Below are positions 1-64,000 of a stretch of 64,000 bases of DNA, one piece after another. The DNA is taken from NCBI RefSeq assembly GCF_006345805.1, contig NC_043011.1, forward strand, positions 57,362,464-57,426,463, written 5' to 3'. This stretch comes from Octopus sinensis. Taxonomy: Eukaryota. The notes beneath the pieces are model-generated. The model was not told the origin of the DNA and did no database searches. It saw only the letters and a list, made by a program, of their open reading frames with translations. Every line of letters starts with the position of its first letter. The stretch's first letter is position 1. The position numbers were made by a program, and so were the translations under genes.

Positions 1-13
1 TGCAGCGGATTTT

Positions 14-62
<49 letters not shown>

Positions 63-487
63 TAAGAGATGTGCTGAGAAAGGTGTTGTGCGTCTGAACT
101 GCGGGCAGAAGCTGAGATATAAATACATACATCCCGATCGTAAAAGATTTATGTGGTGGAGAACAATAGCGACAATGATAATGATGAAAGAGAGAGAGAG
201 AGAGCTAATACTTGACCTGTACTATATATTTCATCCAGCCAGGAGGGACGAAAGGCAAAGTTAATTTTAATGAAATTTGAACTCAGAGTACAAATAATTG
301 GAACAAAGCGCTGTTTCGAACAAGGCCGGAAATAAGAGAGAAGTACTTAAGCAATCAAATCGATCTCACAACTTGATCAGGGAAGCATGGACGAGAAAAC
401 TGAAATCATCGGTGCAGAAGGAGCTGAAGCAAATAGTGCAATAACATTTTATCTGACGCTATCACGATTGTGCAAATCCACCCCCAT

Positions 488-552
<65 letters not shown>

Positions 553-569
553 ATAATAATAATAATAAT

Positions 570-784
570 CATTTCTACTATAGGCACAAGGCCTGGATTT
601 TGTGGGGAGCGGGAAGTCGATCACATCTACCCCAATACTCAACTGGTACTTGATTTATCGATCCCGAAATGATGAAAGGCAAAGTCGACTTCGGCGGAAT
701 TTGAACTCAGAACGTAGCGGCAGATGAAATACCGCCCGAGCATTCCGTCCGACGCGCTAACGATTCTTCCAACTCACCGCCTTA

Positions 785-841
<57 letters not shown>

Positions 842-1057
842 CATGGTTTCAAATTTCGGCATAAGGCCAGCAGTTTGTAGAGAGTGACTAAGGCGATTAA
901 TCGACTATATTGCTCAACTGTTACTTAGTTTATTAACCCCGAAAGGATGAAAGGCAAAGTCGACCACGGCGGAATTTGAACTCCGAACATAAAGCCGGAC
1001 GAAATGCCGCTAAGCAATTTGTCCGACGTGCTAACAATTCTACCAAATCGCTCTCTT

Positions 1058-1089
<32 letters not shown>

Positions 1090-1301
1090 TTTTCTACAGT
1101 AGGTACAAGGTTTGAAACTTGTGCGGAAGGGGATAATGAATTACATCGACGCCAGTGCATCACTTGTACTTAATTCATCGACACCGAAAGGATGAAAGGC
1201 AAAGTCGACCTCGGCGGAATTTGAACTCAGAACGCAAAGACGGACCAAATGCCGCCAAGCACTTTGCCCGGCGTGCTAACGATCCCGCCAGCTCAACGCT
1301 G
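570..1301 (-). mobile_element. Three tandem copies of tRNA-derived SINE family A (570-784, 841-1050, 1087-1301) separated by (AAT)n/(ACT)n
   Basis: Each reverse-complements to variants of GGCGGCGAGCTGGCAGAATCGTTAGC...GAGTTCAAATTCCGCCGAGGTCGACTTTGCCTTTCATCCTTTCGGGGTCGATAAATTAAGTACCAG, with A/B-box-like motifs. Many other copies occur in the window; a degenerate one lies at ~205-360. Confidence 0.9.
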
Positions 1302-1354
1302 TAATAATAATAATAATTATAATAATAATAATAATAATATCAATAATAATAATA

Positions 1355-2241
1355 AACAGAGCTCAAGGCGAAAAATAAGATAATAGGTATCAACAGTCTA
1401 GCTGTCCCAGTTAGCTACAATATTCTTCCCTGGACTCTAAACGAACTAATCAAAATAGACAGGAAAACAAGAAAAATAATGACAGGATTTAGGATGCACC
1501 ACCCAAAAATCTGACATGGAGAGGTTATATATACAAAGTATCGGAGGTGATAGAGGCCTTATATAGTTAGAAGACTATTACAAAATAACTACCACAGGAC
1601 TACAGAAATACCTACTTCAGAAGTAAGGAAAACTAGTACAAACAGCCACAAAACACGAACAAAACAAAAAATTGTTTTCAGTCTTTAAGGATGCTGACAA
1701 ATACAAAAAAGAAGTCATAGTATGAAGAAAAAGAAGAAACAACAAAAGCTGTAAAACAACTGAAATCCATGGCAAATCCTGAAAAGAAATTGAGTAAAAT
1801 CCCAACAATGTCTGAGAAGCTCAGGACTCAAAGCAGAGACTGAAGGGTTTTTAAGTGCAGAACAAGACCAAAGCCTTCCCACCAAAAACCACCAGAAACA
1901 CAAAATGAAGCAAAATACAAGTAACTGCAGAATATGTGGAGATGGACAAGAAACAATAAACCATATTGTCTCTGGCTGCCCAGTCCTAGCTATGAAGGAA
2001 TATATTCACAGACATGACAGGTTTGGGACCTATATACACTGGAAGCTATGCCAACACTATGGAATAACCACAGGAAAAAGATGGTATAAGCACACGCCAG
2101 AAAAGGTTACAGAAAACGAAGAAGCAACCATACTCTGGGATATGCCGATACACACAGATAAGGAAATTAAGGTCAATAACATTTTATCTGACGCTATCAC
2201 GATTCTGCAACCCCCCCTTAATAATAATAATAATAATAATA

Positions 2242-2278
<37 letters not shown>

Positions 2279-2790
2279 CTTTTCTACTGTAGGCACAATG
2301 CCTGGATTTTGTGGGGAGGGGCAAGTCGATCACATCCAGCCCAATACTTAACTGGTACTTGATTTATCGACCCCGAAAGAATGAATTTGAACTCAGAACG
2401 TAGCGGCAGACAAAATGCCGCTAAGATTTCCGTCCGACGCACTAACGTTGTATCAATACCAACAGATGACAATGTTTCTCTAAAAGAAACGGAGAAACTT
2501 TTAAAATACAAAGATCTGGAAATAGAGGTCAATCGAATGTGGAGTTTAAAAACAGAAACAATTCATATCATAGCAGGCACATTAGGTATGATAAGAAAAT
2601 ATTCAGACAAATAACAAGTATATATGATACGGAAAATAGCACTACTAGGCACTGCACACATCCTACATAAAACACTTTCAGTACAGTAAAAATAAGACCA
2701 CCACAACAAACCACAGCACATATCCAAGGCACACAGGGCTGCGCTCGCTAATGAAGTGAAAGCACGTGATAAAATAAGACTAACGAATAA
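1355..2790 (+). mobile_element. 5'-truncated, decayed RLE non-LTR retrotransposon (R4/Dong-like), interrupted at 2174-2447
   Basis: Translates (with frameshifts) to NKIIGINSLAVP..IDRKTRKIMTGFRMHHPKSDMERLY..GGDRGL; a CCHC knuckle CRICGDGQETINHIVSGC plus RHD; ILWDMPIHTDKEI; KETEKLLKYKDL; and IALLGTAHIL..*. Flanked by (AAT)n at both ends. Confidence 0.88.
2174..2447. repeat. Local duplicate of 439-762 (flank + AAT tract + SINE A piece) inserted in the RLE ORF
   Basis: Both start caataacattttatctgacgctatcacgatt and share diagnostic SINE variants (gcctggattttgtggggag..gatcacatc..caatact). Confidence 0.8.
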
Positions 2791-3034
2791 TAATAATAAT
2801 AATGATAATTTCATTATTAAAAAACAAAGGCTTACAAAAAATTGAGTGACAGTTCAGGAGGATACGATGTTGGGTGACATAAAAACGTATAAATAGTAAA
2901 AGGCAGAAATAAGAAAAGGTATTTTTCGCTGGTTGTGCGATTGGTTCGTTGAACGCTTTGGGATGAACGATTCCTTTCTGGAATATGTACCCAAGCAAAG
3001 AAGGATTCGCACACCAATGTCTACCGAAATATCT

Positions 3035-3398
3035 TTATCTTTCTTTTACTTGTTTCAGTCATTTGACTGCGGCCATGCTGGGGTACCGCCTTGGAGGGTT
3101 TTAAATCGAGCAAATCAACCCCAGGACATTTTTTTAAAGCCTGGTATTTATTCTAACGTTACCTTTTGCCGAACCGCTAAGTGACGAGGATGTAAACGCA
3201 CCAACACCGGTTGTCAAACAGTTGTGGGTCACACACACACACACACACCACACACACACATGTATATATACTACTATATATGGCTTCTTTCAGTTTCACA
3301 AGGCTTTGGTCGACCCGAAGCTTTAGTAGATGGCGCTTGCCCTAGATGTCACGCAGTAGGACTGAACCCGGAACCATGTGGTTGAGAAGTAATCTTCT
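3035..3398 (-). mobile_element. SINE family B (tRNA head + CORE-like box + internal microsatellite + CR1-like tail)
   Basis: Reverse complement matches the full copy at 53381-53790. Confidence 0.85.
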
Positions 3399-3414
3399 GT
3401 CTGTTTGTTTGCCT

Positions 3415-3541
3415 GTCACATACGCAGACATGCGCATACACACACATGTATGACGTTAATAATCAATTCTTGATAAGTCACATACGCAGACATGCGCATA
3501 CACACACATGTATGACGTTAATAATCAATTCTTGATAAGTC
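3415..3541. repeat. Perfect 62-bp tandem duplication
   Basis: gtcacatacgcagacatgcgcatacacacacatgtatgacgttaataatcaattcttgataa occurs at 3415 and 3477. Confidence 0.95.
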
Positions 3542-3625
3542 TGCTGTCTACTTGCTACATCAACGTCTGAAAAGATGCTAATATTCTGTATGTCGTAGCA
3601 GCGAGACTTGACTGGGATGCAGTGA

Positions 3626-3684
3626 CCGGATGCTTCCCACTGATGAGATCCAGGAGAATGAAATCACGTGATATGGGAATCTGG
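3626..3684 (+). ncRNA. Type I hammerhead ribozyme motif
   Basis: CCGGA-TGC-TTCCCA [CTGATGA] G-ATCC-AGGA-GAAT [GAAA] TCACGTGA [TA] TGGGAA-TCTGG. Stem I has 6+5 bp with a bulge, the core is intact, stem III is palindromic and stem II is imperfect. Confidence 0.7.
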
Positions 3685-4163
3685 CGTCAATGACAGACGA
3701 TTCTCATCTGCTACGATTTATGTGTGTGCTTTTATGCAACAAGCGCTTATAAGAGGGGTCCTGTTAAGGCTAATAACGCAGTGCACACACGCACACATAC
3801 ACACGCACACACACGCACGTACATTTTATACACACACACACGCACAGAGAAATATATCCGACTACCCTAAGTTAAATGCATACTATTACAGTATGTTTTA
3901 TGAGAGGATGCCTTGTTTCTCAAGTAAGGGAACTTTCATGCCTTTCATGGTCTTCGAAGGCGTGGAGCTGCCGGACGGTTTGTTGACTGGGAAACTGTCA
4001 ACAAGCATCACTGCATGTTGCTCAGTGCAGTATGCGGAAAAATCCCTTAGATACATACGCATACAGGTATACAGATATATAAACATACACACGAATATAA
4101 ATACATACACAAACATCAATATATATATACACACACACACTCATATATATACATTTATACATT

Positions 4164-4237
<74 letters not shown>

Positions 4238-4821
4238 TGTGTATGGTGTGCTATTCATGAAAATGGTCTCACAACACATGGGTCGTTCACTGCGGATGAA
4301 TTAGGGGAGACTTGTCTAAAATGCTGCGCAGACGGACCGTACAGACACATACACACATACATATATACATAGATACATAGATACATACATACATGCATGC
4401 CTGTATACACACCTATATACATTCATACATACATTTATGTTGGCTTCGGCTCGATTTCGAGTAATGGCATTGCTTAATTGTCCTCTTAATGACCAGCAGC
4501 ACAGATGAGGGTTTTCAGTCGTACTTTTGTAAAAATGTGACAACGATGGGCGCCTCTTGCAGTAGGTGTTATAATATTGTTTCAGTAAACCTTCATATGA
4601 CGTTTCAGTCTACCTCCCTGACACACTTTCTTTTCCATTCTCTCTGCACATAGAGATGCCGTATGATACGGAGTTAACAACTGTGTGTATGTATGATTTA
4701 CAATATAATCTATCTATTTATGTCTGTCTGTCTGTATTATATATGTATATTATATAGTTTGCTCGTAGTGTCGACGATGACCATAGACATTACACTCACA
4801 TATATACACACACGTTATATA

Positions 4822-4856
<35 letters not shown>

Positions 4857-5980
4857 ATTACACACACATATATTATATATATATATATATATTATAATAT
4901 ATAAATATAAATGTATAATAAAACATTCGATATTCTAAAATATCTCTGTTTTCATATAAATTTTTATGCATGACACCCACCCTTTGGTCTTGTCTTCTTT
5001 TGTCTTGTGTTGTCGGTCTCGGTGCTAAAACTCTTCCTTATCTCCACAATTGTTGAAGTCTTTCCTCAGAAGGAGAAACCGAACGCAGATGCAATTGTTG
5101 GATATATTCATTGTGTAAGAATCTTCTATTATTTATGTCTATTCTTGTCAAGGTAATTCAATTTCGTAGAATTCATCAGCCGTTTATCATAAAATGAAAA
5201 AAAAAAACAACAAAGAAGAAACAGAAAAAAAACAACAACAACAGAAAACGAAACATGTATAACGAAGGAAAATTACACTCTTCTACATTTAATGTTAAAC
5301 GAGTGATTCAAAAAGTTGAACCAATTCTACGCGGACAGCTGCTCACTTATCGCGAAGGGATTTCGTCTTTTCCTCTGTCTTATCTCCTCTATTCGCCCAC
5401 ACATTCTATGGTGATATAATCCCAGAGCTTAAAGACACTGTAAATATTCCGTGTGAGATTGTTCAACATTTTTTCTTTTGTTCCTTATCGTTTGCTTATC
5501 TATTCCGAGATTATTACAAAAAAGATTTCAGTTTTGGTGTTGTTACTGTATTACATGATCTTAGGAGTGTGTGTGTTTGTCTGTGTTAGTGTGTATGTGT
5601 ATAACTATTTATGTATGTACGTGAGTACGTATTTATGTTTGCATGTATGTATGTATGTATGTATGTATGTATGTATGTATATATATCTGAATGTATCTGT
5701 GTATATTTATGAATGCATCTTTGAATATATGTAGGCGTATATGTTTTATGTATAAATATATGCATGTATGTATGTATGTATGTATGTATGTATGTATGTA
5801 TGTATGTATGTATGCATGAATTTAAGTATGTGTGTATGTATCTATATGAGTGTATGTATGTATGAATGTAAGTATGTGTGTATGTATCTATATGAGTGTA
5901 TATATGTGCGTATGTGTGTCTGTATGTACGTATTTATGCGTTTATGTATGCAAGTTCTGGTTTAATTTTTAAAAGTTCTC

Positions 5981-6376
5981 AAGGTAGCGAGCTGGCAGAA
6001 TCGTTAGCACGCCGGGCGAAATGCGTAGCCGTATTTTGTCTGCCGTTACGTTGTGAGTTCAAATTCCGCCGAGGTCGACTTTGCCTTTCATACTTTCGGA
6101 GTCGATTAAGTAAGTACCAGTTACGCACTGGGATCGATATAATCGACTTAATCCGTTTGTCTGTCCTTGTTTGTCCCTTCTGTGTTTAGCCCCTTGTGGG
6201 TAGTAAAGAAATAGGTACTTCGTCTGTCTTTGCGTTCTGAGTTCAAATTCCGCCGAGGTCGACTTTGCATTTCATACTCTCGTGGTCGATAAATTAATCA
6301 CCATTTGCATACTGGTACTTAATCGACTAGCTCCCTCTCCCAAACTTTTGGGCCTTGTATCTAGAATAGAAAAGTA
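5981..6376 (+). mobile_element. Dimeric SINE A (full monomer with tail type B + 5'-truncated monomer with tail type A)
   Basis: Same junction as 39269-39668. Flanking direct repeat ttttaaaa(a)gttctca is the TSD. Confidence 0.88.
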
Positions 6377-6508
6377 TTTTAAAAAGTTCTCACTAGGAAA
6401 CATTTTGGCTTCCAAACAAGCAACAGGTGTCTTTCGTTGGACGTTAGGTACAAGGTAGGTAGTTTATGCCATGTATGTATGTTGTGTTTATATATGTATA
6501 TGTTTATA

Positions 6509-6575
<67 letters not shown>

Positions 6576-6586
6576 ATATATATACA

Positions 6587-6802
6587 CGAGGGACACCTAA
6601 AAGTTCTTGGCTTTAAGAGTATCGCGAAAAGTCTAGTTGGAGGTCTAGCTTCCCCAGTTCTTATACATGGTTTAGAAAACCTGAAGAAGCGCTGCAATAA
6701 GTGTGTGAATATGCGAGGGAAATATGCTCAATAAAAACATAATTAACTGATCCTCTGGCATTTTCTTTTACTCAAAGTCAGGAACTATTCAACGCCTCCT
6801 CG
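6587..6802 (+). mobile_element. Mariner internal-deletion derivative (MITE)
   Basis: Imperfect TIRs CGAGGGACACCTAAAAGTTCTTGGCTTT / AAAGTCAGGAACTATTCAACGCCTCCTCG-TA. Residual mariner C-terminus GLENLKKRCNKCVNMRGKYAQ*. Confidence 0.8.
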
Positions 6803-6826
6803 TATGTATGTATGTATGTATGTATG

Positions 6827-7645
6827 CCATTGATCAGTTTTATTTCAAGATTTTTTGCCAATAGAGAAAGAACCGGTTTCTAACCTAGATCCAAGGCTCC
6901 TTTGGAATTTCAATAGCAACAACAAGGTATTTTTGTTTGTATGTATGTATGTATGTATGTGCATATTTGTATGTTTTATGTATGTATTTTATGTATGCAT
7001 AAAATTACATATCTAGACATGCTCATATTTATTTAAATGATAAACTTCTGCAAAGATTTACAGATTTTTTACAGTTCCAGCGATAGATTAGATCTGTAGT
7101 CTTCGAATTAGCTTTCTCCTTTCTGGGTTTTCGAAGCCTAATTTCTCAAGATTGGTGTTTAGGCAGTGTGTTACATATCTCAGGGCCCCAATAATTACAG
7201 GTGTAAACCTGAACTTGTAATCTGGATAGAGTAACTGCAGATTTTTCAATAGTTCAGTGTAGGTGTTCTCTTTTTCACTGATCTTCAGCTTTATGTTAAC
7301 ATCCACTGGGCAGCTAATTTTCACAACTGTGCACAATTTCTCTTTTCAATCCCAAATCATTATATCAGGTCTGTTGTGCTTACATTTTATCGAGGTCTTC
7401 ACTGGTACATTCCACCGGTATTCCTTTTTATTATGAGTTGCTATGGCTTCTGCCATACTGTGGGTTCTTATCTCTTTGTCCTCAGGATTATCCTTCCGAC
7501 GGATTTCATTACAGAGTGCCCAAGCTACAACATCATGTCTCATCGGCAGATAATACCGTGATGTGGGTGATACCTTCAGTGTGAACTCTACAAAGTCTGC
7601 TTCTGTTGCCACATTTTACGGCTTTTCCCGCATCTTTATCCCCTT
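6827..7645 (-). mobile_element. 5'-truncated RLE non-LTR retrotransposon, (TACA)n-associated family
   Basis: RLCRVHTEGITHI..YYLPMRHDVVA..WNVPVKTSIKCKHNRPDIMIWD..CTVVKISCP..EKENTY..PVIIGAL (PD-(D/E)xK RLE). The 3' UTR ends ...GAAATAAAACTGATCAATGG(CATA)n. (TGTA)n lies at both ends. Confidence 0.88.
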
Positions 7646-7729
7646 TGTATGTATGTATGTATCTTTCCATTTTTAATTTAGAATAATTTTGTGATGAGAA
7701 ATAAGAATCAGAAGTAATTTTAATTAATC

Positions 7730-7933
7730 TTTTCTACTTTAGGCACAAGGCCCAAAACTTTTTGGGAGGGGGCTAATCGATTGGATCGATCTCCAGTACG
7801 CAACTGGTACTTACTTAATCGACCCCGAAAGGATGAAAAGCAAACTCGACCTCGGCGGAATTTGAATTCAGAACGTAAATACCACTAAACATTTCGCCCG
7901 GCGTGCTAACGTATCTGCCAGCTCGCCGCCTTA
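7730..7933 (-). mobile_element. SINE family A
   Basis: Matches family A. Short flanking repeat taattttaat. Confidence 0.88.
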
Positions 7934-8499
7934 TTAATTTTAATGAGTCTAATATCATTTTATTTCAACAAGTACGGGGGACAATTCTAGCATACATCGG
8001 TCTTATTATGACTTCTTCAGTTTTCTCCAGTTCTCTAAAGAGAAGGAGACACAGGAGTGTGTCGTTACGGTTTTTTTTTTTGGCAGAAGGTTTTAACTGT
8101 GTAACGATAGTTGATGAAACTTTACTGTAATGAACTATCAGCCATACAAGAATAAAAACCAGTTCTCGTTTTGCAATTCGTCTGGAACGCACCTCTTACA
8201 CCTTGGAGTGCATCAGAATTCGTGGTTCTTTATGGACGCTTTGACGAATGACACGCTTGGCTACCGAGTGAGAGACGCTTGGATAAGTTCACTTAAAAAC
8301 CTAATTGAATTGTACCGAAAATACCGCGTTACCATGGAAAATTCTACATTATGGACGAGAACTAAATGAATGGAAAACACACGCAAACATCAATGCCCAG
8401 AGGTATGCGGGTCTTCGTGTTTGTGTGTTTGTGTGTAAAGTAGAAAAATACACGAAAATATATGTATGTTATATATACATACGTACAAAAAATTATATA

Positions 8500-8542
<43 letters not shown>

Positions 8543-8774
8543 CCTATATAATATATATATATATAGCTCCCTCTCCCTATATATATATATATATACTATA
8601 ACTATATTAAGTATACAATATTACAGGTCCATTTCCAGAACAAAGATATAAATGATAATATAACTATGCTTATGAGTATGTGTGTGTATGTATGATTAGA
8701 TATATATATATATATATATTATATTATATTATATTATATTATATTATATATATATGTGTATATATATTATATAT

Positions 8775-8826
<52 letters not shown>

Positions 8827-8827
8827 G

Positions 8828-8867
<40 letters not shown>

Positions 8868-9314
8868 TCAAAAAGTAATTTCGAGAAAACAGACCGTTTC
8901 CACAAGAATAATAAATAGATAAATAAAAAAAAAGAACATACCCCCAAAAGGAAACCAATATCAAGAGATAGTAAGTATTAAACTAACCGACTAAGAATTG
9001 GATATATTGAAAGAGCAGATTTGGAGGAAACCAGCGATGGTCTGCGTTGGGGAAGAAACGAGTACAAAAAATTGACGCAATAGAATAAGTTTTCTGCCGT
9101 AAGAAAGGCCGACGGCATAAAAATTTATTTCACTCTGTGAACTTTTTGTAACAAAGAACATTGTATTTCTTTTCTTACTCCTCACATACACATATATACG
9201 TGCATATATACACACATAAACACGTTTATACGCGCAGGTATACAGACATACATTCACACACGAATACTTATACTTAAACATACATTCAGGAACATCTAAA
9301 GAGAGAAAGAGAGG

Positions 9315-9356
<42 letters not shown>

Positions 9357-9442
9357 TAGAGAAAGAGGGAGATTAAAAAAGCTCAAAAGGGACGTAGAGA
9401 AATCATGAGCAAACGCGTACATACACGGAAATACACATTGGA

Positions 9443-9473
<31 letters not shown>

Positions 9474-9691
9474 TGTATGTATGTATGTATGTATGTGTGT
9501 GTGTATGCATGTATGTGTGTATGTATGTGTGTGTGTGTATGTGTGTGCGTGTGTATGTATGTGTGTATGTATGTGTGTGTGTGTGTATGTGTGTGCGTGT
9601 GTATGTATGTATGTATGTATGTATGTATGTATGTATGTATGTATGTATGTATGTATGTGTGTGCGTGTGTATGTATAACGGGAAGGTTTAC

Positions 9692-9723
<32 letters not shown>

Positions 9724-9918
9724 GTTAAATAACATTTGAATAACCTTGTAGAGTACTATGCAAAGCTCGTCCACTATTATTGGCTGAATTCCAACCTCAT
9801 GCACAGCGTTTATAAGAAACTTTGAATGTGTAGACAGAGGTTGATACATTATTCTTGCCGGTCGGGAAACATTTAAGCCCCAAGTTACGATTTTCTATCA
9901 ATTTGTATCTATAGGAAT

Positions 9919-10027
9919 ATTCTCCTGATGAGAGGAATGGGACGGTTATATTGTTTTATATCCGTTATTTTACGATAAGGTATATAATATGGTATAATAT
10001 TATAACCTCGAAATTGCAATAGAGGAT
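9919..10027 (+). ncRNA. Type I hammerhead ribozyme motif with long stem II insert (Penelope-like)
   Basis: ATTCTC [CTGATGA] GAGG..~70 nt..CCTC [GAAA] TTGCAA [TA] GAGGAT. All three stems pair and stem III is palindromic. Confidence 0.7.
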
Positions 10028-10299
10028 TAACCTTTATTTTTAAATTGAGGATTTTACATGTCATGTCTCGCGCAAACAGTTTTATTGTGAGGAGATATGC
10101 TATGAATGATTAAAGCGGCTTTATATTGGTTTTTGACTGCTATTTCTAAACATGTAAGGGTTTTTGCGACTCTTTCCGTTATAATTGTGATTTATTAATT
10201 GATCATAAACACTCTTCTTTTACACACACACGCGCCACCTGTCTTGTTTTGTACACCACCTGTCTTCGTCTTTTGTTTTTTTCGTAAACTCTCCCTATG

Positions 10300-10329
<30 letters not shown>

Positions 10330-10340
<11 letters not shown>

Positions 10341-10550
10341 CGGCGTTTGTCCCCAAGCCCAAACGCTTGACAACCGGCGTTGGTGTGTTTACGTCCCAGT
10401 GACTTGGCGGTTCTGCTAAAGGTACCGATAGAATAAGTACTTGGCAACAAAAAAATTTAGTACTGATCCCCACTCACTCGACTGAAGTTGTTCGAGGTGG
10501 TGGCCCTGTATGGCCGCGGTCTAATGACTGAAACAAATTAAAGTTAAAAG
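10330..10550 (+). mobile_element. SINE family B, 3' half
   Basis: gcttgacaaccggcgttggtgtgtttacgtccc..ggccgcggtctaatgactgaaacaa. Confidence 0.8.
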
Positions 10551-10557
10551 TTAACAA

Positions 10558-10619
<62 letters not shown>

Positions 10620-11645
10620 GTAGCTGCAGTCAAATATATATGGAACGCAGTAATTAGTCTGATATTTTTTGAACACGCTCGTGAACAAGACAAAGATAAG
10701 ACAACGTTGGCGTAACATGGGCGGAATAATTCCTTAATTGTATAAGGTGTCTGAGTATGTGTGTGTGTGTGTGTGTGAATCGGTATCGTGTCCCTCAATC
10801 GCTTCTCTATCTTATCTCCCACCCTTGTATATTAATGTACGTGTATGTGATTATATGCATGTATGTATGCTTGTACATTTGTATGTATGTATTTATGGAT
10901 GTAAGTATGTATATATATATATGCCATGCATGTATGTATATTTTCATGCGTGTGTGCATGTATTTATGTATATATGTATATTCTCTTGTTTTTAATTATT
11001 TAAATTCTTCCTCTGAGGAAGGAGCTTTTTCTAACAACCATACGAAACCCATCGTTGGAATGTAGATAACGAAAGCAATGTTACATTTTAAACTTTAGAA
11101 AAATCTTGCATATTTTTACTGTTCCACTTACAGGTTTATTAATCATGTGCAAATCAGCCGATTGGTTTCTTTTCCTGAAAACCGTTGCTTCTCCAGATTG
11201 TCACATAGGCATTTACTCAGTTTGTATGTACGCATGCATGCATGTATGTATGTATATATGTATATATGTATATATGTATGCATGTATGTATGTATGTATG
11301 TATGTATGTATGTATGTCGCAGGTTTTCTTTCAGAGTTTCCCTCTCCTAGAGAGATGTGACAACAGAGGTGCCTCCACCTCCCCGCGCATACATATATAC
11401 ATACATACATACATACATACATAAATGCATGCACATGTACACATAGCGCTGGATGGCCGTTGACTTCTCATGAGCTCTTCAATATTCGATAATGTAGACT
11501 AGTTCTTCTTTTCGAGTTGTCGTGCTTGTTGTCCATCGCTTGAAAAAAAAAAGGTAAGACCTATCACAAAAATGGCTGCTCGTAGGCTTCGAATGTGTGA
11601 GGCTTTCGATCAGGCGATGGCAATACTCGAACGCAATTTTGCAGC

Positions 11646-11689
<44 letters not shown>

Positions 11690-11712
11690 TCATCATCATG
11701 TATGTTATATGT

Positions 11713-11854
11713 CATTATTCAGTTTATTTCAAGATTTCTTGTCAATAGAGAAAGAAGCAGTTTCTAACTGAGATCCAAGGCGCCTTCATGGGAATTTCAA
11801 CATCAACAACAGGGTATGTATGTATGTATGTATGTATGTATGTATGTATGTATG

Positions 11855-11887
<33 letters not shown>

Positions 11888-12825
11888 CAGGTCACTTTCG
11901 AGTGCTACTGGTAACATGTAACCCAGTACAACCTGTTGCATGGTCGGGTCGTCGGCGACTAAACCGGCAACCCTACCAAGCTTGCTTGGTGAGGAGGGTG
12001 TTTATTGGACACCCTGCGGGATGAAAATCAAAACCGTCAAAGGGTGGAGGAACTCTTGAGAGTCAACGGCCATCCAATAAATGTCTTAAGGCTGTATCAT
12101 GCGCGGAGACTGAATACCCGATCGTGTGGTTAAAACAATGGGAGTGAAGGACTCCTAGCCTTTGTTAGGGCATCCTTCTAGGAGAAGGTAACTCAGGTAA
12201 CTGGGATAACTCCGACATAAAACCTGCGGCTCAGCGGTTACCGATGATGTTGACTTGTTCTTCTTTTCGGATTATGGCAGCTGTTGCTTAGTGAGTGGGA
12301 TTGACTCAGTGCACAGCCTTTCCTCACTTTAAAAAATATCTTGTTGCACAGGCATTGCACGATAACAGCATTGATTAAGCTTCGTGCAATGGCCATACTC
12401 GATTACGAGGGGGCAGCCACCATTTATGTATGTATGTATGTATGTGCATATTTTTATGTTTTATGTATGTATTCTCAAGAATAGAATTACATATCTAGAC
12501 ATGCTTATATATATATTTAAATGATAAATTTCTGGAAAGTTTTACAGATTTTTACAGTTCCAGTTATGGATTGGATCTGTAGTCTTCGAATTAGCTTTCT
12601 CCTTTCTGGTTTTGAGAAGCCTAATTTCTCAAGATCGGTATTTAGGCAGTGTGTTACATATCCCAGGGCCCCAATAATTACAGGTATAAACCTGAACTTG
12701 TAATCCGGATAGAATAACTGCAGATTTTTCAATAGTTCAGTGTAGGTGTTCTCTTTGTCCCTGATCTCCAGCTTTATGTTAACATCCGTTGGGCAGCTAA
12801 TTCCTACAATTGTGCACAGTTTTTC
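11713..12825 (-). mobile_element. (TACA)n-family RLE 3' end (11713-11815 + 12424-12825), split by an insertion in its internal TACA tract
   Basis: ORF remnant KNLQLFYPDYKFRFIPVIIGALGYVTHCL..KICKTFQKFII*. Same 3' UTR as 6827-7035. Confidence 0.88.
11888..12422 (+). mobile_element. Non-coding non-autonomous retroelement (possibly RTE-derived) with (TGTA)n tail
   Basis: Second copy at 48187-48680. No ORF. 3' hairpin CATTGCACGA..TCGTGCAATG. Ends GGGGCAGCCACCA followed by (TGTA)n. The GGAGAAGGTAACTC..TAAAACCTGC segment recalls RTE 5' UTRs (inference). Confidence 0.7.
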
Positions 12826-13349
12826 TGTATGTACGTATGTATGTATGTATGTATGTATGTATGTATGTATGTATGTATGTATGTATGTATGTATGTATGT
12901 ATGTATTTATGTATGTATGTATTTATGTATGTATGTATGTATGTAGTATGTATGTATGTATGTATGTGTGTGTGTGTATGCGTGCGTGCGTGTGCATGTT
13001 TGTAATTCAGGTCACTTGTGTGGTATCTCATGAGTGCTATGGTAAGATGATATGTTGGCCATCACGAGCTGTTTCGGCCAGTGTTGACCTAGCGCTAAAA
13101 AAATCCCACATGATAGGAAGAAAATTTTAGTCCCTTTTATTCTGGGCTTAAGTGTACCCCAGCAAGCGTACCCCAGCCCCCACTGACTTGTTATACCTCA
13201 GAACATAGATGCATCCAAGTAACTAGACCGCATGCTTTTAGTGTGGAGTCTCGGCCAAAATTGTGTGTCTCAAACAAGACGATAGTGACGTCATCAGCAA
13301 ACACATTCAGACATACATACAATACATATTGAGAGGCACAGAAATAAAC

Positions 13350-13418
<69 letters not shown>

Positions 13419-13899
13419 CACACACACAAACACATACGTACACACACATGCAAACACCTATGCATGCACAGACACAGTTAAACGTACACTGAAAGGCAGA
13501 CACACACATTTGTATGCACATATATACGCGTATTATAGACGCATATACTCACATCCAGAAACATTTAGGTATAATAGAAATAGATTGATAGAAAAATGAT
13601 GATGATGATGATGATAATGGTGGAGGTAGAAGTGGTTGCGACGATGATGATAACGATGATGATGATGGTAATGAATTCGTAGGGTATGTTGCTGACGATT
13701 ACATATATTCTAATTGTCATCATTATAATCAATACAACCCCTCACCCTCGCACGCACACTTATACTACACACACACACACACACACATATATAAATACAT
13801 AAATACGTACATTTACAAATATTCATGTATAAAGACTACGTGATATATCCAAACTCTCTCTCACACACACGTATGTATATACTTAAATGCAGATTTAAG

Positions 13900-14210
13900 T
13901 ATACATATACATACATGCTTATATATATATATTATATATATATATATATACACTTATATATATATATATATATACACATATATTATATATGTATATACAT
14001 ATATATACATATATTGTATATATATATACATATATATACATATACATATATAACGTATATATATACATATATACACACACACAAATATAAGTGTATGTAT
14101 AGTATTGTATGCCGCTCATGCATATATACATATGATAATATATATGTATATATATATGTGTGTATGTGTATATATGTATATATATATATATGTATGGTTA
14201 TATCTATGTG

Positions 14211-14245
<35 letters not shown>

Positions 14246-14253
14246 TATATATA

Positions 14254-14305
<52 letters not shown>

Positions 14306-14430
14306 TATATGCATACATATGTATACATATATACACATATATATATACATATATATACATACGTATATATATACACACACACACACACACAAATATAGGT
14401 GTATGTATAGTATTGTGTGCCGCTCAGATA
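13900..14430. repeat. Compound (TA)n/(CA)n microsatellite with a duplicated ~37-bp motif
   Basis: caaatata(a/g)gtgtatgtatagtattgt(a/g)tgccgctca occurs at ~14082 and ~14390. Confidence 0.85.
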
Positions 14431-15339
14431 TATACACAAAAGTTGATGCTTAACCGAATTTGCAATGTATGTAGTTCGTATGTATGTGCATGTTCCTGTG
14501 CGCGCGCGAATGTGTGTGTGTGTAAGTGCGTGTGTTCGCGCGCGTGTGTATTTTTCATATCCACTTTGAAGTTTGCTCATTATTCTTCAGTTTTATAACA
14601 AGCATATAATTCAAACAAGAGTCTGTAATTAAGCCGCCTCTCCTCCATTTTGCTTTTTGTATTGTTGCCATTATTCAAGTCAAATGCTTTTCATATGGAA
14701 TGCCAAAAAAAAAAAAGAAAAAAAAAATGATTATTTTATAAAATAAGTTTTGGTTTCATTTTCTGTTTCATTTTGGTTTCATTTTTTTTTTTTTTTACTA
14801 ACTTGTGATACTTATTAGGATCGACTCGGAAACAAGTGTCAAATGTTCTTGTGTTCTTTTTGGTCGTTTTTATAATAATAATCGTCTCTTTGCTTTTACA
14901 ATTAAATTTTTATTAGTTTAGTAGACTGTAGGTAGTAGACAGGAGACAGTTGGCGAACATCTATCGTTTATTCATTTAATTTTTGTTTCGTTTGACGTGA
15001 CCAAAACAGCAGACATGTTTATTCATAGTAAATGAATCTCTTGTGATTTTTGGTTATATGTAAAGTGGAAATTATTATATAGACATGAATGAAATAATAT
15101 TTGAAACCGAAATCTATTGCAAACAATATTTATGGATTTGCACTTTTCAGAATTAATGAAAAATAGATTTTTCGAGCAGCGATCAAAATTACAATATCAT
15201 ATATCGTTTGATTGAGAAAAAAAATCCAACATTTATCGTCTCATAAAATTTGTTGTATTCCTTCATTACTGTGTATCTGTCTGCCTCTTTACTGCATACA
15301 TGCAAATATATGTACATCTTTATATAAATGTTTCTGTGT

Positions 15340-15570
15340 AGGCGGCGAGCTGGCAGACACGTTAGCGCGCCGGGCGGAATGCTTAGCGGTATTTCGTCTG
15401 TCGTTACGTTCTGAGTTCAAATTCCGCCGAGGTTGACTTTGCCTTTCATCCTTTCGGGGTCGATAAATAAAAGTACCAGTTTCGCACTGGGGTCGATGTA
15501 ATCGACTTAATTCGTTTGTCTGTCCTTGTTTGTCCTCTCTATGTTTAGCCCCTTGTGGGCAATAAAGAAA
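15340..15570 (+). mobile_element. Full SINE A (tail type B) with TSD
   Basis: TSD tatataaatgtttctgtgt on both sides. Ends ..ccttgtgggcaataaagaaa. Confidence 0.92.
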
Positions 15571-15580
15571 TATATAAATG

Positions 15581-15616
<36 letters not shown>

Positions 15617-15655
15617 ACTTTGTTTTCAGAATCTTCAAAACGAACACTCATCTAA

Positions 15656-15941
15656 CACGTGGTTTTCAACCGGAATCCACATGGCTCCTGGGAGGAATCC
15701 CTATGGTCCATAGTGTTCGGTATGGCCCTTGGGGGTGGTCCATGTAAGATTTTGTGAGCAATAAACTGGTTATACATCCACAATACATAAAATATGTAAA
15801 CTATTTTTTATACAATTCCTCATATTTAATTCTAAAATTTAATAGGATTTATTCTATATACATTGAATGGCTATGAGGCTCCACTGAAGCAAAACAGGAA
15901 TCAAATTGGTCCACAGATAATAAAATAGTTGTTATTCGCTA
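15656..15941. mobile_element. Degenerate hAT/Charlie-like MITE
   Basis: Left end cacgtggttttcaacc resembles CAGTGGTTCTCAACC-type TIRs. The right end tagttgttattcgcta is a decayed complement. Confidence 0.4.
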
Positions 15942-16902
15942 TCTTGCTGGAAAGTTTTATATAACATTTCTTTTGAGAAATAGTCGCCAAATCTCCCTCA
16001 AACCTTTGTCAAGTAAAAAGAATGGAGAAGGAAAATTCAAAAGGAACAGCTATGATAAACTTTCTTCCATTGTTCTTTTTCCCCCTCTCTCTGGGTCTAA
16101 AACATTTACTGCTGACCAGTGGCGGAACTGCAGCACCTCCTGTTTCCACTCGATATTATCGATAACATTCAAAATAAAGAGTCCTGTTTTCTTTCTTTTT
16201 ATATACTCGTACATCCTTAAGCTTAATATCAGTAGCCATCCCCTAGTTTATGAAAAAATGCAAAGATCCTTGTATAGAACTGTGCGCTTCACAGTTCCAG
16301 CGACGTGGTGTTTGGCTGTTGTGCGCATGTTCACATGTCCGAGATAGGAAGCTTCACATTAGGGAGAGACAGCACTGTCGTTCACACAGTGTGGTGAAAG
16401 GTAGTGTTTCTTTTTGACTCCGCGTGTGTTGTGCTTAAAACGTGTTTATATTCTTGAATGGTATAAAGTGTAGAATTAAATTATTATCCTGCCTCCAGCT
16501 TCAGTGTTGCTGCCAGGATTTGAAAGATATGGAAAATTTTCCTCCCTTATTTTGTGATTTAGGGAAGATTCTTGAAAAATAAGGGGGAATTCGCGCCGGT
16601 GTTCAGTGAACAAACTAAACACACTGCCCGGCAGTGGTTAAAATGCGAACCGACCAAATATAAATATTCTTTTTACATGTTTGTTTCCTTTTACACAATA
16701 TTAAAACAACGGCTAAAAATTTCCTGAAGCAGAACCCGCACTAATTTTACCTACGAGTCTCCACCGCTGCTGACAGTTGTTTCATTCCCAGAATTCAACT
16801 GAAGTCAACTTGTTCGCCGTTTGAAGTCCAGGCATAGGTTATCTTTCAGCTTTTAGTTCTTTCAATCAACACACTGCAGCCATGCTGGAGTACCGCCTTG
16901 AA

Positions 16903-18090
16903 GAAATGACTTGGTCATTTTAGGACGTTGATTCATTATCCTTGATCCATTTCTTCATTGGTGGTATGTTTCGGATCATTGTCCTGCTAGTACTTCCAGT
17001 TGTGGCCTAGTTGGAGTTTCTCAACGGATTCCTTCAGGTTTTCATCAAAGATCTTGATGTAATCCTCCTTTCTCATGATTGCTTGGACCTTGACAAGGTT
17101 TCCTGTGCCACAGGAAGAGAAGCATCCTCATAACATTATGTTTCCACCACCATGCATGACGATGGGCACAATGTTCTTCGGCTTGTATGCTTCTCTTTTC
17201 TTCTTCCAGACGTATTGAGCATCCATATGACCAACTTCATCTCATCAGACCACAAGATGGTTGACCAAAAGCTGGGATCTTCCATCAGATGACCTCTAGC
17301 AAAGGCCAGGCGATCCTCCAGATGTTTCTTCCTGAGCAGCGACGTCTTCCGAGGCCTACGTCCATAGAAGCCTCCTCTGTGCAAAACTCGCTCAATGGTG
17401 GAGCGTGACACCTTCGTCCCTGCCTAGTCAAGTGTTTCAGTTAGGGCCTTGACTGTGGTCCGGGGGCTTGTTGTTAGCCTCTCGGCAGATTTTACTGGCA
17501 AGTTTGGGAGACACCATATGCTTCCTGCCAAGCCCACTGAGGATTTTAACAGTGTCGAACCGCTTGTGCTTGTTGATTATGCTCTGGACGGTTGCTACAG
17601 GGATATAATACTGCTTTGAAATGGCCTTGTAACCCTTTCCGTCACTGTAGGCACACACAAGACGTTGACGTAGGTCTTCACCGAGCTTCTTCTTCTCGGC
17701 CATAATGATCAGAAACCGAAAATGACCAGAACACTTTTCCTCTATATCTGAACCAACTCGAGGCTTTCGCCAAGGATGAGTGGGCCATCATCCCACGGGA
17801 GACATGCAGGAATCTTGTGGACACGTACAAGAATCGTCTAGAAGCAGTCATAAAAGACAAAGGCTATGCTTTTGGACTCAGTAAACCTAGGGTATGAATA
17901 ATTTTGAACATGGCATTTTTTTAAAACTCCATGAAGTCTGAAATGAAATGAAGAATTTCTTGAATTGTGTGTTGCTGTTATTCTTCCACTTGTTGGTCAC
18001 TCATAAACAAACTTGACAAAATGCATTCATCACAAAAAATTTTTAAATCACAAAAATTAACAAAGGTATGATTAATTTTGAGGACGACTG
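16903..18090. mobile_element. Rearranged Tc1-family transposon pseudogene (ORF 5' part on -, ~16903-17703; C-terminus and IR/DR terminus on +, ~17740-18090)
   Basis: Minus strand: HTH region GKGYKAISKQ..TVQSII, GFYGRRPRKTSLL..RLAFA..ILWSDE, QDNDPKH. Plus strand: LNQLEAFAKDEWAIIPRETCRNLVDTYKNRLEAVIKDKG. Direct repeats ggtatga(a/t)taattttga at 17891 and 18065. End ..GACTG followed by TA. Confidence 0.9.
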
Positions 18091-18155
18091 TATATATGTA
18101 CACACTCGTATGCACATAAATACATACATACACACATTCATACAAATATAAGTAT

Positions 18156-18192
<37 letters not shown>

Positions 18193-20116
18193 CTCTCTCT
18201 CTCACTCTCTCTCTACTATTTGCATGGGAGGAAATCTGTATAGATAAATTATTTGCTCTTAGACTCTTATAATTTATTTTAACGAACCACTAGGTGATGA
18301 AAGCTCTCTTCGGCATGTTTTGAAGTCAGGACAACCAGAAGCAATCGTTTCATGTAACGATTTTATTGCCGATTGATTTAAACAAGAACCACGAGTATAA
18401 AAAATCGATTTTTCTAGTATTTGTCCTATATTACATATAACTATCGTTAAATGAATAAATGAAATAATATTAGAAGCGAATCGCAAGGGAAATGAATTCA
18501 CTCTGTTACGAATTTCGAAATTGTGTTAGTTTCCTATCTCTGAAAGATTGTAAGCTTACTAGTTAAGCTTATTTAACTGATAGCAGCCGTAATATTCAGT
18601 TGACGTCATCACACAAAAGTATGCCTCACTATCGTTTCCTTTTATCTGCGGAAGGAAAGATTAAAGTCGATCGTAAATTTCACATTACGATCTCGATTTG
18701 AGAGCAATATGATAATGATTGAATCAAGTACTGTATTTGGTTATATAAACCTCCCGCAAAGAAGCAGGGTTATTGCAAAGTAGTTCAGTTAGCAAACAGT
18801 AATAATGTTGAAGTCAGGCAATTGTTATGATTTCTATATCGATTCTTGATTAGTTCTCGGTTTCTCTATCTCTCTTTCATTGTCTGTCTGTGTGTTTCTT
18901 TATTATTACTCTCCCTCGAGGAGACGCAACATTAAGAGTCAATATTCAGTATTCTTCAACTGTTGCCTTATCTTCCGCAAATGTAATTAACAATGCCATT
19001 AATTCAACTTTTCTTAATCAGCGATATCCGTCAGCGAGTAATTATTCCGCGTGATCTCAAGTGAGAAGACACACTTATATCTCCGAAATGACGTTATCTG
19101 ATTTTATGTCACATCATCTCTCTCACTTGTTAATCTTTCTCGATGTCAACATTAAAAATATAATCTTCAAGCGTCACTTTGTCAAATTTATCGCTCTCTC
19201 TCTGCAATACCTGTAACCCAAGATTTCTCAAAGGGAATGAAAACAAAATTTATAGGGAAGGAAGAAGGAAACTATTTGACAAAAGGGAGGCGATTGAAAC
19301 TAAATAATTTTTGTATTTCAAATCAAGGTTTTGAAACTCATTTCGGTGTATATGCCTTAGGTAGTCATTCATGCATTCGAGAGCGACTTTGTAATAATTA
19401 TGTATACAGGATAAAGTTATTATCTAATAAACACGCATGATTTTTTTCATGCTTTTATATACAACCATTGATATTTCTCGCATTTGTCACAAATCTCAAT
19501 TAAGGATTTAGGGATGGAACTTGGTCATGATAAATGCTCTTTAGTTTCGGTATCATTCCCTCTTGTGTTCTCGAGTACATTGACCAGCAAGTTGCCATCA
19601 CTGGTTTCCGTTGGTTGCAGTTCTCTCTGCATCCAGCCATGTAATATTGGCCTCCACATGGAGTTAAAGGAATTAAGAGAAGAGAAAGTACTTTTTTTTT
19701 ATAAAGAAACCAATATTCTATTATTCGGTCAACGGTTCCTGTCATTAGATTGCTGCCATGATGCAACACAGGTCTCATACATTTTAAGATGATCTTAATG
19801 AACATGATAATTAATTCAGTTTGATGTTTACTTCATCGCTTTATAATAATCTAATAGCAGAGTCACCTTTTGACTTAAAGTGAGCGAACTTGGCGTACCA
19901 TTTTACACCGGTATGCACAAATACAGATACAAACACAAATGCACAAACTCATACACGCTTACTCGTGATCTCAATCACACGTACACACATGATTGTAAAA
20001 TGCTACGCGTTAATACTGCAGAGGTGCTGAACTGGTTCGAACCTTCAACCACTCGATTGTGAAGCCGATTTCCTGTTCATTTCCTTATTCCTCATGTATC
20101 AGCACCACATCAAAGT

Positions 20117-20516
20117 GGAGATGCTATGGCCAAATGGTTATGGCAGTGGACTCGCAGTCGGAGGATCGCGGTTTCGATTCCCAGACCGGGCGCTGTGTGT
20201 TTTTATTGAGCGAAAACACCTAAAGCTCCACGACGCTCCGGCAGGGGGTGGTGGTGACCCCCTGTTGTACTCTTTCGCTCCAACTTTCTCTCACTCTTTC
20301 TTCCTGTTTCTTGTCCCCGACTTCCTACCCAACCGCTGAGCCTGGATGCGCATTCATCCATCCGTCGATGCTCTCGGTGCCGGGCTTGACCTGCTTTCTC
20401 TTCTGCGGGTCTTACGAATAGCAAAGGACCACGTTTCGGACTTCTCCCACAACAGAGGCGCGATCTTGCGAGCTCTGGGACGAAGGCCGCTTCGCTCGAC
20501 AGCAACAGCAACAGCA
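20117..20516 (+). mobile_element. tRNA-derived SINE family D
   Basis: A box tggccaaatgg, B box ggtttcgattccc, CORE-like ttgagcgaaaacacct, short (CAGCAA)n tail. Confidence 0.7.
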
Positions 20517-20814
20517 CCACATCCAACCCATCAACCATCCAGAATATGAAATGAACACATAAACAATCAAGTGAAGTGCCACTAAGCATTACCAAACGTG
20601 CCAACGCTCCTGTCATCTCAGCGCCTTAACACTCATCTTCCATGTTATGGAAACAAAATAATTCTAGCGGGAAAGTTGAAAAAATACCTTCTGACAATTC
20701 TACTGATGGATTGTAAATTGGGACGCTTAAGACCTGTTAGGAGATTTACAGCATTATAATAGATAAACGCCTATGAAGTTTATTCTTCTAAGCATGGTAT
20801 TTCATCACAGAGAC

Positions 20815-20870
<56 letters not shown>

Positions 20871-22749
20871 GGCCTACTCGCTTAGCCAGCGGGTTGGCAT
20901 CATTTGAAGGCTAAAACAATGTGAAGCGCATTGTGACCAGCGATGTGTAGCAACATCTGATAGCCTGGTCGGTCACGTGGTCACGTGATATATATATATA
21001 TTATATAGAGATATTGACAGATTGATATACATTAATAGACAGATATGCACTTATATTCATACGTATATAGATCTATACCTTTATATACACACACATATGC
21101 ACACGTACATACAAACACACACACATATATATACATATATACAAGCACACACACACACAGATATATATATATATCATACATACATAAGCAGACAAGCCGA
21201 CGACAGATATATAAGTAGTTATATACATATATACAAATCTATATGCATGTATATTTTACATATCCACATATATATATAATTACACGCATAAATACACATA
21301 CATACACAACACATACATACACACAAACACACACATGTATATGTATAGTCTTTTGAAGTATTTTGTGATTATTAGTTTATTGAAGTTTCCGCCTTTCTTC
21401 CTCAAATCTAGACAAATACACTTGCCAAAAAGTTGTATTTATATAAACATTACTAATTGGAGACATCTTAATTCAACTTAATGAAAACATATTAACTCCA
21501 ACCGCACAATAGATCAAAGAGCCTGCAAAAGCATCATTAAATAAAACATTTCCTAAATTACTCGAAAAAGCAACGAAGATTCCATAGGTTTGTATGTCGT
21601 TATTAGAACTTCTTACTAAACAAGGAAATTTCTACCAACGTATTCACAATGTTATAGAATGCACTCTTGGAGTCGTGGTACATTACGAGTGCTGGCTCTG
21701 TGGATATTATATACTTGTTCAGTCAACCATTTTCGTAATAGCTGTTTGCTCGAGGAGGGATATCAGAGGCGACCATAAACAAGCAAGGAATATTCTATGG
21801 ATTTGTATATAGTCACTAAACTAGATCGTATGTATCGCTAGAATTTCTCACTAAAGTAAGCAGCTTTCTACCAACATTGGAAACGGAAATATCCGCTCAA
21901 AATGTTATTACTGCAGAAGGCGGTTTTATCCCACGACTTTGAAAGAAGTTCTCCTTTTTGCTATAACAAGCGGAGACAACCGCAGTGACACTGTTTACAA
22001 AAGACAGTTTTTCATATTGCCTTAATTGTTTTCATATATCTGTGCAGAGCATCAATCAAATACTTTTAGTGGTGAATATGAAAACCATATCTACAAGAGA
22101 TACTATCACTTTATTGCAGAAACAGTAATGATAAATGGTCTTTGGGTGGCTAATTAGCATCATTAAGGGAATGACCATGAAATTTAATTACATTTAATTT
22201 CAGAGTCGAAAGGTTGAGTCCTGTGTAGACGGATATTAAAGCAAAGATATGATTGGATAAATTAGCATTTACATTTTGTTTATCTGCTTGGTTTTTGGAC
22301 ACACCCATGAAGCCGTGATAATTCTTTTCACTTTTGCGTGTTCAATTCATTCGTTGATTGGTAATTAAATTATAATGTGTGAAGAGATAAATGAACTCTA
22401 AATTTATAACATAAAATTTCATAACTTTTGTATGTAATATAAAATAAATGGCGGCCGACCATTCAAACGTAACATTAATTTTATTTATCTTTTCCTCAAT
22501 TAAAATTATTGTGATTTAATCTCTGAGGATTATAACATACTTATATGATATAAAATGCCTCGGATTTGCGAAGTGTCCCTGAAATTATTGGCCAAAGTAC
22601 AACCACACATTTTTTGGCTAATCAAAAATGTAATCTTTACACTGCTAGGCAGGTTCCTCTCCATTATATATATGCATACACATATACAAACACACGCACA
22701 CACACACACATATATATATATACGTAAATTTGGAACGATGAAATATATA

Positions 22750-23115
22750 TGAACAACAATTGAATTACATCAGTTGCTATATATCAATTCACTACAAATA
22801 GACTGCATCCCATCTAACAGCTGTTTCTGCTTCCAATGTTGTATGGTATTGCCACTGATAAGCAAAAATATGTGAAAATATTTATATTTGGTTATACTCT
22901 TCTTTATGCTCTTTTTCTTTATTTATTCTTCACTCTGATGAAGCACCTTGCTTCAGATCGGTTTCATTACCAAACATGATTCATATTTTATACACATTTT
23001 TGCATATCAATGGCAATATCATACAACATTGGAAGCAGAAACAGCTGTTAGATGGGATGCAGTTTATTTGGATTGAATTAATAAACAATAATTGATGTAA
23101 GTCAGTTGTTGTTCA
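22750..23115. repeat. Long inverted repeat (~130-bp arms) carrying hammerhead 3' halves
   Basis: Arms 22750-22881 and 22983-23115. Each has GAAA-CAGCTG-TT-AGATGG facing outward. CTGATGA at 22935 lies in the spacer. Confidence 0.85.
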
Positions 23116-23329
23116 TCAGTAATGCTCCATTTTCCGTTTTCTTTGAATTTTGATTCTTGATAAAACCATGTTTATCCTTGTCTTTATCTATAATTTATGA
23201 ACATAATATGCTTGCATATGTATGCCCATGGTTAAACACAGGTAATTTACCGGTAGTGTAATGTATACTTCTATCCTTTAGAGAGTCATTCTGACCACTA
23301 ACTCAACCAACCGATATATATATATAATT

Positions 23330-23560
23330 AAGGTGGCGAGCTGGCAGAAACGTTAACACACCGGGCGAAATGCTTAGCGGTATTGCGTCTGTCGTTGCGT
23401 TCTGAGTTCAAATTCCGCCGAGGTCGACTTTGCCTTTCATCCTTTCGGGGTCGATAAATTAAGTACCAGTTACGCACTGTGGTCGATGTAATCGACTTAA
23501 TCCGTTTGTCTGTCCTTGTTTGTCCCCTCTATGTTTAGCCCCTTGTGGGTAATAAAGAAA
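23330..23560 (+). mobile_element. Full SINE A (tail type B)
   Basis: Near-identical to 15340-15570. Set in (TA)n. Confidence 0.92.
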
Positions 23561-23561
23561 C

Positions 23562-23611
<50 letters not shown>

Positions 23612-24412
23612 AGGGTAAAAATATGGCCTAGCATATTGAAAAAAATCTAAAGATTCAGAAAAATTTTTCACATACATATAAGTGTGATGACCACTAGGTG
23701 GACATCCAATATGCTAACTATAGGCCCCATATAGTCCGACCACTAAGACAGACTTGTTCTCAAGAAAATTCGGCAAACGCCAGAACGTAAGCGAGCAAGA
23801 CAAATGAAAAGTTTCAAAATATAATGATTAGTCACATACCAGGTTTCATTGTTACCATTTACATGTTCACATACGTAAATGTCCGCAATTCATCAGTGCG
23901 ACCGTCATATAAAATATAATTTGTAGTACTGTACACGAGACGTCCACACGAAAGAGAACATGCATACACACGTGTATACAGCTCCATACATATATGATGT
24001 TAGGAGATACACAGAAGAGAAATTGTAATCTATAGATGTAGTAGTGTTTATCTCTATACCATATATAACTGTATATATGCGTTTGCTGATGAAGACCTAA
24101 GAGACAACGATGAAACCATTTACTTTATCCGATTATTCCTAAAATAAACCAGCAACAAATCTGAGTTATTCCATCAGTGAAAAACAGACCTAGCACTTCA
24201 TGCGAGATGAACAAGCACCAACATTATTGTTACCACACAAATGTAGCAGCCTGATATCTGTGTGTGTCCCTGCCTGTCTGTCAGTCAGCCAGTATGTCTT
24301 TCCCTCTCCCTCTCTCTCTATCAATCTGTCTTTCTTTCTCTCTCTCTCTGTCTGTCTATCTAATATGCCTGCATGTTACGTATGTATGTATGTATCTACC
24401 TATCCGTATATA

Positions 24413-24444
<32 letters not shown>

Positions 24445-24623
24445 GCATCTATACACATCTATATGCACAAAGAAGATATATACATACATATAAACATACC
24501 TTATAATTTATATATATATATATATATTATATATATATATATATATTTGTATGCATATATAAGTTCATATACACATGTTCATGCATATACATACATATAT
24601 GTATATATTGATATATAGTGTGA

Positions 24624-24739
<116 letters not shown>

Positions 24740-25256
24740 AGTATATATTATATATACATATATATGTATATATATGTGAGTATATTTATGTGACTGTGTA
24801 TGTGTGTTTGTGCTTGTGTGTGCCTATGTATGTGTATTACCTTTCTAAATCGTATAATCTTTATTTTTCACTTTATATATTTGAAATATAAGACACTGGA
24901 ATCGTTGAAACAAAGTAATGCCACAAGTAATTAACCGCCATTACATGCTACTAACATATTTAATCCGAGGATTAACTAAGCATTAGATTGCATTCTAAAC
25001 AATACACACTCAGTCTCTCTCCCCCTCTCTCTTTCTCTCCTTTCACACATACTCACGCACGATCACCCACACGCACATGCATAAACGAAAGAGCTGCAGG
25101 GGTCACCAATTCGGTTTGTAACAAGACATAAATTTACAACAAGGTCGGAATGACACATGGAAACTGTGGAAAATATGCTAGGAATCAGTGTTGGAATTAT
25201 ATTTAAGTGAAGTAGGCTTCAATATTGAGTATTTCTTGTGATACAGTCTTCATATA

Positions 25257-25415
25257 GGCACAGGCGTGGCCGTATGATAAGAACTTTGCTTTCTAACCAC
25301 ATTGTTCCGGGTTCCACTGAGTGGCACCTGGGGCAAGTGTCCTCTATCATAACCTCGGACAGATCAAAGTCTTCTTAGTGGATTTAGTAGACAGAAAATG
25401 AAAGAATCTCGTCGT
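25257..25415 (+). mobile_element. SINE B, 5' half
   Basis: ggcacaggcgtggcc..gtggcacctggggcaagtgtc..ggatttagtagacagaaa. Confidence 0.8.
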
Positions 25416-26507
25416 ATATATATATATATATATACTGTCGTAACTGTCCTGTTTTTACCATTTTTTACCCCTCTGCAAAAAGATCTCAGAATTTTAATTG
25501 ATTTGCTTTTCGCAGGAAGTAAAGTTTTCTTGCCGAAGATACGTCTCGCTTTTATCCTTCGAAACGTAGAGTAGATGAAACCTTTAGCGACTGAAGAAGG
25601 GGTTTTTCTTTGCGTTAATTGTCCTGTACACTATTTTTTTGCTGTTTTTAAATAAATGTCTAGTTCCTTTGGTTTGTGTCTATGTTTTCGTTTCTCATTG
25701 TGTTCGACGTCCTTTTGGTGTCCTGTACTCATATATGCGTGTATATGTACATGTAGAGGTAGGTACGTACATATATGTTTATATATATGCATATGTTTTA
25801 TTTTATTTATTAATGTATTATATATATATAGGCGTAAGAGAATATATTCTCAATGTCCTTGGTGTAAAAACACCTGAAAGCAAGTCATAGCCGAGCGAGA
25901 AGAACTCACATCAAGTCCTTTTCATTCGGAGCGACAGACATCGATGTTTCGGCATCTTTTTGACTTGTCAATGCCACATACTGAACAGGGTTTGCTGTGA
26001 GCTATCTAACCGGCTATGACTATATACTAAATGGTTTAAGAACCATCTGCTGGCATTACACCTAAAAACGCAGCCGCCCGAGGAACTAACAACACACGTA
26101 CCTCGTGTACATGCTCTCAACTTTGTTTAAATACGTCGAACTGCTTCTAATTCACATTTGAATATATATGTATGTCTGTATGCGTGCCTCTGTGTGTGTG
26201 CGTGTGTGTAAGTGTGATGCACATGTGTAAATGTGGTGCGTGTGTGTGTGTGTGTGTATTCTAGCAGGTCTAACTGCGAGAATGCAGCAGCTACGTAGAT
26301 ATATATTGCTATGGAACTAATTGAAATGGCGAGAAGAAAGAGCAAGGTACTTGCTTAAAAAGTTATCTAAGGAAATGCAGTTTGCACCTGTGATGCAAGA
26401 CAATTGATTGTACAGCATGTCACCTATGAGGTATAATTGCGGAATGAGTCGAGACAATTGTAGTGGATTTGAATAAAGAATCTCGTGAATTCCATTTTAT
26501 GTCTTTG

Positions 26508-26607
<100 letters not shown>

Positions 26608-26623
26608 GCATGTACACACACGC

Positions 26624-26677
<54 letters not shown>

Positions 26678-26679
26678 AG

Positions 26680-26845
26680 TAAGCACTTTCTCACAGTTCC
26701 AGTCTACCTTTATCACCCACGAGGCGTCGGTCGGTCGGAGGCTATAGTAGAAGCTATGTATGCGCTAGGTGCCGCGCCGCGGGACTGAACACGAAACTTA
26801 GTGATTACAAAGCGATCTTCTTTACCACATAGCCATGCTTGCATC
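26680..26845 (-). mobile_element. SINE B, 5' half (degenerate)
   Basis: ggctatagtagaag..gggactgaac..accacatagccatgc. Confidence 0.7.
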
Positions 26846-26920
26846 TATGTAGACAACTGCTAAAAAATGTCACCAATGTTAAAATTTTTCCATGAAGCTG
26901 AAAAAGAAAAAATGCCTATT

Positions 26921-27164
26921 AGTCCACAACTGTTTAACTTTCTGCCAGATATCCTTAGAGGTCTTCAAAGAACGTCTGGACAAACTTTTATCTGAGATAC
27001 CAGATGAACCCACATCACAGCAGGAGGCACTAACAAGAGTAGCACCGTCAAACTCGCAACTTCACCAGAAACAATATAGAAAAGAGACTCAAACACACGG
27101 AAAGGCAGTGCTCCAGGATGGCCTCAGCCTCTGGCTGAAATCCGTAAATGGTAAAAGATAAAAG
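26921..27164 (+). mobile_element. CR1-type LINE 3' end
   Basis: PQLFNFLPD / VFKERLDKLLSEIPDEP..SNS is a typical CR1 ORF2 C-terminus. It is followed by a short 3' UTR ending in TAAAAG repeats. Confidence 0.75.
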
Positions 27165-28578
27165 AATTGGTGCTAAAGCTTTGTACGATGCCATACGTAT
27201 GGACTTTCCGAGGCGCAATAAGCAAAATGTATTGGGATGTGTAATAGATGCAGATAATGGGGCCGTTCCCGTCAGCTTTGTTGAATTCTTATCAGAATTG
27301 TTGTCAAAGTGAATCACCGTGTCATGACTGAATCTGAAAGGAAACAACCAGATGACGACAGCTTCGATGTCTTTAATCAACGACATGTTTGATTAAACTG
27401 GGACTGATCTGGGCGAGAAGCAGCAAAAGCATTAAAATCAAGATGAAGAAAAACAAGAACAATGAAAGTATAAAAAATAGACAGCTTTCGAAATCGCATA
27501 TCAGCCATCGACTCGATAGATTAACGAGGTTTGGTAAGTGTTTAGAGTTAATGGAATCGGATTTGTGGAGGAGTTTTGGGTTTGACAGAGTCTGTTGACC
27601 TCCTGTGGTTTCATTTCCCTGTTATCCTGTCATTTCCAAAGGCATTGGTTGGAAAGTGTAAATCCCAACTGACATTGTTGCAGATGAAGTAGCGGAGAGG
27701 ATGGGTGGGTGTTAATTTAAAGGTGATATAATAAATATTTCTGAAGAAAGATTCTGGCTTCAGTTTATAATCTTGACTTCAGTTTTAACGGATAGAATAA
27801 ACTGCTTGGAATAATATGCAGAAAATGTCGGTTTATCCCAGGAGAATCGGTTTCAAAATCCGATGAAGTGAAGACAGGTTGGAAAGAAATATCATCCGGC
27901 TACATCTAGCCACCTCCTGACACGCAGGGACACACGTACGTGTTTGTATGTATGCTTATATGTATGTACTATGTATATATGCAAGTATGTATATATGCAA
28001 GTATGTATATATGCAAGTATGTATGTATGTATGTATGTATGTATGTATGTATGTATGTATGTATGTATGTATGTATGTATGTATGTATGTATGTATATAT
28101 GTATGTATGTATGCATGCAGGCATGCAAGTATGTATGTATACGTATGGAACTATTTGTCTGTCTGTCTATATATCTATCAATCTATTTATCTACCTATCA
28201 CTCTGTATCTCAATCGATATATGTATTTATGTATGCGTGTATATTTATGTATCTATGTGTGTGTATGTAACTATTTCATACGAACGCACTCGACACTATA
28301 TATTCATACATGCACAAATACAGGTGCAAAGACATAATCCTAAGAGCAAAGGTAGAAAGACAACGGACCGAACAAGCACAAAGCAACGTGTTCTTACTAG
28401 AGCAGGAATATTGAAGAGGGTGGAATAACGTGAGCGTTAGAGTATGACGTAAGCCCTCTGCTGAGTCGAGATGCTAAGTCTGCGACACGTATGGCCATAA
28501 TCTCCTTGGGAATAGAACCTGCCTATCAACAATGCAAATGTACTGAAAGCATGATATATAGATATAACTATTTCAATA

Positions 28579-29452
28579 TTCTAGGCACAAGACCCGAAAT
28601 GTTTGGGGAGGGGGCCGGTCAGTTAGATCGACCCCAGTACACAACTGGTACTTAATTTATCGACTCCGAAAGAATGAAAGGCAAAGTCTACCTCGGCGGA
28701 ATTTGAACTAAGATAACTATTTTAATATTGCTTCTACTGCGTATTGCGGGTTTTTATTCAGATAGGCGACAAATTCCGCCGAGGTTTGACTTTACTTTTA
28801 ATCCTTTCGGTGTAGGAAAAAATAAATACCAGTTGAGTACTGGGGTCGATGTAATCGTCCTCACCAAAAGATTGCCGGCATGTACCCAAATTTTAAATAT
28901 ATATGTGTGTGAGTGTGTGTGTGTGTGTGTGTGTGTATTAGACTGGGGCCATGCTGGAGCACCACCCAGAGAAATTTTAGTAGAACGAATCGACCCCAGT
29001 ACTTATTTTCTTTTAAGCCTGATGCTTATTATAACAGTCCTTTTTGCTGAACCGCTAGGTCACGGGGATGTAAACACACCAACACCTGTTGTCAAGCGGT
29101 GATAGGACAAACACACACACACACACGATGGCTTTCTTTCAGTTACCGTCTACCAAATCCATTCACAAGGCTTTGGTTAGTTAATAGTAGAAGATACTTG
29201 CGCAAGGTGCCATGCAGTGGGACTGAACCCGGACCACACAGCCACGCCCGCGCCTATATAATGTACGAATATATTGAATGGATTATTGATTATTTGCAAT
29301 ATGTCTCGGCACACAAATTCCGCCGAGGCCGAATTTGCCTTTTATCCTTTCGGGATCAATAAATTAAGTACCAGTGGCGTACTGGGGTTGATCTAATCGA
29401 CTGGCCCTCCCCCCCAAAAAAATTTCAGACCTTGTGGCTAGAGTAGAAAAGA
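28579..29452. mobile_element. SINE cluster: A (-) 28579-28710, A fragment (+) 28770-28890, B (-) 28940-29255, A (+) 29313-29452
   Basis: Family motifs are present. TSDs ataactattt(c/t)aatatt flank the first and aatatgtctcgg flank the last. Confidence 0.85.
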
Positions 29453-31592
29453 ATATGTCTCGGAATATTCGAACAGGAGCACTTGTCATCAACCTGTTGT
29501 GAAGACTGTCTTTGTTGTAGAACTCGAACAATATGTGGTATCCTATTACTATTTAGCACTGTGGCTACAAATCGCGCGCAAACAAATGTTGAGGCCATTA
29601 CGACTGCGATTGGTAAATGTCTATATACTTCCCTGAATTAAAATATTTTCATTTTGGCCTCGTTGCTCGATATGCATTAACTGATAATTTTGATTTTCTT
29701 TCATAATATTTCCTCTGCTTCAATATTTATTTTTTAAAGGACACATTAAAAAATCTGTTTTGTTAAATTTTATTATGGCAACCCTTTAAATTATTTCGTC
29801 AATTCCATTAAGAATTATGAAAATCATGACGTAATTTCCAAATATGAATATAGTTAAGAATCCTACAAAGAAGAAAAAACAATATCATTCTATAAACTAT
29901 TTAACAATGTGCGAAAGGAAAGCTAGCTGGTCACGTGCTCTTTAAATTACTTTGCATTGTATTTTTTCCTTTTTCTCAAGCTGTGTAGAATCACTTCAAT
30001 CATTTTTATCTTTATTTTTTACATACGTGTTACTCAAGAACATTCATTAAACGTTCCAAACTAAAACAGCAATAAAAAAGAGAAGCAAAATTTTAAAAAA
30101 TAAAACAGTAAAAGAGTGTTCTTTCAAACATAAGAAGGCAGAAGAACTCCTCTTGTTCCTTATCGTCAGTCAAACACTTTTCTCTGGCAAATCACTTTAA
30201 ATTCCTGTACTTTTTGTTTAATCAAAACTTGTCATATGTTTTAGGTCACACCGCAGAAGTAATTCAGACAGATTTGTGGAATAAAAATGGAGAAAACTCA
30301 GTGAATTTCATCATCTATATTTTATGCAAAATCCAATTAATTGAACTAATTTCGACCTGACATTCATTCGTCTCTTACACGTCTGTGTCTGTATTAAAGA
30401 GATCTGCACGGAAATGAAGCATATCGACTTCTGTCTGGATTATCAACACAGCCGTTGGCTTCTACAGATGAAACTAGTTACAAGGTAGTCTGAATAGACT
30501 GATTAAATCAATCTGTACTTTAGAACTTACAAGATCTACCACCAATAGTATTTGGAGGTTTGTCGGAGAACGTTTTGTAAGAAGTGAGCATACAGTAATA
30601 AAAAAAATGGCGACGCTGCATCAAGCCATAATTGAAAAACCATTACGCATTACTTACTGATGTCATTAATGGAACTGGGGAAAAAAAATCATGGAGATTA
30701 TAATTCCAGTTTCTCAATCACCGAACGATTTTCGGATATCGCTTCTTTCTGTATCTTGCCTAAAAGAATCCAATATATCTGAATATGTTGTGGCGAACAC
30801 CATGAAGCAAGAAGTGAAATACCTGGTTAACGGAAATGCGCAAAACCATTTCAATTATCGGAAAACATATCACCTGTTAACGCCTACGCCATCACTTTGG
30901 AGAGGGCCGAAATATTTATGTAATATTTACTGAAATTTGTTTACTGAAGACGTTTGTTTAATGTAAAATATTTGCTTCCTTATGTGTACGTTCAGACTCT
31001 CATTCTCACATAAATGCAAATGTATATATGTTATTACATCTGCCCTCGTTTATTACAGGTATTTAGTTAAAACAAACTCCATCGCATTAAATGAGCCAGC
31101 GAGAAATGAATAATAGAACACATGGGGAAAACAGGTTTTGTTACGAGACCCCAAGTTGTTCTGAGCATTGTTGGTTGCTGGGGCATACATTTGCGGTCCA
31201 AGCAGTATCTTTGATTGATCATCTATCCCTGTTACTACGGACCAATTCGTGATAAGCGCAACACGGTTCGCAATGAACTTACTGTGTTATCTCGGATCAG
31301 TGGTGAATGAACCACTGATAAATAAGGATAGACGTAATTCTGCAACAACGGCCAGGCATTATAAATGTTGACGTTGAAATAAATACATTGACAGAACCGT
31401 GAGGACAGTTTTCATTTCGACTCATTCATTATGTTCTGAGATTAACTTTACCTTTCATATTTCTGGGATCAATTAGAATAAAGATTAGGTTGGGAGACAA
31501 CATCATCAATTGTTTCACTCCGCCAAATTAATGGCCTTATGTCTATAACAGAAATATTGCAATTTCTTGCATGCAATAACATTCTTCAAACC

Positions 31593-31800
31593 TAAGGCGA
31601 CGAGATCACAGAATCGTTACCGCACCGGAAAAATGCTTAGTGGCATTTCTCCCGACTTCAACTGGTGCCGGGGTCGGCTTTGCTTTTATCCTTTCGGAGT
31701 TGATAAAATAAGTACCAGTTGTGGACTAGAGTCGATGTAATCGTCTTAGCCATTCCCCTCAAATTGCTGCCTATGTGGCAAAATTTGAAGCCATTATCCT
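31593..31800 (+). mobile_element. Degenerate SINE A
   Basis: aaggcgacgagatcacagaatcgtta..ctttcggagttgataaaataagtaccag. Confidence 0.75.
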
Positions 31801-32019
31801 TCAAATGTAAACAAACCTTAGAGAGCGATTAAACTTTCGCTTTTGTTGTTTCCTTCTCGCAAGAGCGCCAGAAGCGATAAAGAGCAGATGTCATAAAGTT
31901 AAAACGGATTAACACGTCTCTTCCCTTGGAAAAGGTGCAGAGGTCGATTGTATGGTGTAAATCCCACAGCAGGGTTCTTAAATCGGAGTACCCTAAGTGC
32001 GACGTAAGCAAGTTTTGTC

Positions 32020-32260
32020 TTGAATGCTGGGACTCATGGGACCGGATATCCGGTTTCTGTGGTGATCGAAATCACAAAATTCCCCAGAATGAGACGAACA
32101 CCAAACCATCAGACGGTTACCGATTTACAGCCGAGTGGACTGCTGCCACGTGAAATGAAGTATTTTCCGCCAAGAGCACAACGCAGCACCTCGTCCGAGA
32201 AGCGAAACCACGATCTTCCGATCGTAAGTTCAACGTTTTAACCAATAGGCCACGCGCATT
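32020..32260 (-). mobile_element. tRNA/CORE-like SINE related to family C, with a different body
   Basis: Head GCGCGTGGCCTATTGGTTA..GTGGTTTCGCTTC and CORE-like CTCTTGGCGGAAAATACTTCATTTCAC. Confidence 0.65.
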
Positions 32261-32559
32261 TACTGGGTGAGGTGAAGAGGAATGATAAGAATTGGAGTGA
32301 AGTAGTTTCAACTGGGAATCGAAACTGCATCGTTGATTTGGTTGGTCAATATCTTACCTCTTTGTGGACTGCTGCTGGTCACAAAGTAAAGCGTTAAAGG
32401 TAAACGCCGTATGTGAATGAAACCGTTCGTTGAACGTAGAAAATGGTCAGATCTTTCTCTTCCCGCTCCATCACCGTTTGAACTCATTATTACCGAACGA
32501 TGCTTCAAGCAGGAAGACTTACATTACAGGCAGCAATTAAATATTCTTGCTCGATGCAT

Positions 32560-33244
32560 CACTTTCACCACCACCGCCGACAAAACCACCGCCGCCACAA
32601 CGCTGCTCTCCCTTTCCTCTCCTCCTCCTCCTTCTCTCCTCCTCCTCCTCCTCCTCCTCCACTTCCCCCATCTCCTCTTCTTCTCCTCCTCTCCTCCTCC
32701 TCCTCTTCTCCCCACCCTCCCCCTCCTCCTCCCCTCCTGCCCCTCTCCTCCTCCTCCCCTCCTTCTCCTCCTCTCCACCCTCCTCCTCCTCAGCGCCATC
32801 ATCTTCATAAATCGTGGTCGTCGTCGCCGTCGTCGTAAACATCGTCATTATCATCACCACGCCCACTTCCACTCCATCATCATCCTCATCCTCATCATCA
32901 TCTAGAACAACATCATCCATAATAGTAGCATCAATAGCAAGGTTTTTATTTTTTTTTTCCAATTCCTTTGGGAAATCTGCTTTCTATTATTATTATTATT
33001 ATCATTATTATTATTATTATTATTATTATTACTCGTATCAATCATTTGCAAGGTACATGGTTTTCGATTTTTCTTTCCATTTTCCCAGTTTAAAAAAAAT
33101 AATTAAAAGCTTTCAAATTAATTATAATTAAGGTTCACTCACATCGCTCTCATTTATAAAATGTTACGCAAGGATTGTCGAACATTGGGTACGATATCCT
33201 CCTCCTCCTCCTGCTCCTCGCCTTTCTCCTCCTTCTCCTCATCT

Positions 33245-33292
<48 letters not shown>

Positions 33293-33400
33293 CAACACCG
33301 TCGCCGCCACCACCACCACCATCACCTCCACAACTACCACAACGACGACCAACAACATCGTCATCAACGACACCACCACCACCACCACCACCACTACCAA
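32560..33400. repeat. Compound trinucleotide low-complexity tract (CCT, CAT, TAT, ACT, CAC)
   Basis: Direct reading. It explains the poly-P/S/E/H ORFs. Confidence 0.9.
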
Positions 33401-33837
33401 CACTGATTATAGTAATGTATTCTGATGTAGAAACGGGCCAAGAAATTAGTTGGATGGGTATGTGTGTGGGTGTGCGGCGGTGTTGGGGTGGGGTTCAGTC
33501 GATTAAGTCGACCCCAGTACATGACTGGTTCTTTCTTTTATCAACATCGTAGAGACAAAGCTGATTTGTATTGAGAACAATTAAGGACGAGAGAAAACGC
33601 GGCAACGCATCTTCCGAACGTTCTATAACGACTTTGAACAATCAGATCAATCAACGTTTAATAATTTCTGGTGTAAGCATTACTGGACCACAGTAGATCA
33701 CTGGTACTTTATTTTATTAACCCCAGGAGGATGTAAGGCAAGCATGAGCATGACAGGATGGATTTGAACACAGAATGTAAGGAGTCACAACCCCCCCCCA
33801 AAAAAAAAAACCTGCAGAATATTTCCGATTTTCTCTG

Positions 33838-33975
33838 ACAGGTTTGGTTGTGTGGTAAGAAATTTTCTTCCCGACCTAATGGTTCCGGGTTCAGTCCCAC
33901 TGCGTAGCACTTTGGGCAAATATTTTCTAGTATAGCTCCAGGTTGACCAAAGACTTGCGAGTGGATTTACGACGT
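33838..33975 (+). mobile_element. SINE B, 5' half
   Basis: ggttccgggttcagtcccactgcgtagcactttgggcaaat. Confidence 0.8.
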
Positions 33976-34589
33976 GTATATATATATATATATATATATG
34001 AGTGTATGTGTGCGAGCGCGCTCACACACATTATACATGAGTTATATTTCGCCGTGCCGTTTTTTCTTTTCAAAGTTGTATTACTTCCTTGCCTTCGACT
34101 CATCAGGTAGATTTTCAGACCCGGCTCTGACCTACAAATTCTATAGCTGATCACCCATATTCACCCATATTCACGAACTCATCAAATCTTACACTGACAC
34201 ATGCTTGTGTGACACGATCACCACTTTCTAAATATTGGAGGCTTTTAAACTAGGAACAAACAAACACAATAAATAAATAAATAAATAAATGGAAAGAAAA
34301 ACGTAAAGAGGACCTGGAACTACAAACAACAATTTTCAAGTCAATATAATATTTAGAAAATTCCACAGCTACACAAACAAACCTTTTCGCTCTTCTTATT
34401 GTAGCCGTCTCACTGGATTCCGAAATTTAATTACACCTTAATCCCGATTGTTTGAAAATTATTTTTAATCAGTTTTCGTGCGTTCAACCATCTTTTTACA
34501 TGAAATCCTTAAATTAGCCATATTTATTGCCCGCTTCTTCCAACCAAAATAATCAGTGGAATGTTGTTTTCTTTAAATTACGCACTTCC

Positions 34590-34743
34590 AGATAATAATA
34601 ATCAATAACAACAACACCAACAACAACAACAACAACAATAATAATAATAATAATAATGATAATAATAATAACAACAACAATAATAATGGTAATAATGATA
34701 ATAATTATAATAATAATAATAATAATATTATAATAATAATAAC

Positions 34744-34778
<35 letters not shown>

Positions 34779-34907
34779 CATAATAATAATGGTAATAGAT
34801 AATAATAATAATGATAATAATAATAATAATAATTATAATATAATAATAATAATAACAACAACAATAATAATAATGGTAATAATGATAATAATAATAATAA
34901 TAAATAA

Positions 34908-34962
<55 letters not shown>

Positions 34963-35100
34963 ATAATAGTAATAATATAACAACAATAATAACAACAATA
35001 ATAATAATGATAATAATGATAATAATATAATAATAATAGTAATAATAACAACAACAATAATAATAATGATAATAATGATAATAATATTAATAATGATATA
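34590..35100. repeat. ~500-bp imperfect (AAT)n/(AAC)n tract
   Basis: Direct reading. Confidence 0.95.
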
Positions 35101-35399
35101 GAACACCCTTTTCCACATCTGATAATATTTTCCCTTCACTCTCTTCCCTTGTTACTATACGCTCTTAAAGTATAATCTTTAATTCTCCATTAATGATATA
35201 ATTGTTAAGAGAGCATTCATAGCATAATGTTTAACAGGACTACATAAACAAGCTACGAAACCATAAACAAACTGATATTCGCCCCGCGATTGGTGCGTTG
35301 TGTTTTTAGGTACACATACACACACACATCATATATGCATAAATATAAATATGGAGGCAATTATGCGGATAAACAAATTAGATATATATAACAGTTTGG

Positions 35400-35565
35400 A
35401 TTTGACAGATATTTGTCCTCATCTTGTTTGTTGTTAACACAACGTTTCAGCTGATATACCCTACAGCCTTCATCAGGTGTCTTGGGGAAATTTCGAACCT
35501 GGGTTCTCATTCCTAAGGTATTTTTCGACATTATTATTATTATATTATTATTATTATTATTATTA

Positions 35566-35609
<44 letters not shown>

Positions 35610-35702
35610 TCACTGCCTAGAATCGAACTCGGAATCTTGGGGTTAGTAGCCTGCGCTCTTCACCACTATGCGATATGCCCTCATCTCTTAAATGTAGAAC
35701 TG
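35400..35702 (-). mobile_element. tRNA-headed, hammerhead-containing short element, copy 1
   Basis: tRNA-like head at 35606-35680 with A and B boxes, (AAT)n spacer, hammerhead at 35436-35481. TSD tataacagtttgg at 35387-35399 and 35703-35715. Confidence 0.85.
35436..35481 (-). ncRNA. Minimal type I hammerhead ribozyme
   Basis: GACAC [CTGATGA] A-GGCTG-TAGGGTATAT-CAGCT [GAAA] CG [TT] GTGTT, with palindrome AACGTT. Confidence 0.75.
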
Positions 35703-36018
35703 TATAACAGTTTGGGTATGAAATACAAAATATGTATATATGTAGTCACTTTTTGCTTTCTCTCGTTGTGCATGTATACATATATACTAGATATTTTGTA
35801 TTTCATACCGAGACTGTTATATTTGATATATCTAATCTGCTCAACTTGATCCCTCTTATAGCCATTTATTATCCCATGGAGTTGATCTCCTGTAAAGACA
35901 TCGGGGTCTAAGTTTGAATCATTTGAGCACTAGTGTCTTCTATACCGAGAATCTCTGGATCTCATCTGTGGACTATATAAACAGAAATGTGTGTGTGTGT
36001 GTCTGTGTGTGTGTACAG

Positions 36019-36182
36019 TATTTCATTGAAGCCGAAAAATCTTTACAAACTATTACTAGAGTTTTCACGTAACCGTTTATCAAACAGTTGTGTTAATTAA
36101 TCTGAATTATCACAACTGTCCGAGGAAAACACGAAAAACTTACGTAAAAGCTTACGAAGATTTTTTTGACTTCAATGAAATA
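36019..36182. mobile_element. MITE-like hairpin element
   Basis: TIRs tatttcattgaagccgaaaaatctt / aagatttttttgacttcaatgaaata. The interior is also partly palindromic. Confidence 0.7.
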
Positions 36183-36267
36183 GTATTTTAATCTACCTTT
36201 GTTATTCTAGTACAGTTTTTCCACTTTGGTTTGCACCTACTTATATACATACTTTCGTGCATACATA

Positions 36268-36322
<55 letters not shown>

Positions 36323-36368
36323 TACGCACACACACACACACACGCGCGCACACATACACACACATGTG

Positions 36369-37029
36369 AGTTATCTATATAGATTATGTATGGAATTCAG
36401 AGGCAGTACTCTAAGTCACGACGGTTTGTAAACAAATATGTTTATGTAAACAGTGCGATTGAAGATAGAAAAATAGGTAATGGGTGTATATGCATATTTC
36501 GAGGGTTATTGTCATCTCATTAGCATCTCTTGTAACCTATCAACTACCCATGAACACGTTGCTTAAATACCCACTTGGTTTAATGCGATTTCAGAATTGG
36601 ATAGACCAATATGAATGTTAAACACATTCCTGGTTGCAGGTACCTATGTACAATCACTGGTCGTCATAGGTACGTATATTTAATTGCTGGCAGTAGTTCG
36701 TTTTGTTACCATAATATATTACTGAGAGTATATCATAGGTTTCTTAAGTCAATGGTGTGTCCTACCGTGTGTTAGCAGTGCTTTTAATTTTATTTTAACT
36801 TAAAGATTTTCCATAGAATTCAGAGCCTCGTATAACCTAGTGGGTATTTAAAAGATGTGTTCGTGCTAAGTTGATGGGTTGGATGAAATGCTGATGAGAG
36901 GACAATTATTCCTGAAATGTGCATATACACCTATTACCTATTTTTCTGTTTTCAATCACATTCTTTATATAGACGTAACTGTTTACAAAATATCCCCCTG
37001 AATTCTACAGGAAATGTATACAGATAACT
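36369..37029. repeat. Long inverted repeat (~220-bp arms), each arm containing a hammerhead motif
   Basis: Arms ~36369-36600 and ~36815-37029. HHR on - at 36483-36527 and on + at 36887-36931. Confidence 0.85.
36887..36931 (+). ncRNA. Type I hammerhead motif (partly decayed)
   Basis: AATG [CTGATGA] G-AGGA-CAATTAT-TCCT [GAAA] TGTGCATA [TA] CACC. The mirror copy reads CTAATGA..CCTC GAAA TATGCATA TA CACC. Confidence 0.6.
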
Positions 37030-38002
37030 GGGTTTTTATACCGTTGCTATTCCGAGTTTTAAGATGTCCCCTTTTAATACCATATACATTATAATCTATG
37101 GTCTATCCAGTTGGTCCAAAGTTTTGAGGAGTGTGGAACCAATTTTTAACCACTATTTTATCAGGTCTACTTTGTCTCAGTTGCAGAACCTGTTAGGGTT
37201 CCAGCTATGGGTTAAGAAACATGGTATGAAATTTTCTCTCTCGAAGGCTACTCAAAGACACCTGAAAAAGATTCTGAGCAAATGAGGCCCTTCTGCTCTT
37301 TAGCTGCAGAATACAAATCCCGTATTCTAATAACTACTGGGTTTGTAACACTTGATGCACCAGGCCAATACAGGTTTGAAAGACGAGAGAAAGGGAATGG
37401 CTCTGGAAAATCTATGCTCATGATGATAAAAATAATAATAATATTCATCGTGCAGGTTGTTTGAAAACCAAGACATCAGCATCAACACCATCACATTCTT
37501 CAGAATTCCTGTGGTGGTCAGGACAAAGATGACAGGGACATGCCAAGGATGCTAGTAGAAGTCTTCAGTTTGGACTCTGCACACAGGCGGCCGCAGGGTG
37601 ATGGTTGTTTTCTACAGACCCGGAGCAGATGTATAGTTCCCATTCGTCAAAGTGACTACAGAATCTGGCAACGTGTCGAAGGCAGGGCTGTAAAGGATGA
37701 AACTCTAGAATACGTAATGTAAAATTAGCATTTAACATATGATATGACGGTAGACAAAGGTGATAGGTAATAAGGATAAAACTAAAATTAAAAGGAAACA
37801 GAATAAAGTATATGTGAAACTTTGGCATATAGTCGATGTAGATGGGGAGAGAAAATGCGCCTGTCTGCCACTCGCGAACGAGTGCGATCTAGTGGTTGGT
37901 ACCAAACTTTCACGACTGGTTTTATGTGGTTGTGTAGTCGCGTGTAGACATAGGCACCGTCTCGATCTTCTCTCACTCAATCCAGTGAAACATCGAACAT
38001 TT

Positions 38003-38078
<76 letters not shown>

Positions 38079-39268
38079 AGAGAGACGTATTAGCAGTCGG
38101 CTGGTAGTCGTTTTCAGCTGAGCAGAATGGAACTTCGGGAAAATGAAAAGACACAACGCATTGTCGGTAGAAAAATCGAACCTACAACATTATGACCATG
38201 AACCTAATGCCCACTAATCACTGGACTGTTTTCCTTTTAGTGAAGAAGGAGAGAGACACAAAAGAAAAGGTAGACGTGAAAAAGAGATAAAAAAAAAAAG
38301 ATAGGAGAAGGAAACGATGCAATGTTATGAAAGAAAAAAAATAAGACAACCAGAAACGGAGGAAAGACTAAGATAGCCTTCGACGGTGTGTTGTGACTTC
38401 AATATGCTCGCTAACTTAGAATATACATGTGTAACAGAAATATATTATAAATATATAATCAACTACGAGAACTAAGAGGGAGAACAAAAGCATTATCAAG
38501 CGTAGCAGCAGCAGCAGCATCATCATCAGCAGCATTGTTCCATAATCCACGTCCTTGCACGATCTGTGGAATGGTTTGCAAATCCTTGGAGGGTCGAAGA
38601 TGTCAGAGCTGACCTTAAACATCGAAGCTGAATAAACTGAATAGGTTGTTAGATCCTCATACCTCAAAACTGACCAGAGAGTGCATCATATACATGCATA
38701 CATGCATACATGCATACATGCATACATGCATGCAAACATGCGCGCTGGCGTACACACACGAAGCACGAACAAACTTTTTACTAATATTTATTGAGATAAG
38801 GACAATGCACATGCATATATTGCGCACGCGCACGTGAGGATCTGTAAGCATATATGTGCAAATATGTAAGGCTCGGAGGAACAACCAGGAGAAATAAAAT
38901 TCAGTACAATATACGTATGTGTGTGTGTGTGTTAGTGTTAGTGTATGTATGTATGTATGTATGTATGTATGTATGTATATATATATATATATACATATAT
39001 ATACACACCAGTCGAATGGTTGCTAAATCCAATGTGTAATTGAGTACTCAAAACAATATGTAGAGAGGAGATATTATTTATTGTGTGTAACCCGATGGAC
39101 AAACTTCAAGTACATGGAATCTCATAATGATTAATCGGTCCATATTATCAGATGTAGGGTTGGGGCGTAATTTCAGTAACAGTTAAAGTAAGCAGCGTTG
39201 GCGAAGTTAAGTACAGGAAACTTAATACAGACAAAAATAACACACAAACAGTTAATATTTGACATTCT

Positions 39269-39668
39269 AAGGCAGCGAGCTGGCAGAAGCGTTAGCACGC
39301 CGGGCGAAATGCTTAGCGGTATTTTGTCTGTCTTTACGTTCTGAGTTCAAATTCCGCCGAGGTCGAGTTTGCCTTTCATCCTTTCGGGGTCGATAAATTA
39401 AGTACCAGTTACGCACTGGGGTCGATGTAATCGACTTAACCCGTTTGTGTGTCCTTGTTTGTCCCTTCTGTGTTTAGTCCCTTGTGGCTAGTAAAGAAAT
39501 AGGTATTTCGTCTGTCTTTACGTTCTGTGTTCAAATTCTATCGAGGTCGACTTTGTCTTTCATCCTTTCGGGGTCGATAAATTAAGTACCAGTTGCGTAC
39601 CGGAGTCAATCTAATCGACTGGACCCCTCCCCCCAAATTTCGGGCCTTGTGCTTAGAGTAGAAAAGAA
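39269..39668 (+). mobile_element. Dimeric SINE A
   Basis: Monomer + truncated monomer. The 16-bp TSD aatatttgacattcta flanks the whole dimer. Confidence 0.92.
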
Positions 39669-40888
39669 TATTTGACATTCTATAGGAAAGTGAACGGGGT
39701 TAGTGGAGAGTTAAAGCGGTCACTGGTAAAAGTCTATTTGTTTCGGAGCAATGTTTTTATACCCTCCTGTTGCGTGTATGGATGTGGTTGTATATGTTCA
39801 GACGTTTGAGTATTGGCGCATGAATATTTGTGTTAAAATGTAGGGCAGCGTGCTTTTGTATGGTCTATTTATGTATCTAAAACCCCCACCATATATGCAT
39901 ATACATATATACACATATACAGACACACGCACACACTGACTTATATGCAGAAAGATAATTATGAAGAACACACGCTTCGTAAGCCGGGTCATATAATAGG
40001 TTAGTGTAAATCTCTCCCCAAATATTTGATATAAGACCTATGTGTGTGTATGTGTGCGTATTAGAGCGTTTGTATGATGATGTTTATTTACGAGTGCTTG
40101 TGTGTGTATGTACGCTTGTGTGTATGTAGCTTTTATGATTGCGTGTGGTGCAGACTGGGTTGGTTTATGTCTCGATGTATCTGTGTTTGAATATTTCATT
40201 TAATATTTGTGTGTATGTATTTGTATGTAGTGACATAGCTTGAGCGTGTGCCGCCCGGGGCCGTCCTTCAGTGTTTCGCTCCCGCTCCTACACAGCTTCA
40301 TACAGCAGACCCAAAAGTGCTGAGCGTCGCCCGGAGCAGTTCGATCTCTAACTACGCTACTGTTTGCATACAGTGTTAGTCTGTATTAATGCGTATGTAC
40401 TCGTGCGATTTCGCGTAGGTGTAAATGATTTAATAATTGTGTGAGCATACACAGACGTACCTTTCAGAATGTGTTTATATAACTGTATGAAAGCGTTGGT
40501 TCTGTATAGGCTTGCAGTTAAGGTAGGTTTTATGTTTACAGATATACACATTAGTGCACAAGTTCACGTTCACATATGTGCAAACACTATCAGCTCCTCT
40601 CCAGGTGACCGACCTCAGATGTGTACTACTGTCCACACCGCCATCCTCACCATCTCTTTTCTATCTATTAGTGTAAAACTCATATGTCTTTTTCTTTTGT
40701 CTCTTAACGGTTTCTTTGTGTAAAGTTTTTATTCTTAATTTGTTCATTTTTACCGTTTGTTATGTTTACTCACTTAGGTCCCTGGCAATATAACCATTCT
40801 AATCGATATGAGATTTCATGAGCTGTTCAAACGGATTGTAGATTGCCCGACGGACCACATTCAATAAATTTTATACTAAAAAAAGAAG

Positions 40889-41211
40889 GGAGCACTTCGT
40901 CGGTTGCGACGGCGAGGGTCCCAGCTGATACGATCAACGGAACAGCCTGTTCGTGAAATTAACGTGCAAGTGGCTGAGTACTCCACAGACACGTGTACCC
41001 TTAACGTAGTTCTCAGGGATGTTCAGCGTGGTACAAAGTGTAACCAGGCCGGCCCTTTGAAATACTGGTACAACTCATTTTTGCCAGCTGAGTGGACCGA
41101 AGCAACGTGAAATAAAGTGTCTTGCTCAAGGACACAACGCGTCGCCCGGAATTGAACTCACGACTTAACGATCGTGAGCCGAATGCCCCAACCACTAAAC
41201 CACGCGCCTTC
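40889..41211 (-). mobile_element. Full SINE family C (tRNA head + CORE-like box)
   Basis: GAAGGCGCGTGGTTTAGTGG..GAGTTCAATTCCG..TGTGTCCTTGAGCAAGACACTT. Second copy at 51397-51722. Confidence 0.88.
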
Positions 41212-41295
41212 ACGAATTTTTTACTAGAACACACTCGTGTATATAATTACACACATACGCACATATATGCGTGTATATACATTCCTCGCCCCCCC

Positions 41296-41391
41296 CACAC
41301 ACATACGTATGCACACACATACGTATGCACACACATACGTATGCACACACATACGTATGCACACACATACGTATGCACACACATACGTATG
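41296..41391. repeat. Minisatellite, 6 x 16 bp CACACACATACGTATG
   Basis: Six perfect units read directly. Confidence 0.92.
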
Positions 41392-41884
41392 CACACACAC
41401 ACGCACACGCACTCATACACATCAGTACATTCCTACACACATGCACATAAAGCCATGTTGCTAGGTTTTGAAATGTCGCTCCTGACAAAATAACTTTACA
41501 AATGGAAGAGAACTCAAATATTTAAAGCTGAATTATTTTGTTTCTTTTAGTTTGTCATTGTAGACTTCATTACTGGGTGTTTTATGACCGAAAGCGATCC
41601 TCAAACGAATGTGTTTGGTGGTCACATCTCGGGTATGGTCGAATCAGCTGTCAGCCAGGCACCCTCCTCGTGTCCAAGAGTCGGCATGCCAAGACTCATC
41701 AGTTCCCTCTGTGTTGTATACAAGCAGCCAGGCTCCCGTTTCCAGCCTATCCTCTGATGTCAACAAATGTCTTTGACGGTCTTTTGTTCTTCTATGTATG
41801 TATGTATGTATGTATGTATGTATGTATGTATGTATGTATGTATGTATGTATGTATGTATGTATTGCATGTGTATATGTATGCAT

Positions 41885-41930
<46 letters not shown>

Positions 41931-41965
41931 CTATCTATCTATCTATCTTCTATCTATCTATCTAT

Positions 41966-42214
41966 TGACCGTATTGGTCTTTTCCGTAGGCTTTTCTTTC
42001 CACGGATAAACCTTATCTGCTTCCCCCTTTACACTTTACATCATGACATTTCTGTGATACACGATCCCTATTGATCGTTTTTTTCTTTCCCTTTTACGAA
42101 CCCTTTTGATCGAAAACCTACCCACCTTTTTTTTCTTTTTCTCTCCCCCAAAAGAAAAGCTCTACTTTGTAATCTGTCCCGTCTGTGTGCAGCCCTGTGT
42201 GGCTAATAAAGAAA
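41966..42214 (+). mobile_element. Probable LINE 3' UTR fragment embedded in (TATC)n
   Basis: Pyrimidine-rich and ends cagccctgtgtggctaataaagaaa, like SINE A tail B. (TATC)n lies on both sides. Confidence 0.55.
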
Positions 42215-42216
42215 CA

Positions 42217-42307
<91 letters not shown>

Positions 42308-42308
42308 A

Positions 42309-42363
<55 letters not shown>

Positions 42364-42733
42364 GAGACTGCGTGTGCGGACTCAAATGCAGACATTGAGT
42401 GTAAATGTACGTTTTAAGAAAGTAAAATGAAGAATCTTGAGAATGCTTTACATATTTTCATTGTTCCATCAATTGGTTGCATTTTGGAGATGTTATTGAG
42501 CTTTTGTATTGTTCTTGGAATCCAACCAGAATTTCCATTATGCAAATTTGTTGTATAACCAAGAACGCCTATGGTAGTAGATAAAATTTAAGTTAATGTA
42601 TGTATGTATGTATGTATGTATGCATGCGAATATGTGCTTAATTGTATGTATATATGCATGCGAGGAAATGTGTTTTTATACGCATGTAGCTGTGTATATA
42701 TATGTATGAATGTTTTACATATATGTCTGTCTG

Positions 42734-42805
<72 letters not shown>

Positions 42806-43156
42806 ATGTATATCCGAGTGTTTACGCTATTATCAAAAAAAAAAAGGAAAGAAAAAGAAAAAGATTTATTTCGTTCCAGATATTCTAATGACAACCATTT
42901 CTATATAATCGATATTTGTTTTGTAAACTATTATCTGAAAACAGATATCTTAATTATTAAATGATTTTCCGTTTCTACAGTCGCCGGTGTTAACAACTAT
43001 TGTTTATTCCCCTTCATTTGCTCTTATATTTTTATTTGTATTTTATCAAGAAACTCTTTAGTCAATGAAGTAATTTTATTTCTTCGCCAGTCTCGAAAAA
43101 AATAAAGAAAGAAAATCAACGAAATAATGATAATAATAATAATAATAATAATAATA

Positions 43157-43196
<40 letters not shown>

Positions 43197-43524
43197 TGAC
43201 TAGATTTAATTATACTTCACACGTCTTTCGTTTGTTGTTTTCGATAAATCTCTTCCAATATTGATATAATTTTTCTCATTGAAGCTGCGTTAATTAGTAA
43301 ATTTTGATTAGTATAGCGTTGCAATTTAATTTATAGAAAATAAAAATATAAATTAAATATGAATTTCAAACTTAAGTTTCCTTACGAGCTCAAAGTTGTG
43401 CATCACTCGGTGTGTAGAGGAGACGATATATGAGTGTTTTCTGTGTAACCCCAGCGTGTCATTTATTAAGTCCATCATGGAGGTTTGCCTGTCATAATTT
43501 TCCCTATATTTTATTTTGTCTTAG

Positions 43525-43910
<386 letters not shown>

Positions 43911-44052
43911 ATGTGCCACATGATTTCAAAGGTTATTTTTAGGTGTACAGCCATGTAGCACAACGTTTCTTGGTTTACTTTTCAGACAATGGATTCTGAG
44001 TAACATCATCGATTCTTTTCTTCCCGCGCGTGCGCACGTATTTTAGAATATG

Positions 44053-44279
44053 TTTCTTTACTACCCACAAGGGGCTAAACACAGAGGGGACAAACAAGAA
44101 CAGACAAACGGATTAAGTCGATTACATCGACCTCAGTGCGTAACTGGTACTTAATTTATCGACCCCAAAAGGATGAAAAGCAAAGTCGACCTCGGCGGAA
44201 TTTGAACTCAGAACGTAGCGGCGGACGAAATACAGCTACGCATTTCGCCCGGTGTGCTAACGTTTCTGCCAGCTCGGCG
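44053..44279 (-). mobile_element. Full SINE A (tail type B)
   Basis: Reverse complement of the 15340-type copy. Further A fragments lie at 44759-44860 (+) and 45270-45360 (-). Confidence 0.9.
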
Positions 44280-46118
44280 TTCGATTTGAGGGACGTTTAG
44301 CTTGCTAATTTTAGCAGATCTATTGATGACAAAGAAGCTCTCTTATTAGATCGGGTCACATGATTTTTGGTGTGTTACGTGCTTGAAGTTGTGTAATGTA
44401 CACTTGTGTGTGTGTGCGTGCACGCGTGTTTATGTGCGCGTGTGTATGGTGTGTGTGCGCACATGTACACGTATCTGCGTATTCTTTCTTTCAGTCAATG
44501 GACTGCGGCCATACTGGTGCATCGTTTTATTTCTGTCTTTGTTTATGTATTATTTACCATTTACACCATTTTTGTAGAATTTTCACTGCTGGAGGTTGGT
44601 CTATAATTGCGTTAGTAGCATCTGATCTTCTTGGAGTGCAACCTTATACAGTTGGCTGGTCTGATAGCTTGCTATGCGTGAGCATGTGCGTGCGCGCTCG
44701 CGTGTGTGACGGTGAATTTTAATGAAGCCAAGTTTGTCACTATTATTATACAAAGACTAAAGGCGGCGAACCGGCAGAATGGTTAGTGGCGTTTCGTCCG
44801 GCTCCGCGTGTTATGAGTTCAAATATCATCGAGGTCAACTTTGCATTTCATCCTTTCGAGTATTGGACATTTTAATACAGCCGCCGTGACGCCGCTGTTT
44901 TGGTGTCGCTGCTTTGGCTCATGTGACATCAGACGTTTTAATGTTTCAGGAGATGAAGATCAGTCGATGCTACCGACCTCAATATTTCGTACAAAATATA
45001 CATTTTCAGAAAATATTCTGACTCCACTGACATTCCAGCCCTTAAAACATTCGAAGATAAATATATTTGTGGGATACAAACGTCACAATCTGGGGGTGGG
45101 GAAAGAATGAATAAAATGACAGAAGAGCTCCATCAGATTTATACAAAACATTTTGATTAAGAGTTCTCTTCCCTTCTTTCTATTTTATTTTCTTGTTTTG
45201 TTTTGGTTTAACCTTTTACAAATAAGCAAAACTTGATGACGTCATTTTGCTTAGGAAAGAACGCAGCACCGATTACACAGACCCCAGTACTCAACTGGTA
45301 CTTATTTCGTCGACTCCGAGAGGACGAAAGGCAAAGTCAACCTCGACGGAATTTGAATTCATTTAAGATAATAGAATACTAGACTAATTTATAAAGATAG
45401 GCCAGGCCTACATCGTAACGACGAATAAAACTAGGTCTCCTCTTCCGGACGGAGGACGCAATAACATCGATTATAAATAGGTCTCCAGTTTTTGAAAGAA
45501 GCTTCATCTTACATGCTCGTTACGTTCACGCAAGAAGCATGCACATCTCAGCATTTCTTTTGTGATTGTCCCACTTTCCCCTGCCCCATCTTCCCTCCCC
45601 ACCTAATACTTCGGATTAAATTTGGGGTAAGAAATCAATACCATTAAGTTAAAAACAGGAACTATAGGTGCTGTGTACTCATAACAAAATCACGACCTAC
45701 CGCAGCTGCCTTCCTCCTCTCACCATTATTTCTCTGCTGCTCTACCAGAAAACGGTTTTTTTGTTTTGTTTTGAGCTAAAGTGGTGCAGAAGCAAGGATT
45801 AAAAATATCAACACCAACTAGAAGATCTTTCTGGAACAGAAATAATCTAATCAATGATTAATCACGAAAAAATCATCGCTTAAAAGGTTGTTGTTGAAAA
45901 CAACAAAACAAGAGAAAAGATTCACACACAAACAGACGGGGGAGGAATGAGTGAGAGTGAAACAAGTTGAAATAAAATTGTTAAAATGGGGTTTTGAAAT
46001 TAGATAAGCGTGTTATTTGTTATGGCGGGGGTGCCGTGGGGTGGGCAAGGGCGGTTTTGTGTTGTTTGATATAAACGACGTAATGTAGTATAAGAGGCGA
46101 AAAATAATAAAATAGATG

Positions 46119-46165
<47 letters not shown>

Positions 46166-47134
46166 CAGACCAAAAGAATCTAGAGCTGCAACACTCACAC
46201 ATATACATACATACATACATATATATACACACACATACACATACACACATACGCATTACACACACACACATATATACATACACGCACACACACCACACAC
46301 CACAATATATATATATATATATATGTGCATACATATATACATACACATATGTTTACATCGAAAGGAGAGCGAAACAAGCTAAAAATAAAAGATAAAAATA
46401 GAAAAAAAAACAACTATATGAAAAATAACAACAAAAATAACTACAGCAGCAATAAGAAGAATAATGAAAGCACTTGCACAAAAGGATGGATAATATTTTA
46501 TTTAATGAAACAGGATGAAGCGGAAATTGTCAGCTTGGTGACTTTGTGCAGGAAACAGTATTATTTATTACTAAAGATGGAACGACAACAAAAATAAAAA
46601 AAAACAAATCACCAACAAAAAACAAAAACAAAGTACATAAAAAGCAAATAAATAGCAATAAAATAAAACAATTACAAAAATACAGCGAACTGAAAAGAAA
46701 AAAAAATTGTTCCGTTATTGTGTTGTAAGAAAGTATTATAAAAAGTTAACAATGGAAAAAAATGCTGTGTTCTAGGATTGCTTGATTTTTTGTTATTATT
46801 ATGTAGATAAAACCAGTCGGAGACATAGTTTGAAATGTTAGAATTAAACTAAATACAGTAGAAATGTTGTTGTTGTTGTTGTTGGTGGTGGTGGTTGGGA
46901 TATTTGGGCCCTCGAGGTCAGCCCCTCATCGACGTGACGAATGATCAAAGCCAACAAAGTCTTGACCATCGCCTCTTTTCATGGTTGTACATATATAATA
47001 TCTACACACATATAAAATACATACGCGTATATATGGACACACAAAGAAATATAATATATACATACATACACACACTCACATATATATGCATATATATATG
47101 CATATATACATACATACCTACACACACACACACG

Positions 47135-47181
<47 letters not shown>

Positions 47182-47760
47182 TCTCATGCAATCATACATA
47201 TATATATACATATATGTCTATATAAATACAAACACATATCTGTACATACATACACACACACAAAGAGAACACACGCATACATATACATGTGTGTGTGTGC
47301 GTGCGAACTCGAGTATGTTAGATATGATTTTGCACAAACATATTTTATTCTACATTGCTTCGTCTCACTGTATGCATACATACACACATACACACATATA
47401 CATAAGTGTGTGGGGGTTCCCGAAAAAACAGACAATAATAAACAAGTATAACAAAAGCGACGTCAACGATACTAACAGAAACAATAATAAAAAATCATCG
47501 TAGAAGCCCAAGCATAAAAGAATGGTTAATATTTCATTTGGTGAAAGAGGTTGAAGAGGCAATTGTCAACGAGTGACTGTGGACAGGAACCGATATTATT
47601 TATTACTAAAGATAAACAACAACAACAACAACAACAACAATAAAAGAAACATATACATACACATATCTGTACATCTATACATATGTATGTGTATGTATAC
47701 GTACATACATATGTATATATGTATATACACACGCGCTCACACCTCTGTATATATGTATGT

Positions 47761-48186
47761 CATTGTTCAGTTTTATTTGAAGATTTCTTGCCAATAGAGA
47801 AAGAGCCGGTTTCTAACCAAGATTCAAGGCTCCTTCATTGGAATTTCAAAAGCAATAATAGAGTATTTTTGTTTGGTTGTATGTATGTATGTATGTATTA
47901 ATGTGCAGATTTGTATGTTTTGCTTTATGTATGTATTCTCATGCAAATATGTGCATATGTACACATGCTCGTATATGTTTAAATGATAACTTTCTGGTGA
48001 GTTTTACAGATTTTTACAGTTCCAGTGATGGATTGAATCTGTAGTCTTCGAATTAGTTTTCTCCTTTATGCTTTTGGGAAGCCTAATTTCTCAAGACTGG
48101 TATTTAGGCAGTGTGTTACATATCCCAGGGCCCCAATACTTACTGGTATAAACCTGAACTTGTAATCTGGATAGAGTAACAGCAGA
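47761..48186 (-). mobile_element. (TACA)n-family RLE 3' end
   Basis: LLYPDYKFRFIPVSIGALGYVTHCLNTSLEKLGF and the same 3' UTR. Confidence 0.88.
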
Positions 48187-48680
48187 TTAAACCGGCGACT
48201 AAACCGGCAACCCCACCAAGCTTGCTTGGTGAGGAGGGTGTTTATTGGACACCCTGCGAGATGAAAAACAAAACCCGTCAAAGGGCGGAGGAACCCTTGA
48301 GAGTCAACGGCCATCCAATAAATGTCTTAAGGCTGTATCATGCGCGGGGACATAGAAATAATCGGACTGAATACCCGATCGCGCGGTTAAACCATTGGGA
48401 GTGAAGGACTCCTAGCCTTTGTTAGGGCATCCTTCTAGGAGAAGGTAACTCAGGTAACTGGCATAACTCCGATATAAAACCTGCGGCTCAGTGGTTACCG
48501 ATGATGTTGACTTGTTCTTCATTTCGGTTTATGGCTGCTGTTGTTTAGTGAGTGGGATTGACTCAGTGCACAGCCTTTCCTCACTTAAAAAAAAAATCTT
48601 CTTGCACAGGCATTGCACGATAGCAACATTGATTAAGCTTCGTGCAATGGCCATACTCGATAACGAAGGGGCAGCCACCA
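48187..48680 (+). mobile_element. Second, 5'-truncated copy of the 11888-12422 non-autonomous element
   Basis: Collinear with 11955-12422. (TGTA)n tail. Confidence 0.85.
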
Positions 48681-48800
48681 TGTATGTATGTATGTATGTA
48701 TGTATGTATGTATGTATGTATGTATGTATGTATGTATGTATGTATGTATTTATGTATGTATGTATGTATGTATGTATGTATGTATGTGTATATATATATA

Positions 48801-48842
<42 letters not shown>

Positions 48843-48924
48843 TACTGTATATGTATATATATATTATGCTGTCTGTATATATAAGTATATACATTAATAT
48901 GTATATATATATATGAACGTACGC

Positions 48925-49060
48925 GTGGCTGTGTAGTATGATATTTTTCTACGTAGTCACGTGGTTCTGCGTGGTACCTTGGACATGTGTTTTCTACTAT
49001 AGCCTCGAGCAGAACAAAACTTTGGGAGCGGTTTTGGCAGGCGGAAAGAGAAAGAAGGCT
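48925..49060 (+). mobile_element. Degenerate SINE B 5' half
   Basis: gtggctgtgtagta..gtggtaccttggacatgtgttttctactatagcctcg. Confidence 0.7.
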
Positions 49061-49066
49061 ATCGCA

Positions 49067-49109
<43 letters not shown>

Positions 49110-49429
49110 TATATATATATATATATATACATATATATGTATATATAAACATGCAAGGGTTTTGAAACCCTCTTAATTATAATTGTGACTCGTTCATAAT
49201 CATAAACATTGTTCTATGTATTTTATGATAACATGTTTGTCCATTGATGTATTCATAAATAATTGATAGTTGTTTATAATATATCGTCTGTAATGTATTA
49301 TTACATTACTTGTAATTATATATGTATATATGTAGATGTACATGTACATATATATATATATATATCTGTATACATACATACATACATACATATACACACA
49401 CACACACACACACACATATAATATATAAT

Positions 49430-49461
<32 letters not shown>

Positions 49462-50329
49462 ATATATATATATATATATTAGGGAAGATTAATTCGAGTC
49501 CACAGGAATTAGTCATTCAAATTAAAGGTACTAAAGTGAACTTCTCTCAACATTTTATTCATGTATATGAAAGTAGTTTTAGAGACAGAACCACCCTCAA
49601 CTCAATGAATATTGAAAGATATAACTGACCGAACCATAAAATATTAAATATAATACTAACTATATTCAGAATCCCATACTTTCCATATTAAAGACAACAC
49701 GTGTTTCATGACAGTATGTCGGTATTGTTGAGATATAAGGGCTCTAGTTTCAATACTCAATTAGATGGACGTTCTTCCAATGTTCAGGTCTGGATTCTAC
49801 GCATTTATTACTCTATCTAATCCTATATAACTCTGTGATAATTGAAATTATTTGACTAAAAATCGTCAACATAATTTTACTTTACAAATTAATGAATAAA
49901 AATAGTGAATGAACCTTAAAATTTAAGGAATAAAAATTTAAGGAATAAAAGAGGATAAAAAATACCAATAAAAATGCGAATATAAAATACGAATAAAAAT
50001 GCGAAATAAAAATAAAAATAATGAACAAAACGAATGTTAACTTATCTATTTGTGGTTCCTTGCCGGCGAAAATTAAACATGACAACACGTACAAGTAACG
50101 TACAATCCACAATGTGCAATCCTCGTTCGTTCTCGCTTTCTGCTGTAGAACACAGTGCACTGAATGTTATAGCGGAAACAACTGTAACTTACTGAAGTTG
50201 GTTTCGTAATTTTTATTTTCTTGTCATTATTTTTTTCATATTACGCTCTTTACTCGTCTAAGACTTTATCCTGAAGATTATATATACAAAGTCCTAATAT
50301 CAGGTATGCCGAAGAGACACCATAAAATG

Positions 50330-50383
<54 letters not shown>

Positions 50384-50433
50384 CACACATATCCATATAA
50401 ATATATATTTACATATATACATATATGTGTCTA

Positions 50434-50508
<75 letters not shown>

Positions 50509-50802
50509 TATATATGTATATATATACATATATATGTATATATTTATACATATATATGTATATATATATATACATATATATGTATATATATATACATATA
50601 TATGTATATGTATATACATATATATATGTATAAGTATATACATATATATGTATATATATATACATATAAATGTATATATATACATATGTATATGTATATA
50701 TATGTATATATATATATGTATATGTATATATATATGTATATATGTATATATATGTATATATATATATGTATATGTATATATATGTATATATATATATATG
50801 TA

Positions 50803-50850
<48 letters not shown>

Positions 50851-50890
50851 GTATATATATATATTATATATGTATATATATAAATATATG
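50330..50890. repeat. Compound (CA)n/(CT)n/(TA)n microsatellite
   Basis: Direct reading. Similar tracts lie at 24420-24780 and 55900-56300. Confidence 0.95.
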
Positions 50891-51186
50891 TAGGTTTGTA
50901 TATGTGTATGCATGCAAACGCATGCACGCGCGCACGCGCGCACATGTCAGTGTATGACATTCTTAAAAAAGTATTGTCGCCTTGCTGAGATTGTCCATAT
51001 TCCTGACAGTGACATATGTTAATCCCCAACAGAGCTTCCATCAACTTGAATTAGAGGCTTGTGGAATTGCAACCCTCCCCCCTCACCCATTCCATGAGTA
51101 CGAATCCAGAAATGTCTGGTTTGCTGAAAAAAAAGCCAGAAAAGCACATTGCTACAAAAGAAAGTAATACTGCCAATCATCTTTAT

Positions 51187-51260
<74 letters not shown>

Positions 51261-51300
51261 TTAGTACTGCTGCTACTACTGGTGCTGCTGCTGTTGCTGA

Positions 51301-51334
<34 letters not shown>

Positions 51335-51396
51335 GCTGCTACTACTACTACTACTACAATAATGGTGATGATGATGGTGATGATGATGACGATGAT

Positions 51397-51722
51397 GGAG
51401 TGGCTCTCCGTCGCTTATTAGAAGGAGGCTTCCTGTCGATCCGGTCAACAGAACAGTCTGCTCATGAAACTAACGTGCAAGTGGCTGAGCACTCCACAGA
51501 CACGTGGACCCTTAACGTAGTTCCCAGGGAGATTCAGCGTGACACGGAATGCGACAAATTTGGCCCTTTGAAATACAGGTACAATTCATTTTTGCCAGAT
51601 GAGTGGACTAGAATAAGGAGAAATAAAGCGACTTGCTGAAGGACATAATGCGCTGCCGGAAATGGAATTCACAGCCTTACGGTCGTGAGCCGAATTCCCT
51701 AACCACTAAGCCACGTGCCTTC
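51397..51722 (-). mobile_element. SINE family C
   Basis: Collinear with 40889-41211. Confidence 0.85.
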
Positions 51723-51773
<51 letters not shown>

Positions 51774-51996
51774 TTGGTAGTAATGCCAATAATTGTCGTA
51801 GGTCTGGGAACAGTGAGTAAAAATCTTGCGAAGTACATGAAACAAATAGGGGCTGCACTTGCAAAAAAACAGCACTGCTTGGAACCGCTCGAATACTCCG
51901 GATGGTGCTCGAAAAATAAGGGGTGTCATCTTAGTTCATTGGTAGTGAACAGCTGGCACCGTAGTACATCGGCAGCATTAGAAGCTGTGAAAAGAC
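51774..51996 (+). mobile_element. R4/Dong-like RLE element, extreme 3' end, inside (AAT)n
   Basis: VMPIIVVGLGTVSKNLAKYMKQIG..LQKTALLGTARILRMVLEK*. (AAT)n on both sides. Confidence 0.8.
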
Positions 51997-51997
51997 A

Positions 51998-52093
<96 letters not shown>

Positions 52094-52103
52094 CTAATAA
52101 TAA

Positions 52104-52640
52104 ATGCACTGATGCAGTACCAGACACTGGCTCTGATCTCATAGGATTGGAAGTGTTATCATGTACATTGTTTTGTTTTTGTATAAAAGATAGGCTACAG
52201 CAAATATTCTGCTCAATACCACAGATTTGCTTGTCAGTTGTTTGACCATAACCAGTTGAGCATGTCCCTTAATGGTTGACGGTATGTGCAACTCTGATTA
52301 CGAGCAGAAGTAGTAGGAGAGCATCATAGTCGTGTGTTGAAGGGGATTCTTTGGGGTTTGAATAATTCACCTGTAGAAACATAGGTGTTTCGTTCATCAT
52401 CCTTTAAACAAACCTTATTCAGAGACCTTTTGAACGGGATGGCTTACTCGACCCGAAGAAAATTCTAACTGCAAGGTCATGCGATGTTTATCTTGATATG
52501 AAATCACTATGTCGCGCACACATGGTTGTGATGCATGTGCCTGGTGTACCCTTATCAGACAGGTAGTCATGATGGGTATATTGAGAATCATATATTTGTA
52601 CCCTAGTATCACTTTGATGGCATACACTGCTCTCTCACTC
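52104..52640 (+). mobile_element. Putative non-coding element embedded in (AAT)n
   Basis: ~540 bp of complex sequence with no ORF, bounded on both sides by (AAT)n. Single copy here; strand uncertain. Confidence 0.45.
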
Positions 52641-52647
52641 AATAATA

Positions 52648-52748
<101 letters not shown>

Positions 52749-52764
52749 GTAATAATAATAATAA

Positions 52765-53190
52765 TCCTTTCTACTTTAGGCACAAGTCCTGAAATTTTGG
52801 GGTGGGGGATAAGTCGATTTCATCGACCCCAGTGCGTAATTGGTACTTAATTTATCGACCTTGAAAGGATGAAAAGTAAAATCGACCCCGAATGCACTTC
52901 AACTCAGAACGTGAAGCATTTCGCTCGGCGTGTTACCGATTCTGCCATCTCAATTCAAAAATAATAATAATAATAATCTTTCTAATATAGGCACAGGGTC
53001 CGAAATTTGGTGGGAGGGGACCAGTCGATTAAATCGACCACAGTGTTTCACTGGTATTTAATTTATCGACCCTGAAAGGATGAAGGCAATGTTGACCTCG
53101 GTGGAATTTGAACACAGAACGTAAAAACGGACGAAATGCCGCTAAGCATTTCGTCCGGCGTGCTAATGATTCTACCTGCTCGCCGCCGCC
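52765..53190 (-). mobile_element. Two tandem SINE A copies (52765-52950, 52977-53190) with AAT spacers
   Basis: Family A motifs. Confidence 0.85.
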
Positions 53191-53380
53191 TCCGGCTTTT
53201 ATGTCAATGAGATAAAACTGTTCCATCCACTCTTCCTGTTTGATATTCCTCCATGCGACATTGCCTCTGTTCAGTGAGAGCAGAAACGTCATTTGAAAAA
53301 CCGTCGTAATGAGGTAACCTTTAGCTGTTGGCTCGACCACAGAAATTGCAACTGAATTACCTACCTTACAGAAAAGAAAC

Positions 53381-53790
53381 GACAAAGGAATGGCTGTATG
53401 GTAGGTAGCTTGTCTACCAACCGTATGGTTCCGGGTTCAGTCCCACTGCGTGGCACCTTGGGTAAGTGTCTTCTACTATAGCCTCGGGCCGACCAAAGCC
53501 CTGTGAGTGGATTTGGTAGACGGAAACTGAAAGAAGCCCGTCGTATATATGTATATATATATATGTGTGTATGCGTGTGTGTGTTTGTGTGTCTGTGTTT
53601 GTCCCCTAGCATTGCTTGACAACCGATGCTGGTGTGTTTATGTCCCCGTCACTTAGCGGTTCGGCAAAAGCGACCGATAGAATAAGTACTGGGCTTACAA
53701 ATGAATAAGTCGAGTTGCTCGATTAAAGGCGGTGCTCCAGCATGGCCGCAGTCAAATGACTGAAACAAGTAAAAGAGTAAAAGAGAGAGT
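53381..53790 (+). mobile_element. Full-length SINE family B (CORE-type)
   Basis: A box tggctgtatgg, B box ggttcagtccc, CORE-like gcaccttgggtaagtgtctt, internal (TA/TG)n, tail ggcggtgctccagcatggccgcagtcaaatgactgaaacaagtaaaagag. Confidence 0.92.
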
Positions 53791-54204
53791 AATTGATAAA
53801 ATTTTGAATATGTTTTGCAAGAATTTTGATATGAAACTGTATGTTGAAACAAAATTCTTATATTTGGTAAGAGTTATTAATGAACATAATCTAGAAACAT
53901 AGTGTACATCCACTTAGACGGCTACAGATTAATGTAGTGAAAACAGACACAACAACCGGTGAGTGTTTTGAGAAGTTTTTATTAATTATGCGATTAGGAA
54001 ATATAGTAATTGATAAAGCATTCCTAAATACACTATGGTTGAATAAAAGTTGAGTTGGCAAACGCAGGAATATCTTTTAATCATGGGTTTACTTGCTCAA
54101 CGCTGACCTGGGGTTAAACAACAACAGCAGCAACAACAGTTTATTTCAAACAAGTTGTTAGCTGGAGTCGTACTAGCCAGATGTTCAACATCTCTTAACC
54201 TTTA

Positions 54205-54360
54205 TGTTTTACTTGCTTCAGTCATGAAACCGCGGCCATGCTGGAGCATCGTCTCGAATGGGGTTAATGGAACAAATCGGCTCCTGTACTTATTCTTTAA
54301 AGCGTGGTACTTATTCCATTGGACACCTTTCACTGAACTGCTAAGTTACGGGAACGTACA
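54205..54360 (-). mobile_element. SINE B 3' part
   Basis: ttcagtcatg..gcggccatgctggagcatcg..gctaagttacggg. Confidence 0.75.
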
Positions 54361-54549
54361 GACAAAGTTACATATATAACACCACCGCCGCCGCCACCGC
54401 CACTACCACCACCACCACCACCACCACCACCACCACCACCACCACCACCACTATAATCACATCATCCAACTTACACTATTAATACTACTCCACCTCTCCT
54501 CTTCCCACTGCTGCTGCTACTACTACTGCTACTACTACTACTACTGCTG

Positions 54550-54586
<37 letters not shown>

Positions 54587-54990
54587 AACTACTACTGCTA
54601 CTACAACAACTACTACTACCTGAAATTAATTAGCAAATACGCTAATTAGCTTAATTGGCACCTGAGGCATTTTTTATTTACCAGGAACAATATTGATATC
54701 GTCTGTTATGACGGTGTAAGATCAATATAAATTTTATATAGTGTGACTGGGATATTGAACTGTTATATAAATGTTAATATATATATAGGTGTATGATTGT
54801 ATAAGTCTATAATGTATATCATACAAACACATACATACGAACATGCATACATTCTTACACACACACACTCTCACACACACGTCTATGTATATAGACTTGT
54901 GTATGTATATGACTATATGATGAATAAGCAGAAACTAGAAACAAGAGTAACTAATTTTCCCAAAGGTATTATTAAGCTCAAGGGAAAGAG

Positions 54991-55030
54991 TTGTTGACGT
55001 TTCAGACATTGGAGCCCTTCATCAGAAAAA
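54991..55030 (-). ncRNA. Minimal type I hammerhead motif (Penelope-type, decayed)
   Basis: TTTTT [CTGATGA] A-GGGC-TCCAAT-GTCT [GAAA] C [GTC] AACAA. Confidence 0.6.
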
Positions 55031-55071
55031 TGAAAACGAGGGAGGTGGAAGGAAGAAAGAATATATATCTA

Positions 55072-55112
<41 letters not shown>

Positions 55113-55139
55113 GTCTGTCTGTCTGTCTGTCTGTCTGTG

Positions 55140-55170
<31 letters not shown>

Positions 55171-55373
55171 ATACAGTCAATTCGAGTATGTTAGATCCAC
55201 ATTAGGGATTATATAATTCCAAAACATTCACAATCATATGATGAGAAAGTTTCTGCGATATATTAGGGATTATTGCAGTAATACATATTATTAATATTAT
55301 TTAAGAAAGAAAATGGAGAAAGATGGATGTATGAATAATTTATTTGTATAACACAGGAAGGATTACATATATG

Positions 55374-55603
55374 TTTCTTTATTACCCACAAGTGGCTAAA
55401 CACAAAGGGGACAATCAAGGACAGACAAACGGATTAAGTCGATTACATCGACCCCAGTGCGTAACTGGTACTTAATTTATCGACCCCGAAAGGATGAATA
55501 GCAAAGTCGACCTCGGCGGAATTTGAACTCAGAACGTAGCGGAGACGAAATACGGCTACGCACTTCGCCCAGCGTGCTAACGTTTCTGCCAGCTCGACGC
55601 CTT
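55374..55603 (-). mobile_element. Full SINE A (tail type B)
   Basis: Family motifs. Flanking ttacatatat repeat. Confidence 0.9.
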
Positions 55604-55921
55604 TACATATATATTAATTTGCGTACATCTGTCTGTCTATACGCATGTTTATAAACGTAATTAACCTTTAGAGAGAGAGCAATAATAACGAATCAAGGAG
55701 TTACTATATAATTTAATCTAAAACTTGAAGAATCTATGCGACCAATAAATAAATAAATAAATAAATTAAATATAATGAAATAAAATATATAAAATAAAGA
55801 TTATATAGAGCAGTCAAGACACATAATTTCCTGAAAGTAATTGAACGATTATTGGTTGGAGATATGTAATAAACAACTAGAAGCACGCACGTTTATTTAG
55901 AATATATATGTATATATATAT

Positions 55922-55959
<38 letters not shown>

Positions 55960-55966
55960 GATTATA

Positions 55967-55997
<31 letters not shown>

Positions 55998-56119
55998 CAT
56001 ACACACACACATATATATATTATATATAATATACATATATATATATTATATATATATGTATATATTATATATATATACATATATATATATATAAATATAT
56101 TACATATATATATATATGC

Positions 56120-56168
<49 letters not shown>

Positions 56169-56226
56169 CATAATATATATATACATATATATATACATAC
56201 ATATATATACATATATATATATATAC

Positions 56227-56258
<32 letters not shown>

Positions 56259-56262
56259 CTAT

Positions 56263-56296
<34 letters not shown>

Positions 56297-56595
56297 ATAA
56301 TATATAATATATGTTTATATGCAAATACATACGTGCTTGTAAGCATATTATATATATTACATTGAATTTTAAATAATTCCTTACCCATAAACATATATTG
56401 CGTTATATCTGAGATTTTCGAACGAAAGAGGTTTCTAGAATGGCTGATAAAATTTATAGGTAAAAGCTTGTCCATATGATGTAGATATTATTTAGAAACC
56501 GACCTTTTCAAACTTGCATCCGTCTATTTTTGCCTCTCACAATTCTTGGAAATGTTTTGGGGGTTAAAATCCTTAGGTCCTTATTCCAGAGGGTT

Positions 56596-57160
56596 CTGTA
56601 CAGTTGTGGAAATTAGCTGCCCAGCGGATGTTAACAAAAAGCTGAAGATCAGTGAAAGAGAGAATACCAACGCTGAACTATTGAGAAATCTGCATACAAG
56701 TTCAAGTTTATACCTATAATTATTGGGGCCCTGGGATATGTAACACACTGCCTAAATACTGATCTTGAGAAATTAGGCTTCTCGAAACCAGAAAGGAGAA
56801 AGCTAATTCGAAGACTACAGATCCAGTCCATAACTGGAACTGTAAAAATCTGTAAAGCTTTCCAGAAGTTTATCATTTAAATATATATGATCATTTCTAG
56901 ATATGCAACTATATGCATGTGAATACATACATAAAGCAAAACATACAAACCTACACACACACACACGCACACACACATATATACATACATACATACATAC
57001 ATACATACATACATACATACATACATACATACATACATACATACATACATACATACATACATACATACCCTGTTGTTGATGTTGAAATTCCAATGAAGGG
57101 ACCTTGGATCTAGGTTAGAAACCGGCTCTTTCTCTATTGGGAAATAAAACTGAAGAGCAA
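56596..57160 (+). mobile_element. (TACA)n-family RLE 3' end
   Basis: CTVVEISCP..YKFKFIPIIIGALGYVTHCL..FQKFII*. 3' UTR with an expanded (TACA)n. Ends gaaataaaactgaa..tacataca. Confidence 0.88.
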
Positions 57161-57326
57161 CGTACATACATAAATTATAAGAGAGTTATATATAGAGAAA
57201 CGTAGGTGGTAACTTATTCCCATGCTGCAAAAAGAAATGGAGCAAATTTATCTTCAGTATACACAATTAAGGGAGTCTTAAATTGAAATAGCCATCAATG
57301 TATCATGCTTAATGTATATACACTGT

Positions 57327-57597
57327 TAATAGGCCAGTTACTGTGATGTTTGTCCTGAGATAACATTTCGTGTGAATATTCCGTGTAAAATCACAATAAA
57401 TATCGGAGGGAGATGAATATTCGTCCCAGCAGCAGCAATCAACGAGATTCTCAAACGTATTTGCGCCTGCGTTTTCGCTGGTCACCTCTGGAACAAATTT
57501 TCGCCATTCTTTGATATCTATTGTATTTTTAACACAACATATCCATAGGAAATGCTAATGTTATCTCAGGGCAAATAACGCAATAACTTTTCTATTA
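57327..57597. mobile_element. Palindromic MITE-like element
   Basis: Arms taataggccagttactgtgatgtttgtcctgagataacatt.. / ..aatgttatctcagggcaaataacgcaataacttttctatta give ~100 bp of imperfect IR. Confidence 0.75.
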
Positions 57598-58823
57598 TAC
57601 ATTAAGTATAATATATAGTGATTATATAGATATATCTAAATTATTTGTATATTGCAGAGAAATATAAATTTAAAAGTCTTGTCAACATTACGAAGTGTTA
57701 TAAAAATATAATCAAGTGCTTATAAGGTAAATAAGTTACAGAAAAACACGGAAAAGGTTGTCTTCGATATGAAAAGAAATAGATGTATAGGAAATCTTTC
57801 CGCCGCTTGTTTCCGAATAATGAACCTGTGATTGGGTCGTTGCAAATCTGAAATATACTGAGATATCAAACGTATTATAGACAGAAATAAGAAAAAGTAA
57901 CTAGTGACTAACCGTTGGATTTTGTGTTTGTTGACCTATTTCTAACTGAGTGTTGACATATCAGTGAAGGAGATCAAAATATCTTGAAATAGAAATAAAG
58001 ATACCAAAGATCCGGAAACAGAAATAACTACGCCGAAGAAATCAAAGATTAAACTTGTCACAGACGGTCTCGTTGATGTTTTCAATTTGGATTTATTTGC
58101 CGGAACCTATCAAGTATATATAAGAAGATATATTTGTCGCCTTTATATGATTTCAATGACTAAATACAACAAAAAATTGAAAGAGAACATTGCAACATAT
58201 CTTCCCAAATTAATCCTTCAAATACCATTAAGTATTCCTTCGCTTCAGTCTCAATATTTTTAATGATACATAAGTTTGTTTTTGCATTCAAGATAGTATT
58301 TAAATAAATTTGCAATCTTCTGAAAAAGATTTCCATAGCAATAATTTACTTATTTGTGAAGAGAATATTGTCATTTCTTAATTCAACAAAATGCAGAAGG
58401 TATTCATATCAAAGAAATCTACAGCCATTACTTAACATTGAAAACTTACTTTCAGACAAATCGCGAAGTTATATTTGTATTTTAAGTACAAGTTAACGAC
58501 CGATTAATATCGAAAACAAATATCCACACAGAAAGGCTTTGACAGTGGACTTATTTCTGGCTTTCCGCACTAGATTTATCATTGCATACAATCTGCTGCT
58601 AGAATCAATATTTGCGGTTCTTCAGTTTAAAAGTGTTCTTAATCTGGTTTTAAATTTGACTGGAGTTAATAACAATACTCGAATGATTCACTGATGGAAG
58701 ATATGTGATTTGTATCCGAGGAAAGTAAACGGAAAACTGAAGCGACAGATGGAAACGGTGAAGAAAAATGGTGAGGTGGGCAGAGGAGGTGGAGCGCTGG
58801 ACTAAACGGTGAGAACGTTTAGT

Positions 58824-59133
<310 letters not shown>

Positions 59134-60010
59134 GTGGGCAATTATGGAGTGAATTTTTAGAGCTTATTATTCAGTTCTAAGATTTGCGGTCAAATTCGAA
59201 CGGAGTCGTTTTACTTATTTACTAGTACATGGTACAAATACTAAACTAAGTTGAGGGCTAATCTACACCATTATACATCGATTCTAAAAAAAATTAATGT
59301 CGCCATATGAGTATAATAGATATTAATTAAAAACTTGTGTAGTCGAGCTATCAATAATGACGGAGCCATTGTTTAAAAATTGTAAATGATGGAAGTTGCT
59401 AATGAGAGTATGAAGATGTAAATAGAAATACCAAAATAACAGCAAAATAAGAAAATTCTATTTTCCCCCAAATATTAGACAACAGTTGTGTGCGAGTATG
59501 TCTGTATGTATGTATGTATGTATGCGGGTGCGTATGTGCCTGAATGTGTTTGTGCGTATTTGTGTTTATGAGTGTGTGTTGGTGTGTGTGTGTGTGGGGG
59601 GGGGGTGTTTGAGTGAAAACAGATTTTGTTTGCTGCGTAAATATCGGAGATCCAAAAGAGAAGTGGAAAAAATCCATATTCCATCGTTACATCGTAATCA
59701 CTTGTGATGTAATTGTACATGTACACACACAAACATCCGTACACACATACACACGCATAGACATACACCCATATGCTTGCGTTAGTGCGTATGTGTTTGT
59801 AGTTGCGCGTTTATGGTGTTTTCTCTCCTCCAACTGTGACTGGAATGGAATGTCCCGTGGAGCACCTACAGAAAATTTGCTTCTTAGGAACGAGAAAGGT
59901 TAGAAGGGTTTTGGGTACTTGAAAGGTTGTACGGAAGTTGTGGATATCTCAGGTTACAGTTGGTAACTCTCTACCCACATAAATTCTACCAAACCTGAAT
60001 CAAGTCGAAA

Positions 60011-60077
<67 letters not shown>

Positions 60078-60079
<2 letters not shown>

Positions 60080-60292
60080 CCTTTCTGCTATAGGCGCAAG
60101 GACTGAAATTTAGGGGAAGGCGGGCCAGTCGATTAGATCGACCCATGTACGCAACTGGTACTTAATTTATCGACGCCGAAAGGATGAAAGGCAACGGTAA
60201 CCTCCGCGGAATTTGAGTTCAGAACGTAGTGACGGACGAAATGCCGCTAAACATTTTGTCCGGCGTGCTAACTACTCTATCAGCTCGCCACC

Positions 60293-60293
<1 letters not shown>
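60078..60293 (-). mobile_element. Full SINE A (tail type A) within (AAT)n
   Basis: Family motifs. AAT tracts on both sides. Confidence 0.9.
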
Positions 60294-60363
<70 letters not shown>

Positions 60364-60870
60364 CATTGGATTTAATAAAATTCAAGCAGTTAATACGTGG
60401 GCGATAGCATCACTTCGGTATGGAGCGGGAATTATAAAGTGGCAAAAGAGAGAAATGAAAAATATGGATACGAAGACCAGAAAAATGTTGACAGTGCACG
60501 GAGCCTTCCACCATAAGAGTGATACCGATAGGTTGTACCTGTCCATAAGGAAGTGAGGGAGGAGGCTTGATCAGTTGCCAGGACTGTATCGAAGTAGAGG
60601 AAAACAGCCTAGGGCTGTATATAAAAAATGCCGCGGAGCCACTGTTGAAACACACGAAGAAGGTCATCAAAATTGAAAATTGTGTAACTAAAGAAAAATT
60701 AGCGAATTGCCGAAATTGGCACAACGCGAATACAAAAGACGCCATGACAATGTGGCGAGAATGATTCATTGGGAACTCTGTGGAAATCACGGCCTGCAAA
60801 GTGCAAAGACGTGGTATGAGAAAACTCTGGAAGGAGTTACCGAAAATGAGAATTGCAAAATATTTGTGTT
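60364..60870 (+). mobile_element. R4/Dong-like RLE fragment (internally deleted)
   Basis: NKIQAVNTWAIASLRYGAGIIKW..MDTKTR..HGAFHHKSDTDRLYLS..EGG-GLISCQDC, then IHWELCGNHGLQSAKTWYE..ENENCKI. Begins right after (AAT)n. Confidence 0.82.
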
Positions 60871-60953
60871 GAGATTCACTTAAAAGTGATGTATCTGTAT
60901 ATTTATGTATATATGTATGCGCGTTTGCGTGTGTGTGTGTATATATGTGTGTG

Positions 60954-61001
<48 letters not shown>

Positions 61002-61998
61002 ATATATATATAATATATATATATATATCAGCAATTAATCTGTTATAAATGTTTGTATATCACTGTGTACAAAGTAATACTTGACTGATGACGTGTCCAG
61101 ACCTGTGTGTGTGCGCGCATAGATATATGCATGTATGTGTATATGTAGAAGCATCTGGATGAGACAAAGTGCTTCTTTGTTGGTGTAAATTACATCTTAC
61201 GTTCACCCAAACACACACACACACATACACACAAATACTCGTACATAAGTATACATACATCACACATACTTATATATTTGAATGCATATATACATACTGA
61301 CATGTATGTATGTATGTATGGCAAATAATCATTGAAACAATCCTTTAAGTATTAGCATTCGTCAGTTTACTTAGCAGACATGTTAAGGCCTAGAAGGAAA
61401 CAGTTTACAAGAGTCATCAATTATTATTAGAAATGTCGACAAAATAAAACAGAATAGAAACTGTCTGAATGAAAAATATGTCACGCAAAACAATAATGGA
61501 AACGGATTGTGTTGTTAGTTGAAGCTAAGGAGAAAGAAGCGTTTCGTTAAAAGGTACAATCAAGATAACTTAGAGAAATCCATTATGAAAGCAAAAAAAA
61601 TGGTCATTTTAATGACCGCTATTCAAATAAATAGCCAATTTGTAACAAAGACTTAAGAAAGAAGAATTGAGACATGGGAACGAATAGTAAAATAGATTGT
61701 AAGTTCCTGGGCAAACAGAAGACGCGACGTTAGTTTTCAGTATTCGGTTTAGGCTATTCCACATCATGTACGCTGCTAATGTGTCTGAAATAAGTGTTGT
61801 TCTTAACCCGCCGACCGGTTTAAAATCATCATCAGTCTTTTGGGTGCATTTAACCACCAGCCATCACAATGCAGTCGTATTTTCAGACATACTAGACCTA
61901 AGATTATATTATCCAATTTTACATGCTTCCTTTAACATAGTAGAGAGTCAAATGACAGATAGACAGACAGACAGGCGGATTGATAGATACATAGATAG

Positions 61999-62049
<51 letters not shown>

Positions 62050-63276
62050 GAGAGAGAGCGAGTTTCTTCCTTTCTTGACCTAGTAGGTATACTCATGATT
62101 AAAGAATGACTTCCTAGTGTTCTCAGGTACTCTAGTACCAAAGCCGCTAATTCCTTCGGGAAATTCAATTCAGATTTGTGGTCGTTAGGAGTGATGGATA
62201 TGAAGGGGAAGTATGTGATAGCGATGACGTTTCAGGGGAGCCTTTTATGTGCAGCGGTGCTTAAATCACGTAGATTTTTCATTTTGTCAAGGAATTGTTT
62301 GAAAGGTGTCGCGAAATTTCTGGAAAATTTTTGGAATGGTTTGGAACGGTACCAAAATCTTGTTTTAATCAGTTTCATAATTATGATAATCTAAATGGGA
62401 TGCCTTCGGTGATTTGAAACTTAATTTACCTGGCGGCGTGCAAGTGGCTGCCATCTCAAAGAAGTAAGCCTTCAAGCTCAGCACTTCATTACGTTGTCCG
62501 TCTTCTCATTAAAGTCTGTTACATAAAGTTTCGTTGGTAGGATAAGAATGTCGTTCATCGAATAAAGAAGCGGTTGCATCTCCATCAAACATTTGTTCTA
62601 CGTCAATAGATATGGCTCGCAAGGTACGTCACTGAATGGCAACAGCTGTACAAAGAGGTTTGCGAAAAACAACCGATAGAACACGTAACACATGGCATGG
62701 GGATTAAATATGTGATTAGATTAAATATAATTTGACTGACATGTGCATTATTAAAAGTTTCCCGGACGGAAAAATCATGCCCGATCGTTTGGTATCTATG
62801 ATTTCTAAACAGGGCTGATATTCCATGAATGATGAATAAGAACCTAGGTTACTTTGCGTTAAAAGGGTGAAGAAGTCAGCCATTGTTTCATTTGAAACAC
62901 CACTGTTATTCAAATTTTCTATATAGTTTATAGAATAGCATTAACCATTAATGGCATAAAATTCGTAACGAAACTCAGGGATACTGCTTCACGCTCTTTT
63001 TACCATTTTCGCTTTTTCTCAGTCTCTTTACTTTACTATCTGTCTGTCTGTCTGCCTATCTCTCCCCTTCTCTCTCTCTCTTTCTCTATGTATCTAAAAA
63101 TGTGTACGTATATATAATATACACTCACACACATACACACACGTTTGTGTCTATGTCAGTGTGTGTTTGTGCGTACGTTTCACACGCACATATTCAAATA
63201 TGTATTATAATATATGACATATTTGTGTGTGTATATATGTGCGTCTGTATATGCGAGCGCGAGCGCGTGTGTTTGC

Positions 63277-63311
<35 letters not shown>

Positions 63312-63943
63312 TATACACACATACGCACTTTGATATAAATATATCTACACATACGTATATATGTATGTAATTACAGATATGTGTGTGCGCGTGCGTATCC
63401 GTTCTTGTGTATATTTTGTATGTAGGCATACAAATTCACTACCAAAATCTCATTAAGTACCAGCTTAATGTCTTAGGTTCATAAAATGTCAAATATTAGA
63501 CAACATGTATTGAAACATTTTCACATAATACAACTGACAACTGAAATAGAATCTCCGCCTTGTAAATTCTATAGTGTTATCTCTGTTTCTCTGTTTGTCT
63601 TGTAAACAGTACCATTTATTTCAATAAGAATCGGTTAGAATGTCTTATTGCACCTTAAACAAGCCACATGAATCCCAATACTAATTTCTTTCCATAGATT
63701 CAACTTATAAACACTATAACATTGTAATGTATATATATGGTCGTTTCTGCGTTACAGGCGACAGCTGAACGGTGCAGACGACCTGGCTGATGTTGGTATC
63801 TTCTGTTATCTCACACAGAGATTATTTACATACATTTATACACATACGCACGCACTTACATACACACATGCACAATATACGCACTCTCACACTCCCACTC
63901 AAGCGCGTGCACATACACCCGCGTTTATATGCATAATTATATA

Positions 63944-63985
<42 letters not shown>

Positions 63986-64000
63986 TATATATACACACAT

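What the first reader, a model, noticed from the sequence alone, without database searches (positions are those of the whole stretch)
35400..35702. Short mobile element combining a tRNA-like Pol III head with a Penelope-type hammerhead ribozyme (second copy 58824-59133)
Seen: on the minus strand, a tRNA-like head (TCGCATAGTGG A box, AGTTCGATTC B box, CT-ACT-AA loop) is followed by (AAT)n and then GACAC-CTGATGA-A-GGCTG..CAGC(C/T)-GAAAC-GTT-GTGTT. Stem I pairs in both copies (GACAC or AACAC with GTGTT). Copy 1 is bounded by a 13-bp TSD and includes 22 extra nt beyond the tRNA head. Known: minimal hammerheads with palindromic stem III are typical of Penelope-like elements and retrozymes and are thought to cleave as dimers; schistosome SM-alpha is a precedent for tRNA promoter + hammerhead. 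Inference: a Pol III-driven, self-cleaving non-autonomous retroelement, possibly mobilised by Penelope RT and possibly making circular RNA.
Basis: partly seen in the sequence, partly recalled or inferred. Interest (0 to 1): 0.78.

Follow-up and report, generated by a model that had tools for sequence, protein, structure and literature searches.

The report
Penelope retrotransposon with captured tRNA promoter
The short repeat is the front end of a protein-coding Penelope retrotransposon that carries a tRNA-like head, and its whole 3-kb message is likely made by RNA polymerase III, an enzyme thought to serve only short non-coding parasites.

Summary
Both copies are real, but they are not a stand-alone SINE. 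Head, (AAT)n and hammerhead form the terminal repeat (pLTR) of an autonomous Penelope/Poseidon-type element: 27 of 30 ORF-selected copies end in this head, two complete copies carry it at both ends, and the 841-codon RT-endonuclease ORF starts just before the hammerhead and runs through it. Copies show Penelope marks: inverted 5' arms (61 of 90 loci), two 3' end points, 9-15 bp target duplications. Of 61 arms, 51 begin at the head, and five template-jump joints lie at -6, the expected Pol III start. Short and long copies share majority sequence and age (5% divergence), so short copies are best read as cDNAs of the 5' end of the element's own RNA. The 3-kb sense strand has no TTTT and the lowest T-run content against 95 relatives. 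Likely mechanism: a captured tRNA-Arg-like promoter drives the whole element. Pol III use is inferred, not shown; RNA reads did not decide it. Circular RNA from short copies is unsupported. About 20,000-35,000 old copies; none intact seen.

The parts
35703..35715 (.). Target-site duplication of copy 1, upstream member (13 bp)
35680..35702 (+).
   Evidence: reverse complement of the family 3' end
35606..35680 (-). tRNA-derived head of copy 1 (A box 35663-35673, damaged; B box 35620-35630; anticodon-loop remnant)
35531..35605 (-). (AAT)n linker between head and ORF start
35400..35510 (-). First 37 codons of the Penelope ORF (ATG at 35510), ending at RT start site 1
35436..35481 (-). Minimal type I hammerhead inside the ORF start; predicted cut between 35441 and 35440 (after GUU); closing pair of stem II is G-U in this copy
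35387..35399 (.). Target-site duplication of copy 1, downstream member
59134..59167 (-). Copy 2: stop codon of the Penelope ORF (59164-59166) and spacer before the head; shows this copy came from a read-through of an upstream ORF
   Evidence: 84% match to L133 upstream sequence
59081..59133 (-). Copy 2: tRNA-derived head with the B box deleted
58970..59080 (-). Copy 2: (AAT)n linker
58823..58949 (-). Copy 2: first 42 codons of the Penelope ORF (ATG at 58949), still open in frame, ending at RT start site 1
   Evidence: (frame 58650-59015)
58875..58920 (-). Copy 2: minimal hammerhead, stem II broken at the second pair; predicted cut between 58880 and 58879

Best explanation
[quoted passage not shown] Shown: unit = 6-nt leader, tRNA-like head, (AAT)n, ATG, hammerhead, two RT end points, rest of an 841-codon RT + GIY-YIG ORF, stop, 31-nt spacer, next head. 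Inferred steps: (1) transcription starts at the G six bases before tRNA position 1; (2) Pol III reads through the ORF because the sense strand has no TTTT, and into the next pLTR; (3) the uncapped, uncut RNA is translated from the AUG after the (AAU)n leader; (4) as in the anole element, the protein nicks AT-rich DNA and starts reverse transcription inside the RNA, 120-140 or about 173 nt into the ORF, copying towards the 5' end: from the first pLTR this gives the 300-nt 'SINE', from the second pLTR a long or full-length copy; (5) the second target strand is primed the same way, or the cDNA folds back on the small hairpin at its end, giving the inverted arm; (6) hammerhead cleavage falls 70 nt inside the ORF, so it would destroy the message and is probably a brake, not a step of copying. 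Separate odds: part of the autonomous element 0.97; RNA starts at the head 0.85; Pol III makes the ORF-bearing RNA 0.6.
For: ORF followed by head in 27 of 30 ORF-selected copies; complete copies L509 and L511 with the head at both ends, 5' end at -2 and at the fold-back point; ORF open from the ATG through the hammerhead, 841 aa, no stop, and homologues P0003/P0149 translate the same hammerhead at their N-terminus. 5' ends: in position-sampled loci 51 of 61 arms start within the head zone, 10 pass it; 7.9 expected from the truncation rate in the ORF, P about 1e-35. Among 92 junction loci, 11 of 14 upstream heads start at -14 (a fold-back) to +30 and 3 run into an upstream ORF; five joints to other partners lie at -6 (L390, L391, L459, L477, L489; L390 and L391 probably one event). 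Short and long arms share the majority base at all positions listed and have 5.0% and 5.2% non-CpG divergence. A and B boxes are kept while tRNA stems are lost; best match tRNA-Arg(TCT), z 7.4-7.7 among 20 distinct tRNAs. No T4 in the 2986-nt model RNA; 6 T4 in 20.4 kb of 12 decayed copies against 4.6 per kb in 80 relatives and 2.1 per kb in 29 T-matched ones; relative TT and TTT content of the majority rank lowest against 95 relatives while A, C, G are ordinary, and single copies stay at the low end; two other Penelope-like ORFs of this genome have 10 T4 each. 3' ends cluster at two points, as the two RT start sites of PMC11167929.
Against: No direct sign of Pol III use: RNA reads lie on both strands, follow copy number and show no start at the head or at the cut site. 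The T4 absence alone is modest: P = 0.036 by synonymous shuffle, 0.003-0.07 depending on the null; 1 of 49 long relatives also has none; G4 runs are absent too, though that is common in relatives (36 of 95). The element's own sequence forms an imperfect palindrome around the head start, so RT stalling or fold-back could also pile up ends there. A 3-kb Pol III message goes against the stated length limit for Pol III elements (PMC10886601). A two-codon upstream ORF sits in the head. DNA of the closest relatives (61-68% protein identity) could not be read, so the T-run trait could not be tied to gain of the head.
Confidence: 0.6

Rival explanations
1. Built-in SINE: the autonomous element is expressed by Pol II from some other start, while the tRNA head makes short Pol III RNAs from solo copies, which Penelope protein copies in trans. 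The short copies would then be a self-propagating Penelope-dependent SINE.
For: Short copies hold both boxes and often both RT end points; they outnumber ORF-bearing arms about five to one (25 of 30 head-sampled loci; 24-mer counts 682 ORF, 3614 head, 6490 and 10391 tail); no T4 in the short unit.
Against: No diagnostic changes or age difference between short and long arms. ORF-bearing RNAs also start at the head (L509, L511, L399, L463). T runs are missing over the whole ORF, which a short RNA would not require. The anole protein needs RNA downstream of its RT start sites (PMC11167929), which short copies largely lack; copies ending at site 2 could still serve for site 1, so some secondary copying is not excluded.
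Confidence: 0.2
2. Ordinary Pol II Penelope with a passenger: a tRNA-SINE once landed in the pLTR and is carried along; 5' ends pile up at the head because the RT stalls or folds back at the palindrome there, or because a Pol II start happens to lie there.
For: Imperfect palindrome around the head start and perfect fold-back junctions in 8 of 70 arms; Drosophila Penelope uses a LINE-like internal promoter (PMC2377424); RNA reads give no Pol III signal.
Against: Five joints to unrelated partners at exactly -6, with a pyrimidine-purine start; no 5' ends between -50 and -166 in the position-sampled arms; boxes perfect in the majority while tRNA stems decayed; T-specific run depletion; no AATAAA in the pLTR (weak, only 6 of 21 relatives have one after the hammerhead).
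Confidence: 0.15
3. Retrozyme-like element: short RNAs self-cleave as dimers, circularise and are copied from circles.
For: Complete minimal hammerhead with covarying stems; 5' ends of tail arms are denser just after the cut site (42 ends at positions 92-110 against 18 at 61-91).
Against: Tandem same-strand copies at 6 of 90 loci; most arms span the cut site; the excess after the cut site is a plateau, not a peak, and positions 16-60 are nearly as dense; no reads begin or end at the cut site; the cut lies inside the ORF; cleavage is not needed for insertion in the anole element.
Confidence: 0.05

Closest known systems
Penelope/Poseidon-clade elements, e.g. Poseidon of Anolis carolinensis (PMC11167929; abstract and main text read)
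   Same: Single ORF with RT and C-terminal GIY-YIG; hammerhead overlapping the ORF start; two RT start sites giving an optional 30-40 nt tail; AT-rich targets; uncut RNA as template; inverted and partial-tandem insertions (PMC8557442 passages).
   Different: The pLTR here holds a tRNA-derived head and (AAT)n directly before the ATG, the RNA 5' end maps to the tRNA-type start, and the sense strand has no TTTT. No A/B-box pattern was found within 1500 nt before or 900 nt after the ORF match in 80 relatives or in 15 more loci; many of these loci are short or lack flanks.
Cassandra, Helenus and Ajax (TRIMp3; PMC10886601 passages)
   Same: Small-RNA-derived Pol III promoter inside a terminal repeat, probably gained by SINE insertion.
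   Different: They are non-coding, 311-1263 bp, LTR-type; the paper states that their autonomous partners must use Pol II. Here the promoter-like head is in the protein-coding element.
Schistosome SM-alpha (seen only through the review PMC6765202, passages; original not held)
   Same: Pol III-type promoter followed by a hammerhead.
   Different: Non-coding tandem repeats with a canonical hammerhead; here dispersed, inverted, minimal hammerhead and part of a coding element.
Non-LTR retrozymes (bioRxiv 10.64898/2026.07.22.740005; abstract, introduction, part of methods, word search)
   Same: Short sequences related to Penelope pLTRs with a type I hammerhead.
   Different: Defined by tandem arrays; 'tRNA' and 'polymerase III' do not occur in that text.
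RTE-1_DAn and relatives (one sentence in PMC5786205)
   Same: An autonomous LINE said to contain a tRNA-like sequence.
   Different: RTE clade; position and role of that sequence not seen and not followed up. It may be an independent precedent.
Octopus tRNA-derived SINEs OK, OR1, OR2 (Ohshima and Okada 1994; title only, in a reference list; not held)
   Same: tRNA-derived heads in what is probably the same host group (host and their tRNA-Arg origin are recalled, from no call).
   Different: Could not be compared; one of them could be the donor of the head.

Membership tests
Penelope-like element, Penelope/Poseidon type | Single ORF with PLE-type RT (DKG motif, YVDD) and C-terminal GIY-YIG with CCHH residues | tested here: met
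   Majority ORF of 841 aa; 1583 homologues at E<=1e-30 carrying PF00078/PF26215, some PF01541. The decayed single copy L162 itself gave no Pfam hit.
Penelope-like element, Penelope/Poseidon type | No zinc-finger-like linker between RT and EN (present in Neptune/Nematis) | tested here: met
   Linker absent here, present in L101 and L104 of the same genome, which branch apart with full support (quick tree, 26 rows). No named Poseidon reference was in the tree.
Penelope-like element, Penelope/Poseidon type | pLTRs by partial tandem, inverted 5' arm, optional 30-40 nt tail | tested here: met
   L509, L511, L513; both strands at 61 of 90 loci, 60 head-to-head (the three sets overlap in part); two 3' end clusters.
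Minimal Penelope hammerhead (Cervera and de la Pena 2014, passages) | Core, extra base between 9 and 10.1, G10.1-C11.1, palindromic 15.2-16.2, stems I and II | tested here: met
   Met by the majority; 88.6% of cells paired, 42 double changes, 0 of 500 shuffles, slid controls 24-45% in 14 sequences chosen by motif. Each window copy has one stem II defect.
Minimal Penelope hammerhead (Cervera and de la Pena 2014, passages) | Self-cleavage, as dimer or protein-assisted | not testable with these tools
   Monomer folds are not more stable than shuffles; indirect sign from 5' ends is a plateau.
tRNA-derived SINE (SINE2) | tRNA-related head with A and B boxes | tested here: met
   Collinear match to genomic tRNAs, best Arg(TCT); only some isotypes were sampled. 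The box pattern matches the majority head and 30 of 30 tRNA loci.
tRNA-derived SINE (SINE2) | Non-coding, independent of the partner's 5' end, with its own master lineage | tested here: not met
   Head is in the autonomous element's pLTRs, the 'tail' is the ORF start; no own subfamily or age.
tRNA-derived SINE (SINE2) | Transcription by Pol III | tested here: inconclusive
   Indirect support; RNA reads uninformative.
Non-LTR retrozyme | Head-to-tail tandem arrays with a hammerhead in each unit | tested here: not met
   6 of 90 loci with two same-strand tails.
Non-LTR retrozyme | Circular RNA | tested here: inconclusive
   No such joint among those listed in the RNA runs; only about 6% of each raw run was read and only the best-supported joints are shown.
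TRIMp3 (Cassandra/Helenus/Ajax) | True LTRs with PBS and PPT, non-coding | tested here: not met
   pLTR structure, coding body, 9-15 bp duplications.

The most novel reading that the evidence does not exclude
An autonomous, protein-coding retrotransposon switched to RNA polymerase III: it captured a tRNA-type internal promoter, purged every TTTT terminator from a 3-kb message, and was translated uncapped from an (AAU)n leader. Because Penelope RT starts inside the RNA near its 5' end, it sheds tens of thousands of SINE look-alikes that carry their own promoter, a route to SINE birth from the 5' end of the partner.
Probability: 0.55. Interest if true: 0.92.

Novelty: new variant of a known kind. 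Interest (0 to 1): 0.8.

Why it matters
The working rule is that coding retrotransposons use Pol II and only short non-coding ones use Pol III (stated in PMC10886601 and PMC5786205, passages). A natural 3-kb coding element on a tRNA promoter would break it and give a natural case of Pol III mRNA, so far known to me from reporter constructs (PMC8223928 passages show a TTTT-free luciferase expressed from Pol III promoters). It also gives an in vivo record of the internal-initiation mechanism of Penelope RT, maps the RNA start from DNA copies alone, and warns that some annotated tRNA-SINEs are pieces of Penelope elements. No paper describing such an element came up in ten searches of the held library; Repbase, Dfam and most subscription papers were not searchable, and the supplements of PMC8557442 and PMC13282606, which may list the family, were not opened.

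Tried and rejected
Rfam and ARAGORN at default find nothing on the element; at lowered score ARAGORN gives an implausible fold. A GIY-YIG family search of the genome returned mostly other Penelope-like families; none of 30 loci shared the tail. My first idea, that the hammerhead trims a leader as the HDV ribozyme does for R2, was dropped when the ORF proved to start before the cut site. A separate short-copy subfamily was looked for and not found. RNA runs showed the family on both strands in proportion to copy number, so no claim of expression from its own promoter is made; organism codes A-D hold 0.34-0.53 of the words of one copy in DNA runs, and contigs of B and C cover the ORF body. Viral contigs held no relative. 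Earlier scan notes held nothing. The poly(A)-signal contrast is weak. The careful tree did not finish; the quick tree is cited. DNA around the closest protein relatives was not obtained, which leaves the comparative test open.

Full report
Observation. Both copies are in the window on the minus strand. Copy 1 has head, (AAT)n, hammerhead and a 13-bp target duplication as described. The 22 extra bases are the reverse complement of the family's 3' tip. Copy 2 lacks the B box and begins 34 nt before the head. Each copy has one defect in stem II, so neither is likely to be functional. The hammerhead pattern occurs 3 times in 64 kb against 0.01 by chance.

Family size and shape. The genome (2.72 Gb) holds many copies. 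Forty stretches of 10 kb chosen by position held five loci, one cut by an edge; the other four have hits on both strands, which scales to roughly 34,000 loci with a wide margin. Exact 24-mers occur 682 times in the ORF 200 nt before the head, 3614 in the head (three ambiguous letters), 6490 and 10391 in the tail, with 0 for reversed controls; 17 of 60 unselected arms carry the first tail word, giving about 23,000 arms. In three genome-order sets of 30 loci, which overlap in part, 61 have arms on both strands, 60 of them head to head, and 6 have two same-strand tails. Exact duplications of 8-15 bp flank 19 of 73 distinct loci, 0 of 73 controls. 3' ends fall in two clusters, tail positions 143-161 and 193-196, the latter capped by the query end. 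These are the marks described for Penelope-like elements (PMC8557442, passages).

It is part of an autonomous element. Three tail-selected loci showed coding sequence before the head. Searching with it gave 30 loci, of which 27 continue into the head, 2 skip to the tail and 1 stops (one of the 30 is the query). Walking 5' gave the rest. Two complete copies have the head at both ends: L509 starts at -2, L511 at a fold-back palindrome and carries an inverted arm. The majority of 42 junction reads shows that the ORF begins at an ATG 33 nt before the hammerhead core and is open for 841 codons; window copy 2 still shows this frame. Homologues P0003 and P0149 translate the same hammerhead at their N-terminus. 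The protein has Penelope-type RT and GIY-YIG motifs without the Neptune linker, groups with unnamed proteins of 61-68% identity and then with a group that includes barnacle proteins. No intact copy was seen among those fetched; copies are about 5% diverged from the majority outside CpG.

Why the short copies look like SINEs. In the anole Poseidon element, reverse transcription starts inside the RNA at two sites shortly after the ORF start, needs RNA beyond them, prefers ATT targets and does not need hammerhead cleavage (PMC11167929, abstract and main text). Here the two end clusters lie 120-138 and about 173 nt after the ATG. Copying from the first pLTR therefore yields only the 5' end of the RNA, and the 5' ends of short copies record where the RNA begins. 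In position-sampled loci 70 head-bearing arms were scored: 9 run 167-584 nt into the ORF, 1 starts at -49, 8 are fold-back palindromes, 43 start at -8 to +16 and 9 at +17 to +30. Leaving out the last 9, 51 of 61 end at the head where 7.9 are expected. In 92 of the 96 junction loci, 14 have a head upstream in the same direction: 11 start at -14 (fold-back) to +30, 3 run into an ORF; and of 15 head hits joined downstream to ORF pieces, five join at -6 (two probably one event), one each at -7 and -5, four further inside the head and four inside the ORF end. Short and long arms (145 and 60) show the same majority base and the same divergence. So the short copies come from the same masters at the same time, and ORF-bearing RNAs start at the same point.

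The head. It aligns end to end with tRNA genes of this genome, best with tRNA-Arg(TCT) among 20 distinct sequences from 30 loci, which do not cover all isotypes. A and B boxes fit the consensus in the majority (box consensus recalled; the pattern matches 30 of 30 tRNA loci), while the cloverleaf is lost. A start at a purine a few bases before tRNA position 1 is where Pol III starts (recalled).

The terminator test. If Pol III makes the coding RNA, the sense strand must lack TTTT. The 2986-nt model RNA has none, against 31 A runs. Synonymous shuffles give P = 0.036, the codon usage of two other Penelope-like ORFs of this genome P = 0.009, and relatives P = 0.003-0.07 depending on T content. Normalised for base content, TT (0.76) and TTT (0.53) are lower than in all 95 relatives, whereas A, C and G are mid-range; G4 runs are also absent but are absent in 36 of 95 relatives. 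Twelve single copies give TT 0.71-0.88 and TTT 0.44-0.83, overlapping the lowest few relatives. Seventeen of 21 relatives have two or more T4 runs around their hammerhead. None of the relatives showed A/B boxes or a tRNA, but they are distant (27-46% identity) and often short. This is good indirect evidence, not proof.

The hammerhead. It has all features listed for minimal Penelope hammerheads (PMC4209133, passages), and stems I and II covary across 14 sequences chosen by motif. The cut lies 70 nt after the ATG, so cut RNA cannot be translated from that start. Most copies span the site. 5' ends are denser just after it (42 in positions 92-110, 18 in 61-91) but as a plateau, and 71 lie in 16-60; some cut RNA may have been copied. 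Circles from short copies are not supported.

RNA. Two raw RNA runs of a related organism give thousands of reads on both strands, with depth following copy number and no defined ends at the head or cut site. This fits passive transcription of old copies inside genes and decides nothing.

Comparison and verdict. It is a Penelope/Poseidon-type element, not a SINE, retrozyme or TRIM by the tests listed. What differs from described members is the tRNA-type head in the pLTR, the RNA start at that head and the loss of T runs. Pol III promoters in terminal repeats are known only for short non-coding elements in what I read (PMC10886601, passages); one sentence notes a tRNA-like sequence in an RTE LINE (PMC5786205). 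Ten library searches found no description; two cephalopod repeat papers (PMC13282606, PMC8967140) and a squid genome paper (PMC6962438), seen as passages, do not mention it in their main text. That the host is an octopus is my recall, from no call. Origin, by inference: a Penelope copy inserted at its preferred ATT target in an (AAT)n run behind a tRNA-derived sequence and kept it as promoter. That the (AAU/AAC)n leader helps cap-free translation is speculation. New variant of a known kind; interest 0.8.

Noticed in passing
window 54996-55025 (-): A third minimal hammerhead (palindromic ACGU, cut after GUC, weak stem II) with no likeness to this family; probably a remnant of another Penelope-like family.
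   Followed up: partly
L005, L021, L124 (also L007, L117, L121, L139), inside the (AAT)n linker: 3' ends of LINEs with a restriction-like endonuclease sit inside the AAT linker and split head from tail; Dong/R4-type targeting of TAA repeats is recalled.
   Followed up: partly
L101 (-) 1814-4462 and L104 (-) 1933-4257: Intact ORFs (about 780 aa) of two Neptune-type Penelope-like families with zinc-finger linker, apparently young; one has a degenerate hammerhead-like motif downstream.
   Followed up: partly
L390 and L391: Same internal structure (pLTR, first ~220 nt of the body, then head from -6): a possible non-autonomous deletion subfamily.
   Followed up: partly
L097: Tandem repeat of about 556 nt carrying hammerhead-like motifs on both strands; a possible retrozyme-like array.
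   Followed up: no
L491-L508: Animal-type Penelope RT-endonuclease loci with hammerheads occur in bacterial and archaeal MAGs of the genome collection, most likely host contamination.
   Followed up: no
P0001, P0002, P0166, P0173: Closest relatives (61-68% identity to a decayed copy) come from unnamed assemblies, next a barnacle-containing group at 53-56%; such closeness across phyla hints at horizontal transfer.
   Followed up: no
window 11975-12472 and 48213-48840: Two copies of another repeat, 89-92% like the flank of L133; window 1794-2351 (+) and 12517-12906 (-) hold LINE endonuclease fragments.
   Followed up: no
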